NCBI RefSeq assembly: GCF_030013595.1
Contig: NZ_CP122768.1
DNA length: 64,000 nt
Strand: one strand, 5' to 3'
Source of the DNA: Escherichia coli
Lineage (GTDB): Bacteria; Pseudomonadota; Gammaproteobacteria; Enterobacterales; Enterobacteriaceae
Shown here: positions 1 through 64,000 of the stretch, one piece after another
Layout of the letters: each line of letters begins with the position of its first letter
How positions within the stretch are numbered: position 1 is the stretch's first letter
Notes under the pieces: generated by a model
Database searches by the model: none
Told to the model about the DNA's origin: nothing
Seen by the model: the letters and a program-made list of their open reading frames with translations, nothing else
Position numbers and translations under genes: made by a program

Positions 1-126
1 CAGCACACCTATTGCTGCCCACTGTGAGGGAGTGACTTTATCGAGCAGCTGTAAAAACCAGTAACCGGCACTACCTGCTGAGGTGCCATAGGCGACTCCA
101 GTTGTTAACTTATCCATGAATTTCAT
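1..126 (-). CDS. Phage holin (lambdoid S/EssD-like), N-terminal part only; ORF runs off window start
   Basis: Reverse-strand translation from ATG at 126: [42 protein letters not shown], holin-like; GAGGTG SD upstream. Confidence 0.6.
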
Positions 127-713
127 AACCCCACCTCGCAGACAAAGCGGGTGTAAATTGAGGGAATACAACGTATCGCAAAAAAGCAGAAACGTAACTG
201 ACTCCGAGTCAGTGAATAACTCAGGTATTGAGTTATCAGCTAATATCGAGACTCAAAAAATGGAAAAACCAGCTCGACGGCGGGTTTAAGCTGTGTGACG
301 AAGTAACCACTCTTAACAGCATAACCAATTTTTTACGTACGTAAACCACTGAATGATATTTATGAGAATGCTACCGAGTGTTCAAAACATCACCACAAAT
401 ACATAAGAAAACCTCAACAAATAACCAATAAATAATTTCCAGTGTTATTTTTAGCCGGTTTAAATTAAACAGACGAATTATAGAACCACCATAAATAACA
501 GCCATTAATATAAATTAGCTAATAGATTTATTTTTGTTCAAATAAGAGCCATAAATAGGTTTCGATAGAAAAAGTTCAGATAAAAATAGAGATCTACTTC
601 ACAAATTAAATGAGAAACTAAAACTTACATCTTGAAATAATCACATTGATTAGATGAATATTTATCGCGCAGTGACATCATTTTTTAATAATAGTTCAAA
701 AAAAGGGCTCACG

Positions 714-1811
714 ATGAAAAAATTAACAGTGGCAATTTCTGCTGTAGCTGCATCAGTACTGATGGCGATGTCTGCTCAGGCAGCTGAAATTTATAATAAA
801 GACAGTAACAAGCTGGATCTGTACGGGAAAGTTAATGCCAAGCACTACTTTTCCTCTAACGATGCAGATGATGGTGATACTACTTATGTTCGTCTGGGCT
901 TCAAAGGCGAAACCCAAATCAACGATCAGCTGACTGGTTTCGGTCAGTGGGAATATGAATTCAAAGGCAACCGCGCTGAATCTCAAGGTTCCTCCAAAGA
1001 CAAAACCCGTCTTGCATTTGCAGGCCTGAAATTCGGTGACTACGGCTCAATCGATTACGGCCGTAACTACGGTGTAGCATACGACATCGGTGCGTGGACT
1101 GACGTTCTGCCAGAATTCGGTGGCGATACCTGGACCCAAACAGATGTGTTCATGACTGGTCGCACCACTGGTGTTGCAACCTATCGTAACAACGACTTCT
1201 TTGGTCTGGTTGATGGTCTGAACTTTGCTGCTCAGTACCAAGGCAAAAACGATCGTAGCGATTTCGATAACTACACCGAAGGTAACGGTGATGGCTTCGG
1301 TTTCTCTGCTACCTATGAATACGAAGGATTCGGTATCGGTGCAACTTATGCGAAATCTGATCGTACCGACACTCAAGTTAATGCAGGGAAAGTTCTTCCT
1401 GAAGTATTTGCTTCCGGTAAAAATGCAGAAGTTTGGGCCGCAGGTCTGAAATATGACGCTAACAACATTTACCTGGCCACTACCTATTCTGAAACCCAGA
1501 ATATGACTGTATTTGCTGATCACTTCGTTGCTAATAAAGCTCAAAACTTCGAAGCTGTTGCACAATATCAGTTCGATTTCGGTCTGCGTCCGTCCGTTGC
1601 TTACCTGCAATCTAAAGGTAAGGATCTTGGAGTATGGGGCGATCAGGACTTAGTCAAATATGTTGATGTAGGTGCAACCTATTACTTCAACAAAAATATG
1701 TCTACTTTCGTTGATTACAAAATCAACCTGCTTGACAAAAATGACTTCACTAAAGCACTCGGTGTAAGCACTGATGACATCGTTGCTGTAGGTCTGGTTT
1801 ACCAGTTCTAA
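714..1811 (+). CDS. nmpC: Outer membrane porin NmpC (OmpD/OmpC family), prophage-encoded, intact 365 aa
   Basis: Signal peptide [23 protein letters not shown], porin motifs, C-terminal ...VGLVYQF; ORF track start at 654 is an upstream in-frame extension. Confidence 0.85.
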
Positions 1812-1948
1812 TCTGATTACGAAAAAGATATGTTGCGGGAGGCGTTGCCTCCCCAACATATAAGTGGCTCCCTCAAGCCACTTCCTTTAGGAGCACAACC
1901 TTGCTTCTAACTATATAAACCTTCTGTTATATATTACCCTTTATTTTT

Positions 1949-1973
1949 GGGGGCGTTGCAACGCCCCATTTTT
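1949..1973 (+). terminator. Rho-independent terminator downstream of nmpC
   Basis: Perfect hairpin ggggcgttgcaacgcccc followed by atttttaat. Confidence 0.55.
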
Positions 1974-2000
1974 AATAACTTTCAGTAAACAATTGGCATA

Positions 2001-2399
2001 TTAATTAGAGTTATTAACAACGATATCCATCTCTAACCGGATATCTAATGCCATTAACATCCCTTCAATTATGCCCTCAGCCTTCTGTAACCTTTTCCCG
2101 ATATAACCATCAGAGCAGCAATGCTTACCTGCCAGTGACATGAATGTCATACCGACTACATAATAATCTACTAATAAATCGTGCAAATCGCTGTTGTTCT
2201 TTTTCAGACGGGCCATGCACCCGCAAATAATCATCGCGTCATCGTCACAACATTGCGGGCGAGATTTTACTTTTGAAGGAATTAATCCCTTAAAACCGGC
2301 GGCAATGGACGACCAGGTCACATCTTCATGATTATTAGCCGCCCACGCTCCCCAACGTTCAAGAACCATCTGAATATCACGCATTAACTTTCTCCACAA
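2001..2399 (-). CDS. quuD: Late-gene antiterminator Q (QuuD-like)
   Basis: 132 aa; sequence matches my recall of DLP12 QuuD; sits directly upstream of the porin/lysis region as in K-12. Confidence 0.75.
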
Positions 2400-2401
2400 A
2401 A

Positions 2402-3397
2402 TCAGGCCAGCACACCAATCGCCAGTGCGCGATCGATAAAACGAAATATCAGCTCCAGCTGGGAGCCATACTTCTCTTCAAATGCCACGGTATCCGCATG
2501 CAGTTCGTCGTGGTGTTTTCTGCACAAAGGCAACACAAAAAGGTCATGCGCTTTTGTACCCATTCCACCCTGACCATGGCCTATCAGATGATGCGGATCA
2601 TCAGCTGGCTTTCCACAACATGCACACGGCTGTGTCTTAACCCAGCGCGTGTACTTTTCATTAACCCAGCGGCGACGTTTTGGGCGTAACATAAAAGACT
2701 CCGGCGACTCCGGATCCACTTTCAGCGCCAGCACCTTTTTCGCCTTATCCTGGATGATGCTGGTGGCAGGAACCGAAGGCACAAGGTCACTTTCCCGGGT
2801 AACAGACGGCACAACAGGCTTCGGTAATCTCAGTGCCTTACGGGCTGCACTTTCCGGTAAGGCATCCGCCAGATCATTACGAATCAGCCACCAGCACAGT
2901 TCCGGCATTGTCACAACGTGACTGTCATCAAAACCGAGATCCCGACGCACAACAGACAACACCCAGCGGGCACAGTTATCCGTTGCCATTGATTCCAGCC
3001 GTTCCGTGAACTGATCGCGCAGCTGGTTATCGCAGTGCCAGCACAGACGGATTGCACCCGGAGCGTGTCGCATTGTGGTCATGTTCTCGCTGTGCCAGTC
3101 GGAATGAGGCCACTGGCAGCCTTTTTCACGAAGTAACCAGCTTTCAAGACATTCCACGCCACCAGCACGACGGATCACTGCCTCATTGCGGAACACGGCC
3201 CGAACGGCAGGATCATCCGCCAGCGGTTGTGATGCCGCCGGAACGGCACCACTGGCGAAAGATGAATAACGCTCCGGCTCAGGCTCCAGCAGGACACGCC
3301 CCTGCATAAACAGGGGCATCAGCTCTGAACCTGGCCTGAACAATACGATCCCCATACGCGGGGCAATTTCAGGGGTCAGTAGTGCTCTCACGGTCAC
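2402..3397 (-). CDS. DUF968 family phage protein (YdfU-like) with C-terminal Cys/His HNH-like motif
   Basis: 331 aa; C-terminus CACCGKP...HHLIGHG...[10 protein letters not shown]; nin-region position. Confidence 0.55.
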
Positions 3398-3398
3398 C

Positions 3399-4241
3399 TC
3401 AATGAACGGTATCGAGCAGCTTTAACAGCTCAGGGAATCGGGATTCGAAGAAATGCGGCTGTGTCTCGCGCGGATTTGCGGGACTGGTGATGTTCTTGCC
3501 GAACATGCAACCTTTCGCTGTCAGCGACCAGAATTTTTTGATGTTGTTAATCGCTGTACGGCTGTATCGTTCGCGCTGCTCGACGATCCCCAGTTTCACC
3601 ATCTGGTGATATGCCTGATTAGCCGTCAGGCGTATACCATACTGTTTCAGCAGTGCACTCAGTGACAGTGTCGGGCGACTTGAGCCATCGTGTGCATCAG
3701 CAGGAGCATCAATGGCATAGCGCGGTGCCAGATTCGGTAAGCCAACAGCCTCCTGGAGTTTCTGACAGGCACCAAGCACTGAAGAGTTAGACAGGTTTAA
3801 CTCCCGGCGCATAAAGTCCAGCAGGATCACGCCAGCCTGCATCTTGTCAGCAGCCTGTCCGGATAATTTTTCCGGTGCGCTGGTTACCATATCGAAAGTA
3901 CGGATCACCTTCAGATGGAATGACGGGCTGATCCACATTGCATAGGCATACACCAGTTCCTTGCAGACATACGTTCCCCGTTCATTTCCCCCATGAATCA
4001 CACTCACCGGGTCAACACCCAAATTCTGGGTGTTGGTCAATTCATGAACAAGCTCAACAGTTTGTTGGCTGGAAAGAAACTTTCCCGGCTCCTTGGTTCT
4101 GGCATTTGCACCAGATGCTACTGCTGCGCGATGCAGATCGTTCAGGCTGTAACGCCCATAAGCATCACGACGAACTTCAATACCATCAATGACCATCAGA
4201 TTATTCATACTTCGTTTCTCCTCTTGATCAGGCGGCTGCAC
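3399..4241 (-). CDS. KilA-N domain protein / putative phage antirepressor
   Basis: 280 aa; N-terminal KilA-N-like segment MVIDGIEVRRDAYGRYSLNDLHRAA; start may be the internal Met at 4208. Confidence 0.5.
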   Translation of the reverse strand: MQPPDQEEKRSMNNLMVIDGIEVRRDAYGRYSLNDLHRAAVASGANARTKEPGKFLSSQQTVELVHELTNTQNLGVDPVSVIHGGNERGTYVCKELVYAYAMWISPSFHLKVIRTFDMVTSAPEKLSGQAADKMQAGVILLDFMRRELNLSNSSVLGACQKLQEAVGLPNLAPRYAIDAPADAHDGSSRPTLSLSALLKQYGIRLTANQAYHQMVKLGIVEQRERYSRTAINNIKKFWSLTAKGCMFGKNITSPANPRETQPHFFESRFPELLKLLDTVH

Positions 4242-4617
4242 CCGCCGTTTTCTCGTACTTACTGATAGTGATCTCGACCTTCCCTTTCGGGATAACCGGT
4301 CCCCACTCCACCAGCATTCTTTTCACCTGACTGTCGTCTTCCCACACACCCGCATGGGTCAGGGCGTCAAACAGCGCCTTGTTATAGTTGTCCAGATCGC
4401 GGATCCGGTTATCCGGAGGAAACAACACGATCTCCACTGAAGCAGGTGCCGACGTTGGTTTCGGCAGACGACGTAACTGCTCAACTATTGCTGCGCACGC
4501 CGCGCTCTGGAATTTGCGCCCCGCTGCGCTTATCAGACTCTTACCAGCAAACGCCCCTTTGTTGGGGTGTCGCCAGTACGTGTTCACGCTGGGCGGGAAA
4601 GGCAAGATCAGCTTCAT
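4228..4617 (-). CDS. rusA: Holliday junction resolvase RusA family
   Basis: 129 aa; ...RDLDNYNKALFDALTHAGVWEDDSQV... matches RusA catalytic-region pattern. Confidence 0.75.
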   Translation of the reverse strand: MKLILPFPPSVNTYWRHPNKGAFAGKSLISAAGRKFQSAACAAIVEQLRRLPKPTSAPASVEIVLFPPDNRIRDLDNYNKALFDALTHAGVWEDDSQVKRMLVEWGPVIPKGKVEITISKYEKTAGAAA

Positions 4618-4940
4618 ACTTTCAGGCCCCTCTCATGTAACCAGTGGGCTGCACGCAGCCTGGCGTTTTCCTCACCGGCAAGCAGTGCGCGGATAATCCC
4701 GACCGCCTCGCTGTCGTCGTCCTTCACCGCGGTATGAAGAGTTATCCCCCGGGCCACGCCACGCTTTATCGTGATGACGCCTTTTTTCTCCAGTGCGCGA
4801 AGATGCTCCACCGCTGCATTCACCGAACGGTATCCCAGCATGGTTGCCACCTCCTGATTGGTTGGCGGAAAGCCACGTTCTTGCTGGTAAGAAATCAGCA
4901 TATCCAGCACCTGCTGCTGGCATTGAGTTAACGTCGTCAT
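4614..4940 (-). CDS. LexA-type N-terminal DNA-binding domain protein, no peptidase domain
   Basis: 108 aa; LTQCQQQVLDMLISYQQERGFPPTNQEVATMLGYRSVNAAVEHLRALEKKGVI resembles the LexA winged-helix domain; 4-nt overlap with flanking genes. Confidence 0.5.
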   Translation of the reverse strand: MTTLTQCQQQVLDMLISYQQERGFPPTNQEVATMLGYRSVNAAVEHLRALEKKGVITIKRGVARGITLHTAVKDDDSEAVGIIRALLAGEENARLRAAHWLHERGLKV

Positions 4941-5590
4941 GCCGCCATCTCCCTGACCAGTTTTTCCGCCTGCTGGCGAACCTGCGCCAGAAAGGCCTCA
5001 CCACATGCCTCAAGTTCATCGCGCCCGATGTAGCTGATTGCCGGTCCCTTCCAGGTCTTGTCGAAAACAGCAATAGCACCAGCGAAGAAAGCGCCTGTCG
5101 GCACCTGCTTCTCGTCCTTCGGGATAAACCAGGCTGGCAGTTCAAAACCAATACGCCCGCGAATAAAAGCAATATGGTCTGCATCTTCCGGCCACCACAC
5201 TTCGCTGGTGGCAGCTTTGATCAGGAAAACATAGCGCCCGCCTTTATCACGCATGGCACTGGCATGCTTCATGATGTAACGCATGCCGGTGATGTATTGC
5301 CCCTCATGCTGACTGGCGCGGCTGTACGGGGGATTACCAAAGGCAGCACCTTTAAGCTCCGCAAGACGTTCTGACCAGTCATGCGCCAGCGCGTTGTCTT
5401 CCGCAGTGTAATACGCGGCGCATTTGGCGTTATCACCATCAGTAAACAGATCCAGAACAAACGGGCCAAACAGGGTGTTAATTCCCCAGAAAATGTTGTC
5501 CGGCGTGCGCCACTGATCGCCCACTTCCTTCAGTTCATGGGCTGGTTTGTTCCGCAGCTCCACCAGCGCCTGGCAATATTTATTACTCAT
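4937..5590 (-). CDS. Phage DNA N6-adenine methyltransferase (Dam-like)
   Basis: NPPY motif (GNPPYSR); start placed at Met giving TAATG coupling with the upstream gene; ORF track extends to 5623. Confidence 0.7.
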   Translation of the reverse strand: MSNKYCQALVELRNKPAHELKEVGDQWRTPDNIFWGINTLFGPFVLDLFTDGDNAKCAAYYTAEDNALAHDWSERLAELKGAAFGNPPYSRASQHEGQYITGMRYIMKHASAMRDKGGRYVFLIKAATSEVWWPEDADHIAFIRGRIGFELPAWFIPKDEKQVPTGAFFAGAIAVFDKTWKGPAISYIGRDELEACGEAFLAQVRQQAEKLVREMAA

Positions 5591-6084
5591 TAAGCCCCCA
5601 CGTAATTCCCTGACAGATACCACTCTTCACCCGATGCAGCGCGCTTGCTGCTTTTCCGTAAACACCGCTCACGACGCGCAAGAAAATTGTTTCGCTCTTG
5701 CTGGGAGTGGCTTTCACGGAATGCCGCCATCCACACCGTTGCAGCACGACGGTATAAGCCCCTGGACTCCAGTTCTTCCGCCTGGCGGGTCAGGCACAAA
5801 ATAACCCGGGGATCGTTAGTGCCGACATAGAAATTGCGCACAGGTCTGGATTCACGAACTGGTTGCGGTTCCGGCTCCTGCGGTATCTCAGTCAGCCGCG
5901 GGAAATGTCTGCGTGTATCCCCTTCACAACGGTGAGCCACACGCCCACTCTGACGTAACTTGCTTGCTGACTGCAGAACGCGCTGTCGTGAGTAACCTGC
6001 AAAAGCATCCGCAATGTCTCCGGAAGTACACCCCGGATGGGCTTCAATGAATTTCTGAACGTCATTCAAAAGACTCATGATCAC
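5590..6084 (-). CDS. Hypothetical phage protein in replication module
   Basis: 164 aa, translationally coupled to the replication gene upstream and the methyltransferase downstream. Confidence 0.45.
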   Translation of the reverse strand: MIMSLLNDVQKFIEAHPGCTSGDIADAFAGYSRQRVLQSASKLRQSGRVAHRCEGDTRRHFPRLTEIPQEPEPQPVRESRPVRNFYVGTNDPRVILCLTRQAEELESRGLYRRAATVWMAAFRESHSQQERNNFLARRERCLRKSSKRAASGEEWYLSGNYVGA

Positions 6085-7022
6085 CCCCTGAATCCTGCCG
6101 GGATCTGGCTGTAGTCCACGTTGTCGTAACTGGCTTTGAAGTACGGGTCTTCGCGTTTTTCGGTGTACGTGCTGACGGACGGCGATAAGCGCAGGGAAAG
6201 CTCATCCCATTTTTCCCGCAGCTTCGACGGGCTGAGCACGTTACGGCACCAGAACGGATCGCGACTGACGCGGCTGTACATCTCGCAGATTTGTTTATGA
6301 GTACGACCATCCTGCACACACATCAGGCGAATTTCGTTTGCCCAGGCTGTCCAGTTCGGTTCTTTGGGACGAACCACCTCGCCGTCACATTCGGCGGCAT
6401 GCTCGTACAGGGCGATGATTTTTTTCCAGAGCCACTGTGCGCAGGTCAAATCATCCTGCGTCCCCCACTGGCGCTTTTTAGGGCTGAATACAACCGCATC
6501 AGGATGGCGAGTTAAAAAATCCTGTTCAGCCGTCTGCGTGTCCGGTTGCGAAGAGTCCGGACGAGAAGGTTTTTTATCTGACGGATCATGTTTTGATTTT
6601 ACTGACGGATCCCCGCCAGATTCTGACGGGTGAAAACCCGCTTTTTTGCCAGATTTCGACGCATCAAATTTTGACGGGTCAGATTTTGATGCGTCAGATT
6701 TTGACGGGTCAGAATCTGACAGTTGAGAAAATGCCGCTGCCTGAAGCTTCGCAACGTTAAGCTGATAAACATTCGACGCATTGCGGTTACCCTGGCGACG
6801 CGCCTTACGCGTTAACCAGCCTTCTGCTTCCAGCCGTGCGATAGCCGTTCTGACGGTACTCATCCCCGCGCCAATCTGGCGGGCAATGGTTTCAATCGAT
6901 GGCCAGCACACACCTTCGTCATTACTGAAATCAGCCAGGCGGGCCATAATTGCCACGCTGGATAATTTCATGCCTGACGCTGCGCAACCATCCCATACAT
7001 AGCCGGTTAATTTAGTGCTCAT
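6081..7022 (-). CDS. Putative phage replication initiation protein (N-terminal wHTH, O-like role)
   Basis: 313 aa; HTH segment CWPSIETIARQIGAGMSTVRTAIARLEAEGWL; repetitive SDPSKSDASK linker encoded by internal iterons. Confidence 0.55.
   Translation of the reverse strand: MSTKLTGYVWDGCAASGMKLSSVAIMARLADFSNDEGVCWPSIETIARQIGAGMSTVRTAIARLEAEGWLTRKARRQGNRNASNVYQLNVAKLQAAAFSQLSDSDPSKSDASKSDPSKFDASKSGKKAGFHPSESGGDPSVKSKHDPSDKKPSRPDSSQPDTQTAEQDFLTRHPDAVVFSPKKRQWGTQDDLTCAQWLWKKIIALYEHAAECDGEVVRPKEPNWTAWANEIRLMCVQDGRTHKQICEMYSRVSRDPFWCRNVLSPSKLREKWDELSLRLSPSVSTYTEKREDPYFKASYDNVDYSQIPAGFRG
6575..6730. repeat. Iteron array (putative prophage ori) inside the replication gene
   Basis: About 8 tandem copies of a TGACGG(A/G)TC-like unit (tctgacggatc, actgacggatc, tctgacgggtg, ttgacgggtc x2, ttgatgcgtc) followed by an A/T-rich stretch. 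Confidence 0.55.
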
Positions 7023-7031
7023 GACCGACCT

Positions 7032-7370
7032 CTATTTCCCTGAATTTACGACGAAACTGTTCGAGCGGACTGAAGCACTCATGCTCATAGCCTTCGCGGA
7101 GGTAGATAACCCGTTGTGTTTCCGGTTCCCAACGAATGACTCTGACGGGCACTCCGTAGTGATCTTTGAACCAGCGGTTAACTTGTCGCAAAGGACTGTC
7201 TCCTTCTGCCGGTTGAAATCCCCCACAGCCCACTCTGCAAAGCTGTGGGTTACAATTTCCCTGTCACCTGGTACATTCACTGCATAGCAATATTCCACCT
7301 TCGCTTTTCCACCCGGTACAGGAAGCGCAATCAGTTGCGAGCGACGGTAGTGTGTTGTTAAACTGTTCAT
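7032..7370 (-). CDS. YmfM-like e14-type phage protein
   Basis: 112 aa; 4-nt overlap with the upstream CII-like gene; C-terminal half overlaps an alternative-frame ORF (7012..7233). Confidence 0.45.
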
Positions 7371-7936
7371 GCGTTAGTTTCTCCACAACCAGAAGCAATC
7401 GACGCCACGACGCCCGGAGCTGCACACTCGCGGGCGTCATTACTTTCTGAAATGCAAAAGATTTTGTAGACCAGTGCTGCATGCTCCTGCAGCTTCGAAA
7501 TTGAGAGATACAGCTCGTCGTTAATTGCTGTCTTCTCATGCGGTTCCACTACACCGTCTTCGATTGCTGAACGAATCTGTTTTGAATAACTGCCGATCTG
7601 TTCAATGACTTCCAGCAGACGCTGGTTAATATCGGCGTTGTCCACATCCTCGACGTCAGGAAGCGACACAAAGACGCCATTTGCAGACTGCGCCACAGCA
7701 TCAGCAATGAAGTGAGTGCCACCAGCACGCTGTAAAACCATTGCCCATCCCAGCGGGAAAATCTGATCGCCATCTGCACGAAGGCGGTTGAATAAAGCGT
7801 TTTCTGTTACATCGAGCCAGTCAGCCGCTTCAGCGTAACCACCCGGCAACGCCGCGATAGTTTTTCTGACAGCTTTCACGTACCACTCAGGCTGTTTTTC
7901 TATTTTCCAGTGATGCTTACCCACGATTAGCCTCAT
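7367..7936 (-). CDS. YmfL-like / CII-type phage regulatory protein
   Basis: 189 aa, directly downstream of cro in the rightward operon. Confidence 0.55.
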
Positions 7937-7967
7937 CGTTCTGTGGTTAAAAATTGAAAGTGTTCTG

Positions 7968-8168
7968 CTAATCTTTCGGATAGATATCCGGTCTTAAGTC
8001 AGATTTCGTAATTGCACCTGACGTGCATTGCTCAAGTTTTTTAGCCAGCACAAAACTGGCTTTTTTATAGCCATTGAAAACCAGCCGTAAGTAGCCAGGA
8101 GTTGAGCCAACTTTTCCGGCCAACTCGCCCTGCTGTTCTTTGGTTAAAGAGTCCCAATACGCTTTCAT
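7968..8168 (-). CDS. Cro-like repressor
   Basis: 66 aa MKAYWDSLTKEQQGELAGKVGSTPGYLRLVFNGYKKASF... with HTH; GGAG SD; divergent from cI; ORF track's 167 aa is an upstream extension. Confidence 0.65.
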   Translation of the reverse strand: MKAYWDSLTKEQQGELAGKVGSTPGYLRLVFNGYKKASFVLAKKLEQCTSGAITKSDLRPDIYPKD

Positions 8169-8222
8169 ACAATATGTACCTCCGGTGTACATATTACATG
8201 ATTGAAATGAACCTTCAAGACA

Positions 8223-8243
8223 CTTGTACCTTAACGGTACAAG
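8223..8243. promoter_or_regulatory. Putative OR operator palindrome between cro and cI
   Basis: cttgtacc-ttaa-cggtacaag inverted repeat; further TGTAC half-sites at 8175 and 8186. Confidence 0.45.
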
Positions 8244-8258
8244 GGTTTTAATTTCGTT

Positions 8259-8933
8259 ATGAAAACAATCCATGACATCCGGCGGTCTAACGCCCGAAAA
8301 CTGAGAGATGGTGTTGGAGGGAATTCTTCCTTTGCCACTATGATTGATCGCGAGCCAACCCAGACCAGCAGGTTTATGGGAGATGGTGCTACTAAAAATA
8401 TCGGTGACAGCATGGCACGACACATCGAAAAATGTTTCGACCTGCCTGTCGGATGGCTCGATCAAGAACACCAGACAACGAACATCACAAAAAAACCTGA
8501 TGTTTCAATCACTAATAAACAAATCACATTAGTCCCTGTCATATCATGGGTACAGGCCGGAGCATGGAAAGAAGTTGGATATTCTGAGGTTGATTTGAGC
8601 ACAGCAGAAACGTATCCCTGCCCTGTACCCTGTGGGGAAATGACTTATATCTTGCGGGTGATAGGTGATTCAATGATTGATGAGTACCGCCCGGGAGACA
8701 TGATTTTTGTCGATCCTGAAGTACCTGCCTGCCACGGTGACGACGTTATTGCATTGATGCACGATACAGGTGAAACCACCTTCAAAAGGTTGATAGAAGA
8801 TGGGACACAGCGTTATCTCAAAGCGTTAAACCCAAACTGGCCTGAGCCTTACATTAAGATCAACGGTAATTGCTCTATAATTGGAACTGTGATTTTCTCA
8901 GGAAAACCAAGAAGATACAAAATCAAAGCCTAA
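8259..8933 (+). CDS. CI-like prophage repressor (HTH plus S24 LexA-like peptidase), CohE-like
   Basis: 224 aa; C-terminal S24 region ...VIGDSMIDEYRPGDMIFVDPEV...; divergent from cro. Confidence 0.8.
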   Translation: MKTIHDIRRSNARKLRDGVGGNSSFATMIDREPTQTSRFMGDGATKNIGDSMARHIEKCFDLPVGWLDQEHQTTNITKKPDVSITNKQITLVPVISWVQAGAWKEVGYSEVDLSTAETYPCPVPCGEMTYILRVIGDSMIDEYRPGDMIFVDPEVPACHGDDVIALMHDTGETTFKRLIEDGTQRYLKALNPNWPEPYIKINGNCSIIGTVIFSGKPRRYKIKA

Positions 8934-8946
8934 TCAATGTTTATGA

Positions 8947-8968
8947 ACCTGCTTCGGCAGGTTTTTTT
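8947..8968 (+). terminator. Rho-independent terminator after the cI-like gene
   Basis: acctgc-ttcg-gcaggt hairpin followed by tttttt. Confidence 0.6.
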
Positions 8969-8972
8969 ATAC

Positions 8973-9000
8973 TTGACAATGTACCCACGAGATACATAAT
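8973..9000 (+). promoter_or_regulatory. Putative pL-like sigma70 promoter with operator repeats
   Basis: TTGACA (8973-8978), 16-bp spacer, CATAAT (8995-9000); direct repeats atgtacccacgaga / atgtacccaagaga share the TGTACC operator half-site. Confidence 0.45.
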
Positions 9001-9081
9001 GTACCCAAGAGAAACAACAAACAGGCAGGACGCCCACGAAGTAGCCGCCTGGGGCATATGAAGTCCAGGATGATTCGTTAG

Positions 9082-9110
9082 CAACAAAAAAGCGCCCTAC
9101 AGGACGCTTA
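9082..9110 (-). terminator. Rho-independent terminator for the minus-strand moron
   Basis: On the minus strand: agcgtcc-tgta-gggcgct hairpin followed by tttttgttg, 38 nt past the stop at 9148. Confidence 0.45.
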
Positions 9111-9147
9111 GCTCTTTAACAATCTGGATATCCACAACAGTAGTAAT

Positions 9148-9639
9148 CTACAGATTGCCGTTAAGTTTTCTGGACAACTCCTCAATGGATGGAGGCGATA
9201 CGTAATCCGGATTTTTATTCATCAGAAACTTATTTTCACAGTGGAGGCACCTGCTTTTATGAAAAAGCTCATCTTCGCTAACCGGGAATGGTTGAAGTAT
9301 CGATACTATCTTTTGTCCAAAACATTTTGGGCAAAGATGCATGGTTATGCTGCCACCGTTCACGATTACCTCCTTCGAGTATACAAAAGTACCCGACTCA
9401 AGTTGGTTAAGGATATAGCCTTCCGTCTGAGCCTCAAAGTTTTCGAATTCTGCAATTTTAGCTTTGAGAGAAGCATTTATTTCTTGATAAGAGCCCACCA
9501 GTTCAACGAGAGACACGCATTCGCGCTGAATAGACGCAAGCTTTGAGTTCAGCTCACCAATAGCCGCATTTACTTCAGCTTGAGTTTTTGCCTCGTTCAT
9601 TAGTTTTGCAATCTGGGCTGTTTCACGAATAGCCGTCAT
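9148..9639 (-). CDS. Hypothetical coiled-coil / C4 zinc-ribbon protein (moron between cI and early-left operon)
   Basis: 163 aa from Met at 9639; N-terminal coiled-coil-like region, C-terminal CPKC...(26)...CLHC; opposite to pL transcription; AT-rich; ORF track extends implausibly to 9927. Confidence 0.5.
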   Translation of the reverse strand: MTAIRETAQIAKLMNEAKTQAEVNAAIGELNSKLASIQRECVSLVELVGSYQEINASLKAKIAEFENFEAQTEGYILNQLESGTFVYSKEVIVNGGSITMHLCPKCFGQKIVSILQPFPVSEDELFHKSRCLHCENKFLMNKNPDYVSPPSIEELSRKLNGNL

Positions 9640-9949
9640 TGCTGCCGTTAATTCAGCGATCACATTGAATACTCTTATTGTTGTTGGGGATATCCAGATT
9701 AACCGAATCCTTGTTGTTGGGGAATAACCAGGTCCACCTCGCCTGATGTGGCTAAAAGCAGGCACATAACAGCTAAGTATTTTCAACCAGAGAGAATCCT
9801 TAGCGTTGTGGTGAATGCGGCTCAGCGCACGCGGGTTAAGGTTGAGGCTGACAGTCGACCTTCTGTGGATACCCACCCGCCTGGTGTGCAACCTTCGCCA
9901 GGCACCGGGAGGCACCCGGCACCACAACTTTATGCTGTGTGTAGTCCTG

Positions 9950-9996
9950 GCGGTACCAGTTTGTACCCTTGCTTCCGGCTGGTACCGTCCTTTTTT
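9950..9996 (+). terminator. Rho-independent terminator in GC-rich non-coding region
   Basis: cggtaccag ... ctggtaccg 9-bp stem followed by tcctttttt. Confidence 0.5.
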
Positions 9997-9997
9997 G

Positions 9998-10084
9998 CAA
10001 AACAGAGAAGAGCATCACCGGACGACGGGCTCATAACCCAATCCATCCGGGCGGCTGCCACCGCAGGTGTTCTTCTCTGTTTTG
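9998..10084. repeat. Long imperfect inverted repeat / RNA stem
   Basis: caaaacagagaagagca and tgttcttctctgttttg (17 bp, one mismatch) flanking ~53 bp of GC-rich sequence. Confidence 0.4.
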
Positions 10085-10133
10085 TGGAGAAACCAACCGA
10101 CCTTGCAGGGTCGATATGATGAGGAGCAGCAAA

Positions 10134-10496
10134 ATGGCTAGCGAACGCAGTACTGATGTGCAGGCATTTATCGGGGAGCTGGACGGCGGCGTATTTGAAA
10201 CCAAAATCGGCGCAGTTCTCAGTGAGGTCGCTTCCGGTGTGATGAACACGAAAACCAAAGGGAAGGTCTCACTCAATCTGGAAATCGAACCGTTTGATGA
10301 GAACCGTGTGAAAATCAAACACAAACTCTCATATGTTCGCCCAACTAACCGCGGGAAAATTTCCGAAGAAGACACCACCGAAACGCCGATGTATGTCAAT
10401 CGCGGTGGTCGCCTGACTATTCTGCAGGAAGACCAGGGACAATTACTGACTCTTGCCGGTGAACCTGACGGAAAACTCCGCGCAGCAGGTCGTTAA
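10134..10496 (+). CDS. YfdP-like prophage protein
   Basis: 120 aa; GAGGAG SD 7 nt upstream of ATG; first gene of the early-left operon, gene order as in CPS-53 yfdPQRST. Confidence 0.6.
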   Translation: MASERSTDVQAFIGELDGGVFETKIGAVLSEVASGVMNTKTKGKVSLNLEIEPFDENRVKIKHKLSYVRPTNRGKISEEDTTETPMYVNRGGRLTILQEDQGQLLTLAGEPDGKLRAAGR

Positions 10497-10561
10497 TATC
10501 GTTCGTAATAAACTGATTATTTATCTCATCACTGAATATCTTTATATAGTGAGGACTTATT

Positions 10562-11386
10562 ATGTCTCAGAACTTAGACGCAACCGCAATTAATCAAATC
10601 CATGCCCTTATTTCTGCTCAGAGTGTTAATGAAATTATCAGTAAGATTGGTGCCGATGCTGTGGCATTGCCTGAGAATTTCCGCATTCATGATCTGGAAA
10701 AATTTAATTTAAATCGCTTCCGTTTCCGTGGTGCACTTTCCACTGCCAGCATCGATGATTTTACCCGTTATTCTAAAGATCTTGCAGATGAAGGCACCCG
10801 CTGCTTTATCGATGCCGATAATATGCGTGCCGTCAGTGTGCTTAACCTGGGTACTATTGATGAGCCAGGTCACGCAGATAACACTGCCACTCTCAAACTG
10901 AAAAAGACAGCACCGTTCTCTGCTCTGTTGTCTGTTAACGGCGAGCGTAACTCCCAGAAGTCACTGGCAGAATGGATCGAAGACTGGGCCGACTACCTTG
11001 TGGGCTTTGATGCTAATGGTGACGCCATTCAAGCAACAAAAGCGGCTGCGGCAGTCCGTAAAATCACGATTGAAGCAAACCATACCGCTGATTTTGAAGA
11101 TAATGACTTCAGCGGCAAACGCTCCCTGATGGAGTCTGTCGAAGCGAAGACCAAAGACATTATGCCAGTGGCATTTGAATTTAAATGCGTTCCGTTTGAA
11201 GGTCTGAAAGAACGTCCGTTTAAATTACGCCTCAGCATTATCACTGGCGATCGTCCTGTACTGGTTCTGCGCATTATTCAGCTGGAAGCGGTGCAGGAAG
11301 AAATGGCTAACGAATTTCGTGATCTGCTTGTTGAGAAATTCAAAGACAGCAAAGTAGAAACCTTTATTGGTACTTTCACCGCCTGA
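10562..11386 (+). CDS. yfdQ: YfdQ family protein (DUF2303)
   Basis: 274 aa, same length and position as CPS-53 YfdQ; TGAGGA SD. Confidence 0.7.
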
Positions 11387-11397
11387 TTTCATTACTG

Positions 11398-11420
11398 CAA
11401 ATGCCCCTGCGGGGGCATTT
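11398..11420 (+). terminator. Stable stem-loop between yfdQ and yfdR (possible attenuator)
   Basis: aatgcccc-tgcg-ggggcatt perfect 8-bp stem; weak T tract. Confidence 0.35.
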
Positions 11421-11513
11421 ATGGAAACGTAATTAACTCAATAATCACCGGATGGTGAGGGCTTCCTTTTACCAGAATTCAGCGCGGTGCAGTGCATATA
11501 CGTGGAGAACAAA

Positions 11514-12050
11514 ATGTCATTTATTAAAACTTTTTCCGGGAAGCATTTTTATTATGACAAGATAAATAAAGACGACATCGATATTAACGATATCGCGGTT
11601 TCCCTTTCAAATATCTGTCGCTTTGCCGGTCATCTTTCGCACTTCTACAGCGTCGCCCAACATGCGGTTCTTTGCAGCCAGCTGGTGCCGCAGGAATTTG
11701 CTTTTGAAGCGTTAATGCATGATGCAACAGAAGCGTATTGCCAGGACATTCCCGCACCACTGAAACGCCTTCTTCCTGACTATAAACGGATGGAAGAAAA
11801 AATAGACGCCGTAATCCGTGAGAAATACGGGTTACCCCCAGTTATGAGTACACCCGTGAAATATGCCGATCTCATCATGCTGGCAACCGAACGCCGCGAT
11901 CTCGGGCTTGATGATGGCTCTTTCTGGCCTGTACTGGAAGGCATCCCGGCAACAGAGATGTTCAACGTGATTCCACTGGCACCGGGTCATGCCTACGGGA
12001 TGTTTATGGAACGTTTTAACGATTTATCGGAGTTACGCAAATGCGCATGA
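11514..12050 (+). CDS. yfdR: HD-domain 5'-deoxynucleotidase YfdR-like
   Basis: 178 aa from MSFIKTF; HD-family residues (...QHAVLCSQ..., ...HDATEAY...); ORF track start at 11487 is an upstream extension. Confidence 0.7.
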   Translation: MSFIKTFSGKHFYYDKINKDDIDINDIAVSLSNICRFAGHLSHFYSVAQHAVLCSQLVPQEFAFEALMHDATEAYCQDIPAPLKRLLPDYKRMEEKIDAVIREKYGLPPVMSTPVKYADLIMLATERRDLGLDDGSFWPVLEGIPATEMFNVIPLAPGHAYGMFMERFNDLSELRKCA

Positions 12051-12403
12051 ATGTTTTCGAAATGGAAGGGTTTCTTCGCGGGAAATGTGTACCGCGAGAT
12101 CTGAAAGTGAACGAAACAAATGCTGAGTACCTGTTACGTAAATTCGACGCGCTTGAAGCTAAATGTGCGGCACTGGAAAACAAAATAATACCAGTGTCAG
12201 CTGAACTGCCACCAGCAAATGAAAGTGTTCTGTTATTTGATGCTAACGGAGAAGGCTGGCTGATTGGCTGGCGTTCTCTCTGGTACACCTGGGGACAAAA
12301 AGAAACCGGAGAATGGCAGTGGACATTTCAGGTCGGGGACCTTGAAAACGTCAATATCACTCACTGGGCAGTAATGCCAAAAGCACCGGAGGCTGGAGCA
12401 TAA
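12041..12403 (+). CDS. yfdS: YfdS-like prophage protein (DUF551)
   Basis: 120 aa, follows yfdR as in CPS-53. Confidence 0.65.
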   Translation: MRMNVFEMEGFLRGKCVPRDLKVNETNAEYLLRKFDALEAKCAALENKIIPVSAELPPANESVLLFDANGEGWLIGWRSLWYTWGQKETGEWQWTFQVGDLENVNITHWAVMPKAPEAGA

Positions 12404-12708
12404 TGACCACATTTACCAATAAAGAACTGATTAAAGAAATCAAAGAACGAATCAGCAGCCTAGAGGTTCGAGACGATATTGAGCGCCGTGCTTATGAAAT
12501 CGCACTCGTATCTCTGGAAGTAGAGCCAGATGAACGCGAAGCCTATGAATTATTCATGGAAAAGCGTTTCGGTGACTTAGTAGATCGTCGGAGAGTAAAA
12601 AACGGCGATAACGAATACATGGCATGGGATATGACTCTCGGTTGGATCGTCTGGCAGCAACGAGCTGGTATCCATTTTTCAACAATGACACAGCAAGAGG
12701 TGAAATAA
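12403..12708 (+). CDS. yfdT: YfdT-like prophage protein
   Basis: 101 aa, coupled to yfdS (ATGA-type overlap). Confidence 0.65.
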   Translation: MTTFTNKELIKEIKERISSLEVRDDIERRAYEIALVSLEVEPDEREAYELFMEKRFGDLVDRRRVKNGDNEYMAWDMTLGWIVWQQRAGIHFSTMTQQEVK

Positions 12709-13079
12709 TGGAGCCATACAGCCTCACACTCGATGAGGCCTGTCAGTTTCTTAAGATATCCAGACCAACCGCCACCAACTGGATACGAACAGGCCGCCTA
12801 CAGGCAACACGTAAAGATCCAACCAAGCCAAAATCTCCTTACCTCACAACACGGCAAGCTTGCATTGCGGCGCTTCAGTCTCCGCTGCATACTGTCCAGG
12901 TGAGCGCGGGTGATGGCATAACAGAGGAAAGAAAATGTCACTCTTCCGCAGAAATGAAATATGGTATGCCTCGTATTCGCTCCCGGGCGGGAAACGAATT
13001 AAGGAATCTCTTGGCACAAAGGACAAGCGGCAAGCTCAGGAGTTGCACGACAAGCGAAAAGCAGAACTCTGGCGAGTAG
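12708..13079 (+). CDS. Putative excisionase (AlpA/Xis-like HTH); 3' end uncertain, frame overlaps int
   Basis: Starts TAATG-coupled to yfdT; N-terminal HTH-like segment [28 protein letters not shown]; frame stays open to 13079. Confidence 0.45.
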
Positions 13080-14098
13080 AAAAGCTAGGGGATTTACCTG
13101 ATGTCACTTTTGAAGAGGCCTGCCTAAGATGGCTTGAGGAAAAAGCTGATAAAAAATCTCTCGATTCAGATAAAAGCCGGATTGAGTTCTGGCTTGAACA
13201 TTTTGAGGGTATAAGGCTTAAAGATATCTCGGAGGCAAAGATTTACTCTGCTGTAAGCAGAATGCATAACAGAAAGACGAAAGAAATATGGAAACAGAAA
13301 GTTCAGGCCGCCATCAGGAAAGGTAAAGAACCGCCTGTTTATGAACCAAAGCCAGTATCAACTCAGACAAAGGCAAAGCATCTTGCCATGATAAAGGCCA
13401 TTCTCCGTGCTGCAGAACGCGACTGGAAGTGGCTGGAAAAAGCGCCTGTCATCAAGATACCAGCGGTCAGAAACAAGCGAGTCAGATGGCTGGAAAAGGA
13501 GGAAGCAAAACGCCTTATTGATGAGTGCCCCGAACCACTGAAATCTGTCGTCAAGTTTGCGCTGGCAACTGGTCTGAGAAAGTCGAACATCATAAATCTG
13601 GAATGGCAACAAATCGACATGCAGCGACGAGTTGCCTGGGTGAATCCAGAAGAGAGCAAATCAAACCGCGCCATTGGTGTGGCGCTGAACGATACCGCCT
13701 GTAAAGTGTTGCGTGATCAAATAGGCAAGCATCACAAATGGGTGTTTGTACATACCAAGGCGGCTAAGCGAGCAGATGGAACATCAACGCCTGCGGTCAG
13801 GAAGATGCGCATCGACAGCAAGACATCATGGCTATCAGCTTGTCGTCGTGCAGGAATTGAAGATTTCCGTTTCCATGACCTCAGACACACCTGGGCAAGC
13901 TGGCTGATCCAGTCAGGCGTCCCATTATCTGTGCTTCAGGAAATGGGCGGATGGGAGTCCATAGAAATGGTTCGTAGGTATGCTCACCTTGCGCCTAATC
14001 ATTTGACAGAGCATGCAAGGAAAATAGACGACATTTTTGGTGATAATGTCCCAAATATGTCCCACTGTGGAATTATGGAGGATATAAAGAAGGCGTAA
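12935..14098 (+). CDS. intD: Tyrosine integrase (IntD-like), adjacent to argU
   Basis: 387 aa; C-terminal catalytic region ...[17 protein letters not shown]...VRRYAHL; ends 16 bp from the tRNA 3' end. Confidence 0.85.
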
Positions 14099-14113
14099 CT
14101 GATTGAATTGTAA

Positions 14114-14190
14114 TGGCGCGCCCTGCAGGATTCGAACCTGCGGCCCACGACTTAGAAGGTCGTTGCTCTATCCAACTGAGCTAAGGGCGC
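14114..14190 (-). tRNA. argU: tRNA-Arg (anticodon UCU), argU
   Basis: Reverse complement GCGCCCTTAGCTCAGTTGGATAGAGCAACGACCTTCTAAGTCGTGGGCCGCAGGTTCGAATCCTGCAGGGCGCGCCA, 77 nt, cloverleaf-compatible. Confidence 0.95.
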
Positions 14191-14432
14191 GTTGATACCG
14201 CAATGCGGTGTAATCGCGTGAATTATACGGTCAACCCTTGCTGAGTCAATGGCTTTTGATCTGGTTGCTGAACAAGTGAACGACCGCGTCTGATTTTCTG
14301 ATTTATTTCGCTATAGCGGCAAACAAACGTACATCGCTGCGCGTCTGAATCAAGAAAACTCGTATTTTCATGTATCAAAGTACAATTTCCCGCCCTAACG
14401 GAAAATTGTCCGATCCAATGAGACTGGTAACT

Positions 14433-15065
14433 ATGAAACCAACGTCGGTGATCATTATGGATACTCATCCTATCATCAGAATGTCTATTGAAGTTCTGTT
14501 GCAAAAAAACAATGAATTGCAAATTGTCCTGAAAACGGATGATTATCGCATAACCATCGATTATCTCCGAACCCGTCCTGTTGATTTAATCATTATGGAT
14601 ATAGACTTGCCCGGAACAGACGGTTTTACCTTCCTGAAAAGGATCAAACAAATCCAGAGCACAGTGAAAGTATTATTTTTATCATCGAAATCAGAATGCT
14701 TTTATGCTGGCAGAGCGATACAAGCTGGTGCTAACGGTTTTGTCAGTAAATGCAATGATCAGAATGATATTTTTCACGCCGTTCAGATGATCCTCTCCGG
14801 ATACACTTTTTTTCCCAGCGAAACGCTCAACTATATAAAAAGCAATAAATGCAGTACGAATAGTTCAACGGTCACGGTGCTATCTAATCGTGAAGTGACC
14901 ATATTACGTTATCTGGTTAGCGGATTATCCAATAAAGAAATTGCCGATAAGTTATTACTTAGCAATAAAACAGTTAGTGCGCATAAATCTAATATTTATG
15001 GCAAGCTAGGTTTGCATTCAATTGTAGAGCTTATCGACTACGCCAAATTATATGAATTAATATAA
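14433..15065 (+). CDS. fimZ: Fimbrial response regulator FimZ (LuxR-type)
   Basis: 210 aa from MKPTSVIIMDTHPI; receiver domain plus C-terminal LuxR HTH. Confidence 0.9.
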   Translation: MKPTSVIIMDTHPIIRMSIEVLLQKNNELQIVLKTDDYRITIDYLRTRPVDLIIMDIDLPGTDGFTFLKRIKQIQSTVKVLFLSSKSECFYAGRAIQAGANGFVSKCNDQNDIFHAVQMILSGYTFFPSETLNYIKSNKCSTNSSTVTVLSNREVTILRYLVSGLSNKEIADKLLLSNKTVSAHKSNIYGKLGLHSIVELIDYAKLYELI

Positions 15066-15067
15066 TA

Positions 15068-15583
15068 TTAATTGTAATTGATCATAAATATCGCATCCGC
15101 TTTCGCCACACCTGGCTGAACACCGCTGGCTAACGCTCGATAATTGGCAAAAAAGTTTAGTGTGACATTGCCATTTGCATCTACTTCCTCAGTCGGACTC
15201 GCCTCCCCCAGTGCGAGCCGGGAGCGATCGCTATTACGTAATTCGATGGCGACGGTTTGTGCCATTGCGGGATCATCCAGAGCCAGCAGGTTGGCATCAG
15301 ATGCCGGCGTTCCCGTAAATAAAATCGCAACTGAACCCGGAGGACATCCCTCCAGCCGCAGGCTAAAAGGGACGAGTGCCGTGGTATCGCCAGCGCTCAG
15401 TAATTGTGTCGTAGGCCATCTGCCTAAATCTACCGTCTTATCCTTATCCGCTGTGTTTACGGTACAGGAGAAATCAACAACGTTACCGTGCAAATTGATA
15501 TTAATCGTTCCTAAAGGGTCAACTGCCCATCCACTGGAACTCCACAGTAGCCCGCAGAAACAGCTAAAGAGTACTCTTCTCAT
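15068..15583 (-). CDS. sfmF: Fimbrial minor subunit SfmF
   Basis: 171 aa from MRRVLFSCF; fimbrial subunit fold; ORF track upstream extension ignored. Confidence 0.85.
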   Translation of the reverse strand: MRRVLFSCFCGLLWSSSGWAVDPLGTININLHGNVVDFSCTVNTADKDKTVDLGRWPTTQLLSAGDTTALVPFSLRLEGCPPGSVAILFTGTPASDANLLALDDPAMAQTVAIELRNSDRSRLALGEASPTEEVDANGNVTLNFFANYRALASGVQPGVAKADAIFMINYN

Positions 15584-15593
15584 TCTCCGTACC

Positions 15594-16601
15594 TCATTGA
15601 TAATCGACGCGTAAATACCCCAGCGCGCTAAACGGCCCTTCGGTCGGTTTTTGACCGGTAATACTGATAGGCCAGGCGCGAAGTGTGACATTGGCTGCCG
15701 CAGCTGCATCCAGACGGAAAGGAATAACGCTATTGAGATCGTTAGGCGTGATCGGCGTATCGTTCTGATCGGCCACAATAAAACCTAAATCCTGATTGTC
15801 CGACACCATCGCCTGACCAGAAACGGCACTGGCTTCCAGACGCATTGTTAAATAAGCCTGCGCAGCAACATTCGTACATTTGATCGCAATGCTCTTGGTT
15901 TGCGGCATGACACCAGCTGGTCGATTCCCCGGCCCTGCCGCACTAAATAACGATGCGCCGATATCACCAAAATCAAATTCAACAATTTGCCCGGCATTTA
16001 ATTCGCAGTTTTGCGGTACTTCAACCCGGCCACCAAAACTAATGGTATAAACAGGTGTAACCAACGGATCGTTAGGCGTTGATGTCACATACACGGTAAA
16101 CATCACCTGTCTGGGGATCTCCACCATGTTAATAAAGGGACGAATAACCTTTAAACGAAATATCAAACGAGAATCCATCACCCCGAACGGAAGGTTTTGC
16201 GAAACGTTAGGATCTGTTCCCATACGGATATAATTTTGCGGGGGAAACTGAATATCCATCACGCTATCAACCAGACTCATCGCACCTAATAGATAATCAT
16301 TTAATTGCATATATTTATAATTATCGATAGTTTCCTGAACAATAAAGTTGGTGACATAACTACGGTATGTATAATTCACCAGCGTGCCGGGTGGACAAAT
16401 TGCTGACACACCTACCCAGCCGGATTTTTCCGGTAAAACAACAATCTGGCCTGGCTGGTTATTGGTGCTATTAAAGACATTTGAGAGATCATAGTGTTCA
16501 TCTTCTGCTACGCCAGTACTATTTGCACAAACAGTAGCCCAGGATATGTTTGCCAGACACAAACATGCCATTGCCAATAATAATCTGCAGATTATCTTCA
16601 T
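15594..16601 (-). CDS. sfmH: Fimbrial adhesin-like subunit SfmH
   Basis: FimH-like two-domain protein with signal peptide; start may be the Met 10 codons downstream. Confidence 0.8.
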   Translation of the reverse strand: MKIICRLLLAMACLCLANISWATVCANSTGVAEDEHYDLSNVFNSTNNQPGQIVVLPEKSGWVGVSAICPPGTLVNYTYRSYVTNFIVQETIDNYKYMQLNDYLLGAMSLVDSVMDIQFPPQNYIRMGTDPNVSQNLPFGVMDSRLIFRLKVIRPFINMVEIPRQVMFTVYVTSTPNDPLVTPVYTISFGGRVEVPQNCELNAGQIVEFDFGDIGASLFSAAGPGNRPAGVMPQTKSIAIKCTNVAAQAYLTMRLEASAVSGQAMVSDNQDLGFIVADQNDTPITPNDLNSVIPFRLDAAAAANVTLRAWPISITGQKPTEGPFSALGYLRVDYQ

Positions 16602-16613
16602 TGATAATTTCCT

Positions 16614-19223
16614 TTATGAGCCAGAATGTGTGCAAACTGCCGAAATAACAGTGACGGCTTGCTGTAAGCTTTGCTTCGGCAATACATAGTGCGCAATGCA
16701 GCGTGAGTTCGCGCCGTCTCCCCACTGAACCAGTAATTCACCAGACAATGGCGCACCACTTAAATAAACTTGCCCGTCATCACCCACCATACTGGTTATT
16801 CCGGTACTGTTTTCCCGTACCAGTGATCCAAACGGCACCGGTTTTCCGCCCTGGGTAACGGTAATGAGCGCCCGCACGCCTATGCGGGTATCAAAATTGG
16901 CACGAACCAACGCGCCTTGCGTCGGCACAACACTGCTAATATTTTTTTCAACATCGATGGAATTCCCCATCGTATTGGTATCAAGCGCGATACGGTTATA
17001 CCGATAAACCGTGGCATACGGCATCACCGCATAGCCGCGCCAGTCGGTTAAAATGCCAGTTTGATTTTCAATGCGTACACCGCCTGCGCCAGGCGCTTTA
17101 ATCAAAACATTGGTATCCCCTAAAGGCTGGCTCAGCGTTATGCCATTTTCATGTCCGACCACACCGCCAGACAGCTGCCAGTTAACGTCATGTTGATCGC
17201 GGTCGTAGTTATACCCGACCCCCAGCGTACCGTAAGCGGCCTGCCAGTTTGCCGTAGCGCTGCCCGTATACCCATTATTCGAGGTATCGCCCTGGCTTAC
17301 GTGATAACTCAGGTTGTGGCCTTCCAGTAAGGTCCCACCTACACCTGCCAGCCAGCTATTTTGCCCGTTGCTGTTACGGTTGGCGTTAAAGGAGGCATAA
17401 GCGCGGTCGAGCGCATTTTCCCGGGTGTAGCGACGTTTGGTCAAAACATTGAAAGGCACTGAAACATTAAGTCCGACAATACGTTCGTTATCGGGGATCC
17501 CTACAGATTCATTCCACGAAAATGAGAGCGAATAACTGATGCCAACCCAGCTGCTGGTATACCCCACCTGATACCACGTATCTGAATCCGAAGTATTCCA
17601 GTATTTTTGATGGGTACCAGAAATATAAAGCGAGCCAAAGTCATTAAGTGATTGTGAAATATTTAACTGCAAACGGTCTTTACGGCTAAAGCGTAAATTG
17701 TGGTAATTCACGATTATCGGTTCATCGCGATACTCACCGTCATAATCGTAATCATATTCGTACCCCTCCATACGACGATACGCAACATCATCAAGGGTAT
17801 AAAAACCTTGTGTCGAATAGCGGTAACCCATTAACTGAAAATTGGTGCCGAAAGTGTTCATTGATTTCGCATAGAGGAAGCGAATAGAATCCCCCTCATG
17901 ACGACTATCGTCGGCTAACTGACTGCGCGCATGGGTCACATCCAGAGATACCGCCCCCCAGTTTCCGAGATTGCGCCCCAGCCCTAATAAAAAGGCGGTG
18001 TAATTGGCAGATAATTGCGTCCCGCCGTAGGCAGTAAATTCCTGTGGTAAACCGCCGAGTGCCGTGCCCTGAAAAAAGAAAGGTGATGATTGCTGACTAT
18101 TACCGCTACGAAAATCGCCCGCCGTCAGGTCAAATTTGAAACGCCCTTCGCGTTGTAAAATTGGCACTGTTGAATACGGAATCGTGTAATTCTGCTGATT
18201 GCCATCGCGCTCGTCGATGGTGACATCCAGATCGCCATTTGAAGATGTCGGGTGCAAATCTGTAATTTCAAAAGCGCCGGGGGAAACATAGCTTTGATAG
18301 ATAATAAAACCATTTTGCCGAATCGTTAGCTGGGCCGCCGTACGGGCAATCCCACGTACCGTTGGGGCAAACCCTTGCTGGCTATCAGGATACATATTAT
18401 CGGAAGAATAAAGCCGTACACCTCGAAATCCGACGCCATCGAAAATATCACTCCCTGTATTACCGTCTCCCATTACCAGTTCACTTTTCAGCGGAATAAT
18501 GGCGCGCTGTACCCAGGTGCCAATATTATTCCACTGTTCTGAATGATATCCATTTCCGCGAAAATAGTTCCAGGAACCATTGTTGCGTAAACGCCACGGG
18601 CCAATATTAATCCCGCTGAGTTCACTAAAAAAATAGCTATCGTTACCATTACCTCTGTTACCGGTGAAATTATAGTTCAGGAGTAAAGCAGGAATACCTT
18701 CATCCCACTCTTCAGGCGGAATGTAACCGTGAGCGCTACTCAACAACGCTATCTGAGGAATAGTGATGTTCAGGCGCATCGCTGCAAAATCAAAGTTAAT
18801 TGTGGCATCAGGTACAGCTTTCAGTAAATTGATGCATTTATTATTTTGCTGCTGGGCTAACTCAGGGAATGCACTGCTATTAAGGCCAATTCGTTCAAGG
18901 AGTGCCTGGTTAAAACAAGGCATTAACCCACCTGATTTATCACCTGTATTTACTGTCGTCGATTCAAATACGATATCCTGTGAACCAATGAACTCATCAT
19001 TACGCCAGAGATCCACCCGATACACGCCCGCAGGTTGATGATTACCTCTCTCAAAGCGCGATAAATCAGCAACGGATGTGCCATTCTCTAATAAAAATGC
19101 CGGGTTGAAATAACTTTCCGCATAGCTTAAAAAGGAGGGTAAAATGGCAAGAGATGAATAACAAATTCCGGCCAGACACCAGGTATACCTCTGCGGAATA
19201 TCCGTAGTAGTGGGTATTTTCAT
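16614..19223 (-). CDS. sfmD: Fimbrial usher SfmD
   Basis: 869 aa usher family outer membrane protein. Confidence 0.9.
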
Positions 19224-19253
19224 AATTAGCTCTGATATTGTCAGATGATTCGG

Positions 19254-19946
19254 TTAGTTTAAGTTCACTTCTCTGACCGGGGTTACTGAACCATAATCAT
19301 TAACGGTCTGAAATTTCAGCTTTCCCTGCACTCCTGAGGGTAAGGGAATTTGTGAATTAACTCTGGGTGCAGCCATAGCATTCCCCAGTTTTTGGCTGCC
19401 CACTTGCAAGTTAACCAGGGTGACATAAAAAGGTGATGGATTATGAACATTGATATAGTTAGCGGATCGCGAAAACTTGAGTGTGTCCGGCGCTTCTGCG
19501 GGTAATTCTTGTAATTGAATTGGACGGAGAAATAATTTCATGCGCGATAAAATCGCCAGTTGCAAAACATTCCTGCCGTTCAATGCATTTTTATCTACCG
19601 AAGGGATCGTCTTAACATTCATCCAGAACAGAGACTCACGATCTGCCGCCAGCGGTGGACCGGTGTAAATAATACGCAAAGTATTTTCGCTTTTGGGTTC
19701 ACTAACAAACAGTGGCGGTGTAATGATGAATGACTTTTCTTTTACACCGCTGCTGTTTTCAATCCATGAATTGACCAGAAAGCGCTCATTGGTATGGCTA
19801 TTTCTAATCCATACCGCAGTCTGTTTAGCATCAGCGGGATAAATAATACGCGTGGCACCTAATGCGATCCCTCCGGCAGCATGGGCGCTGGTCGAAATGA
19901 TTAAATAAAATATAATGAGCATCAATAACTTTATTTTAGTCATCAT
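19254..19946 (-). CDS. sfmC: Fimbrial periplasmic chaperone SfmC
   Basis: 230 aa PapD-like chaperone with signal peptide. Confidence 0.9.
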
Positions 19947-20164
19947 AGTTAATACGCCTTGTGTATTCCTGACGGCAAAAATAAGGAGTATAAAGAAATG
20001 ATTGCTTTGGTTTCTTACAACACATCATTCCCTTTTCATTTAATAAAGCGGCATGATACAAAGTGAGCGTGATTTCGATTACATTGACACCATACCGCTT
20101 CAGACAACCGGTACATTACTTCGTTATAAGACGTGATATATAATTCAAAACTACGTAGTTTTGA

Positions 20165-20707
20165 TTATTCGTATCTCATAATAAAAGTCGCGTCAGCATT
20201 TGCTTGCCCTGCTGATGCACTTGTACCGGTGCCTTTATAACGTGCAGAAAAATGAAGAACGTTGGTCCCGGGGATCAAGTTCTGGTTGGTTGAGAAGCTA
20301 TTCCCATCAGGTTTGAGAATTGCGGATGTATTATCAAGTATTTCAATACCGACACCCGTTGCTGTTGTTGTATTAGTACTGGATGCAATGGCCAATAAAT
20401 TATCATTGATTGCATCCGCCTGACCAGAAAATGCAACGGCAGCATTAGCGGCAACGACAGGATCGCAGTCGTTCAACTGTATAGTGAATGGAATTAATGC
20501 AGAGGTATTACCAACAGCATTGAAAATATCGGTACGATATTGACCGAGTGTGACAACCTGGTCTGCCGAGTCAGTATTCACTGAACAGGCAGCATTCACC
20601 AGTTCGCCTTCAAAGTGAATTGTACCGCCATCTACAACGGCAGCATAACTACCCGTAGCGGCGAATAGTGCGGCGGCCAGCGCAGACGAAATAAATCTTA
20701 ATTTCAT
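20165..20707 (-). CDS. sfmA: Fimbrial major subunit SfmA
   Basis: 180 aa from [22 protein letters not shown]; AGGAA SD. Confidence 0.85.
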
Positions 20708-21177
20708 ATATATTCCTTCAATCTCATTTATCGACTCCACATCCGTATATAACCGATTACTTTATTTAAGACACTGATAGTAGTAAATTCCTTTTTATCC
20801 TCTAAGAATGTCTTAATTGAAAATATGCACTCTATTCTAAAAAATAGAGAGCCCCGTTAGATGAATACTTCCGCGCAAAATATATTCAACACAAATATAG
20901 ACCTGAAGCGGTAAATTACCAGGCTGAAAATTCTTTTTATATTGTCAGGTATTTCTTAAATTATCTTAATCCTTTGACAAGGAAATAAGTCAGTTCCAGA
21001 TTTACAACGCCATCATGGACGAAAAATGAAGCTTTCAATCTCAGCGACAGTGCGCCTCACCTTCGCACGAGGTCGCTTCACGCGATAAATCTGAAACGAA
21101 ACCTGACAGCGCGCCCCGCTTCTGACAAAATAGGCGCATCCCCTTCGACCTACGTAACAGATGGAATCCTCTCTCTG

Positions 21178-22044
21178 ATGGCAGCAAAGATTATTGACGG
21201 TAAAACGATTGCGCAGCAGGTGCGCTCTGAAGTTGCTCAAAAAGTTCAGGCGCGTATTGCAGCCGGACTGCGGGCACCAGGACTGGCCGTTGTGCTGGTG
21301 GGTAGTAACCCTGCATCGCAAATTTATGTCGCAAGCAAACGCAAGGCTTGTGAAGAAGTCGGGTTCGTCTCCCGCTCTTACGACCTCCCGGAAACCACCA
21401 GCGAAGCGGAGCTGCTGGAGCTTATCGATACGCTGAATGCCGACAACACCATCGATGGCATTCTGGTTCAACTGCCGTTACCGGCGGGTATTGATAACGT
21501 CAAAGTGCTGGAACGAATTCACCCGGACAAAGACGTAGACGGTTTCCATCCTTATAACGTCGGTCGCCTGTGCCAGCGCGCGCCGCGTCTGCGTCCCTGC
21601 ACCCCGCGCGGTATTGTCACGCTGCTTGAGCGTTACAACATTGATACCTTCGGCCTCAACGCCGTGGTGATTGGCGCATCGAATATCGTTGGCCGCCCGA
21701 TGAGCATGGAACTGCTACTGGCAGGTTGCACCACCACCGTGACTCACCGTTTCACTAAAAATCTGCGTCACCACGTAGAAAATGCCGATCTATTGATCGT
21801 TGCCGTCGGTAAGCCAGGCTTTATTCCCGGTGACTGGATCAAAGAAGGCGCAATTGTGATTGATGTCGGCATCAACCGTCTGGAAAATGGCAAGGTTGTG
21901 GGCGACGTCGTGTTTGAAGACGCGGCTAAACGCGCCTCATACATTACGCCTGTTCCCGGCGGCGTTGGCCCGATGACGGTTGCCACGCTGATTGAAAACA
22001 CGCTACAGGCGTGCGTTGAATATCATGATCCACAGGGTGAGTAA
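21178..22044 (+). CDS. folD: Bifunctional methylenetetrahydrofolate dehydrogenase/cyclohydrolase FolD
   Basis: 288 aa, [19 protein letters not shown]... Confidence 0.95.
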
Positions 22045-22045
22045 C

Positions 22046-22258
22046 ATGGCGACATTTTCTTTAGGTAAACATCCGCACGTTGAGCTGTGCGACTTGCTGA
22101 AACTGGAAGGCTGGAGCGAAAGCGGCGCGCAGGCGAAAATCGCGATTGCCGAAGGCCAGGTGAAAGTCGACGGTGCGGTTGAAACGCGCAAACGCTGCAA
22201 AATCGTTGCCGGGCAGACAGTGAGTTTTGCAGGTCACAGCGTACAGGTTGTTGCCTGA
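22046..22258 (+). CDS. ybcJ: Ribosome-associated S4-like protein YbcJ
   Basis: 70 aa MATFSLGKHPHVELCDLLK...; starts 2 nt after folD stop. Confidence 0.85.
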   Translation: MATFSLGKHPHVELCDLLKLEGWSESGAQAKIAIAEGQVKVDGAVETRKRCKIVAGQTVSFAGHSVQVVA

Positions 22259-22365
22259 TCCCTTTCCCGGCCTGTAACAACAGGCCGGTTCTCTTTTCAG
22301 ACTTTTGCCCTCTACGCCCCGTTCATCCATGCTGATAGCATCGACATTTTGCCGAAGCGACCATC

Positions 22366-22887
22366 ATGCCAACCGTTATTACGCACGCCGCCGTTCCCCT
22401 TTGCATTGGTTTAGGGTTGGGTTCGAAAGTCATCCCTCCGCGCCTGTTATTTGCCGGAATCATCCTGGCGATGCTGCCCGATGCCGACGTCTTGTCGTTT
22501 AAATTTGGCGTTGCTTACGGCAATGTTTTTGGTCATCGCGGGTTTACCCATTCGCTGGTGTTTGCGTTTGTTGTCCCGCTGTTATGTGTGCTGATTGGAC
22601 GTCGATGGTTCAGGGCTGGGCTGATTCGCTGCTGGCTGTTTTTAACCGTCTCGTTGTTATCGCACAGCTTGCTGGATTCGGTAACCACTGGCGGTAAAGG
22701 GGTTGGCTGGCTGTGGCCGTGGTCAGATGAACGCTTTTTCGCTCCCTGGCAGGTGATTAAAGTCGCGCCGTTTGCATTGTCTCGTTACAGCACACCGTAC
22801 GGGCATCAGGTGATAATTTCTGAATTGATGTGGGTGTGGTTGCCGGGGATGCTACTGATAGGAATGTTGTGGTGGCTCAGACGATAA
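22366..22887 (+). CDS. ybcI: Inner membrane protein YbcI (DUF457)
   Basis: 173 aa multi-pass membrane protein. Confidence 0.85.
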   Translation: MPTVITHAAVPLCIGLGLGSKVIPPRLLFAGIILAMLPDADVLSFKFGVAYGNVFGHRGFTHSLVFAFVVPLLCVLIGRRWFRAGLIRCWLFLTVSLLSHSLLDSVTTGGKGVGWLWPWSDERFFAPWQVIKVAPFALSRYSTPYGHQVIISELMWVWLPGMLLIGMLWWLRR

Positions 22888-22922
22888 CCGGATGCGAAAA
22901 CTCGCATCCGGCAATAGCGCAA

Positions 22923-24308
22923 TTACTTACGACGCCAGGTGGTCCCTTGCGGGCCATCTTCCAGCACGATCCCCATCTCGTTAAGACGGTCACGCGCCGC
23001 ATCTGCCGCCGCCCAGTCTTTCGCTTTACGGGCATCCAGACGCTGTTGAATTAACGCTTCAATCTCAGCCACTTCGCTGTCGTCTGCCTGCGCGCCGCTT
23101 TGCAGGAACGCTTCCGGTTCTTGCTCCAGCAGGCCCAATACGGCGGAAAGTTTACGCAGATGAGACGCCATCGCGTTTGCCGCTGCCATATCTTCTGCTT
23201 TCAGACGGTTTACTTCACGCGCCATATCAAACAGTACGGAATAGGCTTCCGGGGTGTTGAAATCGTCGTCCATCGCTTCAATAAAGCGCGCTTCAAACGC
23301 TTCGCCACCCGCAGGCGCAACGGTTTTATCTGTGCCGCGCAGCGCAGTGTAGAGACGCTCCAGCGCCGCACGCGCCTGCTTCAGGTTCTCTTCGCTGTAG
23401 TTCAGCTGGCTGCGATAGTGGCCCGACATCAGGAAATAACGCACGGTTTCCGCGTCGTAGTATTTCAGCACATCGCGCACGGTAAAGAAGTTACCCAGCG
23501 ATTTGGACATCTTCTCGCGGTCAACCATCACCATTCCGGAATGCATCCAGTAGTTCACATACTGACCATCATGGGCACAGGTGGACTGAGCGATTTCGTT
23601 TTCGTGGTGTGGGAACATCAGGTCAGAACCGCCGCCGTGGATATCAAAGTGGTTACCCAGCTGCTTGCAGTTCATTGCCGAACATTCAATGTGCCAGCCT
23701 GGACGGCCCGGGCCCCACGGCGACGGCCAGCTCGGTTCGCCCTCTTTCGACATCTTCCACAGAACGAAATCCATCGGGTTGCGTTTGTCGTCGACCACGT
23801 CAACGCGCGCGCCTGCCTGCAGCTGGTCGAGATCCTGACGCGACAGCACGCCATATGTCGGATCGGTCGGTACGTCAAACATCACGTCGCCGTTGTCCGC
23901 CACATAAGCGTGACCTTTGGCGATCAGTTGTTCAGTGAGTTCAATAATTTCTGCGATATGGTGCGTCGCGCGCGGCTCCATATCCGGGCGCAGAATGTTC
24001 AAAGCATCAAAATCTTTGTGCATTTCGGCGATCATGCGATCCACCAGCGCCACAAAGCTTTCGCCATTTTCATTGGCGCGTTTGATGATTTTGTCGTCGA
24101 TATCAGTAATGTTGCGCACATACTTCAGCTTATAGCCGAGGAAACGCAGATAGCGCGCAACCACGTCAAAGGCAACAAAGGTACGCCCGTGACCGATATG
24201 ACAGAGATCGTAAACGGTGATTCCACACACGTACATGCCGACTTCCCCGGCGTGAATAGGCTTAAATTCCTCTTTTTGGCGTGTCAGAGTATTGAAGATT
24301 TTTAGCAT
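22923..24308 (-). CDS. cysS: Cysteine--tRNA ligase
   Basis: 461 aa with HIGH (CHIGHGR) and KMSKS motifs. Confidence 0.95.
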
Positions 24309-24481
24309 CGAAGATTCCGTTTAGACATGTGTGGGTAATTGAGTTGCGTATAATACCCATATTTCCCGCGCGAATCAGCATACATTGCGTGATGATCCGA
24401 TCGTGCGGTTATGCTATAACACCACCCTATGTATGACCCGAACCGGGTTGAAGCACCAATCAAACGGAACAGGATGCAAAA

Positions 24482-24976
24482 ATGGTTACTTTCCACACCA
24501 ATCACGGCGATATTGTCATCAAAACTTTTGACGATAAAGCACCTGAAACAGTTAAAAACTTCCTGGACTACTGCCGCGAAGGTTTTTACAACAACACCAT
24601 TTTCCACCGTGTAATCAACGGCTTTATGATTCAGGGCGGCGGTTTTGAGCCGGGCATGAAGCAAAAAACCACCAAAGACCCGATCAAAAACGAAGCCAAC
24701 AACGGTCTGAAAAATACCCGTGGTACGCTGGCAATGGCCCGTACTCAGGCACCGCACTCTGCAACTGCACAGTTCTTCATCAACGTGGTTGATAACGACT
24801 TCCTGAACTTCTCTGGCGAAAGCCTGCAAGGTTGGGGTTACTGCGTGTTTGCTGAAGTGGTTGAAGGCATGGACGTGGTAGACAAAATCAAAGGTGTTGC
24901 AACCGGTCGTAGCGGTATGCACCAGGACGTGCCAAAAGAAGACGTTATCATTGAAAGCGTGACCGTTAGCGAGTAA
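24482..24976 (+). CDS. ppiB: Peptidyl-prolyl cis-trans isomerase B
   Basis: 164 aa cyclophilin, [16 protein letters not shown]... Confidence 0.95.
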
Positions 24977-24978
24977 TC

Positions 24979-25701
24979 GTGGCGACACTCTTTATTGCAG
25001 ATCTTCATCTCTGCGCGGAAGAACCGGCGATCACCGCCGGTTTTCTGCGTTTTTTAGCGGGGGAAGCCCGCAAGGCCGACGCGCTGTATATTCTTGGCGA
25101 TCTGTTTGAAGCGTGGATTGGCGACGACGATCCCAACCCACTCCATCGCCAGATGGCGGCAGCGATCAAAGCGGTGTCCGATTCCGGTGTTCCCTGTTAT
25201 TTCATTCATGGCAACCGTGATTTTCTGCTCGGCAAACGCTTTGCCCGTGAAAGCGGCATGACGTTATTGCCGGAAGAAAAGGTGCTCGAACTGTATGGTC
25301 GCCGGGTGTTGATTATGCATGGCGACACGCTGTGCACCGATGACGCCGGTTATCAGGCTTTTCGCGCCAAAGTCCACAAACCCTGGCTGCAAACGCTATT
25401 CCTCGCCCTGCCGTTGTTTGTGCGCAAACGCATTGCCGCGCGAATGCGAGCGAACAGCAAAGAAGCCAACAGCAGTAAATCGCTGGCGATCATGGCCGTT
25501 AACCAAAACGCGGTGGTCAGTGCGATGGAAAAACATCAGGTGCAATGGCTGATTCACGGGCATACCCATCGCCCGGCAGTACATGAACTTATCGCCAATC
25601 AGCAACCTGCTTTCCGCGTCGTGCTGGGTGCCTGGCATACTGAAGGTTCAATGGTGAAAGTCACGGCAGATGACGTTGAGCTGATTCATTTTCCGTTTTA
25701 A
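24979..25701 (+). CDS. lpxH: UDP-2,3-diacylglucosamine hydrolase LpxH
   Basis: 240 aa calcineurin-like phosphoesterase, [11 protein letters not shown]... Confidence 0.95.
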
Positions 25702-25817
25702 ATACCCGCAACTTTGCTGATTTCACAGCCACGCAACCGTTTTCCTTGCTCTCTTTCCGTGCTATTCTCTGTGCCCTCTAAAGCCGAGAGTTGTGCACCA
25801 CAGGAGTTTTAAGACGC

Positions 25818-26327
25818 ATGTCTTCCCGCAATAATCCGGCGCGTGTCGCCATCGTGATGGGGTCCAAAAGCGACTGGGCTACCATGCAGTTCGCCGCCGA
25901 AATCTTCGAAATCCTGAATGTCCCACACCACGTTGAAGTGGTTTCTGCTCACCGCACCCCCGATAAACTGTTCAGCTTCGCCGAAAGTGCCGAAGAGAAC
26001 GGTTATCAGGTGATTATTGCGGGCGCAGGCGGCGCAGCGCACCTGCCAGGCATGATTGCCGCCAAAACGCTGGTGCCAGTGCTGGGCGTGCCAGTACAGA
26101 GCGCCGCACTGAGCGGTGTCGATAGCCTCTACTCCATCGTACAAATGCCGCGCGGCATTCCGGTGGGTACGCTGGCGATTGGTAAAGCTGGCGCGGCAAA
26201 CGCGGCGTTACTGGCAGCACAAATTCTTGCGACTCATGATAAAGAACTGCACCAGCGTCTGAATGACTGGCGCAAAGCCCAGACTGACGAAGTGCTGGAA
26301 AACCCAGACCCGCGAGGTGCGGCATGA
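25818..26327 (+). CDS. purE: N5-carboxyaminoimidazole ribonucleotide mutase PurE
   Basis: 169 aa from [20 protein letters not shown]. Confidence 0.95.
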
Positions 26328-27391
26328 AACAGGTTTGCGTCCTCGGTAACGGGCAGTTAGGCCGTATGCTGCGCCAGGCAGGCGAACCGTTAGGCATTGC
26401 TGTCTGGCCAGTCGGGCTGGACGCTGAACCGGCGGCGGTGCCTTTTCAACAAAGCGTGATTACCGCTGAGATCGAACGCTGGCCGGAAACCGCATTAACC
26501 CGCGAGCTGGCGCGCCATCCGGCCTTTGTGAACCGCGATGTATTCCCGATTATTGCTGACCGTCTGACTCAGAAGCAGCTTTTCGACAAGCTTCACCTAC
26601 CGACCGCACCGTGGCAGTTACTTGCCGATCGCAGCGAGTGGCCTGCGGTGTTTGATCGTTTAGGTGAGCTGGCGATTGTTAAGCGTCGCACTGGTGGCTA
26701 TGACGGACGCGGTCAATGGCGTTTACGCGCCGATGAAACCGAACAGTTACCGGCTGAATCCTACGGCGAATGTATTGTCGAGCAGGGCATAAACTTCTCT
26801 GGTGAAGTGTCGCTGGTTGGCGCGCGCGGCTTTGATGGCAGCACCGTGTTTTATCCGCTGACGCATAACCTGCATCAGGACGGTATTTTACGCACCAGCG
26901 TCGCTTTCCCGCAGGCCAACGCGCAGCAACAGGCACAAGCTGAAGAGATGTTGTCGGCGATTATGCAGGAGCTGGGCTATGTGGGCGTGATGGCGATGGA
27001 GTGTTTTGTCACCCCGCAAGGTCTGCTGATCAACGAACTGGCTCCGCGTGTGCATAACAGCGGTCACTGGACACAAAACGGTGCCAGCATCAGCCAGTTT
27101 GAGCTGCATCTGCGGGCGATTACCGATCTGCCGTTACCGCAACCGGTAGTGAATAGCCCGTCGGTGATGATCAACCTGATTGGTAGCGATGTGAATTATG
27201 ACTGGCTGAAACTGCCGCTGGTGCATCTGCACTGGTACGACAAAGAAGTCCGTCCGGGCCGTAAAGTGGGGCATCTGAATTTAACCGACAGCGACACATC
27301 GCGTCTGACCGCGACGCTGGAAGCCTTAATCCCGCTGCTGCCGCCGGAGTATGCCAGTGGCGTGATTTGGGCGCAGAGTAAGTTCAGTTAA
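26324..27391 (+). CDS. purK: N5-carboxyaminoimidazole ribonucleotide synthase PurK
   Basis: 355 aa ATP-grasp; 4-nt overlap with purE. Confidence 0.95.
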
Positions 27392-27409
27392 CCTGGTGCT
27401 CATATTCTT

Positions 27410-27520
27410 GCCGGATTCGGCGTGAACGCCTTATCCGGCTTACCGCTCCGGTACCCATTGTAGGCCTGATAAGACGCGTCAAGCGTCGCATCAGGCATGG
27501 TGCGCCGATTGCCGGATGCT
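27410..27520. repeat. REP/BIME palindromic elements
   Basis: gccggattcggcgtgaacgccttatccggc and aggcctgataagacgcg...cgtcgcatcaggc motifs. Confidence 0.6.
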
Positions 27521-27527
27521 CTCATCA

Positions 27528-28421
27528 CTACAGCGAAATACAGGTCCCCGCTTCGCCCGCCAGCGTCTCTTCAATCCGCGATAACGCCCCAATCCACGCA
27601 GGTTTGCCACGGCTTCTGACATAGCCACTCACCGCCATTACCTTCGGCCCCATCGAACCATCGGCTTTGGCAAATGGCGCTAACTCATCCGGTGTGGCAT
27701 GGCGAATGGCACGTTGCTGCGGCGTTCCCCAGTTTTCATATACCGCATCAGCATCGGTGAGGATCACCAGCCCATCGGCATTAATCTGCTCGGCGAGCAA
27801 CGCAGCGGCGAGATCTTTATCAATCACTGCTTCACTCCCTGCTCCGTCATCCGTCACAGGCACACCGCCGCCGCCACTGCAAATCACCACATGCCCCTCT
27901 TTGAGCAACAACTCGATGGCTTCGCTGTCGAGAATTTTACGCGGTTGCGGAGACGCCACCACCCGGCGCAAATATTTACCATCACGTTTCATCTGCCAGC
28001 CGTAAGCCGCTTCCAGTGCCTTTTGTTCTTCTGGCTGATAAACCGGACCGATAAACTTCTCTGGCTGCAAAAACGCCGGATCATCAGGCGAAACCTCAAT
28101 GCGCGTCAGCACCGTCGTCACGGGCGGCATCTGCGGCTGTGCGCTCAAGCTCTGCGCCAGCATATAGCCAATCATCCCCTGGCTTTCCGCCACCAGCACA
28201 TCCAGCGGATACGGTTCTACCTCTTTCCACGCCAGATTCTGTAACGCCAGCAGCCCCACCTGCGGCCCGTTGCCGTGAACAATCGCCAGCCGATAAGAAC
28301 GGGCCAGGCGCGCCAGCGCAGGTACAGCGCTGGCGATATTGCGATATTGATTTTCTGCCGTCAGCGCCTCACCGCGCTGAAGCAAGGCATTGCCCCCAAG
28401 AGCCACAACCAGTGTTTTCAT
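27528..28421 (-). CDS. arcC: Carbamate kinase-like protein YbcF/ArcC (allantoin pathway)
   Basis: 297 aa amino-acid kinase family, [18 protein letters not shown]... Confidence 0.9.
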
Positions 28422-29233
28422 GGTTTTCCTTGTAATAATTGTTGACCAAGCCAGAACCCCAGCAGCGTATCTGCCCCTGACGTATGCCCCAGCGCCAGCA
28501 GCGAATCAATCGCAACAGCGGTACGTTTCGGGCAACTCAGAGCATGGACAAAGTGCAGGAGTGGCGAGGCGAAATATCCTTGCGCGGCATAACGTAAATA
28601 ACTGACGCTCACCGCTGTGGTAACGAGTTGAAGATTGTCGGAACAGGCAAAAAACTGGCGACCGGAGCGCGTATCTAAAGCGCCATAATACCAGGCCGCC
28701 AGCAGCATTCCGCTCAGCGTGTCATCATGACTTGGCGTTAATCCCGGACCTTTACCCAGCCAGTGCCGCCAGTCGGTCTTAACGCCATTGAGCGCGGCCT
28801 GAAAACAGTGACGAAACTGGCGTAATTCAGCAGGAAGCGGATCGCCTGCCGCCAACGCCAGTGGCCCGAAAAGCCCGGTTTCCTCCGCGCGTTGCATCCA
28901 TGCCGCTGCAAGCGGTTGAGGATGCGCAGGCGGCGTAATACGCAGCAAACAATAACGCTGTGGCTGTTTAACCGTGAAACGTCCGAGGCGAATCCCTTGA
29001 GCCACAACCTGTGGTCGTTCATTGCCGCATAATCCACCGCATAACGCATCGAATTGCGCGCGGCGAAGCACCCATCCTCCGGGGCCGAAACCACTACCCT
29101 GACGATGCAGCGTTAACAGTTCGCCGCTTTCCGTCATCAGGTTAATCGCCCGCCGCCACACTCCCGCTAACCGCCAGGACTGGCGATAATTCGGTGCGCT
29201 ACTACTGGCAAGCAGAGGATGGATGATCGTCAT
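28418..29233 (-). CDS. ylbF: YlbF (putative oxamate carbamoyltransferase subunit)
   Basis: 271 aa from MTIIHPLL; ORF track upstream extension ignored. Confidence 0.8.
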
Positions 29234-29243
29234 TGCGCGTTCC

Positions 29244-30503
29244 TCAACCAATCCCCATGCTTTCAGCCAGTGCTTCCAGCGCCTGTTCAAAGCACGCCAG
29301 CGGTGCCCGCACAGTGCCTGCGCCAATCTGCCCGATCCCCGCCTCTTTATGGGCGATACCGGTATTGATGAGTGGCGTAATGCCGGTTTCTACCACGCGA
29401 CGAATATCCAGCCCCAGGCACGCGCCCTGAAAATCCCAGCTTGGGATCTGCAACTGCATATTGCGTTCAAGGTAAATTTCCGCCATCTCTTCAGATACCG
29501 CTCTGGCCGCTTCCATGCCACCCGCACCGACAAAGCGCGTTACGCCAGGCGCTGCGATCATTGCCGCACCTCCGATACCAAAGGTTTCGGTAATTGCGCT
29601 ATCGCCCATATCCGGGTTCGCCTGCTCCTGCGAGAAGCCGGTGAAAAACAGACCTTGGGGAGTGTTTACAGGCGCAGTAAACCAGCGTTCGCCCAGCCCG
29701 CTGACCCGAATCCCGAACATATTGCCGTTGCGGGTCATAGCCGTGACGATGCTGCCTGCGCGGATCATCGCACCAGCATCCATCGCCGCCTTGCAGTAAG
29801 CCATCGCGAGGTTGAGGAAGAACTGATCGGTCACGCTGAGGAAATCCATCACTTCCGCGATGTGCTGTTTATCATGATCGAGGCGAGCAATTTGTGGGGC
29901 CAGCGCACGCATTAACAGTGCTGAGGAAGCAATATTGCGTTGATGGAACTCATCGCCCATGGTAATGCCCTGCGCCATCATCGCGGTAAGATCGATACCG
30001 TGCTCCATGCGCCCCAGCGCCGCGCTTAATACTGGCATTAACACATCGCGCATCCAGCGATGGCGAGTCAGGACATCTTCGCCGTAAGCGCCAAAACGCA
30101 TCACTTTGCCGATACCTTCGTTGAGGTTGCAGTACGCCCGGTTGCCGTCGGTCACGTTCTCGACCACCAGCATCGGCATACTGGCAGAAGTAATGCCGCC
30201 CATTGGCCCGACAGCATTCACATGGTGACAAGGAATGAAGTTCACTTCCCCCTGCTCCAGCATTGCCAGCGCCTGCGCTTCATCTTTCGCCCAGCCTTCA
30301 AACAGACATGCGCCCACACATGCCCCTTTCATGGGTCCGGTCATCTCCTGCCAGCGCATTGGCGGCCCGGCGTGAAGCAGTGTTTTGCCCTCGTTTAGTT
30401 CGCTGATAAGTGAAGAAGCCGGTTGCACATCCAGCCAGTGTGGACGAGCGCGACGAATTTGTTCGATAACCGCAGCATTGGCTTGCGCCACTGATGTAAA
30501 CAT
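29244..30503 (-). CDS. ylbE: YlbE (DUF1116), intact
   Basis: 419 aa continuous ORF. Confidence 0.8.
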
Positions 30504-30512
30504 GGGAACCCC

Positions 30513-32180
30513 TTATTGCAAACGTTCTAATAAACGAGCCAGTTTTTTATTGCCGCCGGCGACTGGCGACCATTGGTAATGCACTACCGGTTTGCTGGCG
30601 CTTTGTAGCTCCAGCGCAAAGCTGCGTAATCCAATGTTAATCACGGCGACGTTTTCCAGTAATGACGGTGTATGTGGCTGTGCGGCAGGCGAGAGCGGAT
30701 GAATTAACGCTGCCGCCAGCAAGGTGGCTTCCGGTAGCGAACTCACGACCACAATCCCCGCATCTTCCAGCGTGGCGATTTGCTGCGAGCGGCATTGCGG
30801 GTCACGTTCGGTACCTGTCACCGTGGCAATGGCGTACAGCGGTTGGCTGTCTGAACGCGCGGCACAGGCTTTTTGCCAGGCGCTCACCAGCGAGGCAGCA
30901 GGATCGGCGGTCGCGCCGAAGCCAATCACGACATCAAGCAGCAACACGCGCACTTGCGGTTTAGCGCCGAGATCGGCAATTAACTGGTTGCGTAAGGTTG
31001 GGTCGATCATCGGATGGGGACGCCCGACGGTGTAGAAATCATCGCCGAGGTCAATGATCTGGTGACCATCGGCGTCCAGCATCATGCCGTGATGATGGGT
31101 ATCGTCGGCTTCCACGCCAAGGTGTCCGGCAAGTAATCCCGCCGCTTCGGCAGCCAGCGTACCGCCGGTATACAAACCGCAAATAAATCCGCTGCTGGCA
31201 GGCGTTATCGCGTTACGTCGCGCCGAGACGCGTGAAAGCAGGCAAGCCAGGCGTGCGGCCTCATCCAGCGAGGAGGCAAACCAGACATTCTCGTCGCGGG
31301 CCACCGCCGGGGTATAACCTAAAAACAGCGCCACCGTCGGTTTGCCAGTTGCTTTCATGGCATTAACAATTTTCAGACGCACAGCTTCGGCAGGTGGTTT
31401 TGAAACAAATGCCAGCACTTCGCTTTTCGCGTCGGCGCTTAACATTTCCAGCGCCGTTAGCGCACTGATGCCGCCCACTTCACGGCTGAGGTCGCGCCCG
31501 CCAAGACCAATCGCGTGAGTAATTCCCTCCTCTGCCAGCGCAATCTGTGAGCACAGCTCCTGAATCCCGGTACCGGAAGCGCCAATGACGCCAATGTTGC
31601 CTTCCGGCATCACGTTAGCAAAAGCCAGCGGCGTGGCGGCAATCATCGACGTACCGCAGTCCGGCCCCATCACCAGCAAGCCTTTATCGCGTGCGCGGGT
31701 TTTGAGTTGGATTTCATCTTCCAGCGTGACGTTATCGGAGAACATCATCACGTTGAGGTTGCGATCCAGCGCCTGATTCGCCAGCTCCGCCGCATACTCG
31801 CCAGCCACTGAAATCAGCGCCAGACTGGCATCGGGTAATTTCTGACAGGCACTGTCCCAGCGACGCACCTGCGTCAACGCCTGGCTGCTGCCTGAACCCT
31901 GCGCCAGTTGTTTTAGCGCCTCTTCAAGCTGTTGCATAATCGCCTGCGCGATCCCCGCATCCGCCGCTTCGCTACGAATTGCCACGCAAATATCGTTCGG
32001 CGTGGCGTTATTAAAATCGTCATGCCAGAAACCTGTCGTCTCTAATAACGCTTTATTGGCGGGCGTACCCATCATTACGGAAACATCATCAACATTTTCT
32101 GATTCGCTTAGTTTTCGTGAAATAATCATTAAACTGACCGAATCCTGAAAACACCCTTTTTTAATAAAGGCGTGGATCAT
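30513..32180 (-). CDS. fdrA: FdrA (CoA-binding, succinyl-CoA synthetase-like)
   Basis: 555 aa. Confidence 0.85.
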   Translation of the reverse strand: MIHAFIKKGCFQDSVSLMIISRKLSESENVDDVSVMMGTPANKALLETTGFWHDDFNNATPNDICVAIRSEAADAGIAQAIMQQLEEALKQLAQGSGSSQALTQVRRWDSACQKLPDASLALISVAGEYAAELANQALDRNLNVMMFSDNVTLEDEIQLKTRARDKGLLVMGPDCGTSMIAATPLAFANVMPEGNIGVIGASGTGIQELCSQIALAEEGITHAIGLGGRDLSREVGGISALTALEMLSADAKSEVLAFVSKPPAEAVRLKIVNAMKATGKPTVALFLGYTPAVARDENVWFASSLDEAARLACLLSRVSARRNAITPASSGFICGLYTGGTLAAEAAGLLAGHLGVEADDTHHHGMMLDADGHQIIDLGDDFYTVGRPHPMIDPTLRNQLIADLGAKPQVRVLLLDVVIGFGATADPAASLVSAWQKACAARSDSQPLYAIATVTGTERDPQCRSQQIATLEDAGIVVVSSLPEATLLAAALIHPLSPAAQPHTPSLLENVAVINIGLRSFALELQSASKPVVHYQWSPVAGGNKKLARLLERLQ

Positions 32181-32497
32181 AACAACTCCTTAAAAATTGC
32201 ACCCATGGCAATTGCACGAGCAGTGTTAATGTGGCGATTACGGTATCGATGACAACGAGTAAATAAGGTGATGAATATCACACAGGGATTATTAACAAAA
32301 GAATTCAAATAACCGCCAGGCTATTACGTGTTATTTTTTTAATAAGCGTGGTTGTTTTAAAAACCAGGTTAAAAGCGAGCGGATTATCAAATAAATTCTA
32401 ACTATATTTTTTTGCCTGTCTGGATCACATAATCCAGATATTTTCCCTGTATGTTAATTGCAGTCATGCTTCACACCGTCGTTAAAAAGGAAGACAG

Positions 32498-33547
32498 ATG
32501 AAAATCAGTCGGGAAACACTCCACCAGCTAATCGAGAATAAACTCTGCCAGGCTGGGTTAAAACGTGAGCACGCTGCAACCGTGGCTGAAGTATTGGTTT
32601 ACGCCGATGCCAGAGGGATCCACTCTCATGGCGCGGTGCGCGTGGAATACTACGCGGAACGCATTTCAAAAGGCGGCACCAACCGCGAACCGGAGTTTCG
32701 TCTTGAGGAAACCGGGCCGTGTTCGGCAATTTTACATGCCGACAATGCTGCCGGACAGGTCGCGGCGAAAATGGGTATGGAACATGCCATCAAAACCGCC
32801 CAGCAAAAAGGCGTTGCGGTGGTCGGTATCAGCCGGATGGGTCACAGCGGCGCAATCTCTTATTTTGTACAGCAGGCAGCTCGCGCCGGGTTAATTGGCA
32901 TTTCGATGTGCCAGTCCGATCCAATGGTGGTGCCGTTTGGCGGCGCGGAAATTTACTACGGTACTAACCCACTGGCCTTTGCCGCGCCGGGAGAAGGCGA
33001 CGAGATCCTTACCTTTGATATGGCGACTACCGTACAGGCATGGGGAAAAGTGCTCGACGCCCGCTCGCGTAATATGTCTATCCCGGATACCTGGGCGGTC
33101 GATAAAAACGGTGCACCAACAACCGATCCATTTGCAGTTAACGCCCTGCTCCCTGCCGCCGGACCGAAAGGGTATGGCCTGATGATGATGATTGACGTCC
33201 TCTCAGGCGTCTTACTCGGCTTACCGTTCGGGCGACAGGTTAGTTCGATGTATGACGATTTACACGCCGGGCGTAATTTGGGGCAATTACATATCGTTAT
33301 TAACCCGAACTTTTTCTCCTCCAGCGAACTATTCCGTCAACATCTTAGCCAGACCATGCGCGAATTAAATGCCATAACCCCCGCGCCCGGTTTTAACCAG
33401 GTTTATTATCCCGGACAGGATCAGGATATTAAACAACGCAAAGCCGCCGTCGAAGGCATCGAAATTGTTGATGATATTTACCAGTATTTAATTTCTGACG
33501 CGCTTTATAACACGTCATACGAAACGAAAAATCCCTTTGCGCAATAA
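32498..33547 (+). CDS. allD: Ureidoglycolate dehydrogenase AllD
   Basis: 349 aa Ldh_2 family. Confidence 0.9.
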   Translation: MKISRETLHQLIENKLCQAGLKREHAATVAEVLVYADARGIHSHGAVRVEYYAERISKGGTNREPEFRLEETGPCSAILHADNAAGQVAAKMGMEHAIKTAQQKGVAVVGISRMGHSGAISYFVQQAARAGLIGISMCQSDPMVVPFGGAEIYYGTNPLAFAAPGEGDEILTFDMATTVQAWGKVLDARSRNMSIPDTWAVDKNGAPTTDPFAVNALLPAAGPKGYGLMMMIDVLSGVLLGLPFGRQVSSMYDDLHAGRNLGQLHIVINPNFFSSSELFRQHLSQTMRELNAITPAPGFNQVYYPGQDQDIKQRKAAVEGIEIVDDIYQYLISDALYNTSYETKNPFAQ

Positions 33548-33568
33548 TTATTGAGACAGGACTTTCTT

Positions 33569-34804
33569 ATGATTACACATTTCCGTCAAGCCATAGAAGA
33601 AACGCTGCCCTGGCTTTCCTCTTTTGGCGCTGACCCAACGGGTGGGATGACCCGTTTACTTTATTCGCCGGAATGGCTGGAAACTCAGCAGCAATTTAAA
33701 AAAAGAATGGCAGCAAGCGGGCTGGAAACACGTTTCGATGAAGTGGGGAATTTATATGGTCGCCTGAGTGGCACCGAATATCCACAAGAAGTGGTTCTGA
33801 GCGGTTCGCATATCGATACCGTGGTTAACGGCGGTAACCTCGACGGGCAATTCGGCGCGCTGGCGGCGTGGCTGGCAATTGACTGGCTGAAAACGCAATA
33901 CGGCGCGCCGTTACGTACGGTCGAAGTGGTGGCGATGGCAGAAGAAGAAGGCAGCCGCTTCCCGTATGTCTTCTGGGGCAGTAAAAATATCTTTGGGCTG
34001 GCGAATCCTGACGACGTGCGGAATATCTGTGATGCCAAAGGAAATAGTTTTGTCGATGCGATGAAGGCTTGCGGATTTACTCTGCCGAACGCCCCACTAA
34101 CTCCGCGTCAGGATATTAAAGCCTTTGTTGAACTGCATATTGAACAGGGCTGTGTGCTGGAAAGCAATGGGCAGTCAATTGGCGTGGTGAATGCAATTGT
34201 CGGGCAGCGTCGTTATACGGTGACGCTGAACGGCGAATCAAACCATGCAGGCACCACGCCGATGGGTTATCGTCGTGATACGGTTTACGCTTTCAGTCGC
34301 ATTTGCCATCAGTCTGTCGAAAAAGCGAAAAAGATGGGCGATCCGCTGGTTCTGACCTTTGGCAAAGTAGAGCCGCGCCCGAATACGGTGAATGTGGTGC
34401 CGGGTAAAACCACGTTCACCATTGATTGTCGCCATACCGATGCTGCCGTGCTGCGCGATTTCACCCAACAGTTAGAAAACGACATGCGGGCGATTTGCGA
34501 TGAAATGGACATTGGTATTGATATCGATTTATGGATGGACGAAGAACCCGTGCCGATGAACAAGGAACTGGTCGCCACCCTGACAGAATTGTGTGAACGC
34601 GAAAAACTGAATTACCGGGTGATGCACAGTGGTGCCGGGCACGACGCACAAATTTTCGCGCCGCGCGTGCCGACCTGCATGATTTTTATCCCCAGCATCA
34701 ACGGGATCAGCCATAACCCGGCAGAACGCACCAATATTACCGACCTTGCCGAAGGGGTCAAAACGTTGGCACTCATGCTTTATCAACTTGCCTGGCAGAA
34801 ATAA
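33569..34804 (+). CDS. allC: Allantoate amidohydrolase AllC
   Basis: 411 aa from MITHFRQAIEE; M20 peptidase family. Confidence 0.9.
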   Translation: MITHFRQAIEETLPWLSSFGADPTGGMTRLLYSPEWLETQQQFKKRMAASGLETRFDEVGNLYGRLSGTEYPQEVVLSGSHIDTVVNGGNLDGQFGALAAWLAIDWLKTQYGAPLRTVEVVAMAEEEGSRFPYVFWGSKNIFGLANPDDVRNICDAKGNSFVDAMKACGFTLPNAPLTPRQDIKAFVELHIEQGCVLESNGQSIGVVNAIVGQRRYTVTLNGESNHAGTTPMGYRRDTVYAFSRICHQSVEKAKKMGDPLVLTFGKVEPRPNTVNVVPGKTTFTIDCRHTDAAVLRDFTQQLENDMRAICDEMDIGIDIDLWMDEEPVPMNKELVATLTELCEREKLNYRVMHSGAGHDAQIFAPRVPTCMIFIPSINGISHNPAERTNITDLAEGVKTLALMLYQLAWQK

Positions 34805-34814
34805 GGAGTTATAA

Positions 34815-35600
34815 ATGGGATATTTAAATAACGTCACCGGTTACCGCGATGATTTACTGGCTAACCGTGCGATTGTGAAACACGGTAATTTCGCGCTGCT
34901 AACCCCGGACGGTCTGGTAAAAAATATTATTCCGGGCTTTGAAAATTGTGACGCGACAATCCTCTCCACGCCAAAGCTGGGTGCCTCTTTTGTTGATTAT
35001 CTGGTCACACTGCATCAAAACGGTGGCAACCAACAGGGCTTCGGGGGCGAAGGCATTGAAACGTTCCTGTATGTGATCTCTGGAAATATCACTGCCAAAG
35101 CCGAAGGTAAAACATTTGCCTTAAGCGAAGGTGGCTATCTTTATTGCCCACTAGGCTCCTTAATGACGTTTGTTAACGCCCAGGCCGAAGACAGCCAAAT
35201 CTTTTTATATAAGCGTCGCTATGTTCCGGTAGAAGGTCATGCGCCGTGGCTGGTTTCTGGCAATGCCAGCGAACTCGAACGCATTCATTATGAAGGCATG
35301 GACGATGTTATTCTGCTGGATTTTCTGCCCAAAGAGTTAGGTTTTGATATGAACATGCATATCCTCTCTTTTGCGCCAGGTGCCAGCCACGGTTATATCG
35401 AAACTCACGTCCAGGAACACGGTGCCTATATTCTTTCCGGTCAGGGGGTTTATAACCTCGACAATAACTGGATCCCGGTGAAAAAAGGCGATTACATCTT
35501 TATGGGCGCTTATTCCTTACAGGCCGGTTATGGCGTAGGGCGTGGTGAAGCGTTTAGTTATATTTACTCAAAAGATTGCAACCGCGACGTAGAGATTTAA
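34815..35600 (+). CDS. allE: (S)-ureidoglycine aminohydrolase AllE (cupin)
   Basis: 261 aa. Confidence 0.9.
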   Translation: MGYLNNVTGYRDDLLANRAIVKHGNFALLTPDGLVKNIIPGFENCDATILSTPKLGASFVDYLVTLHQNGGNQQGFGGEGIETFLYVISGNITAKAEGKTFALSEGGYLYCPLGSLMTFVNAQAEDSQIFLYKRRYVPVEGHAPWLVSGNASELERIHYEGMDDVILLDFLPKELGFDMNMHILSFAPGASHGYIETHVQEHGAYILSGQGVYNLDNNWIPVKKGDYIFMGAYSLQAGYGVGRGEAFSYIYSKDCNRDVEI

Positions 35601-35642
35601 GTCATACCACTCGCCTGATTATTTTTAGCTATGTTGGATTTT

Positions 35643-35669
35643 GCCACGGTTTATACCGTGGCTTTTTTT
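35643..35669 (+). terminator. Rho-independent terminator after allE
   Basis: gccacggt-ttat-accgtggc followed by ttttttt. Confidence 0.6.
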
Positions 35670-35684
35670 GCGGTAAATTCAGGT

Positions 35685-35714
35685 AAAAAACGGATGCGGG
35701 ATAAAATGCATCCG
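35685..35714 (-). terminator. Rho-independent terminator after glxK
   Basis: cggatgc...gcatccg hairpin with U-run on the minus strand. Confidence 0.5.
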
Positions 35715-35729
35715 CTCTAATGGCAAGAG

Positions 35730-36875
35730 TCAGTTTTTAATTCCCTGACCTATTTTAATGGCGCAGGCAATATTTCGTGCGCTGTTGAAGAGATTGGTTT
35801 CACCGCTGGCGAGCACTTCGGCTAAAGGTGCCAGACGTGGCAAAATGCTGAACACCGCGTCAATGCCGTACTGGTGCACCACTTCCACGCCATCACCCAA
35901 TACGCCAGCAATCCCAATCACCGGGACATTAAACTGCTTCGCCACCGACGCCACGCCCAGCGGCGCTTTACCACCTGCCGTTTGCGAGTCGATGCGCCCT
36001 TCCCCGGTGATCACCAGCGCTGCACCCTGCACCGCCTGCTCCAGGTTGACTGCCCGCAGTACAATCTCAATACCCGGTTTAATATCCGCATTGAGGAATA
36101 CCGCCGCCGCAATACCCATCCCGCCCGCCGCGCCGCCGCCCGTCATCTGGCAGACGTTGATTTCAGTTTGCTGTTGTAAAACACGGGCGTAATTTTGCAG
36201 CCCCTGCTCCAGCTCTTCGACCATTTCCGGCGTTGCCCCTTTTTGCGGGCCGAACACCGCCGCCGCGCCGCGTGCCCCTACCAGCGGGTTATCAACGTCA
36301 CATGCCACTTCAATACGGCTGTTCGCCAGACGCGGATCGCATTCATCCATCTCAATGCTTGCCACGCGCACTAAATTGCCGCCGTTAGCCACCAGCACCT
36401 GACCGTCGGCATCAAGGAAACGCACACCAAGCGCCTGCGCCATGCCCATACCACCGTCGACCGTCGCACTGCCGCCTATGCCGAGAATAATATGGCGAAT
36501 GCCGTTATCCAGCGCATGACGAATTAACTCCCCCGTACCAAAACTGGAGGCCAGCAACGGATTACGCTTTTCAGGCGCGACCAGCATCAGACCACTTGCT
36601 GCCGCCATCTCAATCACTGCCGTTTTCCCGTCGCCGGTAAGGCCATAAAAAGCATTCACTTTTTCGCCCATCGGTCCACAGACTTCAAGCTTCACGATGT
36701 TACCGTCCGTCGCGGCAACCATCGCCTCCACCGTCCCTTCGCCGCCATCCGCTATCGGCAAACAGATATAGTGCGCATCGGGAAATATGGTCGAAAACCC
36801 GGCTTTAATTGCCTGACAACATTTTTCTGCACTTAAGCTCTCTTTAAAAGAGTCTGGCGCAATGACAATCTTCAT
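35730..36875 (-). CDS. glxK: Glycerate 2-kinase GlxK
   Basis: 381 aa from [16 protein letters not shown]. Confidence 0.9.
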
Positions 36876-36896
36876 TATCAATCCTTTTTCAACAAA

Positions 36897-38204
36897 TTAT
36901 TCGATGCGTTCCCACGGAATAAGATTATCCATAAGAACAGCCAGTAAAATTCCGACCAGTAAGCCGTTACTGAGCAGAGGACGAAGCGTTAATGGAAGGT
37001 CTTGCAGATACACAGGCGGTAATGCCATTAAAAATATGCCGACAAATAACGGCAATGCGAGTCGATAAATATTGCGAGCGGTAAACGTTATTTGCTGGCT
37101 AAACACCAGCGCAGAAAAGAGTAAAGGCAGATAAGAAACCAGCATGACCGCGCTACTCACTGGTAAAGGGATACTGCAAAACAGTCGCGTGAGTGCCGGA
37201 ACCAGTGCCACCAGCAGGCAAATAACGCTGCCATAAATAAACGAACGCCGCGTGTAATCGCCTGTCTGGGTTAATAAACCAATGGATGAAACAAACGGTG
37301 AAAATGGAATTACTGCCAGCGGCACGGTTATCAGTGTCATAAATCCGGTCGCCACAAAGCTACGACGATAACGCGTATTCCCCGCCCCCTGCTGCGGATA
37401 AAAAACATCCGTGCCCCGAATCGCACCGTAGGTATTGCTGATATTTACCAGACCTGTAATCACCGCCGTCAGAATAATCCCCGGCGACAAAGCACCGCCA
37501 CTGCCGAGCGGGAACCACTGCCAGTGCAACTCACCGGAGAGCGAATGCGAAGAAGGAAAGCAAAAGTACCACAACAACCAGCCAGTTATCGTGCCGACCA
37601 GCAGGCCGTAACGGGCAAAACGTTGTGGCAGGAAAATAATCATCGCCAGTACCAGGCACATCACCGCCACCGAGAGCGCGAACGGCGGTAACTGAATCTT
37701 AAAATTCGGGTCGGCTATGCCAAACGGCAGCCCGAGCATACCTTTGAAAAAGATAGTGGTCAGTTGCGCGCCCAGCATCAACATAAACAAAACCATCACC
37801 GACGGCGTAAATAACCGCGCCAGGCGATGGCCTAATCCGCTAAAACCAATCAACATCGTCAGCACGCCAGAGAGCGCAATCCCCACCGACAGGCTGGTAG
37901 CGATATCGTTGATCGGTGTCCCGCGCGATGCTTCGCCAAGGGTGATAGTAAGGATGGTTCCCCACCACAGGCCACCCGGCCCTTCCATAATAGCGCGGCG
38001 ATGACCGCAGAACGCCTGAGCGAAGCAGGCCAGTGCGGTAGCAAGAAAAGCATATTGCGTGAGCGTAAGCAGGCTACTTTGCGGCAACTGAAAAGCAGAA
38101 AGTAGCGTAGGAGGAACCACAACAGTGTTGCAAAAAATAAAGAAAAACCACTGAAACCCAGATAACAGGCTTTCGCGGCTCACTGCAAAATTGAACATAA
38201 ACAC
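36897..38204 (-). CDS. ybbY: Putative purine permease YbbY (NCS2 family)
   Basis: Multi-pass membrane protein, about 433 aa. Confidence 0.85.
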   Translation of the reverse strand: MFMFNFAVSRESLLSGFQWFFFIFCNTVVVPPTLLSAFQLPQSSLLTLTQYAFLATALACFAQAFCGHRRAIMEGPGGLWWGTILTITLGEASRGTPINDIATSLSVGIALSGVLTMLIGFSGLGHRLARLFTPSVMVLFMLMLGAQLTTIFFKGMLGLPFGIADPNFKIQLPPFALSVAVMCLVLAMIIFLPQRFARYGLLVGTITGWLLWYFCFPSSHSLSGELHWQWFPLGSGGALSPGIILTAVITGLVNISNTYGAIRGTDVFYPQQGAGNTRYRRSFVATGFMTLITVPLAVIPFSPFVSSIGLLTQTGDYTRRSFIYGSVICLLVALVPALTRLFCSIPLPVSSAVMLVSYLPLLFSALVFSQQITFTARNIYRLALPLFVGIFLMALPPVYLQDLPLTLRPLLSNGLLVGILLAVLMDNLIPWERIE

Positions 38205-38254
38205 ACCTTAACCGGAGAATGCCCGCCACAAGGACGGGCATTGCAGGGGCCAGA

Positions 38255-39616
38255 TTACTGCTGATGTTTAAGGATAAATTGACCTTTCGGCGCAACAGGG
38301 AAGCCCTGTTCGATGTCGTAAATCACATCACCACGTAAGATGGTTTTCGTGATACGCGCGCCAATGGTACGGCCAACATACGGGCTGACTTTGTGGCGAT
38401 ATTCCAGATCGTCATTGGTAAGAACATAGCTGCTATTCGGCTGAATGAAGACGAAGTCGGCATCTTTTCCTGGGGCGATACGGCCTTTTTGCTGCAGACC
38501 GAAAATATCCGCCGCGTTGGTGGCCATTAGTTTGCCAAACATCGGCAAAGACATACCGCGTTTCTGTACCGCTTCATCGAACATCACGTCCATGCAGCTT
38601 TGCAGACCAGCGATACCGCCCCATGCTTCCATGATGTTGCCTGCTTTCATTTCAGGCGGGCATGGAGAGTGGTCGGAAACCAGGCAGTCAATTTCACCGT
38701 TAAACAGTTTTTCCCACATGCCTTTCTGGTTTTCCAGATCGCGGATCGGCGGTGAACACTTCGCCAGGGTGCCAATTTTTTCGAACTGATCGGTATCCAG
38801 CACAAAATAATGTGGGCAGGATTCACAGGTAACATCCTGACCTTCCTGACGTGCACGAGTGACTTCCTCAACACCTTCCGGGCTGCTGACGTGGCAAACG
38901 TGCAGACGGCAACCAGCGACTTTCGCCAGGTACAGCACGCGGCGAATCGCTTCCACTTCGGTAAATACCGGGCGCGAAGCCACATAGTCATGAGCGGTTA
39001 CGCGACCTTCACGCTTCGCTTCTTCGCCCAGTGCGTCACAGATCAGCGCGTTTTCGCAGTGCACCAACACCGGCTGGCCTAGTTCACCCAGCTTCTGCGC
39101 ACCTTTGAAGAATTGCCAGTCATTGACGTCACGGAAGTCGTTGTCGATACCGCGATCGCCACAGGTCGCAACGAAGCATTTGAAGCCGACAACGCCCACT
39201 TCATCCAGCTCATGCAGACGGTCAATGTTGTAAGACACCAGGCCACCGAGTTGTGCCGCATCGATAGTCAGCTTGCCTTTAGCGGCATCGAACTTCAGTT
39301 CAATTGAAGCGCGGTCAACCGTTGCAGGCAACTGGTTGAGCGGCATTTCGATCATGGTGGTGATACCGCCTTTTGCCGCTGCGCGAGTACCGGTTTCATA
39401 ACCTTCCCAGTGGCTACGACCTGGCTCAGAAATATGGGTATGCGCATCGACCATGCCCGGCGAAACCACCAGACCAGACGCATCCATAACGTCTTTTGCA
39501 TCGCCCAGATCCTGACCGATAGCAGCAATTTTTCCGCCTTTAACGGCGATATCTACAACGCGAGCTTCGTTTTCTAAAATAACGGTGCCGTTTTTAATGA
39601 TTAAATCAAAAGACAT
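38255..39616 (-). CDS. allB: Allantoinase AllB
   Basis: 453 aa cyclic amidohydrolase, [17 protein letters not shown]... Confidence 0.95.
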
Positions 39617-39675
39617 AACAAACTCCTTGTAAAATACAGATTGGTTTTTAACTCAATGTTCAATATCGTGATTAA

Positions 39676-41130
39676 TTAACCTATGGTTTTTTGTTCTCCT
39701 GTTTTTTCTGCTGTTGTACGTTTCTTTAATAAGGCGTAGGCCGCAAAGGCGACGATGACGCCGACAAACCATGAAACACGCGATAACGGTTCCATAAAGG
39801 GAATAAACTTACCGCCAAGAGATAAAATAACGGCCACCAGAGTTACTGAGAACGCTGTGAGGTTAAAGCCGTTATCGTAATATTTAAAATCACCTGGTGC
39901 AGTGTACAGCTCGTCAAGATTAATTTGCCCACGCATCACCACAAAATAATGCGCCATCATCACACCAATTACCGGACCAAGCATTCCGCCAATAATATCG
40001 AGGAACAGATAAATACTGTCCTGATTTTCCATTAATTTCCACGGGCAGATCAGCAGGCTGATAATACTGGCAATCAGTACGCCGTTTTTATAGGTCAGTT
40101 TCGTCGGTGCAATAGCGGCAATCTGATAACCGGCCGGAATAATATTACCGGTGGCGTTAGTGGAAATGGTCGTCATCAGAATAACCAGTACCGCAAAGAA
40201 CGAGGCGAACAGACTGTCCCAACGCTGAACAATATCCAGCACGTTCCAGGTATCTGCGCCGTAATGAATACTGGCTCCGGCAATAATACATACCCCGGCG
40301 ACCGCAAACAGAATATAGGCCACAACTAAACCCAGCGTTTGCCCCAGCGCCTGCTCACGAAACGAGTGGGCGTTTTGCGTAAAGTCGGATGCGCTCACCG
40401 CCGGTGCCGCCCAGACCGCAACCACCGCGTTTATCACCACCAGAAACAGGAAGCCACTGTTTTCTGCTTTCTGAATACCGCTCGGGATATAGTCAAAGAT
40501 TGGACCGATCCCAACCAGCGAAACCGCCCAAATCGCCATGCCGCCGAAGACGATATAGATGCACGGGTTAAGAATGGCGGTGAATTTATTTAAAACTTTG
40601 CCGCCGCCAAAACCAATACCAACGTTTACCAGCCAGAAGAGTAAGAAAGTAATTAAGCCCGGTAGAGAAAGGCCTAACAGGGTGAAATCGCCACCGAGAG
40701 TCAAAAATCCCGGCCAGATTTTGCCAATCAGAATCAAGCAGGCCAGTGACCCCGCGTAACATTGCAGGCCAAACCACATAATGGCAGCAATTCCGCCCCT
40801 TAATAATCCGGGAAACAGTGCACCACGTACGCCGTAAGAAGCACGCAGGATCATGGAAAATGGTACGCCGTATTTACTGCCCGCAGCACCGTTTAATACC
40901 ATTACCGCGGCAATGAAAAAGGCACTGAGGATAATTGCCAGCATAATACTAAAGGTAGACAAGCCGAGAATAAAAAAGCCGCCAACCATCACATAATGGG
41001 GAACGTTATGAACCGAACCCATCCATAAGGTAAAATAGTTAAATGTTTTCCAGGTCCGCTGGCTTTGCGTTTTCGGCAATAGATCTTCGCTATAGCCGCG
41101 TTGCTGGAATAGTTTTCTCTGATGTTCCAT
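39676..41130 (-). CDS. ybbW: Allantoin permease YbbW (NCS1 family)
   Basis: 484 aa multi-pass membrane protein. Confidence 0.9.
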   Translation of the reverse strand: MEHQRKLFQQRGYSEDLLPKTQSQRTWKTFNYFTLWMGSVHNVPHYVMVGGFFILGLSTFSIMLAIILSAFFIAAVMVLNGAAGSKYGVPFSMILRASYGVRGALFPGLLRGGIAAIMWFGLQCYAGSLACLILIGKIWPGFLTLGGDFTLLGLSLPGLITFLLFWLVNVGIGFGGGKVLNKFTAILNPCIYIVFGGMAIWAVSLVGIGPIFDYIPSGIQKAENSGFLFLVVINAVVAVWAAPAVSASDFTQNAHSFREQALGQTLGLVVAYILFAVAGVCIIAGASIHYGADTWNVLDIVQRWDSLFASFFAVLVILMTTISTNATGNIIPAGYQIAAIAPTKLTYKNGVLIASIISLLICPWKLMENQDSIYLFLDIIGGMLGPVIGVMMAHYFVVMRGQINLDELYTAPGDFKYYDNGFNLTAFSVTLVAVILSLGGKFIPFMEPLSRVSWFVGVIVAFAAYALLKKRTTAEKTGEQKTIG

Positions 41131-41399
41131 AAATCCCTCTTAATTTCACGTATCGAATAACGTTGTTTTAATCTAGCTATGAGGAACAAATAAAATAAAA
41201 AATATTATTTTTAATGCTGAAGCAACATCTTTGGCTGCTTTCTTTTTTTAATATTGCTGGCCGATTCATTTTCTGATATCGGCCATTTTTATTGCGGGTA
41301 TCAGGCCAGTTTATGGTTAGCCATTAATTCCAGCGCCTGCACTAACGCAGAGTGATCCAACTGGCTGCCACCGTTTGCCGCACAGGTATTAAATAACTC

Positions 41400-42179
41400 C
41401 TAGCAGGTCGCAGTGTTTGGCAGGTTCAGCGCAAGTGCTTTCGCACTTTGCAGTGCCAGGTTGAGATCTTTCTGGTGCAGCGCAATTTTAAAACCTGGAT
41501 TAAAGGTGCGTTTAATCATGCGCTCACCGTGAACTTCCAGAATACGTGAGGAAGCAAAGCCGCCCATCAGCGCCTGGCGCACACGTACCGGATCCGCTCC
41601 GGCTTTTGAAGCAAATAGCAGGGCTTCAGAAACCGCTTCAATATTGAGCGCCACGATAATCTGATTTGCCACTTTGCAGGTTTGACCGTCGCCGTTACCG
41701 CCCACGAGGGTGATATTTTTACCGAGCAGTTCAAACAGCGGTTTAACACGTTCAAATACCGCTTCGTCGCCGCCAACCATAATCGACAACGTCCCTTCAC
41801 GCGCGCCGATTTCACCGCCGGAGACGGGCGCATCGAGATAATCGCCGCACAGTTCATTCACCTGACGAGCGAAACGTTTAGTTTCGATCGGGGAAATGGA
41901 GCTCATATCAACAATGGTTTTGCCCTTCAGCGAGGTTTTGGTACAACCATTTTCACCAAACAGAACTTCTTCAACCTGTGGCGTATCCGGCACCATAATA
42001 AAAATGATGTCCGATGCTTCCGTTACCTGGCGCGCAGTTTCAACACTGACGGCACCCAGTGACAGTAATTCATCAGCAACCGGACCAATGGTTGTGACAT
42101 GCAGTTGATGACCGGCACGCGCCAGATTAATGGCCATCGGTGTACCCATAATGCCTAAGCCAATAAATCCCAGTTTCAT
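41400..42179 (-). CDS. glxR: Tartronate semialdehyde reductase GlxR, C-terminally truncated by an in-frame TAG (259 aa vs 292 aa full length); possible pseudogene
   Basis: Stop at 41400-41402; the same frame continues with ELFNTCAANGGSQLDHSALVQALELMANHKLA to TGA at 41301-41303. Confidence 0.85.
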   Translation of the reverse strand: MKLGFIGLGIMGTPMAINLARAGHQLHVTTIGPVADELLSLGAVSVETARQVTEASDIIFIMVPDTPQVEEVLFGENGCTKTSLKGKTIVDMSSISPIETKRFARQVNELCGDYLDAPVSGGEIGAREGTLSIMVGGDEAVFERVKPLFELLGKNITLVGGNGDGQTCKVANQIIVALNIEAVSEALLFASKAGADPVRVRQALMGGFASSRILEVHGERMIKRTFNPGFKIALHQKDLNLALQSAKALALNLPNTATC

Positions 42180-42278
42180 AATTAACCTCTTTTAAATTTC
42201 GCTTTTCCTGAATTCAGACAACACGATCCCCTGCCGACTTAGCGACCTAAAAAAGCATTGTCTGAATAGCGTTACGTT

Positions 42279-43055
42279 TTAACGGTACGGATCCATCCAG
42301 CGTAAACCGGCTTCCGTGGTGGTTTGGGGTTTATATTCACACCCAACCCAACCGTTGTAGTCAGAATTTTCAATTACCGTAAAGAGATATTCGTAATTAA
42401 TTTCTCCGGTTCCCGGTTCGCCGCGATGCGGATTATCGGCAATTTGCAGGTGACCAATTTTATCCGCCCATTGAGTCATAGTGTTGGTTAATTCACCTTC
42501 CATCCGCTGCATGTGATAAATGTCATACTGAATTTTCAAATTGCAGCAACCAACATCATCAATCAGTTTCAGCGCCTGCCGAGTTCCGGTGAGATGGAAA
42601 CCAGGAATATCAAAATGGTTGATAGGTTCAATCAGTAATAAAATATCTTCTTTCATCAGCATATTCGCGGCATAACGCAGGTTTTCTACAAGCGTTGTGT
42701 GAATCTGTTCACTGCTGAAACCAGCCGGCGTTTTACCAACCAGACAGTTAATTTTTTTATTACCCAGCGCACGAGCATAACGAATCGCTGCTGCTACGCC
42801 ATCCCGAAACTCTTCTTCACGACCAGGAATACAAGCAATACCCCGCTCGCCCGCCGCCCAGTCACCTGCCGGTAAATTGTGCAACGTATGTTCGAGTTTA
42901 TTACTCGCCAGCACCTGTTTTAATTCTTCAATGTCATAGTCATAAGGGAACATAAATTCAACGCCGCGAAAACCACACTGCGCAGCTTTCTCAAAACGGG
43001 CGAGAAAATCATATTCACCAAATAACATCGATAAATTAGCAGAGAAACGTAACAT
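42279..43055 (-). CDS. hyi: Hydroxypyruvate isomerase Hyi
   Basis: 258 aa TIM-barrel. Confidence 0.9.
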   Translation of the reverse strand: MLRFSANLSMLFGEYDFLARFEKAAQCGFRGVEFMFPYDYDIEELKQVLASNKLEHTLHNLPAGDWAAGERGIACIPGREEEFRDGVAAAIRYARALGNKKINCLVGKTPAGFSSEQIHTTLVENLRYAANMLMKEDILLLIEPINHFDIPGFHLTGTRQALKLIDDVGCCNLKIQYDIYHMQRMEGELTNTMTQWADKIGHLQIADNPHRGEPGTGEINYEYLFTVIENSDYNGWVGCEYKPQTTTEAGLRWMDPYR

Positions 43056-43067
43056 TATTTATCTCCC

Positions 43068-44849
43068 TTATTCATAGTGCATGAAGCAGGTTTCAGTCGG
43101 TGCGTCCACTGCGTTATCGGCGATATCTTCAAATTCCATGACGTTATCCAGTTCGCTGCCCATCGAAATATTGGTCACACGCTCGAGAATAACTTCCACG
43201 ACTACCGGTACCCGATATTGCGCCATTAAGGCTTTCGCCTGTTCAAAGGCTGGTGCAATATCTTCCGGTTTGAAAACGCGAATCGCTTTACAACCTAAAC
43301 CTTCCGCTACTTTTACGTGGTCGACGCCGTAACCGTTCACTTCACTGGAGTTAATATTTTCGAACGCGAGCTGTACGCAGTAATCCATATCAAACGCGCG
43401 CTGCGACTGGCGAATCAGCCCCAGATAGGCGTTATTGACCAGTACATGGATGTACGGAATGTTGAACTGTGCGCCAACGGCTAATTCTTCAATCAGGAAC
43501 TGGAAGTCGAAGTCACCGGAAATCGCCACCACATTGCGCTCTGGATCAGCGGCACACACGCCCAGCGCCGCCGGAATGGTCCAGCCCAACGGGCCTGCCT
43601 GCCCACAGTTGATCCAGTGGCGGTCTTTAAAGACATGCAGCATTTGTGCCGCAGCGATTTGTGACAGACCAATGGTGGTGACATAACAAACATCGCGACC
43701 AAAGGCTTTGTTCATCTCTTCATACACGCGCTGCGGTTTCACCGGCACATTGTCGAAGTGGGTTTTGCGCAGCAAAGTGCGTTTGCGCTGCTGGCAGTCG
43801 GCGACCCATTCTTTACGACACGGCAGACGACCCGCTTTTTGCATCTCCTGCGCCACTTCAACCAGCAGTGTCAGCGCCGCTTTAGCATCAGAGACAATGC
43901 CGAGATCCGGACACAGCACGCGGCCAATTTGCGTCGGCTCAATATCGATATGAACGATTTTGCGCCCTTCGGTGTATTTCTCTACCGAACCGGTATGACG
44001 GTTCGCAAAACGGTTACCGATACCAAACACCATGTCGGACGCCAGTAGCGTTGCGTTACCGTAACGATGCGCGGTTTGCAGACCCACCATCCCGGCCATC
44101 AGTTCGTGGTCATCCGGGATACAGCCCCAGCCCATCAGCGTTGGGATCACCGGAACGCTGGTCAGTTCAGCAAACTGTTGTAGCAGTGCAGCTGCGTCAG
44201 CATTGATTACCCCGCCCCCGGCAACAATCACCGGACGTTCGGCCTGAATTAACATTTCTACCGCTTTTTCGATCTGCATACGGCTGGCAGCAGGTTTGTA
44301 GACCGGCAGCGGTTCGTACATGTCAGGATCAAACTCGATTTCCGCAACCTGAACGTCGAACGGTAAATCCACCAGTACCGGACCCGGACGACCAGAACGC
44401 ATCAGGTGAAACGCCTGTTGCAGCACGCGAGGCACCAGCGCCGCTTCACGAACTGTAACCGCCATTTTGCTGACCGGTTTAGCAATTGCTTCAATATCTA
44501 CGGCCTGAAAATCTTCTTTATGCAGACGGGCGCGCGGTGCCTGGCCGGTAATGCACAGAATAGGAATGGAATCAGCAGAAGCGGAATAGAGCGCGGTGAT
44601 CATGTCCGTGCCCGCAGGACCGGAAGTCCCCAGACATACGCCGATATTCCCTGCCGTTGCGCGGGTATAACCTTCCGCCATGTGCGAAGCACCTTCCACA
44701 TGACGCGCCAGAATGTGACGAATACCGCCGTGCTTACGCATCGCTGAGTAGAACGGATTGATTGCAGCTCCCGGAACGCCGAAGGCGGTGGTGATACCTT
44801 CTTTCTCCAGCACATACATTGCCGCGTCAACGGCTCTCATTTTTGCCAT
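43068..44849 (-). CDS. gcl: Glyoxylate carboligase Gcl
   Basis: 593 aa from [18 protein letters not shown]; ThDP enzyme; AGGAAT SD; ORF track upstream extension ignored. Confidence 0.95.
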
Positions 44850-44869
44850 TTTATTCCTACCTCTATTAA

Positions 44870-44886
44870 TTGGAAAAATTTTCCAA
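44870..44886. promoter_or_regulatory. Putative AllR operator in gcl promoter
   Basis: Perfect palindrome TTGGAAAAATTTTCCAA about 20 bp upstream of the gcl start. Confidence 0.5.
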
Positions 44887-44901
44887 CTTTCAAATTTTGT
44901 C

Positions 44902-44926
44902 AAAAAAACCCGCTCCGCAGAGCGGG
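44902..44926 (-). terminator. Rho-independent terminator after allR
   Basis: cccgct...agcggg hairpin with U-run on the minus strand. Confidence 0.5.
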
Positions 44927-44938
44927 ATGCGACAGACA

Positions 44939-45754
44939 CTATGGATGTGCTTTCAGTCCCAACGCCGTGCTGATATCGCGGGCGGTGTCTCTGACCAGCT
45001 CACCCTGACTGACAAAACGATCTTCTGTCAGTCTTGATGAAGGCCCGGAGATGGAGATAGCGGCAACAACGCTACCTACATCATCGTAAATTGCTGAAGC
45101 TATGCAATTCAGACCGACAACATGCTCTTCTTTATCTACGGTATAGCCCAGTTCACGCGCTTGTTCCAGGTCCTTCAGCAAGGTGGGCATATCCACAAGC
45201 GTCGTTGGCGTAAACTGCTGCAAACCGGTTTGCAGAATGATGCTCATCAACTCCTCTTCCGCCAGCGGATAAAGCAGCGCCTTGCCCGCACCGGAAGCAT
45301 GCAGCGGCAGACGACTGCCCAGCGGCGCACACATCCTGACCATCGATTTACACTCCAACTGACCAATTAATACTGCTTCATTGCCGTTACGAATCGCGAC
45401 ATTGACCGTTTCGCCGGAAAGTAACATCAGGCGGCGCATAAACGGCCCGGCGACGGAGAGGACATCGCGGTTATGGATGTACGCCGCACCGACGTTAAAA
45501 ACACCTAATCCTATATGCCACCAGCCTAACTGACTGTCCTGGTAGACAAAATCCGCTGCCTGTAAAACCTTCAGCAAGCGAAAGGTCGTGGAGAGCGGCA
45601 AATCCAGATTGAGAGAAATATCGCTAACCGACGAACTCCCCCCACTTTTTTCCAGATATTGCAGAATCGCAATTCCCCGCTCTAACGCCTGTGCGCCCTT
45701 CTGTGCCACAGGCTCCGCCTGTCCTGGCCTGCCGCGCCGTCTAACTTCCGTCAT
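44939..45754 (-). CDS. allR: IclR-family repressor AllR
   Basis: 271 aa. Confidence 0.9.
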
Positions 45755-45831
45755 ACCTACGTTAACTCCGACCTACAAGTGAGCATAAACAATGAACAAT
45801 TAGTTTATCTTATGCAAGTCGGTTGCAGGCG

Positions 45832-46314
45832 TCACGCAAAACAGAGTTCCTGTTCAGGAATACTTTCAACATCACAGTTGTCACTGCCGCCGCGATCGAT
45901 GGTCAGAAAATCGGTGACGCGCTGCCAGGCGAAAAGTGGGTGATGCCAGACGTTACGATGGTAATTCACTCCCTGTTCGCCGTTGGTAATAAACGCCCGC
46001 AGAGTTGACAGGTCTGGTTTGTCGTCACCTAACGCCACGACCACCACAAACACTTCACCTTTCATCGGGATAAAGGCCTGAGTACCCAGCGGATGACGTT
46101 CGAGTTCGTGAATGGTCAGCGGCAGATTCGCCGGTTGCGCGCGGTTAATGCTGATAAGCGTACGGTCTTGCTCAAGAATCTCAACCAGCGCCAAATCGTG
46201 GTAACGCTCCACCAGGCCATTGTTAATATGGAAAAAATCCCGTTGCTGCGTTTCGATTACATCGCCATAAGCACTAAAGGCTTCCTGACTTAACGGTAAT
46301 ACCTGAAGTTTCAT
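45832..46314 (-). CDS. allA: Ureidoglycolate lyase AllA
   Basis: 160 aa, [21 protein letters not shown]... Confidence 0.9.
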
Positions 46315-46419
46315 CTTTTTGTCCTTGTAACATAATTCCGTTCAACCACCGCCGACCGGTCAGCTTGGTTTCAATAACAGGCAATCTAAAACCTTAAGAG
46401 AACAACATCAACACAAAAG

Positions 46420-46436
46420 TTGGAATATTTTTCCAA
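46420..46436. promoter_or_regulatory. Putative AllR operator in allA-allS intergenic region
   Basis: Palindrome TTGGAATATTTTTCCAA. Confidence 0.5.
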
Positions 46437-46543
46437 AACTAGATTTAGTCCACAAATTGAACAGGGTTATCATGTAAAAATACTGATAAATCAGAGGATA
46501 AGAAAATCACGCAACTTGCGGATTTAAAAGGGGATACCTGAAG

Positions 46544-47470
46544 ATGTTCGATCCAGAAACCTTGCGGACTTTCATTGCGGTTGCTGAAACAGGAAGTTTT
46601 TCAAAAGCGGCAGAACGATTATGTAAAACCACGGCGACGATCAGTTATCGCATTAAACTTCTGGAAGAGAATACCGGAGTAGCGCTGTTTTTCCGCACGA
46701 CTCGCAGCGTGACATTGACAGCGGCTGGCGAGCATCTACTTTCTCAGGCCAGAGACTGGCTGAGCTGGCTGGAAAGTATGCCAAGCGAGCTGCAACAGGT
46801 GAATGATGGCGTGGAACGCCAGGTGAATATTGTCATCAACAACCTGCTCTATAATCCCCAGGCCGTCGCCCAGTTGCTGGCGTGGCTGAATGAGCGTTAC
46901 CCCTTTACCCAGTTTCACATCTCCCGACAAATCTATATGGGCGTCTGGGACTCGCTATTGTACGAAGGTTTTTCGCTGGCTATCGGCGTCACGGGAACTG
47001 AGGCGCTGGCAAATACCTTTAGTCTTGATCCCTTAGGATCGGTGCAATGGCGCTTTGTCATGGCGGCGGATCATCCGCTGGCGAACGTTGAAGAGCCGCT
47101 AACAGAAGCTCAGTTGCGTCGCTTTCCGGCGGTCAATATTGAAGACAGCGCCCGCACCTTAACCAAACGCGTCGCCTGGCGATTGCCAGGGCAAAAAGAG
47201 ATTATTGTTCCTGATATGGAAACGAAAATCGCCGCCCATCTGGCGGGCGTTGGCATTGGTTTTTTGCCAAAATCACTTTGCCAGTCAATGATCGATAATC
47301 AACAACTGGTCAGCCGGGTAATCCCAACGATGCGCCCGCCTTCGCCATTGAGTCTGGCATGGCGCAAATTTGGCAGCGGCAAAGCGGTAGAAGATATTGT
47401 GACCTTGTTTACCCAGCGCAGGCCGGAAATCAGCGGATTTTTAGAAATTTTCGGCAACCCACGCAGTTAA
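46544..47470 (+). CDS. allS: LysR-family activator AllS
   Basis: 308 aa with N-terminal HTH. Confidence 0.9.
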
Positions 47471-47523
47471 AAATCAAGTTTCCTTGCGCGTTGGCGCGTA
47501 AAATAGCGTGCAAGCTGATTTGA

Positions 47524-48633
<1,110 letters not shown>

Positions 48634-48695
48634 TGGGCGGTATTCTGAAACGGCGATTGTCGTGAGAACAAAATGGTTGCACCAGAATACAGATA

Positions 48696-48733
48696 TAAAA
48701 AAACCGACATGACAGTCGGTTTTTTTATTTTTT
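48696..48733 (+). terminator. Rho-independent terminator after mnmH
   Basis: aaaaaaaccgacatgacagtcggtttttttatttttt; a degenerate second copy lies at 49174-49203. Confidence 0.6.
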
Positions 48734-49044
48734 CCGCCCAAGACTTGGTGGTTCCGGGCAGAAATGAAACAGTCCTCATCTAGCAAGTGAATTATAAGTC
48801 AGGATGCCTACATATTCAAACAGCTATGTTGGCGATACAATCCCGACGCTAGTAGTGATACTGCCTCAAGGGATTACCGCAGTGCGGAAAAGTACTTTTA
48901 AGTCCTGGTCAGGATACAGGTGGTGCTGATTCTGGTGCTCTAATTTGGAGAGAGGCAGTCCTCATCTAGCACATGAAGAAAATCATAGTTACAGGCAACG
49001 TAAGGGTAAGCTGTGATTGTCTTTCTCCCTTAAGGGAGCAACGG

Positions 49045-49128
49045 ATGAAAACTTTTCTCGATAAAGTTCTCATCGTTCTTAAGGCGCTAATCGCGCTGCT
49101 GGAACTGATCCGTCAGTTTATTGAATAA
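49045..49128 (+). CDS. Candidate small protein, 27 aa amphipathic peptide (MKTFLDKVLIVLKALIALLELIRQFIE)
   Basis: AAGGGAG SD 6 nt upstream; SD lies in the palindrome ctccc-ttaa-gggag; strong hairpin aaggccgaagg...ccttcggcctt downstream; not in the ORF track because it is under 60 aa. Confidence 0.35.
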   Translation: MKTFLDKVLIVLKALIALLELIRQFIE

Positions 49129-49231
49129 CTGAGGAAACGTAGCTAAGGCCGAAGGTTTACCACCTTCGGCCTTTAAAAAAACCGACATGACAGTTGGTTT
49201 CATATTTATTGCCAAAATGCACACTGTTCAT

Positions 49232-49330
49232 GCCAGATGCGGCGTAAACGCCTTATCCGGCCTACACAATCTTGCAAAATCAATATATTGCACGCTCTTC
49301 GTAGGCCTGATAAGCGTAGCGCATCAGGCA
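49232..49330. repeat. REP/BIME palindromic elements
   Basis: gccagatgcggcgtaaacgccttatccggcc and aggcctgataagcgtagcgcatcaggc. Confidence 0.55.
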
Positions 49331-49345
49331 ATCTAACACCTGTCA

Positions 49346-51694
49346 TCACCCCGCAAACTGCCTGAACAGCGCCTTACCCTTAACCAGTCGCGCGCCCAGC
49401 CAGCCGCCGCAAAGCGACAGCAGCAGCGCACCGCTGCACGGCAGAACAATCCACAATCGCCAGTCTGGCTCCCACGGAAAATCAAACACTTTCGCCTGCA
49501 ACACTGCCAGCGCCGTTTCCGCACCAATTGCGGCCACCAGGCCAGAAACAAACCCGAGCATGGCGAACTCACACCACAACGTGGTACGCAGCAGTTTTTT
49601 CCCCGCACCGAGTGTGCGCCACACCACCAGCTCCTGATGACGCTGACGCATTCCCACCTGCACCTGTGCCAGCAACAGCAACATACCGCAGGCGGTGACC
49701 AGCACCACCATCACCTCCAGCGCCCGACTTACCTGCTCCAGCACCTGACCGACCTGTTTTAAAATCGCGCCAATGTCTAACAGGCTAATGGTAGGGAACT
49801 GGCGGTTGAGTTGCGTCAACATGCCGTTGCCATTCTCCCAGCGGAAACTGGTAAGCCAGCTCTGCGGTTGCCCGTCTAATGCCCCTTCCGGGAAAATAAA
49901 ATAGAAATTAGGCCGCAGACTTTCCCAGTCCACTTTGCGCAGGCTGGTCACTTTAGCGCGGAACTCCTGGGTATCGCCCATAAAGGTGACTGTATCGCCG
50001 AGGCCAACGTTTAAGCGTTTCGCCAGCCCCTCTTCCATCGACACTTCATCGGCTTTTGGCGGCCAGTTACCGGCGACAATCGGATTATGATCGGGCCGCG
50101 TATTTTGCCAGGTAAGATTAAGTTCGCGATTGAGCGCCTCATCTTCATTGCCTTCTGTCGGCTTGCCGTTAATCGCCGTCAGTCTCGCCCGCACCACCGG
50201 ATAAAATGATTCCGGGACTATCTGATGTTCCGCGAGGAACGCTTTTAGCGGTGCTACCTGTTCTGTGGCGATGTTGATTAAAAAGTAGTTCGGGCTTTCT
50301 GGCGGTAGCTGCTGTTGCCAGCGGTCGAGCAGATCGCCACGCAATACCAGCAACAGCGCCAGCAGCATAAAGGAGAGCGAAAATGCCGAAAGCTGGCTTA
50401 ACGTTGACCACGGCTGACGTAACAGGCGGCTAACCGCCAGGCGCAGAGGCAGCGATTTCAGCGTCATGCGGCGAAGTACATTCAGCAGCATGCTGCCACC
50501 CATTAATCCGGCGAGCAGCACCACAACCACCACACTGACAATCGGCAGATAAAACTTCAGCGGCCAGACGTTCGCTACCACATCATTACGTAATACGCGT
50601 AAAGGCTGCGTTGCCAGCAACAAGCGGTATGGTCGTAGCCCCACCAGCAGCGAGATAACCGTCATGGTGCCCAGCGCCCATAGCCACGGCCAGAGGCTGG
50701 CTGGCGGTAGTGCAGCAGGCAGAACGGGCTTGAGCAGCACCATCAACACGTTTTCGAACAACAGGCCTATCGCCCCGCCGGTAACGGCTGAAAGCGCCAG
50801 CACCATCAACCACTGACCGACGATTAGCTTACGCAGTTGCGCTCGCCCTGCCCCCAGCGTTTTGAGGATCGCCACCAGATCGTAGCGACTGCGACAGTAA
50901 TGATTCATCGCCACCGCCACCGCTGCCACTGCCAGCAGCAAGGTCAGAAGCGCCGAAAGCAGCAGGAACTGTTGCGAGCGTTCCATCGAGCGCCCCAGCG
51001 CGCCTTCGTCCTGTTCCAGACCGTACCAGCGTTGTTCGGGTTTAAGCTGGGGTAACAACCATTTCTCATAGCCGTCGAGCTGGTTCTCGTTGCCGCCGAA
51101 TTTATAGCGCCAGGTGACCCGACTTCCCGGCTGCACGGCTCCGGTTTTATCGACATCCGCCAGATTCATCATCAGACGCGGAGCCATCTGGAAGGGGTTA
51201 AAACCGGAATCCGGTTCCTGAATCACTTCTCCGGCAATCCGCAAGGTGGCATCACCCACGTCGATGGTGTCGCCTGTTTTCAGGTTAAGCAGTGCCATCA
51301 GGCGTGGGGCCAGCAATACGCTGCCCGCCTGCGGTTTCAGGCCAGGGGGATTAGTTTGCAGATCGCCATACATCGGGTAGATATCATCCACCGCTTTGAC
51401 GTTCGCCAGCTGCGGTGTGTCGCCTGCAAATGTCATGGTGGCGAAAGTCAGCTGCTTGCCGACTTTCAGGCCGCGCTTTTGCGCTTCCTCCAGCCACGCT
51501 TGCGGCACTTCGCGCGAACTGCGCAACGCCCGATCGCCCGCCATAAACTCCCGGCTTTGCTGGCTTAAGCCCTTCTCCATGCGATCGCTGATATTGCCCA
51601 GCGCCAGCACGCAGGCCACCGCCAGGCTTAGCGCCAGCCAGACAATTAATAGCGACGGCGAGCGCCATTCGCGCCAGAACCAACGTGCAATCAT
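49346..51694 (-). CDS. ybbP: ABC transporter permease YbbP (FtsX-like)
   Basis: 782 aa multi-pass membrane protein; 4-nt overlap with ybbA. Confidence 0.9.
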   Translation of the reverse strand: MIARWFWREWRSPSLLIVWLALSLAVACVLALGNISDRMEKGLSQQSREFMAGDRALRSSREVPQAWLEEAQKRGLKVGKQLTFATMTFAGDTPQLANVKAVDDIYPMYGDLQTNPPGLKPQAGSVLLAPRLMALLNLKTGDTIDVGDATLRIAGEVIQEPDSGFNPFQMAPRLMMNLADVDKTGAVQPGSRVTWRYKFGGNENQLDGYEKWLLPQLKPEQRWYGLEQDEGALGRSMERSQQFLLLSALLTLLLAVAAVAVAMNHYCRSRYDLVAILKTLGAGRAQLRKLIVGQWLMVLALSAVTGGAIGLLFENVLMVLLKPVLPAALPPASLWPWLWALGTMTVISLLVGLRPYRLLLATQPLRVLRNDVVANVWPLKFYLPIVSVVVVVLLAGLMGGSMLLNVLRRMTLKSLPLRLAVSRLLRQPWSTLSQLSAFSLSFMLLALLLVLRGDLLDRWQQQLPPESPNYFLINIATEQVAPLKAFLAEHQIVPESFYPVVRARLTAINGKPTEGNEDEALNRELNLTWQNTRPDHNPIVAGNWPPKADEVSMEEGLAKRLNVGLGDTVTFMGDTQEFRAKVTSLRKVDWESLRPNFYFIFPEGALDGQPQSWLTSFRWENGNGMLTQLNRQFPTISLLDIGAILKQVGQVLEQVSRALEVMVVLVTACGMLLLLAQVQVGMRQRHQELVVWRTLGAGKKLLRTTLWCEFAMLGFVSGLVAAIGAETALAVLQAKVFDFPWEPDWRLWIVLPCSGALLLSLCGGWLGARLVKGKALFRQFAG

Positions 51695-52377
51695 GCTTCC
51701 TCCTGCAACTGCCCGTTCATCAGCCGTAAGCAGCGGTCGCAGCGTGCCGCCAGTTGCAGGTCGTGGGTCACCATAATCAACGTGGTGCCATGTTCACGGT
51801 TGAGGGAAAACAGCAGGTCGGCAATTTTATCGCCCGTCTGGCGGTCAAGGTTGCCGGTGGGTTCGTCGGCAAACAGCACATCAGGCCGACCATTAAAGGC
51901 TCGCGCCAGCGCCACTCGTTGCTGTTCGCCGCCGGAAAGCTGTGCCGGAAGATGATCAAGACGTTTACCCAGCCCTAACTGTTCGAGCAACGCTTTCGCT
52001 CCGTTACGACTTTCCGCGCTACTCTCACCGCGCAGCAGCGCCGGAAGCTCGACGTTTTCCAGCGCGTTAAGGGTAGGAATTAACATAAATGACTGAAAAA
52101 CAAAGCCGACGTGCTTCGCGCGCAACTTTGCCCGCGCTTCTTCGTCCATATTATGTAGCGGTTGTCCCACCAGACTCACTTCGCCACTGCTGCCGTCATC
52201 CAGCCCGGCGAGGATCGCCAGCAAGGTTGACTTACCCGATCCCGACTCGCCCACCAGTGCGATGGTCTCGCCACGTTTGACAACCAGCTCAACTCCGGTG
52301 AGGATGGAGAGTTCATGCTCCCCCTGACCGACGGACTTCTTAAGATGATGAACTTCAACAATGTTTTCCGCTGGCAT
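51691..52377 (-). CDS. ybbA: ABC transporter ATP-binding protein YbbA
   Basis: 228 aa; Walker A GESGSGKST, signature LSGGEQQR. Confidence 0.9.
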   Translation of the reverse strand: MPAENIVEVHHLKKSVGQGEHELSILTGVELVVKRGETIALVGESGSGKSTLLAILAGLDDGSSGEVSLVGQPLHNMDEEARAKLRAKHVGFVFQSFMLIPTLNALENVELPALLRGESSAESRNGAKALLEQLGLGKRLDHLPAQLSGGEQQRVALARAFNGRPDVLFADEPTGNLDRQTGDKIADLLFSLNREHGTTLIMVTHDLQLAARCDRCLRLMNGQLQEEA

Positions 52378-52971
52378 TTGCCCTTCCTGTTCCTGGTCCT
52401 GTTAACCTTCCGTGCCGCCGCAGCGGACACGTTATTGATTCTGGGTGATAGCCTGAGCGCCGGGTATCGAATGTCTGCCAGCGCGGCCTGGCCTGCCTTG
52501 TTGAATGATAAGTGGCAGAGTAAAACGTCGGTAGTCAATGCCAGCATCAGCGGCGACACCTCGCAACAAGGGCTGGCGCGCCTTCCGGCTCTGCTGAAAC
52601 AGCATCAGCCGCGCTGGGTGCTGGTAGAACTGGGCGGCAATGACGGTTTGCGTGGTTTTCAGCCACAGCAAACCGAGCAAACGCTGCGCCAGATTTTGCA
52701 GGATGTCAAAGCCGCCAACGCTGAACCATTGTTAATGCAAATACGTCTGCCTGCAAACTATGGTCGCCGTTATAATGAAGCCTTTAGCGCCATTTACCCC
52801 AAACTCGCCAAAGAGTTTGATGTTCCGCTGCTGCCCTTTTTTATGGAAGAGGTCTATCTCAAACCACAATGGATGCAGGATGACGGTATTCATCCCAACC
52901 GCGACGCCCAGCCGTTTATTGCCGACTGGATGGCGAAGCAGTTGCAGCCTTTAGTAAATCATGACTCATAA
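52345..52971 (+). CDS. tesA: Thioesterase I / lysophospholipase L1 TesA
   Basis: 208 aa from MMNFNNVF; SGNH hydrolase GDSLS motif. Confidence 0.9.
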   Translation: MMNFNNVFRWHLPFLFLVLLTFRAAAADTLLILGDSLSAGYRMSASAAWPALLNDKWQSKTSVVNASISGDTSQQGLARLPALLKQHQPRWVLVELGGNDGLRGFQPQQTEQTLRQILQDVKAANAEPLLMQIRLPANYGRRYNEAFSAIYPKLAKEFDVPLLPFFMEEVYLKPQWMQDDGIHPNRDAQPFIADWMAKQLQPLVNHDS

Positions 52972-53770
52972 AGCAACGGAGATCCTGACAGGTAAAGTTA
53001 TGCAAAAATCGGTCTTAATTACCGGATGTTCCAGTGGAATTGGCCTGGAAAGCGCGCTCGAATTAAAACGCCAGGGTTTTCATGTGCTGGCAGGTTGCCG
53101 GAAACCGGATGATGTTGAGCGCATGAACAGCATGGGATTTACCGGCGTGTTGATCGATCTGGATTCGCCAGAAAGTGTTGATCGCGCAGCCGACGAAGTG
53201 ATCGCCCTGACCGATAATTGTCTGTATGGGATCTTTAACAATGCCGGATTCGGCATGTATGGCCCCCTTTCCACCATCAGCCGTGCGCAGATGGAACAGC
53301 AGTTTTCCGCCAACTTTTTCGGCGCACACCAGCTCACCATGCGCCTGTTACCCGCGATGTTACCGCACGGTGAAGGGCGTATTGTGATGACCTCATCGGT
53401 GATGGGATTAATCTCCACGCCGGGTCGCGGCGCTTACGCAGCCAGTAAATATGCGCTGGAGGCGTGGTCGGATGCGCTGCGCATGGAGCTGCGCCACAGC
53501 GGAATTAAAGTTAGCCTGATCGAACCCGGTCCCATTCGTACTCGCTTCACCGACAACGTCAACCAGACGCAAAGTGATAAACCTGTCGAAAATCCCGGCA
53601 TCGCCGCCCGCTTTACGTTGGGGCCGGAAGCGGTGGTCGACAAAGTGCGCCATGCTTTTATTAGCGAGAAACCGAAGATGCGCTATCCGGTAACGCTGGT
53701 GACCTGGGCAGTAATGGTGCTTAAGCGCCTGCTGCCGGGGCGCGTGATGGACAAAATATTGCAGGGGTGA
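52961..53770 (+). CDS. ybbO: Short-chain dehydrogenase/reductase YbbO
   Basis: 269 aa; glycine-rich TGCSSGIG. Confidence 0.9.
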   Translation: MTHKATEILTGKVMQKSVLITGCSSGIGLESALELKRQGFHVLAGCRKPDDVERMNSMGFTGVLIDLDSPESVDRAADEVIALTDNCLYGIFNNAGFGMYGPLSTISRAQMEQQFSANFFGAHQLTMRLLPAMLPHGEGRIVMTSSVMGLISTPGRGAYAASKYALEAWSDALRMELRHSGIKVSLIEPGPIRTRFTDNVNQTQSDKPVENPGIAARFTLGPEAVVDKVRHAFISEKPKMRYPVTLVTWAVMVLKRLLPGRVMDKILQG

Positions 53771-53788
53771 GTTGAAGCGCGCGCTTAA

Positions 53789-54685
<897 letters not shown>

Positions 54686-54747
54686 GTTTCCGTTGATCGG
54701 CACATGAACCACAACGCCGGATGCGATGCTGCGCATCCGGCATTGCA

Positions 54748-55527
54748 TCATTTCTTCTTCAATTGCGTCACCACCAACTGGTGGCGCGAATTGTAAAACT
54801 TACGATAGGTTAAATAGCAGGCAATAATGGTCGACAGGCTGGCGGTTGAGAGCAGCATAAAGGTCACCATAATCTGATATTTAATCGCCTTCACCGGATC
54901 AATCCCGGCAAATATCAGCCCGGACATCATTCCTGGTAAACTCACTAAGCCAACCGTTTTTGCTGAATCGACCGTCGGAATTAAAGCCGCGCGAATACTG
55001 TCGCGAATCAATATCGCTGAAGCCTGTTTCGGCGTCGCGCCAAGACTCAGTTTCTCCTGAATCTGTTGCTGTTCGCTAATGACCCGTTGCCCTAAATTGT
55101 TGTAACACAACCCCACCGCTACCATGGCGTTACCGGCTATCATCCCGGCGATAGGGATCACCTGCATCGGGATAAATTCAATCGACCCGGAGAGAATCAG
55201 CACCGCCAGGGTAATTCCCGCACCAACCGTAATGGCAATAAACGATGAGATAAAAGCTTTAGCAATATATTTACTGCGTTTTTGCGCGTTCCACGCCGCA
55301 TTAAAGCAGATAAATAACACCATCAATAATGTCAGGCTGGCATCATCCACGCTGAAAATATACTTCAGCACATAGCCGACAATAATCAGCTGAATTATCG
55401 CGCGCCCGACGCTCCAGAGAATATCTTTCTCCAGCGCCAGTTTTTCTTTATGGCTAATTAAGATTGCCACCACCACCAGCATTAATGCCAGTGCCAATGA
55501 TTCGTTAGTAATATTATGCGAGTTCAT
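54748..55527 (-). CDS. fetB: Iron export ABC permease FetB (YbbM)
   Basis: 259 aa from MNSHNITNESL. Confidence 0.85.
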   Translation of the reverse strand: MNSHNITNESLALALMLVVVAILISHKEKLALEKDILWSVGRAIIQLIIVGYVLKYIFSVDDASLTLLMVLFICFNAAWNAQKRSKYIAKAFISSFIAITVGAGITLAVLILSGSIEFIPMQVIPIAGMIAGNAMVAVGLCYNNLGQRVISEQQQIQEKLSLGATPKQASAILIRDSIRAALIPTVDSAKTVGLVSLPGMMSGLIFAGIDPVKAIKYQIMVTFMLLSTASLSTIIACYLTYRKFYNSRHQLVVTQLKKK

Positions 55528-56191
55528 AGCGTGCTTCCTGCATTTCTCCGGCATGCGGTTGCAGTGTAATCACTTTATCCGCATGATTAATTTCGTCTTT
55601 ATCGTGTGTCACCCACAGCACGGCAATATTTTGCTCGCGCACATAGCGATGGATCATCTCATTAACGTTATGTTTATTACTTTCATCCAGCGCACTGGTT
55701 ATTTCATCCAGCAATAAAACTTTCGGCATAAATTGCAGGTTACGAATCAATGAGATGCGTTGTTTTTCACCACCAGATAGCTCGGCGATATTCTTCGTCA
55801 AAATGCTGTCCGGCAAAGCGAAGCGTTCGAGAAAATCGAGAAAAATGGCCGGGTCAGGCTGCTGGTTACGGATCTGCCAGGGAAAAATCAGGTTATCGTA
55901 TACCGTATCGCCAAACAGCGTCGGCGTCTGGGCGCAGTAAGACACTTGCTGGCGGTAGATTTCTGGCTTTAGTGTGCTGACATCCTCACCTTCAAACAGT
56001 AACGTTCCGCTGGTTGGGCTGATCAATGAAGCAACTATTTTTAGCAGCGTACTTTTGCCACAACCAGAAGGACCGGTAATTAACTTAAATTCGCCAGCAC
56101 GCAGCGAAAAATTGATGTTATTAAGAATCTTCGCATCACCCACCAGATATCCTACGTTTTGTAGCTGAACCAAAGGACTATTTTCCTGCAT
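55514..56191 (-). CDS. fetA: Iron export ABC ATPase FetA (YbbL)
   Basis: 225 aa; Walker A GPSGCGKST. Confidence 0.9.
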   Translation of the reverse strand: MQENSPLVQLQNVGYLVGDAKILNNINFSLRAGEFKLITGPSGCGKSTLLKIVASLISPTSGTLLFEGEDVSTLKPEIYRQQVSYCAQTPTLFGDTVYDNLIFPWQIRNQQPDPAIFLDFLERFALPDSILTKNIAELSGGEKQRISLIRNLQFMPKVLLLDEITSALDESNKHNVNEMIHRYVREQNIAVLWVTHDKDEINHADKVITLQPHAGEMQEARYELA

Positions 56192-56336
56192 CGCTGTTCC
56201 CTTTTTCTGATTTTTACTAAAAACAGTTTATCCTTCGCAGGAATAAGGGGGAACTCTCTTTCAGTAATCAGGTATAATTTGTTTAATCAAGCAGCAATTT
56301 TGCTGATTATGGACGGTACAACAGGAGGTTTTTCCG

Positions 56337-57254
56337 ATGCTTATCTTTATCCCGATTCTCATTTTTGTCGCGCTGGTCATTGTCGGCGCGGGCGTCAAAA
56401 TCGTGCCGCAGGGCTATCAATGGACGGTAGAACGTTTTGGTCGCTATACCAAAACGTTACAGCCGGGGCTCAGTCTGGTGGTGCCGTTTATGGATCGCAT
56501 TGGTCGCAAGATCAATATGATGGAGCAAGTGCTCGATATCCCTTCCCAGGAAGTTATCTCGAAAGATAACGCCAACGTTACCATCGACGCCGTGTGCTTT
56601 ATTCAGGTGATTGACGCGCCACGCGCTGCCTATGAAGTCAGCAATCTGGAGCTGGCGATCATCAACCTGACCATGACTAACATCCGTACCGTGTTGGGTT
56701 CAATGGAACTTGATGAAATGCTCTCTCAGCGCGACAGCATCAACTCACGCCTGCTGCGTATTGTCGATGAGGCCACCAACCCGTGGGGGATTAAAGTCAC
56801 CCGTATTGAAATTCGCGACGTGCGCCCACCGGCAGAGCTTATCTCTTCAATGAACGCGCAGATGAAAGCGGAACGTACCAAACGCGCTTACATCCTTGAA
56901 GCGGAAGGGATCCGTCAGGCGGAAATCCTCAAAGCCGAAGGTGAAAAACAGTCGCAAATCCTGAAAGCGGAAGGTGAACGTCAGTCGGCATTCTTACAGG
57001 CTGAAGCGCGTGAACGTTCCGCTGAAGCAGAAGCCCGCGCCACCAAAATGGTGTCTGAAGCCATCGCCTCCGGTGATATTCAGGCGGTGAACTACTTCGT
57101 CGCACAGAAATACACCGAAGCGTTACAGCAGATCGGTTCGTCCAGTAACAGCAAAGTAGTGATGATGCCATTAGAGGCCAGCAGCCTGATGGGGTCGATT
57201 GCCGGGATTGCCGAGCTGGTGAAAGACAGCGCCAACAAACGGACTCAGCCATGA
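56337..57254 (+). CDS. qmcA: SPFH/band-7 protein QmcA (YbbK)
   Basis: 305 aa stomatin-like. Confidence 0.9.
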
Positions 57255-57709
57255 TGGAGTTAATGGTCGTTCATCCACATATTTTCTGGCTCAGTCTCGG
57301 CGGGTTGCTGCTGGCAGCCGAGATGCTGGGCGGAAATGGTTATCTGTTGTGGAGCGGCGTGGCAGCGGTGATTACCGGCCTGGTGGTCTGGCTGTTGCCG
57401 CTGGGTTGGGAGTGGCAAGGGGTGATGTTTGCCGTCCTGACGCTGCTCGCCGCCTGGCTGTGGTGGAAATGGTTGTCGCGGCGGGTGCGCGAACAAAAGC
57501 ACAGCGACAGTCATTTAAACCAGCGCGGGCAGCAGCTGATTGGCCGACGTTTTGTGCTGGAATCTCCGCTGGTCAACGGGCGCGGTCATATGCGCGTCGG
57601 TGACAGTTCATGGCCTGTCAGCGCCAGCGAGGATCTCGGCGCAGGTACGCATGTTGAAGTCATTGCGATAGAAGGGATAACGCTGATCATCCGTGCGGTC
57701 ATCGCCTGA
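57251..57709 (+). CDS. ybbJ: NfeD-like membrane protein YbbJ
   Basis: 152 aa, coupled to qmcA. Confidence 0.85.
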
Positions 57710-57711
57710 TG

Positions 57712-57792
57712 CGACGCTGACGCGTCTTATCATGCCTACAAAATATGCCCGAATCGTAGGCCGGATAAGGCGCTTGCGCCGCATCCGGCATA
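57712..57792. repeat. REP palindromic elements
   Basis: gcgacgctgacgcgtc...aggccggataaggcgcttgcgccgcatccggc. Confidence 0.5.
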
Positions 57793-57811
57793 TAGCCGAG
57801 TAGAGGCAAAA

Positions 57812-58174
57812 TTACTCTTCCCGGCCTTTACCCATACTTTTTTGGTCTTCATCCGGATAGTGTTTTTTTAGATATTCCAGGACGTTTTTATTGACCTTGT
57901 GTTGGGTATACACCCACCCTTTCCAGTAATCAGGTTGGTCCAGGTAAACTTCTGGCGGAATGGTGAAATCAGAAAGCGTTAACCATTCGGCTAACAGATC
58001 GGGGTTTCGTTTCTGGATTAACTGCAACAGCATAATCAGTGACATAGCTGAGGCAGGAGCCGTACTATCGCCACTTAAATATTTCCACACTGTTGACCGG
58101 TTCGAACGAAAAAGGATCGGTAGCAATGCCCGGTCCAGATTCATTTCATTAAAAATCTTCTCAAATTCATTCAT
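57812..58174 (-). CDS. Hypothetical small protein, possible DNA-binding regulator, divergent from adhesin operon
   Basis: 120 aa; HTH-like segment NRSTVWKYLSGDSTAPASAMSL. Confidence 0.45.
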   Translation of the reverse strand: MNEFEKIFNEMNLDRALLPILFRSNRSTVWKYLSGDSTAPASAMSLIMLLQLIQKRNPDLLAEWLTLSDFTIPPEVYLDQPDYWKGWVYTQHKVNKNVLEYLKKHYPDEDQKSMGKGREE

Positions 58175-58358
58175 TTAAATTTTCCTGCCTGGCGTAAACC
58201 TCTTAAAAATTGAGATTTATCAAAGAAACGCATTTTAGCACACATCAGGAACCGCTTCACGTTTAGTCCAGAAACAGAATTTATTTCGCTTATCAAAACA
58301 AGTCTTTACTCTTTTTTACATTGAAAGAGCACAAAATGATTTTCGATTTTATTTATAT

Positions 58359-58379
58359 AAGAAACATTTTTTGTTTCTT
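58359..58379. promoter_or_regulatory. Palindromic operator-like site (aagaaaca-N5-tgtttctt)
   Basis: 21-bp palindrome in the divergent promoter region. Confidence 0.35.
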
Positions 58380-58490
58380 ATTGGTGGTGTTTACGCTTAC
58401 ACCAGACAAAAATGCGCTTTACATCACACAAATGGCGGCGTAGATTTCGATTAAATTGCAACGCAGTTTATTTCTTAAAACAATATTATT

Positions 58491-58507
58491 TGTTTCTTAT
58501 AGAAACA
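58491..58507. promoter_or_regulatory. Palindromic operator-like site (tgtttct-tat-agaaaca)
   Basis: Same half-site as 58359-58379 in opposite arrangement, about 35 bp upstream of the adhesin ATG. Confidence 0.35.
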
Positions 58508-58540
58508 TTAATGCGACTTGTTTTGAACAAGAGAAAATGA

Positions 58541-59557
58541 ATGAAAACTGTAAACGTAGCTTTACTGGCACTCATAATTTCAGCAACATCCAGCCCTGTT
58601 GTTTTAGCTGGTGATACCATTGAAGCGGCGGCAACAGAGCTTTCAGCCATTAACTCTGGCATGTCGCAATCGGAGATTGAGCAGAAGATTACCCGCTTTT
58701 TAGAACGCACAGACAACAGCCCCGCTGCGTATACCTATTTGACTGAACATCACTACATCCCTTCTGAAACACCTGATACCACTCAGACTCCCCCTGTCCA
58801 GACAGATCCTGACGCAGGACAAAAAACCGTTGCCGCTACAGGTGATGTACAGACAACCGCCCGTTATCAGAGCATGATCAACGCCCGACAGTCTGCGGTA
58901 ACTGATGCCCAGCAAACGCAAATTACAGAGCAACAGGCGCAGATCGTAGCCACACAAAAAACGCTCGCCGCGACTGGAGATACGCAAAATACCGCGCATT
59001 ATCAGGAGATGATTAATGCCAGGCTGGCGGCTCAAAATGAGGCTAATCAGCGCACTACCACGGAACAAGGGCAGAAAATGAATGCACTGACAACCGATGT
59101 GGCAGCACAACAGCAAAAAGAAAGGGCTCAATACGATAAACAAATGCAAAGTCTGGCGCAGAAGTCTGTCCAGGCACATGAGCAAATTGAAAGTCTGAGA
59201 CAAGATTCCGCACAAACGCAGCAACAGTTAACCAACACGCAAAAACGGGTCGCAGATAACAGCCAACAAATTAACACGCTCAATAACCATTTCGATTCTC
59301 TGAAAAACGAAGTTGAGGACAATCGTAAAGAAGCCAATGCGGGAACTGCATCAGCCATCGCTATCGCCTCACAACCACAGGTGAAAACCGGTGACTTGAT
59401 GATGGTGTCAGCGGGAGCGGGAACCTTCAACGGTGAATCTGCGGTGTCTGTAGGAACATCTTTTAATGCCGGAACGCATACGGTACTTAAAGCAGGTATT
59501 TCTGCGGATACACAATCTGATTTCGGTGCGGGTGTCGGCGTGGGATATTCGTTCTAA
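58541..59557 (+). CDS. Short trimeric autotransporter adhesin (YadA-like C-terminal anchor)
   Basis: 338 aa; signal peptide; repeated stalk motif AATGD(V/T)Q(T/N)TA(R/H)YQ(S/E)MINAR; anchor ...GDLMMVSAGAGTFNGESAVSVGTSFNAG...GVGVGYSF ending in aromatic residue. Confidence 0.7.
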   Translation: MKTVNVALLALIISATSSPVVLAGDTIEAAATELSAINSGMSQSEIEQKITRFLERTDNSPAAYTYLTEHHYIPSETPDTTQTPPVQTDPDAGQKTVAATGDVQTTARYQSMINARQSAVTDAQQTQITEQQAQIVATQKTLAATGDTQNTAHYQEMINARLAAQNEANQRTTTEQGQKMNALTTDVAAQQQKERAQYDKQMQSLAQKSVQAHEQIESLRQDSAQTQQQLTNTQKRVADNSQQINTLNNHFDSLKNEVEDNRKEANAGTASAIAIASQPQVKTGDLMMVSAGAGTFNGESAVSVGTSFNAGTHTVLKAGISADTQSDFGAGVGVGYSF

Positions 59558-59610
59558 TTTTAACAGCAATTTCTTATTCGCAATTTTCCGTACATTATTT
59601 AAGGTTAACA

Positions 59611-60033
59611 ATGATGAATAGCTCCATTAAATCGTTTTCCCTGCTGGCGGTTATATTACTGGCTGGCTGTAGTTCACCCACTTCCCGCATCGCAGATTGC
59701 CAGGCGCAGGGCGTCAGCCATGACACCTGTTATCTCGCAGAACAACAGCGTCAGACGGCTATTTTAAGTGCATCCGAAGCGCAGGCATTTAAAAATGCAG
59801 AAGCCGCACAACATGCCCAGGCGGCAAAGAAAGCCATTTATAAAGGATTTGGCATGACCTTTAGAATGAGCAGTAAAAACTTTGCTTATCTCAATGATTC
59901 ATTATGTGCAATTGATGAAGACAATAAAGATGCCACTGTTTATCAGTCAGGTCTGTATAACGTCATTGTTTATCATCACACAGGAAAAGTCGCCTTAATG
60001 AAAGAAGGTCAGTTTGTGGGTTATTTAAAATGA
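59611..60033 (+). CDS. Lipoprotein (lipobox LLAGC)
   Basis: 140 aa; signal peptide with LAGC lipobox; AAGG SD. Confidence 0.6.
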   Translation: MMNSSIKSFSLLAVILLAGCSSPTSRIADCQAQGVSHDTCYLAEQQRQTAILSASEAQAFKNAEAAQHAQAAKKAIYKGFGMTFRMSSKNFAYLNDSLCAIDEDNKDATVYQSGLYNVIVYHHTGKVALMKEGQFVGYLK

Positions 60034-60233
60034 AGGAGCAAAGGAAAATCCCCCTGACGCATATTATGATTATCGGTGCGTTTATTTTTGCCTTCTTGCA
60101 AGTGGTGTTATTAGCCTCCCTGGTTCACGCTGTGAATGTTAACAACGAAATCCAGGAAGGCTTATTTCAATCGGGGCGCATAATGGTAGAAAGTTTGCAG
60201 CATATTCTTTCGGTGCAAACGGGGATTAACTGA
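60030..60233 (+). CDS. Small single-pass membrane protein
   Basis: 67 aa; TM segment IMIIGAFIFAFLQVVLLASLV; ATGA-type coupling to the lipoprotein gene. Confidence 0.5.
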   Translation: MKEQRKIPLTHIMIIGAFIFAFLQVVLLASLVHAVNVNNEIQEGLFQSGRIMVESLQHILSVQTGIN

Positions 60234-60236
60234 TTT

Positions 60237-60644
60237 TCACCCCGCCCGATGATGACAGCAGCCGGAGAGATTTTCGATAATCGGGCAGTCGGCGCTGTCA
60301 TCACCAGGGCAGGCATTCGCCAGCGCCAGTAGCTGGTCGCGCATGGATTGCAGCTCCTCAATGTGCCGTTCGATCTCCGCTACCTTCTCCAGCGTGCGCC
60401 GTTTTACATCGGCGCTGTGACGCTGTGGGTCGTTAAACAGATTCACCAGTTCGCCGCTCTCTTCCAGGTTAAAGCCCACCTGGCGCGCCTGGCGCAGTAA
60501 GGTCAGTTCGTTGAGATGCTGCTGCGTGTAGGTTCGATAACCATTTTCGCTGCGCATCGGCGGCGTCACCAGCCCCTTCTCTTCATAGAAGCGAATGGCT
60601 TTGCTGGTCAGGCCGGTAATTTTTGCTACATCGCTAATGTTCAT
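60237..60644 (-). CDS. cueR: Copper-responsive MerR-family regulator CueR
   Basis: 135 aa [26 protein letters not shown]... with C-terminal Cys pair. Confidence 0.95.
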
Positions 60645-61816
60645 CGTTCGCGCAACGCCTCCTGTGCTTTATTAAAGGGTTTCAACAGATAATCCAGCAC
60701 GCTTTTTTTGCCGGTGCGGATATCGACCGTCGCCACCATGCCGGGAAATATCGGAAACTGCTGTTTATGTTTATTTTCCAGATGGTTGCTGAAAGTGCGA
60801 ATGTACACCCGATAGTAATAAACATCGCGCCGCACTTCATCCTGCACGGTGTCTGGTGATATCACCGCCACTTCTCCCGGCAGGCCGCCGTAGATGGAGT
60901 AATCGTAGGCAGTTATTTTCACCAGCGATTTTTGCCCCGGGTGGATAAACGCCACATCGCGCGGGGAGATTTTTGCCTCAATCAGCAGTTGCTCATCCAG
61001 CGGCACGATGGTCATCAGTTTACCACCGGGGGCAATGACGCCGCCAACCGTGGTGACGTCAATGTCCTGAACAATGCCACGTACCGGCGCGGTAAAGTTG
61101 AGCCGGGTGAGAGAATCTTCCCGCCCGCGGATCACCGAACGCTGGGTTTCCACTTCCGCATTGGCTTTCGCTAACTCTTCGCGCGCCTGAACGTAATATT
61201 GCGTGCGCACGTCGCTGAGTTTGTTTTCCAGTTCATTGGCCTGGCGTTGCAGGCGCAGCACTTCAACGCTGCTCGCCGCCCCCTGTTTTACCAGCGGCAG
61301 GGTCATCGCCAGTTCGCGGTTGACCAGGCTAATCCCCTGCGTCAGCCCGGTGGTGGCTTTGTTCAACCCGTCGCGGCGAGTGTTGTACAACGCCGTTTCC
61401 GACTCGATAAGTTCGGGGAATTTATTCAGTTCGTCAGGGAAGACCAGCGGTTTATTACTCACTTCCGCCCGCAGCCGCGCCGAGGTTGCCAGCGCCGCGT
61501 ACAGCCGCGACATTGCTTCCTGGACGTCGGATTCCGTTTTGGTGCGGTTAAGCTGCGCCAGCGGCTGGCCCTGTTCAACAATATCGCCAACCTTGACGTC
61601 GAGATGATACAGAATTCCGCCTTCCAGCGACTGCACCACCTGTTCGCGCCCGGAAGGTTCTACCGTGCCGCTGCCGGTGGTGACTTCATCAAGCTGGAAG
61701 TACCACGCCCAGCCGAGAAAACAGAGCAGCATCACAGCGGTAACGCGTACCGCCAGCGCCGAACGCGGCAGGCGGGGTTCAGTCAGGCCACGGTTGTATT
61801 GCAGTTGTCCATTCAT
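60641..61816 (-). CDS. Type I secretion membrane fusion protein (HlyD family)
   Basis: 391 aa; N-terminal TM, long coiled-coil, C-terminal beta domain. Confidence 0.85.
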
Positions 61817-64000
61817 GCGGCAGACCCCTTATTCTTCTCCTGCAACACCACCCGTCGCGTCGTGGGTTCGCTCTGTTCACGCAAAATGGCCTCTTTCGCT
61901 CCATCCATCACAATCCGCCCCTGATCCATCACGATGATCCTGTCCACCAGTTGCAGCATCGCCGTGCGGTGAGTAGCGATGACCAGCGTGCGATGCCCAA
62001 CCCATTGTTTTAGTTGTTCAATTAAATACGCTTCTGCCATTTCGTCCAGCGAGGCGCTGGGTTCATCGAGCAGCACGATATTGGGTTGAGAGATGAGTAG
62101 CCGCGCCAGCAGCAGCGTTTGCCGCTGACCGCCAGAAAGACCAAATCCCCCTTCCTGAATCATGTAGTTGAGGCCGTTTTTCTGCTTCTGCACAAAGGGC
62201 AGCGCCCCGCTGAGCGTTAACGCGCGTTCGATATCTTCATCGCTGGCTTCCGGCATCCCCATGGTGAGGTTTTCCCGCAGTGAACCGAAAAATAGTCGCC
62301 CGGTCTGGCTGAGTAGCCCCATGTCGCGGCGCAGATCCGCCGGATCAAGCTGACCGATGCTGATGTTATCCAGCAGCACCTGCCCCTGCTGGGCGATACG
62401 CATTCCGGCGAGCATTTGCAGTAGCGTTGATTTACCCGCGCCGTTGCGCCCAAGAATGGCGATTTTCTCTCCGGCCTGAATGTTGAGTTTGCCAATCGCC
62501 ACATCGGCAATTTTCTCTTCTTCGTCGTAATAAAAGATAGCGTTGCTGAACTGATAATTGCCGTGCAGTACCGCTTTATGCACCAGCTTGCCGTGTTCCG
62601 GCTGATCCACCGGGCGCTTCATCAGTTCATCAAGGCCGTTGCGTGCCACTTTCGCCTGCTGCCAGCGCGAGAGTACGCCGGAAATCTGCGACAGCGGCGC
62701 AATAGTACGCGAAGCCAGGATCGTCGTTCCCACCAGTGCGCCGGTGGTCATGTCGCCGTTCATCACCATAAAGCAGCCCACCAACAGCACCACGACGTAG
62801 ACGATGGATTGCACTTCCTGAGTCCAGGTGAGCAGTAGCCCGGTGAGAAAACGTTGCTTCATACTGATGGACGAGGCCACGTCGTTGGTGTGGTTCCACT
62901 GATTCTGAAAACGCTGTTCAGCACGCAGCAGTTTAATATCTTCAATCGACTGCACGGCTTCCACCAGCGTAGCGTTGCGTACCGCTGACTCGCGCATTCC
63001 TTCGTTCGCCAGCCGCGCCAGCGGGCGTTGCACCAGCAGGCCAGGGATCACTAATAACGGCAGTGCCAGCAAAACCACCAGCACCAGCCAACCGCCGATC
63101 ATCCACAAAATAAAGACAAACAGCAGGAAGAACGGCAGATCCGCCACTGCACCAATGGTGGTGGAGGTGATCAGCTCCCGCACCGATTCCAGTTCGCGGA
63201 TCTGCGAGATAAACGATCCGGTGGATTTCGATCGCACGTTATTTTTCAGCCGTAATGCGTGACCAAAAACGCGATCCGAAATGCGCAGATCCGCCCGCTT
63301 GCCGATCACATCCGAAAGATGTGTGCGCACCATACGCATACAGAATTCAAACAGGATCGCCATCATCACCCCGGCGAACAGCACCCACAGCGTCGGGTAG
63401 GACTGCGCCGGAACCACCCGGTCGTAAACCTGCATCGAGAAAATCATCGCCGCCAGCGCCAGCACGTTCGCCACCAGTGACGCCAGCATAATATCGCCAT
63501 AGCGCCGCCAGTCTTTTAGCGAGAGATTCCAGAACCAGTTCGCCTGATACGGGCGAATGTAGTCATCCACCCGCGCGTCAGGGATTGCGCTGAGCGGGCG
63601 CAGTAGCGCCAGTTCAACGATTTTATCCTCAACATCCGCGACGTTAAGCGTAGTTTCCAGCCCTTCGTCACCGCTGAACTGAATGCTGATATTGTCGTGA
63701 TTGTCACGGCGGGTGATTTGCGCCAGCGTGGTCGGAATAGAGGTATCGACCGTCAGGACAAAATCACTGGAGGAGGTGATATTCCCCGCCAAATCCACCA
63801 CTCGCGCGCTGTAGGTGTAGGCACCGCTGACCAGCCCGCTGTCGCTGTAGGTCCAGTTCAGCGCGCCGACCATCGTCACCGCGCCTAACAGCAGGCCGTT
63901 GCGGTAGAGGTAAACCACTTCACCGCTGGCAAGCGGCGCGGAGAGCACGCCGTTCAGCAATGGCGTAGTGTCGTCGGTGGCCTGCGAACTGCTTAATGTC
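61813..64000 (-). CDS. Type I secretion ABC transporter (HlyB/PrtD-like) with in-frame N-terminal Ig-like (Big) adhesin-type repeat; ORF open at window end, 5' partial
   Basis: TMD then NBD with Walker A GRNGAGKST, signature LSGGQRQ, Walker B VLLDEPSASLD; frame has no stop through 64000; ORF track start at 63960 is a TTG. Confidence 0.85.
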   Translation of the reverse strand, partial: TLSSSQATDDTTPLLNGVLSAPLASGEVVYLYRNGLLLGAVTMVGALNWTYSDSGLVSGAYTYSARVVDLAGNITSSSDFVLTVDTSIPTTLAQITRRDNHDNISIQFSGDEGLETTLNVADVEDKIVELALLRPLSAIPDARVDDYIRPYQANWFWNLSLKDWRRYGDIMLASLVANVLALAAMIFSMQVYDRVVPAQSYPTLWVLFAGVMMAILFEFCMRMVRTHLSDVIGKRADLRISDRVFGHALRLKNNVRSKSTGSFISQIRELESVRELITSTTIGAVADLPFFLLFVFILWMIGGWLVLVVLLALPLLVIPGLLVQRPLARLANEGMRESAVRNATLVEAVQSIEDIKLLRAEQRFQNQWNHTNDVASSISMKQRFLTGLLLTWTQEVQSIVYVVVLLVGCFMVMNGDMTTGALVGTTILASRTIAPLSQISGVLSRWQQAKVARNGLDELMKRPVDQPEHGKLVHKAVLHGNYQFSNAIFYYDEEEKIADVAIGKLNIQAGEKIAILGRNGAGKSTLLQMLAGMRIAQQGQVLLDNISIGQLDPADLRRDMGLLSQTGRLFFGSLRENLTMGMPEASDEDIERALTLSGALPFVQKQKNGLNYMIQEGGFGLSGGQRQTLLLARLLISQPNIVLLDEPSASLDEMAEAYLIEQLKQWVGHRTLVIATHRTAMLQLVDRIIVMDQGRIVMDGAKEAILREQSEPTTRRVVLQEKNKGSAA

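What the first reader, a model, noticed from the sequence alone, without database searches (positions are those of the whole stretch)
8170..9015. Shared TGTACC operator half-site at both sides of the cI-like gene
The 90-bp cro-cI intergenic region carries the palindrome cttgtacc-ttaa-cggtacaag plus further TGTAC half-sites. Immediately after the cI terminator, a TTGACA-16bp-CATAAT promoter overlaps two direct repeats atgtacccacgaga / atgtacccaagaga. This fits a CI-type repressor binding OR and OL-like operators with a TGTACC half-site, and fixes the position of pL.
Basis: partly seen in the sequence, partly recalled or inferred. Interest (0 to 1): 0.3.

Follow-up and report, generated by a model that had tools for sequence, protein, structure and literature searches.

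The report
Repressor operators flanking a prophage cI gene
This is the ordinary on/off switch of a lambda-like prophage (the well-known e14/SfV immunity module): one 17-bp repressor binding site recurs at the promoters on both sides of the repressor gene. An undescribed, widely conserved structured RNA begins right after the left promoter.

Summary
The region is the e14/SfV/SfIV immunity module (ymfT/croE, ymfK/cohE), 99.7% identical to copies in over 1,300 complete E. coli genomes.

The real unit is a 17-bp dyad, TGTACC-N5-GGTACA:
- The only two exact copies in 64 kb lie in the 90-bp cro-cI gap (OR1 8175-8191, OR3 8225-8241).
- A degenerate third site (8208-8224) sits between them.
OL1 (8980-8996) lies inside the TTGACA-16-CATAAT promoter and OL2 (9000-9016) starts at the last base of its -10.

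In 15 diverged relatives (repressor DNA-binding domain down to 65% identity) the half-sites and promoter hexamers are fixed while the central 5 bp vary freely. Published dRNA-seq shows e14 ymfK mRNA is leaderless, which places pRM inside OR3. Binding itself is untested. The SfV GenBank record already marks this gap as a "putative operator region".

Found in passing: a 64-nt structured RNA (9016-9079) starts about 10 nt into the pL transcript. It has strong covariation and occurs in more than 120 viral contigs and about 80 Enterobacterales species behind many different repressors. It has no Rfam match and no similarity to HK022 put. A consensus boxA follows it.

The parts
7968..8168 (-). cro-like gene (ymfT/croE, 66 aa, YdaS-type helix-turn-helix)
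   Evidence: ORF and start codon. Annotated ymfT in E. coli genomes and cro in SfV. Pfam YdaS_toxin/HTH_3 (both below the curated cut-off) and PHROG 35 'transcriptional repressor'.
8175..8191 (.). OR1: exact dyad TGTACCTCCGGTGTACA. It overlaps the last base of the pR -10, the predicted pR start site and the cro Shine-Dalgarno sequence (GGAGG, 8183-8179).
   Evidence: The site sits at -798 relative to pL in all 16 relatives that hold the OR region, and only the central bases vary.
8191..8218 (-). Predicted pR: -35 TTGAAG (8218-8213), 16-bp spacer, -10 TAATAT (8196-8191)
   Evidence: Read from the sequence. It scores 8/12, below the scanner's threshold. The hexamers keep their place in Hafnia yong2 and Edwardsiella EPP-1. 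The start site is inferred, not mapped.
8208..8224 (.). Candidate OR2: degenerate dyad TGAACCTTCAAGACACT (4 of 12 half-site positions mismatched). It overlaps the pR -35 and is centred at -43 from the pRM start site.
   Evidence: PWM rank 11 in the window. Diverged relatives carry TGAACC-N5-GGTACT, only 2 of 12 mismatched, at the same place. Tentative.
8225..8241 (.). OR3: exact dyad TGTACCTTAACGGTACA (core of the 21-bp palindrome 8223-8243). It covers the pRM -35 and spacer and is centred at -26.
   Evidence: The central 5 bp differ in nearly every relative (TTAAC, CTATC, AACGC, AATTT, ATAGG, ACTGA, AGCAA, TTTGA) while the arms stay fixed.
8224..8259 (+). pRM: -35 TTGTAC (8224-8229), 17-bp spacer, -10 TTTAAT (8247-8252), start at A8259 of the cI ATG (leaderless mRNA)
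   Evidence: Geometry. A -10-like hexamer 6 nt (5-7 in EPP-1) before the ATG, with no Shine-Dalgarno sequence, is conserved in relatives. dRNA-seq in K-12 lists ymfK TSS RVS_(I)-1202156 with leader length 0 (PMC4681348). The e14 sequence is identical here.
8259..8933 (+). cI-like repressor (ymfK/cohE, 224 aa): N-terminal DNA-binding domain plus C-terminal S24 self-cleaving domain (Ala100-Gly101, Ser138, Lys176 read from the sequence)
   Evidence: Pfam Peptidase_S24 at 1.5e-26. The C-terminal domain matches lambda CI structures. Residues 1-74 match the SPC32H Rep N-terminal domain, PDB 5d50, at E 6e-4. PHROG 4 'transcriptional repressor'.
8945..8972 (+). Intrinsic terminator of cI (GAACCTGCTTCGGCAGGTT plus a T-run)
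   Evidence: Annotated as a terminator in SfV and Ayreon.
8973..9000 (+). pL: TTGACA, 16-bp spacer, CATAAT (11/12). Predicted start site near A9007.
   Evidence: Both hexamers are invariant in all 15 distinct relatives. Annotated 'promoter' in phage Ayreon. The start site is inferred.
8980..8996 (.). OL1: TGTACCCACGAGATACA (1 mismatch), filling the pL spacer
   Evidence: It is a perfect dyad TGTACC-N5-GGTACA in EPP-1, L030, L059, L088 and L091.
9000..9016 (.). OL2: TGTACCCAAGAGAAACA (2 mismatches), running from the last base of the -10 to about +10
   Evidence: It is conserved as TGTACC-N5-GAAACA, and is GATACA in EPP-1. It lies 20 bp centre-to-centre from OL1.
9016..9079 (+). P1 pairs 9016-9021 with 9074-9079, P2 pairs 9024-9026 with 9032-9034, P3 pairs 9048-9052 with 9065-9069. 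The invariant core is AGGCAGGACGCCCACGAAGUAGC.
9111..9122 (+). GCTCTTTAACAA: a match to the rrn-type boxA consensus in the pL leader, directly after hairpin 9090-9109
   Evidence: Sequence. GCTCTT[TA]A occurs within 400 nt downstream of the motif in 23 of 163 unique loci (median 32 nt), against 0 of 163 upstream and 3 of 163 on the opposite strand. The boxA consensus is from established knowledge.

Best explanation
This is the immunity switch of an e14/SfV-type lambdoid prophage, integrated at a tRNA-Arg gene.

The repressor (YmfK/CohE) most likely binds as a dimer to 17-bp dyads with consensus TGTACC-N5-GGTACA.
- At OR, OR1 covers the edge of the pR -10, the pR start site and the cro ribosome binding site.
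- A weak OR2 covers the pR -35.
- OR3 covers the -35 and spacer of pRM, which makes a leaderless cI mRNA.
- At OL, directly after the cI terminator, OL1 fills the pL spacer and OL2 covers the pL start site. The two lie 20 bp apart, about two helical turns.

In the lysogen, occupied sites occlude pR and pL. SOS-induced self-cleavage at Ala100-Gly101 would release them. The small Cro-like YmfT probably uses the same sites.

Shown here: the sites, their placement relative to the promoters, their conservation pattern, and (from the literature) the leaderless pRM start. Inferred: who binds, affinity order, cooperativity, and the pR and pL start sites.
For: - The module is 99-99.7% identical to ymfK/ymfT/ymfL in E. 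coli genomes and about 98-99% identical to SfV/SfIV cI/cro.
- The only exact dyads in 64 kb lie in the cro-cI gap, and the only 1-mismatch site lies inside pL. Exact sites are expected 0.06 times.
- In 17 loci (about 220 kb) the sites always fall at -798, -748 and +7 from pL, with 4 strays.
- Across 15 distinct variants, with the repressor N-terminal domain 65-100% identical, half-sites and promoter hexamers are fixed and the central 5 bp are free. Arms never change in a compensatory way. That fits protein recognition, not a hairpin.
- The repressor has an S24 domain like lambda CI and an N-terminal domain like the SPC32H Rep DNA-binding domain.
- ymfK mRNA is leaderless in K-12.
- SfV's depositors marked window-equivalent 8174-8242 as a 'putative operator region', and Ayreon's marked 8972-8999 as a promoter.
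Against: - No binding, footprint or reporter data were found for YmfK or YmfT in the papers I could reach. The e14 and SfV genome papers are not held.
- The best-consensus site (OR3) overlaps pRM. In lambda (established knowledge) the pRM-overlapping site is the weakest, so the regulatory logic may differ.
- OR2 is poor in this window (4 of 12 mismatches) and abuts OR3 (17 bp centre-to-centre), an unusual geometry.
- The Pfam scan found no helix-turn-helix domain in residues 1-90.
- No pL start site was found in the part of the K-12 TSS supplement that is held. That is expected for a repressed promoter, so it is uninformative.
Confidence: 0.85

Rival explanations
1. The dyads are recognised mainly by the Cro-like YmfT or another prophage helix-turn-helix protein, and the S24 repressor uses a different, unrecognised site.
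For: Cro proteins share operators with CI in lambdoid phages (established knowledge). Sequence alone cannot tell which protein reads a site. The strongest site (OR3) is where lambda Cro binds first.
Against: The same dyads sit on pL, 0.8 kb away and downstream of cI. Those sites must be repressed in the lysogen, when only cI is expressed. No alternative repeated motif is shared by the two regions.
Confidence: 0.07
2. The 21-bp palindrome at 8223-8243 works as an RNA hairpin or terminator rather than as a protein site.
For: The terminator scan lists it: 8-bp stem, 5-nt loop, followed by GGTTTTAATT.
Against: The arms are invariant, with no compensatory changes, in 15 variants. The same half-sites occur in imperfect dyads that would make poor hairpins (OL1, OL2). 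It lies inside the pRM core promoter, upstream of the mapped leaderless start site, so the cI mRNA does not contain it.
Confidence: 0.03
3. The promoter at 8973-9000 is not the early-left operon promoter. It drives only a short leader RNA or a local accessory transcript, because the next gene (9148-9663) is convergent.
For: A convergent gene with its own strong terminator (9109-9090, minus strand) lies 150 bp downstream. The hairpin could stop some plus-strand transcripts.
Against: The same promoter and operators precede directly co-oriented early genes in e14 (ymfJ), SfV (orf33), yong2 and EPP-1. In this prophage the co-oriented yfdP-yfdQ-yfdR-yfdT-intD block follows. On the plus strand the hairpin lacks a proper T-run (one search finds no terminator-like site there).
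Confidence: 0.1
4. The clustering of TGTAC motifs is chance in AT-rich promoter DNA.
For: TGTACC alone is not significantly enriched in the window. Three sites at up to 1 mismatch is within the shuffle range.
Against: Placement is exact and conserved at three fixed offsets in 17 loci, while the intervening bases diverge.
Confidence: 0.01

Closest known systems
Immunity region of cryptic prophage e14 (ymfK/cohE, ymfT/croE) and of Shigella phages SfV/SfIV
   Same: Same module. e14 has identical OR1 and OR3 and the same pRM, pL and OL2. DNA identity is 99-99.7% in E. coli genomes and about 98-99% in SfV/SfIV. SfV's record marks the same gap as a putative operator region.
   Different: Only the free positions differ. 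The OL1 spacer is CCACGAG here, CTTTGAG in e14 and CCATGAG in SfV. One base differs in OR2. The DNA after the leader RNA also differs: a convergent accessory gene here, ymfJ in e14, orf33 in SfV.
Phage lambda OR/OL with the CI and Cro switch
   Same: Divergent pR and pRM with three sites in one short gap. A leaderless cI mRNA. A repressor with an S24 self-cleaving C-terminal domain. An operator-covered pL downstream of, and co-oriented with, cI (lambda facts from established knowledge).
   Different: - Unrelated operator sequence (TGTACC-N5-GGTACA).
- Two, not three, OL sites.
- Site spacing of 33 and 17 bp at OR, against 24 and 23 bp in lambda.
- The best-consensus site overlaps pRM.
- pL follows the cI terminator directly, with no rexAB.
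- No N gene or nut site of the lambda type. SfV, SfII and SfIV are reported to lack N, cII and cIII (PMC3851460).
Salmonella phage SPC32H repressor Rep (PDB 5d50)
   Same: Residues 1-74 of YmfK align end to end with the Rep N-terminal domain (E 6e-4).
   Different: The similarity is weak, and only the N-terminal domain is shared in this search. I did not compare operator sequences.
HK022 putL antiterminator RNA (for the leader RNA noticed at 9016-9079)
   Same: A structured RNA of about 65-70 nt beginning a few nucleotides into the pL transcript of a lambdoid phage that has no N protein (PMC9378689).
   Different: - The covariance model of the new motif does not hit HK022 putL or putR even with filters off.
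- The architecture differs: a closing helix plus two hairpins, against two long stem-loops.
- There is no second copy in the pR operon.
- Only short strings (CGAAC.GGC, GGAUGA) are shared.

Membership tests
Lambda-type CI repressor with OR/OL operator system | Repressor with a C-terminal S24 (LexA/CI) self-cleaving domain carrying an Ala-Gly site and a Ser/Lys dyad | tested here: met
   Pfam PF00717 at 1.5e-26. Matches to lambda CI C-terminal domain structures. Ala100-Gly101, Ser138 (GDSM) and Lys176 (FKRL) read from the translation.
Lambda-type CI repressor with OR/OL operator system | N-terminal helix-turn-helix DNA-binding domain | tested here: inconclusive
   No Pfam helix-turn-helix hit. 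Residues 1-74 match the N-terminal domains of phage repressors 5d50 (E 6e-4) and 7nkv (E 0.047), and PHROG 12107 'transcriptional repressor'. No structure was predicted.
Lambda-type CI repressor with OR/OL operator system | Divergent cro and cI genes with repeated dyad operators overlapping pR and pRM | tested here: met
Lambda-type CI repressor with OR/OL operator system | A second operator cluster of the same sequence overlapping an outward early promoter (pL) | tested here: met
   OL1 and OL2 overlap TTGACA-16-CATAAT (OL1 fills the spacer; OL2 runs downstream from the last base of the -10). The arrangement is conserved in 15 variants.
Lambda-type CI repressor with OR/OL operator system | Maintenance promoter producing cI mRNA (leaderless in lambda) | tested here: met
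   Literature TSS for e14 ymfK with a leader of 0 nt. The sequence is identical in the window.
Lambda-type CI repressor with OR/OL operator system | Sequence-specific binding of the repressor to the operators, and repression in vivo | not testable with these tools
   No experimental data found.
e14/SfV immunity group | Near-identical repressor, Cro and operator DNA | tested here: met
   99-99.7% DNA identity in E. coli genomes (ymfK, ymfT, ymfL), about 98-99% to SfV/SfIV, and identical repressor N-terminal domain in e14.
HK022 put RNA family (for the leader RNA at 9016-9079) | Sequence and structure similarity to putL/putR (two stem-loops) | tested here: not met
   The covariance model, run without filters on the HK022 immunity region, gives only noise (5 bits or less). 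The covariation-supported architecture differs.
HK022 put RNA family (for the leader RNA at 9016-9079) | Located just downstream of pL | tested here: met
   The -10 of a sigma-70-type promoter most often ends 13-24 nt before P1 in the 126 distinct loci scored, which carry many different operator sets.
HK022 put RNA family (for the leader RNA at 9016-9079) | A second copy downstream of pR | tested here: not met
   No second hit in the window or in any locus.
HK022 put RNA family (for the leader RNA at 9016-9079) | Promotes terminator read-through in cis through the RNA polymerase beta-prime zinc-binding domain | not testable with these tools
   Needs reporter or in vitro transcription assays.
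Rfam families (any) | Covariance-model match to 9016-9079 | tested here: not met
   No match at gathering threshold in the window, and none at E up to 5 on the plus strand of 7300-9300.

The most novel reading that the evidence does not exclude
The 64-nt RNA at 9016-9079, transcribed from about +10 of pL, may be a new class of cis-acting elongation-control RNA. It could be a functional analogue of HK022 put, possibly working with the consensus boxA at 9111-9122. That would explain how the many lambdoid phages that lack N read through terminators in their early-left operons.

The evidence shows a real, strongly constrained structured RNA:
- 94% of cells are paired, against 71.5% in shuffles and 43% or less when partners are slid.
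- A 23-nt core is invariant.
- It sits at the 5' end of pL transcripts, behind many unrelated repressors and ahead of unrelated first genes.
- It is not in Rfam 15.

Its function is not shown.
Probability: 0.3. Interest if true: 0.75.

Novelty: already known. Interest (0 to 1): 0.3.

Why it matters
For the finding itself, not much. It gives a precise operator consensus (TGTACC-N5-GGTACA) and a promoter map for an immunity module carried by about 40% of complete E. coli genomes. That is useful for annotating e14/SfV-type prophages, predicting superinfection immunity groups, and designing YmfK-controlled promoters.

The by-product matters more. The conserved pL leader RNA is a concrete, testable candidate for a question still posed in 2025 (PMC12315714): how lambdoid phages without N achieve early antitermination.

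Tried and rejected
**Literature**
- The e14 paper (PMC331406 and its DOI), the SfV paper (my guess at its PMC id, PMC134923) and King 2011 on put-like RNAs (PMC3187212; an earlier guessed DOI also failed) are not held. I could not see whether the TGTACC consensus or the OL sites were already spelled out.
- Searches on ymfK, cohE/croE and SfV operators found no binding data.
- A pL start site was sought in the K-12 TSS supplement and not found.

**Alternatives for the operators**
- LexA box: the spacing is TGT-N11-ACA, against LexA's CTGT-N8-ACAG (established knowledge). Rejected by inspection.
- Hairpin or terminator reading of OR3: rejected because the arms are invariant and never change in a compensatory way.

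**The leader RNA**
- Rfam at gathering and permissive thresholds gave nothing.
- Homology to HK022 putL/putR by BLAST and covariance model gave none.
- A second copy in the pR operon or elsewhere was not found. The one weak hit, 23048-23100 at 14.8 bits, I take to be noise.
- A stand-alone sRNA with its own terminator is unlikely: 0 of 99 loci have a terminator within 60 nt.
- A gene-specific leader is unlikely: the first downstream ORFs fall into 51 clusters among 103 loci.
- Extra pairings or a pseudoknot were sought by mutual information and none emerged beyond P1 and P3.
- Single-sequence folding is uninformative (z = -0.34).
- Matches of the 22-nt core in Delftia, Pandoraea, Rhizobium, Streptomyces and similar genomes fall in GC-rich sequence, apparently coding, and lack P1 and P3. 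They are not the motif.
Full report
**1. What is there**

Window 7968-9016 holds a divergent gene pair. A 66-aa Cro-like gene lies on the minus strand (ATG 8168-8166). A 224-aa repressor gene lies on the plus strand (8259-8933). The gap between them is 90 bp.

Megablast shows this is the e14/SfV/SfIV immunity module:
- It is 99.6% identical to phage PhiR29 and about 98-99% identical to SfIV and SfV.
- It is 99.7% identical to chromosomal copies annotated ymfK, ymfT and ymfL. 2,170 of 5,426 complete E. coli genomes have a match, and 1,315 cover at least 80% of the query.

In a near-identical genome the prophage ends at intD next to a tRNA-Arg and fimZ. The co-oriented genes after the repressor are yfdP, yfdQ, yfdR, yfdT and intD. 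The tRNA is at 14117-14190 in the window.

The repressor has an S24 self-cleaving domain (Pfam, 1.5e-26) that matches lambda CI C-terminal structures. Its first 74 residues align with the N-terminal domain of the SPC32H repressor, PDB 5d50 (E 6e-4).

**2. The observation**

The recurring unit is better described as a 17-bp dyad.
- TGTAC-N7-GTACA occurs exactly twice in 64 kb, at 8175-8191 and 8225-8241. By base composition it is expected 0.06 times.
- The only 1-mismatch copy is 8980-8996, inside the promoter after cI.
- A 2-mismatch copy follows at 9000-9016.

TTGACA-16-CATAAT (8973-9000) scores 11/12 and directly follows the cI terminator at 8945-8964.

**3. Phylogenetic footprint**

I collected 17 loci with this immunity type. 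They are e14, SfV, Ayreon, Hafnia phage yong2, Edwardsiella phage EPP-1, IMG/VR contigs (one of which, L022, is SfV itself) and the window, about 220 kb in all.
- In every locus, sites with up to 1 mismatch fall at -798, -748 and +7 relative to the pL -35. Only four such sites lie elsewhere.
- Among 15 distinct variants, the repressor N-terminal domain ranges from 100% to 65% identity. The half-sites TGTACC/GGTACA and the TTGACA and CATAAT hexamers are invariant or nearly so.
- The central five bases differ almost everywhere. OR3 shows TTAAC, CTATC, AACGC, AATTT, ATAGG, ACTGA, AGCAA and TTTGA. OL1 shows CACGA, TTTGA, ATTGA, CATGC, CTCAA, TTGAC and CCAAA.
- OL1 is a perfect dyad in five of the diverged relatives, and OL2 improves to GATACA in EPP-1.

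Fixed arms with a free centre and no compensatory arm changes are the signature of a dimeric DNA-binding protein. They are not the signature of an RNA hairpin, although the terminator scan flags 8223-8243.

A third OR site lies between the two strong ones. It is TGAACC-N5-GGTACT in the diverged relatives and degraded to TGAACCTTCAAGACACT (8208-8224) here. I treat it as tentative.

**4. Promoter geometry**

- pRM: dRNA-seq in K-12 lists ymfK among only five leaderless E. coli mRNAs, with the start site on the A of the ATG (PMC4681348). The e14 sequence is identical to the window here. This fixes pRM as -35 TTGTAC (8224-8229), 17 bp, -10 TTTAAT (8247-8252), +1 at A8259. A -10-like hexamer 6 nt (5-7 in EPP-1) before the ATG is conserved in the relatives. 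Relative to the pRM start, OR3 is therefore centred at -26 (occluding), the weak OR2 at -43 and OR1 at -76.
- pR (inferred): TTGAAG (8218-8213), 16 bp, TAATAT (8196-8191). OR1 covers the last base of its -10, the predicted start site and the cro Shine-Dalgarno sequence.
- pL: OL1 fills the spacer and OL2 covers the start region. Their centres are 20 bp apart.

The layout parallels lambda (established knowledge), with differences. There are two OL sites, the OR spacings are 33 and 17 bp, and the site closest to consensus is the one on pRM.

**5. Prior knowledge**

The SfV GenBank record annotates 'putative operator region' at the equivalent of window 8174-8242, exactly from dyad to dyad. The Ayreon record annotates a promoter at the equivalent of 8972-8999. 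I found no experimental binding data, and the e14 and SfV genome papers are not in the library.

The finding is therefore a correct reading of an already recognised module. What I add is the explicit consensus, the two OL dyads, the weak OR2 and the pRM placement.

**6. Noticed while fixing pL: a conserved leader RNA**

*Where it occurs.* A sensitive BLAST showed that window 9013-9080 is 80-98% identical in many phages whose repressors and operators are unrelated. These include SfII, phiNP, Pantoea AH07, Yersinia YeP1-3, Pectobacterium ZF40, ST64B, mEp237, mEp460, SPN3UB, SEN34 and Klebsiella phages. The block is unannotated in most of these records; a few carry a 'hypothetical protein' call over it. 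In most of the annotated loci it lies 100-200 bp after the stop of a repressor-like gene, on the same strand.

*Structure.*
- In an alignment of 16 sequences, RNAalifold and my hand-drawn structure agree. There is a closing helix P1, an invariant 3-bp hairpin P2 with loop AGGAC, and a 5-bp helix P3. An invariant stretch joins them.
- On 62 distinct sequences, 94.1% of cells are paired, against 71.5% in column shuffles and 43% or less when partners are slid. There are 194 double-change cells.
- P1 switches wholesale among GCGAA/UUCGC, CCACC/GGUGG and CAUC/GAUG.
- Mutual information recovers only P1 and P3.

It also found 95 loci in species-representative genomes. The covariance model scores 80 of these as genuine (54-95 bits). 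All 80 are Enterobacterales, apart from one record labelled Chryseobacterium, which is probably contamination. The rest are the core 22-mer occurring in GC-rich genomes, apparently inside coding sequence.

*Context.*
- A sigma-70-type promoter's -10 most often ends 13-24 nt before P1, across many operator types.
- No terminator follows within 60 nt in any of 99 loci, and the first ORF starts a median of 64 nt downstream.
- The first ORFs fall into 51 clusters among 103 loci.

So this is a 5' leader element of pL operons, independent of both the repressor and the first gene.

*Relation to known families.*
- It has no Rfam 15 match.
- It has no relation to HK022 putL or putR detectable by covariance model.
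- It has no second copy in the pR operon.

*boxA.* In this window the leader RNA is followed by a hairpin (9090-9109) and then GCTCTTTAACAA (9111-9122), the rrn-type boxA consensus (established knowledge). A boxA-like string occurs within 400 nt downstream in 23 of 163 unique loci (median 32 nt). It occurs in 0 of 163 upstream regions and 3 of 163 on the opposite strand.

*Possible function.* SfV, SfII and SfIV are reported to lack N (PMC3851460). [quoted passage not shown] A role in transcription elongation is my leading guess (about 0.3). A protein-binding or stability leader is the main alternative, and the motif has two GGA-containing elements. Function is not shown.

**7. Verdict**

The module is already known, so interest in the finding itself is low. 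The leader RNA just outside the interval deserves its own follow-up.

Noticed in passing
window 9016-9079 (+): A 64-nt structured RNA motif at the 5' end of the pL transcript. It has covarying helices P1 and P3 and an invariant core, AGGCAGGACGCCCACGAAGUAGC. It occurs in at least 120 IMG/VR contigs and in loci from about 80 Enterobacterales species genomes, behind many unrelated repressors. It has no Rfam match, no similarity to HK022 put, and occurs once per phage.
   Followed up: yes
window 9090-9122 (+): A hairpin AAGCGCCC-TACA-GGACGCTT is followed after one base by GCTCTTTAACAA, the rrn-type boxA consensus, 31 nt after the leader motif. boxA-like strings are enriched downstream of the motif (23 of 163 loci, against 0 upstream). 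Read on the minus strand, the same hairpin is the terminator of the convergent gene.
   Followed up: partly
window 9148-9663 (-): A convergent 171-aa gene sits between the pL leader and the early-left genes. It has its own strong terminator, no Pfam domain, and matches PHROG 1244 (unknown function). It appears to recur in some other phages, judged from the conserved terminator hairpin after the leader motif, and looks like an accessory gene cassette (moron). pL transcription would run antisense through it.
   Followed up: partly
window 6650-6713, inside the replication gene 6081-7022 (-): A tandem array of 4.3 copies of a 15-bp unit (CAGATTTTGACGGGT) lies inside the O-like replication-initiator gene. 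It resembles the iterons of a lambda-type origin embedded in gene O.
   Followed up: no
L002 (Ayreon) about 3650-3700 and L008 (SfII) about 1440-1490: A second conserved non-coding block, GGTTG(C/T)AACACGG(T/C)G..ATG..GTCGT(A/T)AGC(A/G)GTC. It lies in the Ayreon pL leader in place of the RNA motif, and in SfII just upstream of the motif. It is unexplained.
   Followed up: no
window 14117-14190 (-), 35607-35673 (-), 48695-48783 (-): Rfam hits outside the prophage: a tRNA gene (annotated tRNA-Arg in a near-identical genome) at the prophage end next to the integrase (likely the attachment site), sRNA STnc480, and antisense RNA AgrB.
   Followed up: no
L143, L158, L159, L171, L176, L193, L198, L201 and similar loci: The 22-nt core GGCAGGAAGCCCACGAAGTAGC also occurs exactly in several GC-rich alpha- and beta-proteobacterial genomes, in a stretch that is conserved among them and looks like a protein-coding gene. 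These copies lack P1 and P3 and are a coincidence, not the RNA motif.
   Followed up: partly

What the first reader, a model, noticed from the sequence alone, without database searches (positions are those of the whole stretch)
9082..9930. Oppositely oriented coiled-coil/zinc-ribbon moron between prophage repressor and early-left operon
Between the cI-like repressor (+) and the yfdP-like operon (+) sits an AT-rich gene on the minus strand with its own intrinsic terminator. It encodes a ~160-aa protein with an N-terminal coiled-coil-like region and a C-terminal CxxC...(26)...CxxC zinc ribbon. This slot next to the immunity region is where lambdoid phages carry superinfection-exclusion or abortive-infection genes such as rexAB and sieB. 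I do not recognise the protein. It is the best candidate in the window for an uncharacterised phage-defence or regulatory function.
Basis: partly seen in the sequence, partly recalled or inferred. Interest (0 to 1): 0.6.

Follow-up and report, generated by a model that had tools for sequence, protein, structure and literature searches.

The report
Rip1-family prophage defence gene cassette
The unrecognised minus-strand gene beside the prophage repressor is a diverged member of the recently solved Rip1 family, prophage proteins reported to detect an invading phage's small-terminase ring and form a pore, and it sits in a swappable, inverted-repeat-bracketed slot that holds other unknown genes in related prophages.

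Summary
Window 9148..9663 (-) encodes a 171-aa protein (GTG start). It has two long N-terminal helices, a C-terminal four-cysteine beta domain and an intrinsic terminator at 9109-9090. The 259-aa ORF reaching 9927 is an artefact.

The protein is not an orphan. A profile of its homologues matches PDB 9OOX, [quoted passage not shown], over its full length (E 6e-20). The AlphaFold model matches the same chains (Foldseek probability 1.0). HK446 Rip1, HK620 HkaP, Pseudomonas DMS3 gp25 and this protein all fall in phrog_1244. All four genes lie opposite to their neighbours. The most likely function is therefore a lysogen-expressed sensor of a superinfecting phage's small-terminase ring that kills by pore formation. 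This rests on homology and was not tested for this allele, which is 27% identical to HK446 Rip1.

Beyond the finding, the gene occupies a conserved module on the + strand: a PL-like promoter, a hairpin, an exact rrn-type boxA, a 26-nt inverted repeat, the cargo, the repeat's partner, and an STnc100/PasD-like sRNA. Related prophages carry at least 14 cargo length classes in this slot, from about six protein families. Several are Rip1 alleles that vary mainly in the C-terminal part.

Verdict: new member of a known kind, in an undescribed slot.

The parts
9148..9663 (-). Rip1-family CDS, 171 aa with a GTG start. It has an N-terminal helical hairpin and a C-terminal Cys4 beta/zinc-ribbon domain.
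   Evidence: ORF and RefSeq annotation. phrog_1244 at E 9e-60. Profile match to PDB 9OOX Rip1 at E 5.9e-20. Foldseek probability 1.0. AlphaFold pLDDT 89.9. dN/dS 0.14.
9080..9109 (-). Intrinsic terminator of the cargo gene: stem-loop 9109..9090 followed by a T-run. On the + strand the same hairpin lies immediately 5' of boxA.
   Evidence: Terminator scan. It is shared by prophages that carry other cargo in the slot.
9111..9122 (+). Exact rrn-type boxA (GCTCTTTAACAA) on the + strand, about 110 nt downstream of the PL-like promoter.
   Evidence: It is the only exact match in 64 kb. The extended string GCTCTTTAACAATCTGG is present in 105 of 131 fetched loci. Its identity as a Nus-factor site is inferred from the known rrn/lambda boxA consensus, which I cite from my own knowledge.
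9121..9146 (.). Left arm of the 26-nt inverted repeat that brackets the cargo.
   Evidence: the repeat finder pair I1, 85% complementary. The 20-nt core matches only these two places in the window, against 0.01 expected by chance.
9675..9700 (.). Right arm of the inverted repeat, just upstream of the gene's start codon.
   Evidence: The arms stay complementary around different cargo in 29 sequence variants.
9705..9722 (+). A second, direct copy of the right-arm motif at 33-nt spacing. It belongs to the conserved right flank.
   Evidence: Direct-repeat family D1. It is also present in L006, L007 and L130.
8973..9016 (+). PL-like promoter (TTGACA-16-CATAAT, 11 of 12 matches) overlapped by two 19-nt repeats that carry the ATGTACCC motif. 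The motif also occurs in the repressor-cro intergenic region. This promoter would transcribe antisense through the cargo.
   Evidence: Promoter scan and repeat D2. Four of the six WTGTACCY matches in 64 kb lie in these two regulatory regions. The operator role is inferred.
9775..9998 (+). STnc100/PasD-like prophage sRNA that ends in a + strand hairpin and T-run. RefSeq annotates this region as a frameshifted 'hypothetical protein', equivalent to e14 ymfH. It provides context and is not part of the gene.
   Evidence: Rfam RF02076 at 40.3 bits (gathering score 47), E 5.5e-7, full model length. The region occurs in 3007 of 5426 E. coli genomes and is annotated as frameshifted.
8259..8933 (+). LexA/cI-type repressor (ymfK-like), with its terminator at 8945-8964. 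Context.
10134..10496 (+). yfdP, the first gene of the early-left operon (yfdP-yfdQ-yfdR-yfdS-yfdT-xis-int-tRNA-Arg). Context.

Best explanation
The gene encodes a Rip1-family ('ring interacting pore') prophage defence protein. Shown here: it is homologous over its full length, and in predicted fold, to HK446 Rip1. That protein was solved by cryo-EM bound to the small terminase of phage T6, with 12 Rip1 chains in the entry. Shown here: the N-terminal helices are the most conserved part, the Cys4 domain and tail are the most variable, there is no transmembrane segment, and the gene is under purifying selection. Inferred from the family: in the lysogen the soluble protein is made at a low level. 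When a superinfecting phage produces its small-terminase ring, the C-terminal domains dock on the ring, the protein oligomerises, and the N-terminal helices assemble into a membrane pore. The pore kills or depolarises the cell before progeny are released, which amounts to abortive infection. Inferred from the anatomy: the gene lies antisense inside the leader of the repressor-controlled early-left transcript. Its expression should therefore be favoured while PL is repressed and opposed by convergent transcription when the prophage is induced, which would help spare the prophage's own packaging. The slot itself is an expression platform of promoter side, inverted repeat, cargo, inverted repeat and terminator. 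It accepts alternative cargo genes.
For: - **Sequence match to Rip1.** The profile of 39 homologues matches PDB 9oox_L 'ring interacting pore 1 (Rip1)' at E 5.9e-20 over profile positions 5-152. The entry holds 12 chains of this sequence.
- **Pairwise comparison.** BLASTP gives 27% identity at E 2e-11, and both CxxC motifs align.
- **Fold match.** The AlphaFold model (pLDDT 89.9) hits only 9oox_L and 9oox_M at probability 1.00, with TM-scores of 0.56 and 0.73. The next hit has E 0.15.
- **Shared PHROG family.** The window protein, HK446 gp37, HK620 HkaP and DMS3 gp25 all fall in phrog_1244.
- **Reported function.** It is also cited as sensing the small terminase subunit.
- **Gene orientation.** In every context examined the gene is oriented against its neighbours: here, HK620 and HK630, HK446, DMS3 and an O157 Rac-like prophage.
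- **Conservation pattern.** Mean pairwise identity is 0.63 and 0.58 for the two helices, 0.42 for the zinc-ribbon region and 0.22 for the tail. No hydrophobic segment is present.
- **Selection.** dN/dS is 0.14.
- **PL-like promoter.** A promoter with operator-like repeats points into the gene.
Against: - Identity to the characterised protein is only 27%, so the trigger could differ.
- No defence assay, expression data or oligomer model exists for this allele.
- PADLOC 2.0, Pfam and NCBIfam give no hit. PADLOC-DB 2.0.0 dates from 2023, before the 9OOX release of February 2026, and none of the three libraries appears to hold a Rip1 model.
- I could not read the primary Rip1 paper. The mechanism rests on a PDB title, a conference summary and a one-line citation.
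- No convincing sigma-70 promoter was found for the minus-strand gene (plus manual reading).
- The self-sparing role of antisense PL transcription is pure inference.
- The prophage's own Nu1-type small terminase lies outside the window. Whether it triggers this protein is unknown.
Confidence: 0.7

Rival explanations
1. The protein has the Rip1 fold but a different trigger or output. This subfamily would recognise another ring-shaped or oligomeric phage protein, such as a portal or another packaging or replication ring. Alternatively it would block the target by sequestration without forming a pore.
For: Identity to HK446 Rip1 is only 27%. The C-terminal domain and tail are the least conserved parts, and several strongly diverged alleles occupy the same slot. 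This fits changing specificity. Only 124-126 of 164 residues are modelled in 9OOX, so the pore-forming state is not documented in what I could read.
Against: The N-terminal helices, the presumed effector part, are the best-conserved region across the family, including the match to HK446 Rip1. This argues for a shared output. Nothing in the data points to any particular alternative target.
Confidence: 0.17
2. The protein regulates the prophage's own life cycle or packaging. For example, it could act as a checkpoint on the resident phage's terminase during induction, rather than as a defence against other phages.
For: The gene is embedded antisense in the early-left leader next to the immunity region. 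In DMS3-like phages it abuts the terminase large-subunit gene. The family's known ligand is a packaging protein.
Against: The slot carries unrelated cargo in otherwise near-identical prophages, so the gene is dispensable for the phage life cycle. The solved complex pairs a lambdoid-phage protein with the terminase of an unrelated phage, T6. Rip1 is described as blocking incoming phage.
Confidence: 0.06
3. The inverted repeats mark a transposon-like or invertible DNA cassette. The gene would then be passenger DNA of a mobile element rather than part of a designed expression slot.
For: Inverted repeats of 20-26 nt bracket every cargo class. The trinucleotide AAC lies directly outside both arms.
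Against: The unit shared between two different prophage scaffolds runs from 9111 to 9771. It therefore includes boxA on the left and the second repeat and hairpin on the right, well outside the repeats. No transposase or invertase lies nearby, and no inverted orientation was seen among the loci examined. The arms stay complementary to each other in classes where their internal palindrome is lost.
Confidence: 0.07

Closest known systems
Rip1 (ring interacting pore 1), gp37 of Escherichia phage HK446; PDB 9OOX, in complex with phage T6 small terminase
   Same: Full-length sequence homology (profile E 5.9e-20), the same predicted fold, the same Cys4 motif positions and the same PHROG (phrog_1244). 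Size is similar (164 against 171 aa). Both are prophage-encoded and oriented antisense within the early-left region near the immunity genes.
   Different: Identity is 27%. HK446 rip1 lies between N and cIII of a classical N-dependent PL operon and lacks the boxA/inverted-repeat module. The window gene sits directly after the repressor in an e14/CPS-53-type scaffold. The trigger specificity of this allele is unknown.
HkaP of phage HK620 and HK630 (annotated as 'putative superinfection exclusion protein')
   Same: Same family (phrog_1244; tblastn 28% identity) and the same antisense placement in the PL operon with a terminator.
   Different: HkaP was never characterised. Its annotation was positional. 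It has no flanking inverted-repeat module.
gp25 of Pseudomonas transposable phages (DMS3-25, D3112 orf25, MP38 ORF25, JBD30)
   Same: Same family (phrog_1244 at E 3.5e-61; 29% identity). Again the only gene oriented against its neighbours.
   Different: It lies in the late region, between a DNA-binding protein gene and the terminase large-subunit gene, in a Mu-like phage of another host genus.
Lambda RexAB and lambda/P22 SieB (classical immunity-region exclusion and abortive-infection genes)
   Same: The genomic niche and logic are the same: expression from the prophage and cell killing by membrane damage on superinfection. This comparison rests on my own knowledge of these systems.
   Different: No sequence or fold similarity was detected. 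RexAB is a two-component system and SieB is a membrane protein, whereas this is a single soluble zinc-ribbon protein.
Other terminase-sensing defences: Avs1-3 (large terminase) and TerI (small terminase)
   Same: They sense a conserved phage packaging protein by direct binding.
   Different: Avs proteins are large STAND NTPases with enzymatic effectors. They are unrelated to this protein in sequence, size and architecture.
rRNA operon leaders (boxB-boxA-boxC followed by the long-range RNase III stem that brackets 16S rRNA); compared with the slot, not the protein
   Same: A hairpin is followed by an exact GCTCTTTAACAA boxA, and then immediately by the 5' arm of a long-range helix whose partner lies 530-830 nt downstream. 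The rrn layout is from my own knowledge.
   Different: The bracketed segment is the antisense of a protein-coding moron, not a structural RNA. Neither Nus-factor binding nor RNase III cleavage was tested.

Membership tests
Rip1 family (HK446 gp37 / phrog_1244) | Full-length sequence homology to HK446 Rip1 | tested here: met
   Profile match at E 5.9e-20 over positions 5-152 against chain residues 15-160. BLASTP at E 2e-11 with 27% identity. Both proteins fall in phrog_1244.
Rip1 family (HK446 gp37 / phrog_1244) | Same fold as the solved Rip1 chains | tested here: met
   The AlphaFold model (pLDDT 89.9) matches 9oox_L and 9oox_M by Foldseek at probability 1.00, E 4e-7 and 6e-7, TM up to 0.56/0.73. 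No other hit has E below 0.1.
Rip1 family (HK446 gp37 / phrog_1244) | Four conserved cysteines (CxxC...CxxC) in the C-terminal domain | tested here: met
   C111, C114, C139 and C142 are invariant in 39 homologues. They align with the two CxxC motifs of HK446 Rip1. Metal binding itself was not tested.
Rip1 family (HK446 gp37 / phrog_1244) | Single-gene, prophage-encoded moron transcribed against the surrounding operon | tested here: met
   Seen in the window, HK446, HK620 and HK630, DMS3 and an O157 Rac-like prophage.
Rip1 family (HK446 gp37 / phrog_1244) | Binds the small-terminase ring as a roughly 12-subunit cap | not testable with these tools
   Known only for HK446 Rip1 with T6 small terminase. 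No multimer prediction or binding assay was available.
Rip1 family (HK446 gp37 / phrog_1244) | Confers resistance to superinfecting phage through pore formation or cell death | not testable with these tools
   Reported for Rip1 in a conference summary. There are no data for this allele. The sequence has no transmembrane segment, so any pore would have to arise by oligomerisation.
Known defence systems in PADLOC-DB 2.0 / Pfam / NCBIfam | Significant match to a curated model | tested here: not met
   The best PADLOC hit has E 0.063. No Pfam domain has E <= 0.001. No NCBIfam hit comes near its cutoff. None of these libraries appears to hold a Rip1 model, so the absence says little.
rrn-type boxA / Nus-factor antitermination site (for the slot) | Match to the boxA consensus GCUCUUUAACAA on the transcribed strand, downstream of a promoter | tested here: met
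   An exact 12-mer lies at 9111-9122 (+), the only exact copy in the window. It is 111 nt downstream of the -10 element of the PL-like promoter and is conserved across cargo classes and in a second prophage scaffold.
rrn-type boxA / Nus-factor antitermination site (for the slot) | NusB/NusE binding and an antitermination effect | not testable with these tools
   This requires biochemistry or genetics.
STnc100 / PasD prophage sRNA family (for the neighbouring ymfH-like region) | Rfam RF02076 score at or above the gathering threshold | tested here: not met
   The score is 40.3 bits against a gathering score of 47, although the match covers the whole model at E 5.5e-7 and includes the 3' terminator. 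I treat the region as a relative, not a confirmed member.

The most novel reading that the evidence does not exclude
The interesting object may be the slot rather than the gene. The slot is a conserved module of about 660 nt in the early-left leader of e14/CPS-53/Rac-type prophages. In it, an rrn-like hairpin and boxA are followed by a long-range helix of 20-26 bp that loops out an antisense cargo gene. The helix would form in the PL-direction RNA, and RNase III might process it. This platform would let prophages swap lysogen-expressed defence genes without disturbing early-left expression. It would also switch the cargo off by convergent, Nus-modified transcription on induction. If so, the five or so other unannotated cargo families in the slot are new candidate anti-phage genes: phrog_5286/ECs1072 with phrog_1744, phrog_7681 (secreted), phrog_6315 (membrane), phrog_3983 and a 98-aa protein. 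The multiple Rip1 alleles with divergent C-termini would then represent a specificity series against different terminases.
Probability: 0.3. Interest if true: 0.65.

Novelty: new member of a known kind. Interest (0 to 1): 0.4.

Why it matters
The result gives a probable function to a 'hypothetical protein' carried by about 12% of complete E. coli genomes (649 of 5426), including O157:H7. It also extends to a protein family with about 2,750 representatives at 50% identity, which current defence-finder libraries miss.

The result shows that Rip1-type genes sit in at least four different phage architectures, always against the local direction of transcription.

It also exposes a compact, recognisable slot next to the repressor of very common E. 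coli prophages. The slot could be mined for further single-gene defences. Its boxA-plus-long-range-helix design could reveal how prophages insulate early transcription from inserted morons.

Tried and rejected
- **Uninformative library scans.** Pfam, PADLOC and NCBIfam scans of the protein gave only weak coiled-coil noise.
- **The 259-aa ORF (9148..9927).** I rejected it as the gene. Homologues and RefSeq start at 9663, and the upstream part overlaps a conserved + strand element.
- **Literature searches.** Searches for hkaP, phrog_1244, WP_000559922, DMS3-25, 'ring-interacting pore' and HK446 did not find the primary Rip1 paper. One 'Rip1' in a PNAS paper and one in an ammonia-oxidiser phage preprint are unrelated names.
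- **Promoter for the gene.** No sigma-70-like promoter was found on the minus strand (plus reading). The promoter remains unidentified.
- **Transposon or invertible-cassette reading of the repeats.** Rejected as the main explanation, because the module shared between scaffolds extends beyond both arms and no recombinase lies nearby.
- **Independent palindromic protein-binding sites (TGGATATCCA).** Rejected, because several cargo classes lose the palindrome but keep complementarity between the arms.
- **Which strand forms the helix.** G.U against A.C counting (49 against 22 cells) and duplex energies (+ strand more stable in 26 of 29 variants) favour the + strand. Part of this bias follows from the G/T-rich composition of the right arm, so I call it suggestive only.
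- **Inverted repeats around other rip1 genes.** None were found around rip1 in HK620, HK446 or DMS3.

Full report
**1. What is at the coordinates**

The window's right-hand 14 kb of prophage ends at int (12935..14098) and tRNA-Arg (14117..14190). Between the LexA/cI-type repressor (8259..8933 +, terminator 8945-8964) and yfdP (10134..10496 +) lies one minus-strand gene. A 99.8%-identical E. coli genome annotates it as WP_000559922.1, a 'hypothetical protein' of 516 nt. This maps to window 9148..9663 (-).

The start is a GTG preceded by AAGAG, and all homologues begin MIAEL.... The 259-aa ORF that reaches 9927, which set the finding's upper bound, is an accidental upstream extension. A minus-strand intrinsic terminator lies at 9109..9090. 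GC content is 0.41-0.44 across the gene and rises to 0.53-0.585 upstream.

The gene is present in 649 of 5426 complete E. coli genomes, nearly always full length. Against the O157:H7 allele, dN/dS is 0.14. It is therefore a real gene under purifying selection.

**2. What the protein is**

Pfam, PADLOC 2.0 and NCBIfam give nothing significant. PHROGs places the protein in phrog_1244, 'unknown function' (E 9e-60). A word-indexed search found 123 homologues across Enterobacterales, all unnamed. A profile search of 1.84 billion representatives found 2749 relatives at E <= 0.001.

The decisive result came from the PDB. The profile of 39 homologues matches chain 9oox_L, 'ring interacting pore 1 (Rip1)', at E 5.9e-20 over almost the whole length. 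The entry holds 12 chains of that sequence.

The AlphaFold model (mean pLDDT 89.9) has helices 2-24 and 28-79, followed by a beta-rich domain. By Foldseek it matches only 9oox_L and 9oox_M (probability 1.00, TM up to 0.56/0.73). The entry is titled 'Cryo-EM structure of the Escherichia phage HK446 Rip1 in complex with the Enterobacteria phage T6 small terminase' and was released on 2026-02-04.

Pairwise identity is 27%, and both CxxC motifs align. HK446 gp37 (Rip1), HK620 HkaP and DMS3 gp25 all fall in phrog_1244 as well.

**3. What Rip1 is reported to do**

I could not find the primary paper in the held library. Two sources were available:
[quoted passage not shown] - A 2026 preprint cites Rip1 among the systems that sense the small terminase subunit (10.64898/2026.04.30.721860).

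The mechanism I assign to the window protein is therefore inferred from family membership. A soluble protein made in the lysogen docks on the small-terminase ring of a superinfecting phage. It then oligomerises and forms a lethal pore.

Three features of the sequence fit this picture:
- There is no transmembrane segment (maximum 19-residue hydropathy 0.85).
- The two N-terminal helices, rich in Ala, Thr and Gly, are the best-conserved part (mean pairwise identity 0.63 and 0.58).
- The Cys4 region and the tail are the most variable (0.42 and 0.22), as expected for a sensor in an arms race.

**4. Context across phages**

In every context examined, the family member is oriented against its neighbours:
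- HK446: between N and the anti-restriction gene (gp36) that precedes cIII in the PL operon.
- HK620 and HK630: the same place, where the original annotators called HkaP a 'putative superinfection exclusion protein'.
- DMS3-like Pseudomonas transposable phages: between gene 24 and the terminase large-subunit gene.
- E. coli O157:H7: beside racR in a Rac-like prophage.
- This window: directly after the repressor.

This is the classical signature of a moron expressed from the prophage.

**5. The slot (beyond the finding)**

A 26-nt inverted repeat (9121-9146 and 9675-9700, 85% complementary) brackets the coding sequence exactly. Its 20-nt core occurs only at these two places in 64 kb, against 0.01 expected by chance.

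Immediately 5' of the left arm, on the + strand, lies an exact GCTCTTTAACAA (9111-9122), the only exact copy in the window. From my own knowledge, this is the rrn-type boxA, the NusB/NusE site. The terminator hairpin precedes it, which gives an rrn-like order of hairpin, boxA and helix arm.

About 110 nt upstream is a strong + strand promoter (TTGACA-16-CATAAT, 8973-9000). Two 19-nt repeats carrying ATGTACCC overlap it. Four of the six WTGTACCY sites in the window lie either here or in the repressor-cro intergenic region. I therefore read this promoter as the repressor-controlled PL.

A transcript from PL would run antisense through the cargo. The minimum-free-energy fold of that RNA pairs the two arms.

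**6. The slot is a cargo-exchange site**

E. coli genomes with the same flanks carry different genes between the arms. Examples are an ECs1072-family protein with a 68-aa partner, or a secreted 170-aa protein. Homology to the window breaks symmetrically inside the arms, at 9142/9680 and at 9129/9692. e14 itself (ymfJ/ymfI) and one other prophage lack the module.

A scan of IMG/VR with the right flank returned over 120 loci. Among the 108 that have both flanks there are at least 14 cargo length classes. In all but one minor class, which is a single locus with only a short + strand ORF next to an intact class of nearly the same length, the main cargo ORF is on the minus strand. The cargo types are:
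- six classes of Rip1-like alleles of 156-175 aa that differ mainly in the C-terminal part;
- ECs1072 family (phrog_5286) with phrog_1744;
- phrog_7681;
- a membrane protein family (phrog_6315);
- phrog_3983;
- a 98-aa protein.

None of these is in PADLOC, and all are 'unknown function' in PHROGs.

The arms remain complementary in all 29 sequence variants, including classes where the arm sequence itself has changed. The duplex is more stable for the + strand RNA in 26 of 29 variants. G.U-type mismatches outnumber A.C-type by 49 to 22. Part of that bias follows from the G/T-rich right arm, so I treat the strand assignment as suggestive.

The unit shared with the O157 Rac-like prophage runs from 9111 to 9771 (93.6% identity). 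It therefore includes boxA and the sequences to the right of the repeat. This argues against a transposon bounded by the repeats and for a functional module. rip1 genes in HK620, HK446 and DMS3 have no such repeats.

**7. Neighbouring element**

The GC-rich stretch upstream of the gene (9735-10118) is the counterpart of e14 ymfH. It occurs in 3007 of 5426 E. coli genomes, and PGAP usually calls it 'frameshifted'.

On the + strand, 9775-9998 matches Rfam STnc100 over the full model, including the 3' terminator. The score is 40.3 bits, below the gathering score of 47, with E 5.5e-7. STnc100 and PasD are described as related prophage-encoded sRNAs (bioRxiv 10.64898/2026.05.13.724894). The 'ymfH' reading frame is therefore probably an sRNA gene.

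How transcripts from the PL-like promoter pass this terminator to reach yfdP, or whether yfdP has its own promoter, remains unresolved.

**8. Verdict**

The defence interpretation is supported by strong homology to a structurally characterised family, so the gene is a new member of a known kind, not a new system.

The remaining uncertainty concerns this allele's trigger, its expression and its self-compatibility. The resident prophage in a near-identical genome is a full lambda-like phage with a Nu1-type small terminase.

The slot architecture and its other cargo genes are the less expected part and deserve experimental follow-up.

Noticed in passing
window 9111-9146 and 9675-9722 (also L006, L007, L130 and about 105 IMG/VR loci): An exact rrn-type boxA is followed by a 20-26-nt inverted repeat that brackets whatever cargo gene sits in the slot. 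A second, direct copy of the right arm lies 33 nt further on. The whole 9111-9771 module is shared with an O157 Rac-like prophage that has a different repressor.
   Followed up: yes
L006, L007, L010-L129 (slot equivalent to window 9147-9674): At least 14 cargo length classes occupy the same slot, in all but one minor class with the main ORF on the minus strand. They include six diverged Rip1-like alleles, ECs1072-family with a 68-aa partner, a secreted 170-aa protein (phrog_7681), a membrane protein of 150-161 aa (phrog_6315), a 167-aa protein (phrog_3983) with a 97-aa partner, and a 98-aa protein. None has a known function or a PADLOC hit.
   Followed up: partly
window 9775-9998 (+); RefSeq pseudo-CDS maps to 9808-10119: The GC-rich ymfH-like region is annotated as a frameshifted hypothetical protein in most genomes. 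It matches the prophage sRNA family STnc100 (RF02076) over the full model, just under the gathering score, and ends in a + strand terminator. It is probably an STnc100/PasD-type sRNA rather than a protein gene. It occurs in 3007 of 5426 E. coli genomes.
   Followed up: partly
window 9998-10084 (+): A 24-nt-arm hairpin (83% complementary, 39-nt loop) lies between the sRNA-like terminator and the yfdP start. Its role is unknown.
   Followed up: no
NZ_AP028094.1 (hit H22), equivalent to window 8900-10200: This genome's copy of the region is 33 bp longer, the same as the spacing of the right-flank direct repeat. This suggests copy-number variation of that repeat.
   Followed up: no
L052 (IMG/VR), slot cargo: A 1-nt shorter copy of the window's allele encodes a Rip1-like protein truncated to 146 aa, just after the second CxxC. 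It may be an inactivated copy or a sequencing error.
   Followed up: no
L004 3968-4495 (Pseudomonas phage DMS3 gene 25): In DMS3, D3112 and MP38-type transposable phages the Rip1-family gene is the only reverse-oriented gene, and it directly abuts the terminase large-subunit gene. This is a suggestive placement for a terminase-sensing protein.
   Followed up: partly
window 35607-35673 (-), 48695-48783 (-), 14117-14190 (-): Three Rfam matches above the gathering score lie elsewhere in the window: sRNA STnc480, antisense RNA AgrB, and the tRNA-Arg that serves as the prophage attachment site.
   Followed up: no
window 8174-8249 and 8978-9016: ATGTACC/TTGTACC half-site motifs cluster in the repressor-cro intergenic region and over the PL-like promoter. 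They are probably the operators of the ymfK-type repressor.
   Followed up: partly

Follow-up and report, generated by a model that had tools for sequence, protein, structure and literature searches.

STnc100, also described as EcOnc27 or sRNA103, and the related PasD1 and PasD2 are prophage-borne, Hfq-bound small RNAs (sRNAs) that have been validated by northern blotting (PMC7873438; bioRxiv 10.64898/2026.05.13.724894). Members of the family are discrete RNAs (PMC7873438; PMC4104026; bioRxiv 10.64898/2026.05.13.724894), and the classical members accumulate as terminated sRNAs of ~200 nt (PMC7873438) encoded at a moron site in the late region, downstream of Q or stx (PMC4104026; PMC12370729). 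A second described type of phage RNA, the put RNAs, is about 70 nt long with a two-stem V shape, occurs in two similar copies (PL and PR), and acts alone on the zinc-binding domain of the RNA polymerase beta' subunit (PMC9378689). The element analyzed here is likewise carried by a prophage and lies in a window of 64,000 nt from Escherichia coli (contig NZ_CP122768.1, assembly GCF_030013595.1), to which all coordinates refer.

The region 9780-10090 is GC-rich and non-coding, holds a hairpin with a U-run and a long inverted repeat, and is the leader of the early-left (pL) operon of an N-less prophage of the SfV/e14/ST64B type. The elevated GC content claimed in an earlier note on this DNA is evident in 100-nt windows, with 0.50-0.61 across 9750-10150 compared to 0.39-0.47 upstream (9150-9750) and 0.31-0.46 downstream (10450-10700). 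The leader consists of three separable conserved modules, A (9805-9928), B (9929-9996), and C (9998-10084), followed by the remaining 5'UTR (10085-10133), all on the plus strand. This last segment contains a conserved UGGAGAAAC, a small hairpin (10098-10113), and the Shine-Dalgarno sequence GAGGAG (10121-10126) of the first early-left gene, a yfdP-like gene (10134-10496, plus strand; phrog_204). Downstream of it are yfdQ, an HD hydrolase gene, yfdS/T, xis, and int (12935-14098), and then tRNA-Arg(UCU) (14114-14190).

A promoter scan identified pL (TTGACA-16-CATAAT, 11/12 matches) at 8973-9000 on the plus strand, overlapped by two operator-like direct repeats, AATGTACCCACGAGATACA and AATGTACCCAAGAGAAACA (8978-9016, plus strand), that resemble the oR palindromes TGTACC..GGTACA at 8172-8246. 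This pL/operator block is kept in SfV, cdtI, and e14. The element had been placed between pL and the first gene, which is broadly correct, although pL is ~800 nt upstream rather than adjacent, and a minus-strand moron gene lies in between. The moron cassette (9121-9700, minus strand) is flanked by 26-nt inverted repeats (9121-9146 and 9675-9700) and encodes a 163-aa protein (9148-9639, minus strand) that matches phrog_1244, a family of unknown function, and gives no hit in PADLOC. The corresponding site holds orf33 in SfV and different inserts in other phages. The moron, YfdP, and SfV orf33 were rejected as defense or N-like proteins on the basis of no PADLOC match and no antiterminator PHROG. 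The ORF list and PHROG comparison contained no N-like gene in the interval from cI to int, as the earlier note had said for the stretch from pL to the operon, nor in the pR operon. The promoter scan found no sigma-70-like promoter on the plus strand within 9100-10700, and a promoter of the element's own beside the core was rejected because the only candidate, GAGAAT at 9792-9797, has no -35 element and is not kept in ST64B. Since this interval has no plus-strand promoter and the pL/operator block upstream is conserved, pL is the apparent source of transcription.

The element is present in 2779 out of 5426 complete E. coli genomes, that is, about half. The order cI, variable insert, core, terminator, module C, and first early-left gene, without N, is shared by SfV, ST64B, mEp460, cdtI, Lys8385Vzw, phiNP, PhiR49_1, and e14, and the hosts of this phage group include Shigella, Salmonella, E. 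coli, and Citrobacter. The modules are exchanged separately: cores are swapped or missing while the terminator and module C persist, and 5 of 32 representative loci have the terminator and module C without any core. Module C directly follows a pL-like promoter in one locus (L167), and P7 and another locus (L061) have a core without the terminator. The copy in e14 has lost invariant bases in helix P5 of the core and in the loop of the tRNA mimic described below, as would be expected in a cryptic prophage if the element serves the phage cycle. The full PhiR49_1 genome contains one STnc100-like core and one module C, with no second copy of either. Our search of the literature on ymfH, SfV antitermination, ST64B sRNAs, and tRNA-fMet mimics yielded no description of the element.

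Module A (9805-9928) is a pseudoknotted core of 124 nt with five helices, supported by covariation and by model R1, which was built in this analysis. Helix P1 (9805-9813 paired with 9920-9928) and helix P2 with a bulged A (9816-9833) covary among 25 sequences. The pseudoknot pairs AAGGUUG (9838-9844) with CAACCUU (9889-9895), and its complementarity averages 6.5 bp within the same sequence against 4.4 bp in cross pairs, a difference reached by 0 of 5000 permutations. The core is completed by helices P4 (9879-9886 with 9896-9903) and P5 (CCGGG-AGGCA-CCCGG, 9905-9919). Model R1 gives module A 85 bits, recognizes variants outside its training set at 31-34 bits, and places the element and the STnc100 variants in one superfamily. 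A further R1 match in the window (34178-34264) comprises P1 only, lies inside a 417-aa ORF, and was taken as chance.

The Rfam STnc100 model (RF02076) matches 9775-9998 on the plus strand, covering modules A and B, from end to end (model positions 1-206 of 206) with 40.3 bits and an E-value of 3.4e-7, and the gathering score is 47 bits, so that the element does not appear in a scan at the gathering threshold. Because the score is 7 bits under this threshold, Rfam-based pipelines miss the element. Relatives score similarly, with 39.5 bits for SfV and 35.1 bits for ST64B (core only). The earlier suggestion of a phage sRNA thus gains support by homology, through the end-to-end match and the R1 superfamily, albeit below the gathering threshold, and the Rfam hit to a known element that the earlier note named as evidence against its reading exists only in this sub-threshold form. 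The element and STnc100 share the P1 closing stem, the GGUGAAU junction, the P2 hairpin with its bulged A, the pseudoknot, and the invariant 22-mer CACCGGGAGGCACCCGGCACC, which is exact in the window; the penultimate hairpin is also common to both. In each, a terminator follows ~20-70 nt past the core, and a terminator lies at most 200 nt away in 112 of 129 unique instances of the STnc100 family. We found no mention of the conserved pseudoknot of the STnc100/PasD family in the accessible literature.

On the other hand, the two differ in several respects. The P2 stem is fully swapped, with GCGGC/GCCGC in the element and CCCCC/GGGGG in STnc100. Classical STnc100 has its own promoter (TTGACn or TTGTCT, a 17-nt spacer, and TAAATT or TAAAAA, which stops a few nt short of P1) and is an independent gene in the late region, whereas the element has no such promoter, is situated in the early-left leader between cI/pL and yfdP, and is coupled to module C, which classical STnc100 is not. 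Module A is a relative of the STnc100/EcOnc27/PasD family that has diverged and has no promoter of its own, and given the sub-threshold score and the differences in promoter and location, the function of the classical members may not transfer to it. The family would now reach from sRNA genes at late-region moron sites to a promoter-less form inside an early-left leader.

Module B begins with a GU-rich, single-stranded, seed-like linker, UUUAUGCUGUGUGUAGUCCU (9929-9948, plus strand), which is kept before the terminator in phages with a different core or none. Pairing of this stretch within the phage genome was rejected, as a complementarity search matched only the element itself. The linker is followed by an intrinsic terminator (9949-9996, plus strand), in which ggcggtaccag (9949-9959) pairs with ctggtaccgtc (9979-9989) ahead of the U-run TTTTTT (9991-9996). 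The fold of 9931-9998 has a free energy of -20.9 kcal/mol with 11-13 pairs, ST64B, phiNP, and many metagenomic loci show covariation in the stem and retain the U-run, and the terminator is present in 30 of 30 unique instances of the window type. These results, including the compensatory changes in ST64B and other relatives, bear out the terminator proposed earlier from the hairpin and U-run. It is the only strong plus-strand terminator from pL to int. A simple terminator scanner, which allows loops of 3-8 nt, does not list it because the loop is 19 nt here; in relatives the loop reaches about 45 nt, and with a loop of such length the efficiency of termination is uncertain. Membership in the DicF family (RF00039) was rejected at 15.7 bits against 48 (E 1.5). 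The terminator region nevertheless has 15 of 16 nt (UGGCGGUAyCAGUUU) in common with the DicF terminator stem. Rfam matches to ftsZ-DE and the hairpin ribozyme were far under threshold and set aside.

Module C (9998-10084, plus strand) is a long hairpin with a three-way-junction cap. The outer stem (9998-10016 with 10066-10084) encloses arm a (10018-10050) and a variable arm b (10051-10064). The 17-bp inverted repeat pointed out earlier, caaaacagagaagagca (9998-10014) and tgttcttctctgttttg (10068-10084) around 53 nt, exists as described and is longer, extending to 19-26 pairs. Folding and covariance analysis, proposed in the earlier note as a check, gave a fold z-score of -5.2, with 0 of 200 shuffles equally stable, and compensatory changes at 6 pairs (20 cells), matched by 0 of 500 shuffles, in addition to the covarying helices of module A. 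Of all cells, 95.4% are paired, compared to 40-51% when the partners are slid. Model R2 finds one module C copy per phage, and module C has no match in Rfam.

Arm a carries a mimic of the initiator-tRNA anticodon arm, CGACGGGCUCAUAACCC (10023-10039, plus strand), with three G-C pairs and the loop CUCAUAA containing the anticodon CAU. Positions 10026-10039 are identical over 14 nt to positions 29-42 of the E. coli tRNA-fMet gene, and the match with its flank is 16 of 17 nt; the 14-nt identity was reached by 0 of 2000 shuffles, and the reference sequence of tRNA-fMet was checked against annotated tRNA-Met genes. The minimum free energy fold has the 3-bp stem and 7-nt loop predicted for an anticodon arm. 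The mimic is the invariant part of module C, an invariance that is partly by construction because the mimic sequence itself was the pattern by which the loci were gathered. The inverted repeat, treated as a detail in the earlier note, proves to be the most conserved and most unusual part of the element, with its mimic of the tRNA-fMet anticodon arm. An origin of module C from a whole tRNA was rejected, as its flanks are unlike tRNA-fMet and ARAGORN returned nothing. No cloverleaf was found, with an empty ARAGORN result for 9600-10300 and no Rfam tRNA match at E-values up to 10. Hairpins related to module C also occur among the phage tRNA genes of P7 and L039, and related copies lie amid the P1/P7 tRNA genes and within some late operons. 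The tRNA-fMet mimic in a conserved 5'UTR hairpin is an unexpected and testable handle, and module C with this mimic is a previously undescribed leader element.

The explanation that we favor, at somewhat under even chances that all parts work as proposed, is a leader RNA of the early-left operon composed of an STnc100-type core, a terminator, and a tRNA-fMet-mimic hairpin. When the cI-type repressor leaves pL, RNA polymerase would transcribe about 0.95 kb and reach the terminator at 9949-9996. Most likely, the transcripts that end there give rise to an STnc100-type sRNA, and in read-through transcripts module C serves as a regulatory 5'UTR for the yfdP-to-int mRNA. The stopped transcripts would probably be trimmed at the 5' end to a structured 5' domain, the GU-rich stretch, the terminator hairpin, and a U-tail, and the resulting sRNA may bind Hfq as classical members do. 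The terminator may also limit or insulate entry into the yfdP-to-xis-int operon. In the read-through mRNA, module C may set processing, stability, or translation, possibly via a factor that recognizes the initiator anticodon arm or via RNase III acting on the stem of 19-26 bp.

A bolder version, which we consider possible but rather unlikely, is that module C functionally mimics the initiator anticodon arm and engages a factor whose usual partner is tRNA-fMet, be it MetRS, the P site of the 30S subunit together with IF3, or an anticodon nuclease of the VapC type, thereby gating or protecting excision and early-left expression. Together with the STnc100-type pseudoknotted domain and the recurrent boxA-like motif, it would then form a hitherto unrecognized RNA-only control in place of N/nut. 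If true, such a system would operate in a phage group found in about half of E. coli genomes.

An alternative, to which we assign a low probability, is a cis-acting RNA antiterminator, either put-like or nut-like without N, in which the core and the boxA-like motif modify the polymerase, alone or with host Nus factors, and cause read-through of the terminator. The phage group has no N, the core lies upstream of the operon's only terminator, and the invariance of the junction nucleotides points to a specific partner. Moreover, most variants embedded in operons have a boxA-like GYGCUCUYU 2-4 nt on the 5' side of P1, with a perfect UGCUCUUU, CGCUCUUU, or UGCUCUUA in SJ46, P7, and the loci L179, L188, L015, and L233, and the 3' strand of module C has another motif of this kind. 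However, compared with the boxA sequence (CGCUCUUA or UGCUCUUUA), the window reads GAAUCCUUAGC at this position and is degenerate, in contrast to the good boxA-like motifs of many relatives, and the loci with a terminator and module C but no core also stand against this alternative. Classical family members are terminated ~200-nt sRNAs (PMC7873438), which argues that the core does not suppress its own terminator. The boxA-like motif next to P1 in many relatives nevertheless hints at an involvement of Nus factors outside the favored explanation.

The position resembles known antitermination sites. Like HK022 put, the element is an early-left-leader RNA upstream of a terminator in a lambdoid phage without an N-type antiterminator. 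The HK022 put-like role suggested earlier is nonetheless not supported: instead of about 70 nt with two stem-loops, the core has 124 nt, five helices, and a pseudoknot, it shares no motif, sequence, or architecture with putL/putR, both R1 and R2 are empty on HK022, modules A and C are each present once in PhiR49_1 rather than downstream of both pL and pR, with none in the pR operon, and the family stops at its own terminators. In lying between pL and the first early-left gene, the element also corresponds in position to lambda nutL and the N leader that is sensitive to RNase III, and its relatives, like lambda, have a boxA-like motif beside a structured RNA and a long double-stranded hairpin ahead of the first cistron. 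Unlike lambda nutL, it has no boxB hairpin (no 15-nt hairpin of the boxB type follows the boxA position), no N gene, and a strong terminator within the leader.

It is quite improbable, in our judgment, that module C acts as a sensor of, or decoy for, an enzyme attacking or reading the initiator anticodon arm, such as an enteric PIN toxin of the VapC/MvpT type, and that it protects the phage or couples toxin activation to early-left (excision) expression. The VapC of Shigella and Salmonella is described in the account given in PMC5408214 (citing Winther and Gerdes 2011) as cleaving exactly the anticodon arm of tRNA-fMet, which is the part matched at 16 of 17 nt, including the three G-C pairs, and both genera are among the hosts of the phage group. 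The related hairpins amid the tRNA genes of P7 and L039 would also fit such a role. However, one copy in a 5'UTR would be ill suited as a stoichiometric decoy, the element is widespread among E. coli genomes, apparently irrespective of their known VapBC carriage, and the long outer stem is left without explanation.

A riboswitch-type attenuator, in which the core would be an aptamer that binds a protein or small molecule and the terminator its expression platform, is very unlikely. The layout of a structured domain, a short linker, and a terminator would suit it, as would the complex pseudoknotted fold with invariant junction bases, and in the window the 3' strand of P4 (CGCCAGG, 9896-9902) could pair with CCUGGCG (9945-9951) at the foot of the terminator. 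This antiterminator pairing was rejected because neither ST64B nor mEp460 has it. Cores are freely recombined with terminators, the terminator occurs without a core, P7 and L061 have the core without the terminator, and there is no similarity to an Rfam riboswitch. The attenuator considered in the earlier note is still plausible for the terminator as such, but no conserved alternative pairing was found for it.

The earlier statement that the region contains no credible ORF requires some qualification, as mechanical ORFs of 123 aa (9748-10119, plus strand) and of 60 and 43 aa (minus strand) overlap the element. Their only PHROG matches are families without an assigned function that derive from this same conserved DNA, and their frames are broken. 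The annotation of the element is limited to "hypothetical protein" or, in the e14 prophage of K-12, "ymfH". That the region encodes a protein, either the 123-aa ORF as YmfH of e14 or the minus-strand ORF of phrog_3651, is hardly credible despite these labels in RefSeq and GenBank, the PHROG families for both ORFs, and a screen in which over-expression of a ymfH clone triggered a retron toxin (bioRxiv 10.1101/2020.06.22.160242), since within the putative ORF the window and ST64B differ by four indels (1, 1, 20, and 1 nt), phrog_3651 is split across two frames here, the GTG start has no Shine-Dalgarno sequence, variation tracks base-pairing rather than codons, with G-U pairs and compensatory changes that fit a plus-strand RNA, and the screen phenotype could equally stem from the RNA.

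For annotation, this means that a structured RNA in 2779 of the 5426 genomes is now labeled as a hypothetical protein, and that the y-ome gene ymfH of K-12 e14 is affected. The leader also bears on how N-less lambdoid phages (SfV, SfII, SfIV, ST64B, mEp460, cdtI, e14, and some Stx2c phages) may control entry into the xis/int operon.

In its overall arrangement, the favored explanation resembles StxS, the lambda 6S RNA (pR'-tR'), and DicF of the Qin dicB operon, in each of which the 5' part of a phage operon under repressor control yields an sRNA, and the genes behind it are expressed only by reading through the sRNA terminator. StxS and 6S start at the promoter, whereas the element is ~800 nt downstream of pL, and no Q-type factor is known to act at the element. 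For module C, the closest parallels are bacterial leaders. The thrS operator of E. coli mimics the anticodon arm of tRNA-Thr, and metY, a tRNA-fMet gene, heads the nusA-infB operon, whose genes follow a tRNA-fMet sequence, terminators, and RNase III hairpins. Module C differs from both in copying only the anticodon arm, without a cloverleaf and with flanks dissimilar to tRNA, and, unlike in the metY-nusA-infB case, the genes behind it are unrelated to methionine or translation initiation. What it has in common with the thrS operator and metY-nusA-infB is a 5' leader that reproduces the sequence of a tRNA anticodon arm.

The left 14 kb of the window form one end of a lambdoid prophage integrated beside tRNA-Arg(UCU) (14114-14190). 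On the minus strand, O (6081-7022) is followed in gene order by ymfM, the cII-like ymfL, and cro, and the cI-type repressor gene (8259-8933, plus strand) has its own terminator at 8945-8964. The element lies between this terminator and yfdP (10134-10496), after which come yfdQ, an HD hydrolase gene, yfdS/T, xis, and int (12935-14098). A promoter scan placed pL best at 8973-9000 (TTGACA-16-CATAAT, 11 of 12 matches), where it is overlapped by two 19-nt repeats similar to the oR palindromes TGTACC..GGTACA, and this block of promoter and repeats is kept in SfV, cdtI, and e14. Region 9700-10140 matches Escherichia phage PhiR49_1 at 100% identity and the Shigella phages SfIV and SfV at 97-98%. As had been suspected for the early-left side, no N-like antiterminator gene is present, and the same holds for the other early operon of the phage; the complete phage has a Q gene.

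A cassette (9121-9700) bounded by 26-nt inverted repeats (9121-9146 and 9675-9700, 85% complementary) separates pL from the element, and other phages have different inserts at this position. Its minus-strand gene (9148-9639; phrog_1244, function not assigned), transcribed antisense to pL with a minus-strand terminator at 9109-9090, encodes a 163-aa product whose N-terminus is a coiled coil and whose C-terminus is Cys-rich; the gene had no PADLOC match. The direct repeat CTTnTTGTTGTTGGGGA occurs in two or three copies at 9672-9722. In the early-right ‘immunity/antirepressor’ region, SfV (L001:726-914), ST64B (L002:909-1097), and mEp460 (L006:823-1011; L-numbers denote comparison sequences) have above-threshold Rfam matches to C4 antisense RNA and isrK, while the window’s phage has ymfL/ymfM at the equivalent place and no C4/isrK match. 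Beyond the prophage end studied, above-threshold Rfam matches in the window are STnc480 (35607-35673, minus strand, 84.9 bits) and AgrB (48695-48783, minus strand, 53.6 bits).

The element (9780-10090) is GC-rich and devoid of a credible ORF, in agreement with the earlier note: GC content is 0.50-0.61 over 9750-10150 compared with about 0.39-0.47 toward pL and 0.31-0.46 past yfdP. The overlapping mechanical ORFs are not credible as genes: their only database relatives are unknown-function PHROGs made from the same DNA, the minus-strand ORF is split over two frames in the window, and homologues of the region show indels of 1, 1, 20, and 1 nt. The element is very common in E. coli, being present in 2779 of 5426 complete genomes (coverage of at least 80% in 1823 of those 2779), and is currently annotated as protein. 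The evidence is best fitted by a composite leader RNA of the early-left operon, built from a pseudoknotted core (module A), a GU-rich linker with a terminator (module B), and a long hairpin (module C). The finding is real. A known family accounts for part of it, namely a divergent STnc100 relative in a new setting; the part that is new is a conserved hairpin of the leader that copies the anticodon arm of initiator tRNA.

In a permissive Rfam scan, STnc100 (RF02076) aligned end to end with 9775-9998, which includes module A (9805-9928), at 40.3 bits; a default scan is silent on module A because this is under the gathering score of 47 bits. An Rfam hit to an already known element, which the earlier note listed as a refuting outcome, is only half borne out, the match being sub-threshold; module C matched no Rfam family. 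STnc100 (also EcOnc27 or sRNA103) and its PasD relatives are small RNAs that bind Hfq, have been validated by northern blot, and are encoded in lambdoid prophages on the downstream side of Q or stx (PMC4104026; PMC7873438; PMC12711010; bioRxiv 10.64898/2026.05.13.724894). When viral contigs were scanned for exact matches, the shared 22-mer CACCGGGAGGCACCCGGCACCA was found at more than 120 loci. Among the 25 non-redundant sequences from which the core anatomy was derived, the closing stem P1 covaries (GUUGUGGUG/CACCACAAC; GCAUGGUG/CACCAUGC; UUGCGGUG/CACCGCAA), the GGUGAAU junction is invariant, and the P2 hairpin, with a bulged A, comes in two forms with full compensation (CCCCC/GGGGG in classical members and GCGGC/GCCGC in the window type). 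Farther 3', a variable insert is followed by a penultimate hairpin and the invariant P5 hairpin. The penultimate-hairpin loop is complementary to the stretch immediately 3' of P2 in sequences that differ by lineage: AAGGUUG with CAACCUU in the window, CAGUUAA with UUAACUG in P7, and CCAGUC with GACUGG or AUCAGC with GCUGGU in classical members. This complementarity averages 6.5 bp within a sequence versus 4.4 bp for mismatched sequence pairs (reached in 0 of 5000 permutations), and the accessible literature contains no mention of such a pseudoknot in the core. A covariance model of the core, R1, trained on these sequences, recovered additional untrained variants from the same genomic position at 31-34 bits. 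Its 20-bit match at 34178-34264 was rejected as chance, a P1 stem only (GCGUGGUGAAUGC...CACCACGCC) inside a 417-aa ORF.

Most operon-embedded variants of the core have a boxA-like GYGCUCUYU 2-4 nt 5' of P1, which is perfect in several (UGCUCUUU, CGCUCUUU or UGCUCUUA) and degenerate in the window (GAAUCCUUAGC). In relatives (e.g., L135, L179, L188, L233, and phiNP), a motif of about 20 nt, GUGCUCUYYUC-GUUGUGG(U)GAA, combining the boxA-like sequence with a GU-rich run, occurs twice per leader, once at the 5' border of the core and once as the 3' strand plus tail of module C; both window copies are more degenerate (regions 9790-9813 and 10066-10094). Candidate readings of this double motif are a Nus-factor site, an alternative long-range pairing, and a duplication. 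In P7 and SJ46, which are P1-like phages, the core has a third context: it lies in the ban operon, between tRNA genes and tciA. The STnc100-like core is preceded by UGCUCUUA in SJ46 (L005:2504-2623) and P7, and the P7 operon holds a module C-like hairpin and an STnc100-like core (L004:2066-2179 and 2509-2624) among tRNA genes upstream of tciA/terB, with an ARAGORN-predicted tRNA-Ser(UGA) at 2313-2399 between both. The P1-like hairpin scores 34.6 bits, with a fully compensated outer stem and the loop UUCAUAU. In one late region (L039:1678-2500), a promoter follows a Q-like gene, and a classical STnc100 core lies at about +1; next come two terminators, the genes for tRNA-Asn and tRNA-Arg(UCU), a three-way junction like that of module C with GGGCUCAUAAUCC, a further terminator, and holin and lysozyme genes. 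In some phages, therefore, the STnc100 core forms the 5' end of a pR'-type late leader, a ‘6S-like’ RNA. Some prophages (viral contigs L112, L009, and L054) have two or three classical STnc100 cores within 0.5-3 kb, in agreement with published multi-copy PasA/PasD arrangements.

Module B (9929-9996) comprises the GU-rich stretch UGCUGUGUGUAGUC and the previously recognized intrinsic terminator, a ggcggtaccag/ctggtaccgtc hairpin with U6 at 9949-9996 (-20.9 kcal/mol), which is present in 30 of 30 unique window-type instances and is the only strong plus-strand terminator from pL to int. Both parts are kept together where cores differ or are missing, as in mEp460, cdtI, Stx2c phages, phiNP, and metagenomic loci. 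A riboswitch-type switch between core and terminator is unlikely, given the free recombination of the two and the lack of a conserved alternative pairing. The earlier proposal of an antiterminator RNA resembling the HK022 put sites fails the tests run, as architecture, sequence, and copy number are all against it; HK022 had no match to R1. It also sits poorly with family members terminating directly behind the core and with leaders in which the terminator is kept but a core is missing.

Within the composite leader, conservation is highest in module C (9998-10084), a long hairpin with a three-way junction as its cap, present as a single copy per phage. The inverted repeat described previously (9998-10014/10068-10084) forms its stem, which extends to 19-26 bp (fold z-score -5.2). 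Across 18 non-redundant sequences, 95.4% of cells are paired versus 40-51% with slid partners, and compensatory changes occur at six pairs (20 cells; reached in 0 of 500 shuffles). The cap has one variable and one invariant arm. The latter, CGACGGGCUCAUAACCC (10023-10039), matches the anticodon arm of E. coli initiator tRNA-fMet in 16 of 17 nt, with 14 in a row (0 of 2000 shuffles of the region share 14 nt with the tRNA). The match takes in the loop CUCAUAA, with its CAU anticodon, and the three G-C pairs characteristic of initiator tRNAs; the remainder of module C is not tRNA-like. Invariance of this arm is partly built in because the loci were collected with the mimic motif as search pattern. 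The module C structure model, R2, independently recovered related hairpins with CAU and GGG/CCC kept, one in P7, flanked by tRNA-Thr and the STnc100-like core, and another in the L039 late region directly after two tRNA genes. At one locus (L167), a pL-like promoter and operator palindrome abut module C, with core and terminator both absent, and 5 of 32 representative loci have no core. This makes module C the constant part of the leader, to which modules A and B are added. The P5 hairpin CCGGG-AGGCA-CCCGG (9905-9919) contains a strong Shine-Dalgarno-like GGGAGG, and UGGAGAAAC stands 3' of module C; together with the anticodon-arm mimic, several translation-initiation-like motifs are found in one leader.

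The decayed cryptic prophage e14 of K-12 carries the whole element under the name ymfH, immediately upstream of xisE-intE. This copy (L251:3534-3845, a K-12-type chromosome) is 90% identical, is mutated in P5 and the mimic loop, and has lost bases invariant elsewhere. In a published screen, the retron-Sen2 toxin RcaT was set off by over-expression of a ymfH clone (bioRxiv 10.1101/2020.06.22.160242), and the RNA could be responsible for this.

On the grounds of homology, the terminator, and an unpaired GU-rich stretch, terminated pL transcripts are argued to be an STnc100-type small RNA made on induction. The terminator would also limit entry into the early-left operon, and the untranslated region of read-through mRNA would begin with module C, whose long duplex could plausibly be cut by RNase III and whose tRNA-fMet-like arm would imply a specific partner. 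Classical STnc100 RNAs are independent genes at the head of the lysis/late region, sometimes directly after a Q-like gene, with a promoter (TTGACn or TTGTCT, 17-nt spacer, TAAATT or TAAAAA) ending a few nt before P1 and a terminator at a median of about 65 nt after. In contrast, the window’s copy is inside the pL transcript, and the promoter scan gave no credible promoter for its core. Module B weakly resembles DicF (15.7 bits), which serves as a lead only, and the proposed pL-derived small RNA would be similar in arrangement to DicF and StxS.

Follow-up and report, generated by a model that had tools for sequence, protein, structure and literature searches.

At its junction with the argU tRNA gene on the Escherichia coli chromosome (contig NZ_CP122768.1; the 64,000 nucleotides analysed are referred to as the window), what appears to be a lambdoid prophage carries an excisionase reading frame that continues far into the integrase gene. 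Is this long frame a regular gene of its family or, as the preliminary description of the locus had proposed, an unusual C-terminal extension or a decayed stop codon? The evidence assembled below leads us to conclude, with a probability of roughly 0.9, that a lambdoid prophage of the DLP12 type, with an intact P22-family int-xis module, is seen here at its attL end in argU. The argU locus is recognized by the flanking fimZ and sfm genes, and the features concerned are:

12403..12708, + strand: yfdT, the last early-left-operon gene ahead of xis (PGAP name: protein YfdT)
12708..13079, + strand: xis, P22-type excisionase (putative recombination directionality factor), 123 aa and a TAG stop
12708..12887, + strand: xis codons 1-60, predicted winged-helix DNA-binding domain of the excisionase/MerR-like type
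12935..13079, + strand: dual-coding stretch of 145 nt, xis codons 76-123 and int codons 1-49
12935..14098, + strand: int, intD-type tyrosine integrase, 387 aa
14046..14064, + strand: tandem ATGTCCCA motifs, candidate arm-type Int binding sites in the int-proximal att arm
14112..14158, no strand assigned: att identity block (attL copy), 47 bp, AATGGCGCGCCCTGCAGGATTCGAACCTGCGGCCCACGACTTAGAAG
14114..14190, - strand: argU, tRNA-Arg(UCU), intact (ARAGORN: tRNA-Arg(tct))
14152..14158, no strand assigned: argU anticodon loop, reading CUUCUAA in the tRNA direction, at the margin of the 47-bp block
14222..14249, - strand: promoter-like site upstream of argU (TTGACT, 16 nt spacer, TATAAT; 11/12 matches to the consensus)

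The outline of the gene arrangement given in the preliminary description is borne out by these coordinates. The coupling of the excisionase gene to yfdT through TAATG is present at 12706-12710, where the yfdT stop TAA (12706-12708) and the xis ATG (12708-12710) have one base in common, as do stop and start at the yfdS/yfdT junction, and a GAGGTG ribosome-binding site lies 8 nt 5' of xis. The open frame of 124 codons consists of 123 sense codons and the stop; the integrase start is overlapped by 145 nt, int being read in the +2 frame relative to xis, and the integrase ends close to argU, its stop separated by 15 nt from the 3' end of the tRNA, the only one that ARAGORN reports within the window. 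A search of the + strand for a sigma-70 promoter of xis or int found none; the only promoter seen is that of argU on the minus strand, which is host DNA beyond the prophage. The integrase itself appears intact, judged from its translation, in which the catalytic motifs LRKSN, HDLRH and RRYAHL with R, HxxR and Y are seen, and from a match to Phage_integrase (PF00589) over profile positions 1-171 of 172, the complete catalytic domain (E=5.5e-47). PGAP names it intD, PHROG 10426 and PHROG 1 are matched, and its portion within the dual-coding stretch is the N-terminal arm-binding region with an SLGT.D motif.

The identification of the overlapping gene as an excisionase gene holds over its full length. 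In a tblastn search against 50,697 phage records, P22 Xis was matched with about 75% identity over residues 1-122 of 123 (E=7e-53); 162 records were matched altogether, 161 with at least 80% query cover. The alignment to the PHROG 2907 'excisionase' profile runs through its whole length (positions 2-117 of 117, E=1.1e-45), and the sequenced phages PhiR49_1, PhiR29_1 and 2G7b possess a Xis that is 99-100% identical; a literature search for a paper on the PhiR49/PhiR29 phages found none. The label 'AlpA-like', on the other hand, proved imprecise: the product is a helix-turn-helix protein, with HTH_17 (PF12728) on residues 6-36 (E=1.2e-8) and HTH_23 and HTH_29 as further Pfam hits, but Phage_AlpA (PF05930) has no Pfam match at E<=0.1. 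The NCBIfam model TIGR01764 'excise' reaches 27.7 bits, slightly below its cut-off of 28.8.

The structural prediction divides the protein into two parts. In the AF2 model, which was built on a 59-sequence alignment of Xis and 58 homologues, residues 1-60 form a helix-turn-helix, a wing and a third helix at pLDDT 82-94, while residues 61-123 have a pLDDT of 42-68 with one predicted helix at 88-103. The top-ranking folds in the PDB are those of mycobacteriophage Pukovnik Xis (4j2n), BldC and P2 Cox, all of them small winged-helix proteins of the excisionase type, with target-normalised TM-scores of 0.53-0.81 at E-values of only about 0.02; a PDB sequence search with Xis gave nothing significant (best E=0.07). 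The xis product is a full-length homologue of P22 Xis with an N-terminal winged-helix domain and a long flexible tail. By analogy with P22, whose purified Xis reportedly binds and bends attP, the 123-aa protein would act as a directionality factor that binds and bends an att arm and takes part in excision.

The long reading frame recurs throughout the family. At nine homologous loci including the window, xis is open into int at +2 in 9/9 and the overlap is exactly 124 or 145 nt. The P22 RefSeq record lists a xis of 351 nt (116 aa) with a 124-nt overlap, APSE-7 combines a 145-nt overlap with a tRNA-Arg attP, and HK446 and ENT47670 show the same xis-int layout with genes annotated as excisionase. 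A protein search returned 113 Xis homologues, the complete ones of which belong to a class of either 115-116 aa (P22, E. coli thrW prophages, Enterobacter, Edwardsiella, Yersinia, Xenorhabdus, Erwinia, Pantoea) or 122-123 aa (Salmonella, Citrobacter, Cronobacter, Atlantibacter, Pantoea, Serratia, Rahnella); the 122-123 aa form ending in N.GE is also found in Proteus and in the APSE phages of aphid symbionts. The homologues extend over at least 10 genera with conserved stop positions. A close representative of the shorter class is the thrW prophage of E. coli TUM1226, which has a PGAP-annotated 116-aa Xis homologue and is 89% identical to the window at the DNA level over yfdT, xis and the start of int.

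The alignment with the 58 homologues shows how the two classes are related. Both have the C-terminal block L..LL.QRT.GK.RSCTT, which the longer class continues with seven extra residues up to the terminal N.GE. The short class has CTA (Leu) as Int codon 41 and the long class CGA (Arg), read in the xis frame as TAA and GAA respectively, the next xis-frame stop in the long class being the TAG that spans Int codons 48-49; whether the protein has 123 or 116 aa is therefore due to a single nucleotide in int codon 41. That the length class follows the target tRNA was considered and rejected, as tRNA-Arg(UCU) is used by both lengths, namely by the window, 2G7b, APSE-7 and Proteus V3 (122-123 aa) and by HK639 (111 aa); the target of EPP-1 (115 aa) is another tRNA, and POCJ13 (123 aa) differs in its flank.

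On the basis of these comparisons, a long xis that runs into int is the normal, ancestral layout of the P22 family, and the 123-aa form is an old and widespread variant rather than a strain artefact or the outcome of recent stop decay. The alternatives of an unusual C-terminal extension and a decayed stop, posed at the outset, both give way to homologues of 115-116 or 122-123 aa with conserved stops. The yardstick behind them, a typical Xis of about 70 aa, is true of lambda Xis and AlpA, but P22 Xis has 116 aa. Homologues with an early stop, which had been named as the sign of a strain or sequencing artefact, were looked for, and none was present among the full-length homologues examined; nor did the homologue searches find any homologue of about 70 aa.

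Whether the overlap is itself under selection is a question of its own. When Int codons 1-49 of the window are recoded synonymously, the xis frame is open in about 30-38% of the trials, and the openness of the frame in a single sequence was therefore rejected as evidence, a P of about 0.3-0.4 being too weak; since the open frame of the window alone is not significant, its meaning comes from the comparison with homologues. The probability of an open frame under synonymous recoding is 0.14-0.53 per lineage, and multiplication over seven divergent lineages gives about 1e-4 for a frame open in all of them. To multiply the lineages is reasonable because the synonymous sites of int outside the overlap are near saturation, with 0.57-0.68 of the identical-residue codons in the rest of int differing synonymously between lineages. 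In int codons 2-41 the synonymous difference is typically 0.38-0.47 and lies below that of the rest of int in nearly all 36 pairs. Together, the open frames and the depressed synonymous change point to a dual-coding constraint, without being decisive. A function of the Xis tail is not proven thereby, because the conservation of the tail is confounded with that of the Int N-terminus: 11 conserved residues of the Xis tail share bases with 11 residues of a widely conserved Int motif.

Against this background three other readings of the gene can be weighed. A decayed stop, a pseudogene or a strain or sequencing artefact derived from an original gene of about 70 aa would agree with the PGAP annotation, which comprises codons 1-22 only as 'incomplete, missing C-terminus', and with the GAA found here at the place of the P22 TAA at codon 117. 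Yet the same 372-nt ORF occurs with 99-100% identity in many independent genomes and isolated phages, the 122-123 aa class with its N.GE end reaches into distant genera at 45-83% identity, and even the shorter class, in a family in which no homologue of about 70 aa turned up, retains 115-116 aa and a 124-nt overlap, which makes decay scarcely credible. Only a little less improbable is a role in transcription, with the protein activating int in the AlpA manner known from CP4-57 instead of serving as a directionality factor at att. A small helix-turn-helix protein encoded directly upstream of a tRNA-targeting integrase would suit such a role, as would the relatedness of the HTH_17 and Phage_AlpA folds, but the unmatched Phage_AlpA profile, the full-length homology to a P22 protein annotated as excisionase and said to bind and bend attP, and an int that overlaps xis and is probably co-transcribed with it, with no intervening promoter region, all argue for the excisionase.

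The third reading accepts the excisionase but holds that only the N-terminal 60-75 aa or so matter and that the 48-codon tail is functionless, tolerated read-through of Int sequence, which would stay free of stops merely because the Int N-terminus has, by accident, few codon pairs prone to give a stop in the xis frame. The chance of an open frame is, after all, 0.38-0.53 in the window and P22 types, the conserved tail residues overlie the Int SLGT.D motif, AF2 confidence is low beyond the N-terminal domain, and the stop has shifted by seven codons with no sign of harm. These points are countered by a frame that is open at 9/9 loci, even in HK446, HK639 and Proteus V3 where the chance is 0.14-0.21, by the lowered synonymous divergence of int within the overlap and by the finding that no full-length homologue stops soon past the DNA-binding domain. 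Lambda Xis contacts Int through its C-terminal tail, an analogy that likewise speaks for a tail with a role, and we consider functionless read-through unlikely. At the other extreme, and by the same analogy, one may speculate that the overlap encodes a Xis tail and an Int arm-binding domain that contact each other and is thus more than mere compaction, a doubtful proposition for which we would give modest odds at best. If it were true, mosaic recombination could not split a cognate Xis-Int pair and the contact surfaces would have to co-evolve. The mosaic joints with other argU prophages, which lie exactly at 12708, the start of xis, and beyond att, but never between xis and int, fit such an inseparable pair without proving it.

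The preferred reading, an intact int-xis module at the attL end of a prophage in argU, can be followed further at the attachment site. The att core had been expected at the 3' end of argU, and a 47-bp block is indeed located there at 14112-14158, with counterparts in related genomes: comprising argU nt 33-77 (the 3' 45 nt) and 2 nt beyond the tRNA, it is identical in attL, attR, attB and attP. As to the anticipated duplication of the argU 3' segment, no second copy exists inside the window, where a 38-nt probe allowing at most 3 mismatches detects a single copy only, but NZ_CP027342 has it, as an exact 47-bp direct repeat located between envY and ompT at a distance of 47,496 bp. The prophage DNA of this genome is 99.87% identical to window positions 1-14243, and judged from it the far end of the prophage is situated about 33 kb ahead of window position 1. 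To read the window's own attR, a fully identical genome was sought, but the best match is only 99.6% over 16 kb.

The remaining partners of the recombination are likewise represented. Strain AR_0374 has an empty attB with envY directly next to argU, and in empty-site genomes homology to the window starts only at 14112; phage 2G7b has the same 47 bp as its attP between int and ompT. In the four-way alignment of the att sites, the flanks exchange cleanly around the 47-bp block. For DLP12, a review (PMC6379469) reports an argU-like repeat of 47 bp at the distal end of the prophage. Within the block, attention falls on the anticodon loop at 14152-14158, which is flanked by the inverted repeat ACGAC/GTCGT of the anticodon stem. 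The identity stops at the 5' edge of this loop (tRNA nt 33), and the same loop-edge boundary is found for P22/thrW and for the tRNA-Arg-type cores of APSE-7, Proteus V3 and HK639. The anticodon loop is the probable region of strand exchange.

The arms of the attachment site can be compared in the same manner. The ATGTCCCA motifs at 14046-14053 and 14057-14064 are direct repeats, 11 bp apart, in the last codons of int; the tandem is invariant between the argU phage and P22 attP, the other att arm of P22 repeats the motif, and the position of the tandem is kept in 11 loci. With the divergent integrases of HK446 and HK639 the motif becomes GGCACA/GACACA at the same position, as expected of arm-type Int sites when the integrase is distant, and the ATGTCCCA pair is thus a candidate for such sites. 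The int-distal arm, at attR and outside the window, contains three TTGCAAA-like repeats phased at 10 bp, which in phage 2G7b (about 4015-4060 of L011) read CATGTAAAGC, CTTGCAAGCC and ATTGTGAGGC; these phased repeats are the probable Xis sites.

From these elements a sequence of events can be proposed, largely in analogy to lambda and P22. As yfdS, yfdT and xis are joined by one-base junctions and the search of the + strand gave no sigma-70-like site, yfdQ, yfdR, yfdS, yfdT, xis and int would be expressed from one transcript by read-through of the early-left operon, with xis translation coupled to that of yfdT. Int would then occupy core sites round the anticodon stem-loop together with the ATGTCCCA arm sites, and strands would be exchanged inside the 47-bp argU identity, in the anticodon loop. 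Xis bound to the phased repeats of the int-distal arm would bend the DNA and recruit Int, and excision by attL x attR recombination would thereby be favoured.

The closest known system is P22 (NC_002371; xis P22gp24, int P22gp23), with the about 75% identical Xis already described, the same domain order, a 387-aa Int as in the window and a xis that enters int with the same frame offset. Homology extends to the att arms, with the tandem ATGTCCCA in the int 3' end and TTTTAAGTCAACAAC beside the core. The two systems differ in Xis length (116 versus 123 aa), overlap (124 versus 145 nt), int codon 41 (CTA versus CGA), target (thrW versus argU) and upstream neighbour (eaC versus yfdT). The cryptic DLP12 prophage of K-12 resembles the window in its argU site, an int that is 99.5% identical, the same 47-bp repeat and ompT inside the element. 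In K-12, however, xis codons 1-44 are gone (homology resumes from window position 12840), as is most of the early region, and the proposed alignment with xisD is uninformative because K-12 retains no more than the 3' two thirds of this gene. The xis of the window, in contrast, is complete, and the near-identical genome NZ_CP027342 harbours a full-length prophage of about 47.5 kb.

The relationship to other excisionases is more remote. Lambda also has a small basic winged-helix factor whose gene directly precedes and overlaps int, as well as arm-type and core-type sites, and may serve as an analogue, but lambda Xis is without detectable sequence similarity to the Xis of the window and, in contrast to lambda, the att site of the window is inside a tRNA gene. 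Lambda Xis has 72 aa, and its gene overlaps int by about 20 nt. The AlpA (Phage_AlpA, PF05930) and TorI-type proteins are likewise small helix-turn-helix proteins associated with tRNA-targeting integrases and have a related winged-helix fold, but with about 60-70 aa they lack the long tail and the long int overlap of the window Xis.

Descriptions of the module, of its homology to P22 int-xis and of the 47-bp argU repeat in DLP12 go back to 1989. What the window presents is a module already known from DLP12 and P22, namely the DLP12 int-xis in undecayed form, and the finding carries little scientific weight; its practical point concerns annotation. In genomes with identical xis DNA, PGAP calls a pseudogene of 22 codons, which we read as an annotation artefact, and several phage records omit xis. 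Because of the pseudogene call in RefSeq and the omission in phage records, surveys of excision competence that count annotated xis genes would misclassify argU prophages. Of 5426 complete E. coli genomes, 2129 have the xis ORF at 80% or more of its length; about 40% of them thus carry the intact excisionase gene.

The junction between the xis-int-att module and the DNA upstream of it is sharply placed, with a mosaic joint that coincides exactly with the xis start codon at window position 12708. The module itself is 99% identical in other argU prophages (O26 RM10386 and phage 2G7b), where DUF4222/TraR/exo/bet genes lie upstream of xis and replace yfdQ-yfdR-yfdS-yfdT. A thrW prophage in strain TUM1226 has the yfdQRST genes in common with the window, its xis is 89% identical and the body of its int differs. 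In the DLP12 prophage of K-12, xis is reduced to its 3' 240 nt, with homology from window position 12840 onward; as codons 1-44 are absent, the remnant lacks the helix-turn-helix. It is joined to remnants of an exonuclease and of replication protein P, with an IS3 insertion close by.

The PGAP/RefSeq pseudogene call at 12708-12773 ('helix-turn-helix domain-containing protein, missing C-terminus') covers just codons 1-22 of the intact 123-codon gene, a call that applies to the same DNA in NZ_CP027342, NZ_CP083263 and NZ_CP028126, and xis is left without annotation in the phage records PhiR49_1, 2G7b, POCJ13, EPP-1, Proteus V3 and HK639. The cause of this mis- or non-annotation is probably the long out-of-frame overlap with int. 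Among the database protein matches, gene calls of 206-212 aa (P0001, P0003-P0008) fuse Xis either to a DUF4222 domain lying upstream of it or to a resolvase-domain (PF00239) protein, and probably represent frameshifts or start-codon artefacts from other prophage contexts.

At the other end of int, its final codons contain a tandem motif with 11-bp spacing (window 14046-14064), the position of which is kept family-wide (homologous loci L007, L009 and L015-L018), while its sequence varies with integrase type, being GTCCCA in most loci and GGCACA or GACACA in HK446 and HK639.

At the prophage porin gene position, annotated 'porin' in NZ_CP027342, the window holds an intact 385-codon open reading frame (654-1811), which we take to be nmpC, a gene disrupted in K-12. 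In the near-identical prophage of NZ_CP027342, two genes outside the window carry defect labels, the tail gene being marked as frameshifted and gpG as having an internal stop:

NZ_CP027342 (L006) 17716-18458 and 22458-22880, C40 peptidase tail gene and gpG

The internal-stop call in gpG may reflect a programmed G/GT frameshift and not decay.

In the 42.7-kb record pF138-4 (NZ_OY754386.1), labelled a 'plasmid', the chromosomal genes nfrA-ybcH-envY are followed by the 47-bp att block and, beyond it, by ompT-appY. Such an order is that of an attR-type junction, and the record could be a wrongly assigned contig or a piece of the chromosome that has been mobilised. Within the prophage, ompT adjoins the int-distal att arm, in regions outside the window:

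NZ_CP027342 (L006) 2324-3746, ompT/int-distal att arm region
Phage 2G7b (L011) 3891-5327, ompT/int-distal att arm region

The outer-membrane protease is thus phage cargo at the argU prophage locus, its gene sitting within the prophage and being found in the genome of the sequenced phage 2G7b.

Follow-up and report, generated by a model that had tools for sequence, protein, structure and literature searches.

In the Escherichia coli K-12 strain MG1655, the products of allF, allG and allH together form the oxamic transcarbamylase (PMC11326118; Appl Environ Microbiol 2024). In that study wild-type MG1655 produced 17.7 mM oxamate from 19.5 mM allantoin, the oxamate yield was 0 mM after deletion of either allF or allG and 1.2 mM after deletion of allH, and the flux went to oxalate in all three mutants. 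The AllFGH enzyme, encoded by MG1655 DNA and purified from BL21(DE3), catalyzed the conversion of oxamate and carbamoyl phosphate to oxalurate, with Km values of 1.3 mM for carbamoyl phosphate and 36.9 mM for oxamate (PMC11326118). [quoted passage not shown] In reaction type, that is, the transfer of a carbamoyl group to or from carbamoyl phosphate, AllFGH is like the ATCase PyrB, the OTCases ArgI/ArgF and YgeW (PMC11326118), but it has no sequence or domain kinship with these classical transcarbamylases and requires three gene products where they require one or two. Consistent with this distinction, no Pfam or NCBIfam match to the OTCace_N or OTCace domains was found at E<=1e-3 in FdrA, YlbE, YlbF or YbcF of the DNA described below, and membership of the aspartate/ornithine transcarbamylase superfamily was rejected on that basis.

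The DNA that we analyzed is a stretch of 64,000 nucleotides of E. coli (contig NZ_CP122768.1), referred to as a whole as the window. It has the layout of the allFGHK operon, with fdrA-ylbE-ylbF-ybcF running on the minus strand from 32180 down to 27528 and divergent from the plus-strand genes allDCE, of which allD is the first and begins at 32498 (Table 1). The four genes are separated by gaps of 9 and 10 nt with ribosome-binding sites and, at the ybcF start and the ylbF stop, by an overlap of 4 nt. The first-pass annotation of this DNA had described fdrA, ylbF and arcC (ybcF) as continuous, and they are: none of the three has an internal stop, all have their MG1655 lengths and all are 97–98% identical to MG1655. 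Relative to K-12, YlbF has 3 amino acid differences, and divergence within the operon is highest for fdrA, with 15 amino acid changes. The dN/dS values against K-12 were 0.049 for ybcF, 0.069 for ylbF and 0.141 for fdrA. The FdrA protein matched PDB entry 3DMY at E=5e-299, and a sequence search of the PDB with AllH gave no match even at E<=10. The divergent intergenic region is well conserved with MG1655, the differences being a handful that include one 1-nt indel, and a scan for promoters and terminators across 27300-32600 showed no excess of matches over shuffled sequence. Beyond ybcF, the spacer that separates it from purK (27392-27527) measures 136 nt versus 194 nt in MG1655, which has a REP-like palindromic repeat (GCCTGATGCGACGCTTGACGCGTCTTATCAGGCCTAC) in one more copy than the window.

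Table 1. Coordinates in the window of the allFGHK genes, their neighbors and the two sites of the historical K-12 ylbE allele
Feature	Coordinates	Strand	Description
fdrA (allF)	30513..32180	-	First operon gene, 555 aa; CoA_binding + Ligase_CoA, succinyl-CoA synthetase alpha-like
ylbE (allG)	29244..30503	-	AllG subunit of oxamic transcarbamylase, 419 codons plus TGA
ylbF (allH)	28418..29233	-	271 aa; Pfam PF11392 AllH, E=1.4e-29
ybcF (allK, 'arcC')	27528..28421	-	Catabolic carbamate kinase, 297 aa; NCBIfam NF006926, E=5.5e-187
allD-fdrA divergent intergenic region	32181..32497	.	Operon promoter region, AAGGAG ribosome-binding site
allD-allC-allE	32498..35600	+	Preceding pathway steps; three genes intact
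G5 homopolymer, ylbE nt 252-256	30248..30252	-	Historical K-12 frameshift site; window G5 = intact allele
ylbE nt 114, third base of codon 38 (GAG)	30390..30390	-	Window G, as in NC_000913.3; A in old K-12 reference/W3110

The second gene of the operon, ylbE, had been called a single intact ORF of 419 codons, and both the ORF listing and the translation confirmed this on the minus strand, where the frame opens with ATG, closes with TGA and is uninterrupted; the plus-strand translation of the same interval is stop-rich. Its naming as ylbE was also right. The protein matched Pfam PF06545 AllG over the whole profile (positions 1-215 of 215) with 325.8 bits against a cut-off of 27 (E=1.4e-97), this family being the former DUF1116 and now bearing the name 'Oxamate carbamoyltransferase subunit AllG'. 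It also aligned end to end, over residues 2-414, with PDB entry 3CLQ (E=7e-112), a conserved protein of unknown function from another organism, Enterococcus faecalis V583, that was deposited without an assigned function, and the structure model of YlbE has the 3CLQ fold, i.e., that of a solved AllG-family member. In view of the PF06545 match, the end-to-end alignment with 3CLQ and a dN/dS of 0.028 versus K-12, the ORF is not a chance one.

Within its family YlbE is a canonical member. The AllG family comprised 3128 clusters at 50% identity (E<=1e-3), the canonical members of which are 410–430 aa long and match YlbE end to end, and YlbE residues ~5-415 aligned with dozens of representatives of that size. 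In a 59-member family alignment, the invariant residues W273, G299, G308 and G310 and a further 26 nearly invariant residues were all kept in YlbE, which thus has both the length of about 410–430 aa and the conserved residues of the family architecture. Among the structural neighbors of AllG none was informative. We also considered AllF and AllG as an alpha/beta pair resembling succinyl-CoA synthetase, in which AllG would have the fold of the C-terminal part of the synthetase beta subunit, and rejected this assignment. In other organisms, FdrA and YlbE are combined in several fused proteins of about 1,000 aa with CoA_binding, Ligase_CoA and AllG domains, one of them bearing an additional C-terminal cupin domain, and the existence of such single polypeptides points to AllF and AllG acting as a single physical or functional unit.

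The first-pass annotation had set the intact ORF against a frameshifted ylbE pseudogene in MG1655 and proposed an alignment with the MG1655 gene, where an intact reference copy would overturn the contrast. That alignment was gapless, with 1260 nt in both genes, and the contrast proved to be outdated. In the current reference NC_000913.3, ylbE (b4572, formerly b0519; YP_009029994.1; UniProt P77129) is an ordinary 1260-nt CDS at 548357-549616 without a pseudogene flag, named 'DUF1116 domain-containing protein YlbE', and it is the counterpart of the window gene, sharing its locus, operon and product length of 419 aa. The two copies differ at 23 nucleotides (98.17% identity) with no indel, and the proteins differ at 2 residues, I81M and R168H, 417 of 419 (99.5%) being identical. 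Both substituted sites are variable in the AllG family, also between E. coli and Enterococcus. The remaining 21 nucleotide changes are synonymous, and the low dN/dS that results marks strong purifying selection, as is typical of a gene that works in both the window strain and K-12.

The frameshift in question is that of the superseded (pre-2013) MG1655 sequence, and it can still be seen in the RefSeq record of W3110 (NC_007779.1), in which ylbE occupies 1259 nt at 547581-548839 and is flagged as a pseudogene, 'frameshifted'. The W3110 record departs from the NC_000913.3 gene by exactly two differences: a G>A at nt 114, which is silent in codon 38, and a run of four G instead of five (G4 versus G5) at nt 252-256, which leads to a stop at codon 87. 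Resequencing papers list this same pair relative to the older reference NC_000913.2, one of them as '547,694 A->G' and '547,831 +G' (PMC5460176). The window ylbE is the same gene at the same locus as this old MG1655/W3110 allele but has G114 and G5 in place of A114 and G4, and no internal stop, so that it is not a frameshifted copy. An intact allele has likewise been described as ylbE+ in laboratory MG1655 and ATCC 47076 (PMC4759930), as the intact 'ancestral' ylbE in the K-12 strain NCM3722 (PMC3045373), and in MG1655 stocks in a study that covered the nt 114 difference as well (PMC4404585). According to these and a further report, neither MG1655 stocks nor any other E. coli carry the frameshift (PMC3364942, PMC4404585, PMC4759930, PMC3045373).

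To place the window copy among those of other strains, 5426 complete E. coli genomes were searched by megablast. The region matched 5420 of them at 95–100% identity, the matches being annotated as ylbE and lying between fdrA and ylbF, and the gene was counted as present in 5417. When 60 records were sampled at even spacing down the whole megablast ranking of ylbE matches, 59 gave an ungapped single-piece match over exactly 1260 nt, the remaining copy being a truncation. The G run was typed with a 68-nt probe, which spans 68 nt in records that carry G4 and 69 nt in those that carry G5. Only 4 of 5417 complete genomes had G4, namely W3110 and three MG1655-like assemblies, CIT, LIM and CAR (NZ_CP026026-28), and all other records among the matches listed had the 69-nt span, including the laboratory K-12 strains J53, ME8067 and ER1709. 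For E. coli, then, an intact ylbE of 1260 nt is the norm, carried by about 99.8% of the complete genomes. At 4,639,673 bp, the largest of the CIT, LIM and CAR assemblies closely matches what we take to be the size of the old MG1655 reference, and the resemblance in length suggests that these three owe their G4 to reference-guided assembly rather than to a real variant.

Under one alternative, which concerns the history of K-12 and not the window, A114 and G4 were a real variant of the K-12 isolates originally sequenced, the G5 run being prone to slippage that occasionally inactivates allG. It would account for the silent SNP and the 1-nt deletion occurring together in both old MG1655 and W3110, a combination that is unusual for random base-calling errors, and for the location of the deletion in a homopolymer. 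Nonetheless, we consider it improbable, given that all of the independently resequenced K-12 stocks reported carry the intact allele, that the other three G4 records, at 4,639,673 bp or less, match the old reference in length and that no G4 was identified in non-K-12 records among the matches listed for the 68-nt probe. UniProt and the authors of CanOE had themselves suspected a sequencing error behind the frameshift (PMC3364942).

It is considerably less likely again that the four ORFs are intact while the oxamate branch of the window strain is silent or impaired as a result of substitutions in FdrA or regulatory differences. The points in its favor are the 15 substitutions that FdrA carries versus K-12, together with a report that flux can shift to the glyoxylate route through fdrA SNPs (PMC11326118), and the presence in the cluster of a glxR gene truncated by a nonsense codon. 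Opposed to them are the dN/dS values of 0.03-0.14 across the four operon genes, the conservation of the promoter region and of the ribosome-binding sites, the presence of all the invariant and nearly invariant AllG residues, and the integrity of allS, allR, allA, allB, allC, allD and allE. The remaining reading, under which ylbE is a pseudogene in MG1655 so that the intact copy is strain-specific and the cluster functional here and non-functional in K-12, can be dismissed as next to untenable, since it draws on the frameshift of the older MG1655 reference (547,694 A>G and 547,831 +G versus NC_000913.2) and the flag in the W3110 record and is countered by the intact ylbE of NC_000913.3 and of MG1655 stocks, by the restriction of G4 to four genomes, and by the fact that wild-type MG1655 makes oxamate from allantoin in an allG-dependent manner, which means that MG1655's own ylbE is functional.

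The earlier suggestion that the cluster is functional in this strain thus holds for the allFGHK operon, which looks functional, and does not extend to every nearby gene. In glxR (tartronate semialdehyde reductase 2; 41301-42179, minus strand) an amber TAG at 41400-41402 replaces codon 260 of 292 (Q260*), a codon that is CAG (Gln) both in K-12 and in the closest database relative, the pig-faeces strain HCP5S3_I2. All other genes of the allantoin cluster are intact in the window. The same amber codon was present in two unrelated genomes among the 3,502 matched, 2012C-4227 and 2013C-4830, and in the latter (NZ_CP027325.1) glxR is annotated as an 'internal stop' pseudogene and the allantoinase gene allB as frameshifted, which may reflect either decay of the allantoin cluster in that strain or indel errors in the assembly. 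One could speculate that an intact, ATP-yielding allFGHK operon combined with Q260* in the glyoxylate/glycerate branch of the cluster reflects recurrent selection moving allantoin carbon off the gcl-hyi-glxR route, an idea that we hold to be very doubtful.

The relative HCP5S3_I2 is 100% identical to the window across ylbE. The two are not identical overall, as 14 SNPs separate them over 14332-50491, along with a 66-nt indel in ybbP and a prophage segment that is inverted and IS-interrupted. The glxR amber codon is one of the 14 SNPs, and fdrA holds two of them (31878 and 32040). The ybbP gene, for a putative ABC-transporter permease (49346-51694, minus strand), encodes 782 aa in the window versus 804 aa in HCP5S3_I2 as a result of the in-frame loss of 66 nt between 8-nt direct repeats (AGCAGCAT), with the junction at about 50484-50491. 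The deletion takes out residues 402-423 (LWAVLAGAVVLALLCGVLGWML), a hydrophobic stretch of 22 residues that resembles a membrane helix. A DLP12-like prophage remnant lies within 1-14331, adjoining a tRNA-Arg(TCT) at 14114-14190 (argU-linked), and positions 1229-14233 of the window are the reverse complement of the corresponding HCP5S3_I2 segment. In HCP5S3_I2 an IS4-family (ISVsa5) element is located inside the prophage porin gene, of which only a partial copy is present. The window has no IS there, and its first 1.4 kb carries essD and the porin, an arrangement shared with many other E. coli.

Taken together, the window ylbE is almost certainly a normal functional allele of allG, the second gene of allFGHK beside allDCE, an ordinary copy whose intactness does not distinguish the strain. 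We infer activity of its AllG from the 99.5% identity to MG1655, the tolerance of the family for substitution at both changed sites, the conserved residues, the packing of the operon and the regulatory region. By the same reasoning, from protein identities of 97–99.5% to K-12, the AllFGH and AllK proteins of the window strain are probably active. The AllFGH enzyme would then interconvert oxalurate and phosphate with oxamate and carbamoyl phosphate, AllK would use the carbamoyl phosphate with ADP to form ATP, and the operon would in this way supply cells growing anaerobically on allantoin with energy and nitrogen. Gene, operon and enzyme activity have all been described before and an intact copy is typical, so that the finding adds nothing new and carries little biological weight. 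The ylbE 'pseudogene' is instead a lesson about reference sequences: derived from the superseded MG1655 sequence, it is still carried by the W3110 RefSeq record and a few reference-guided assemblies, and at least one resequencing paper (PMC5460176) entered both of the known reference discrepancies in ylbE as mutations of an evolved strain.
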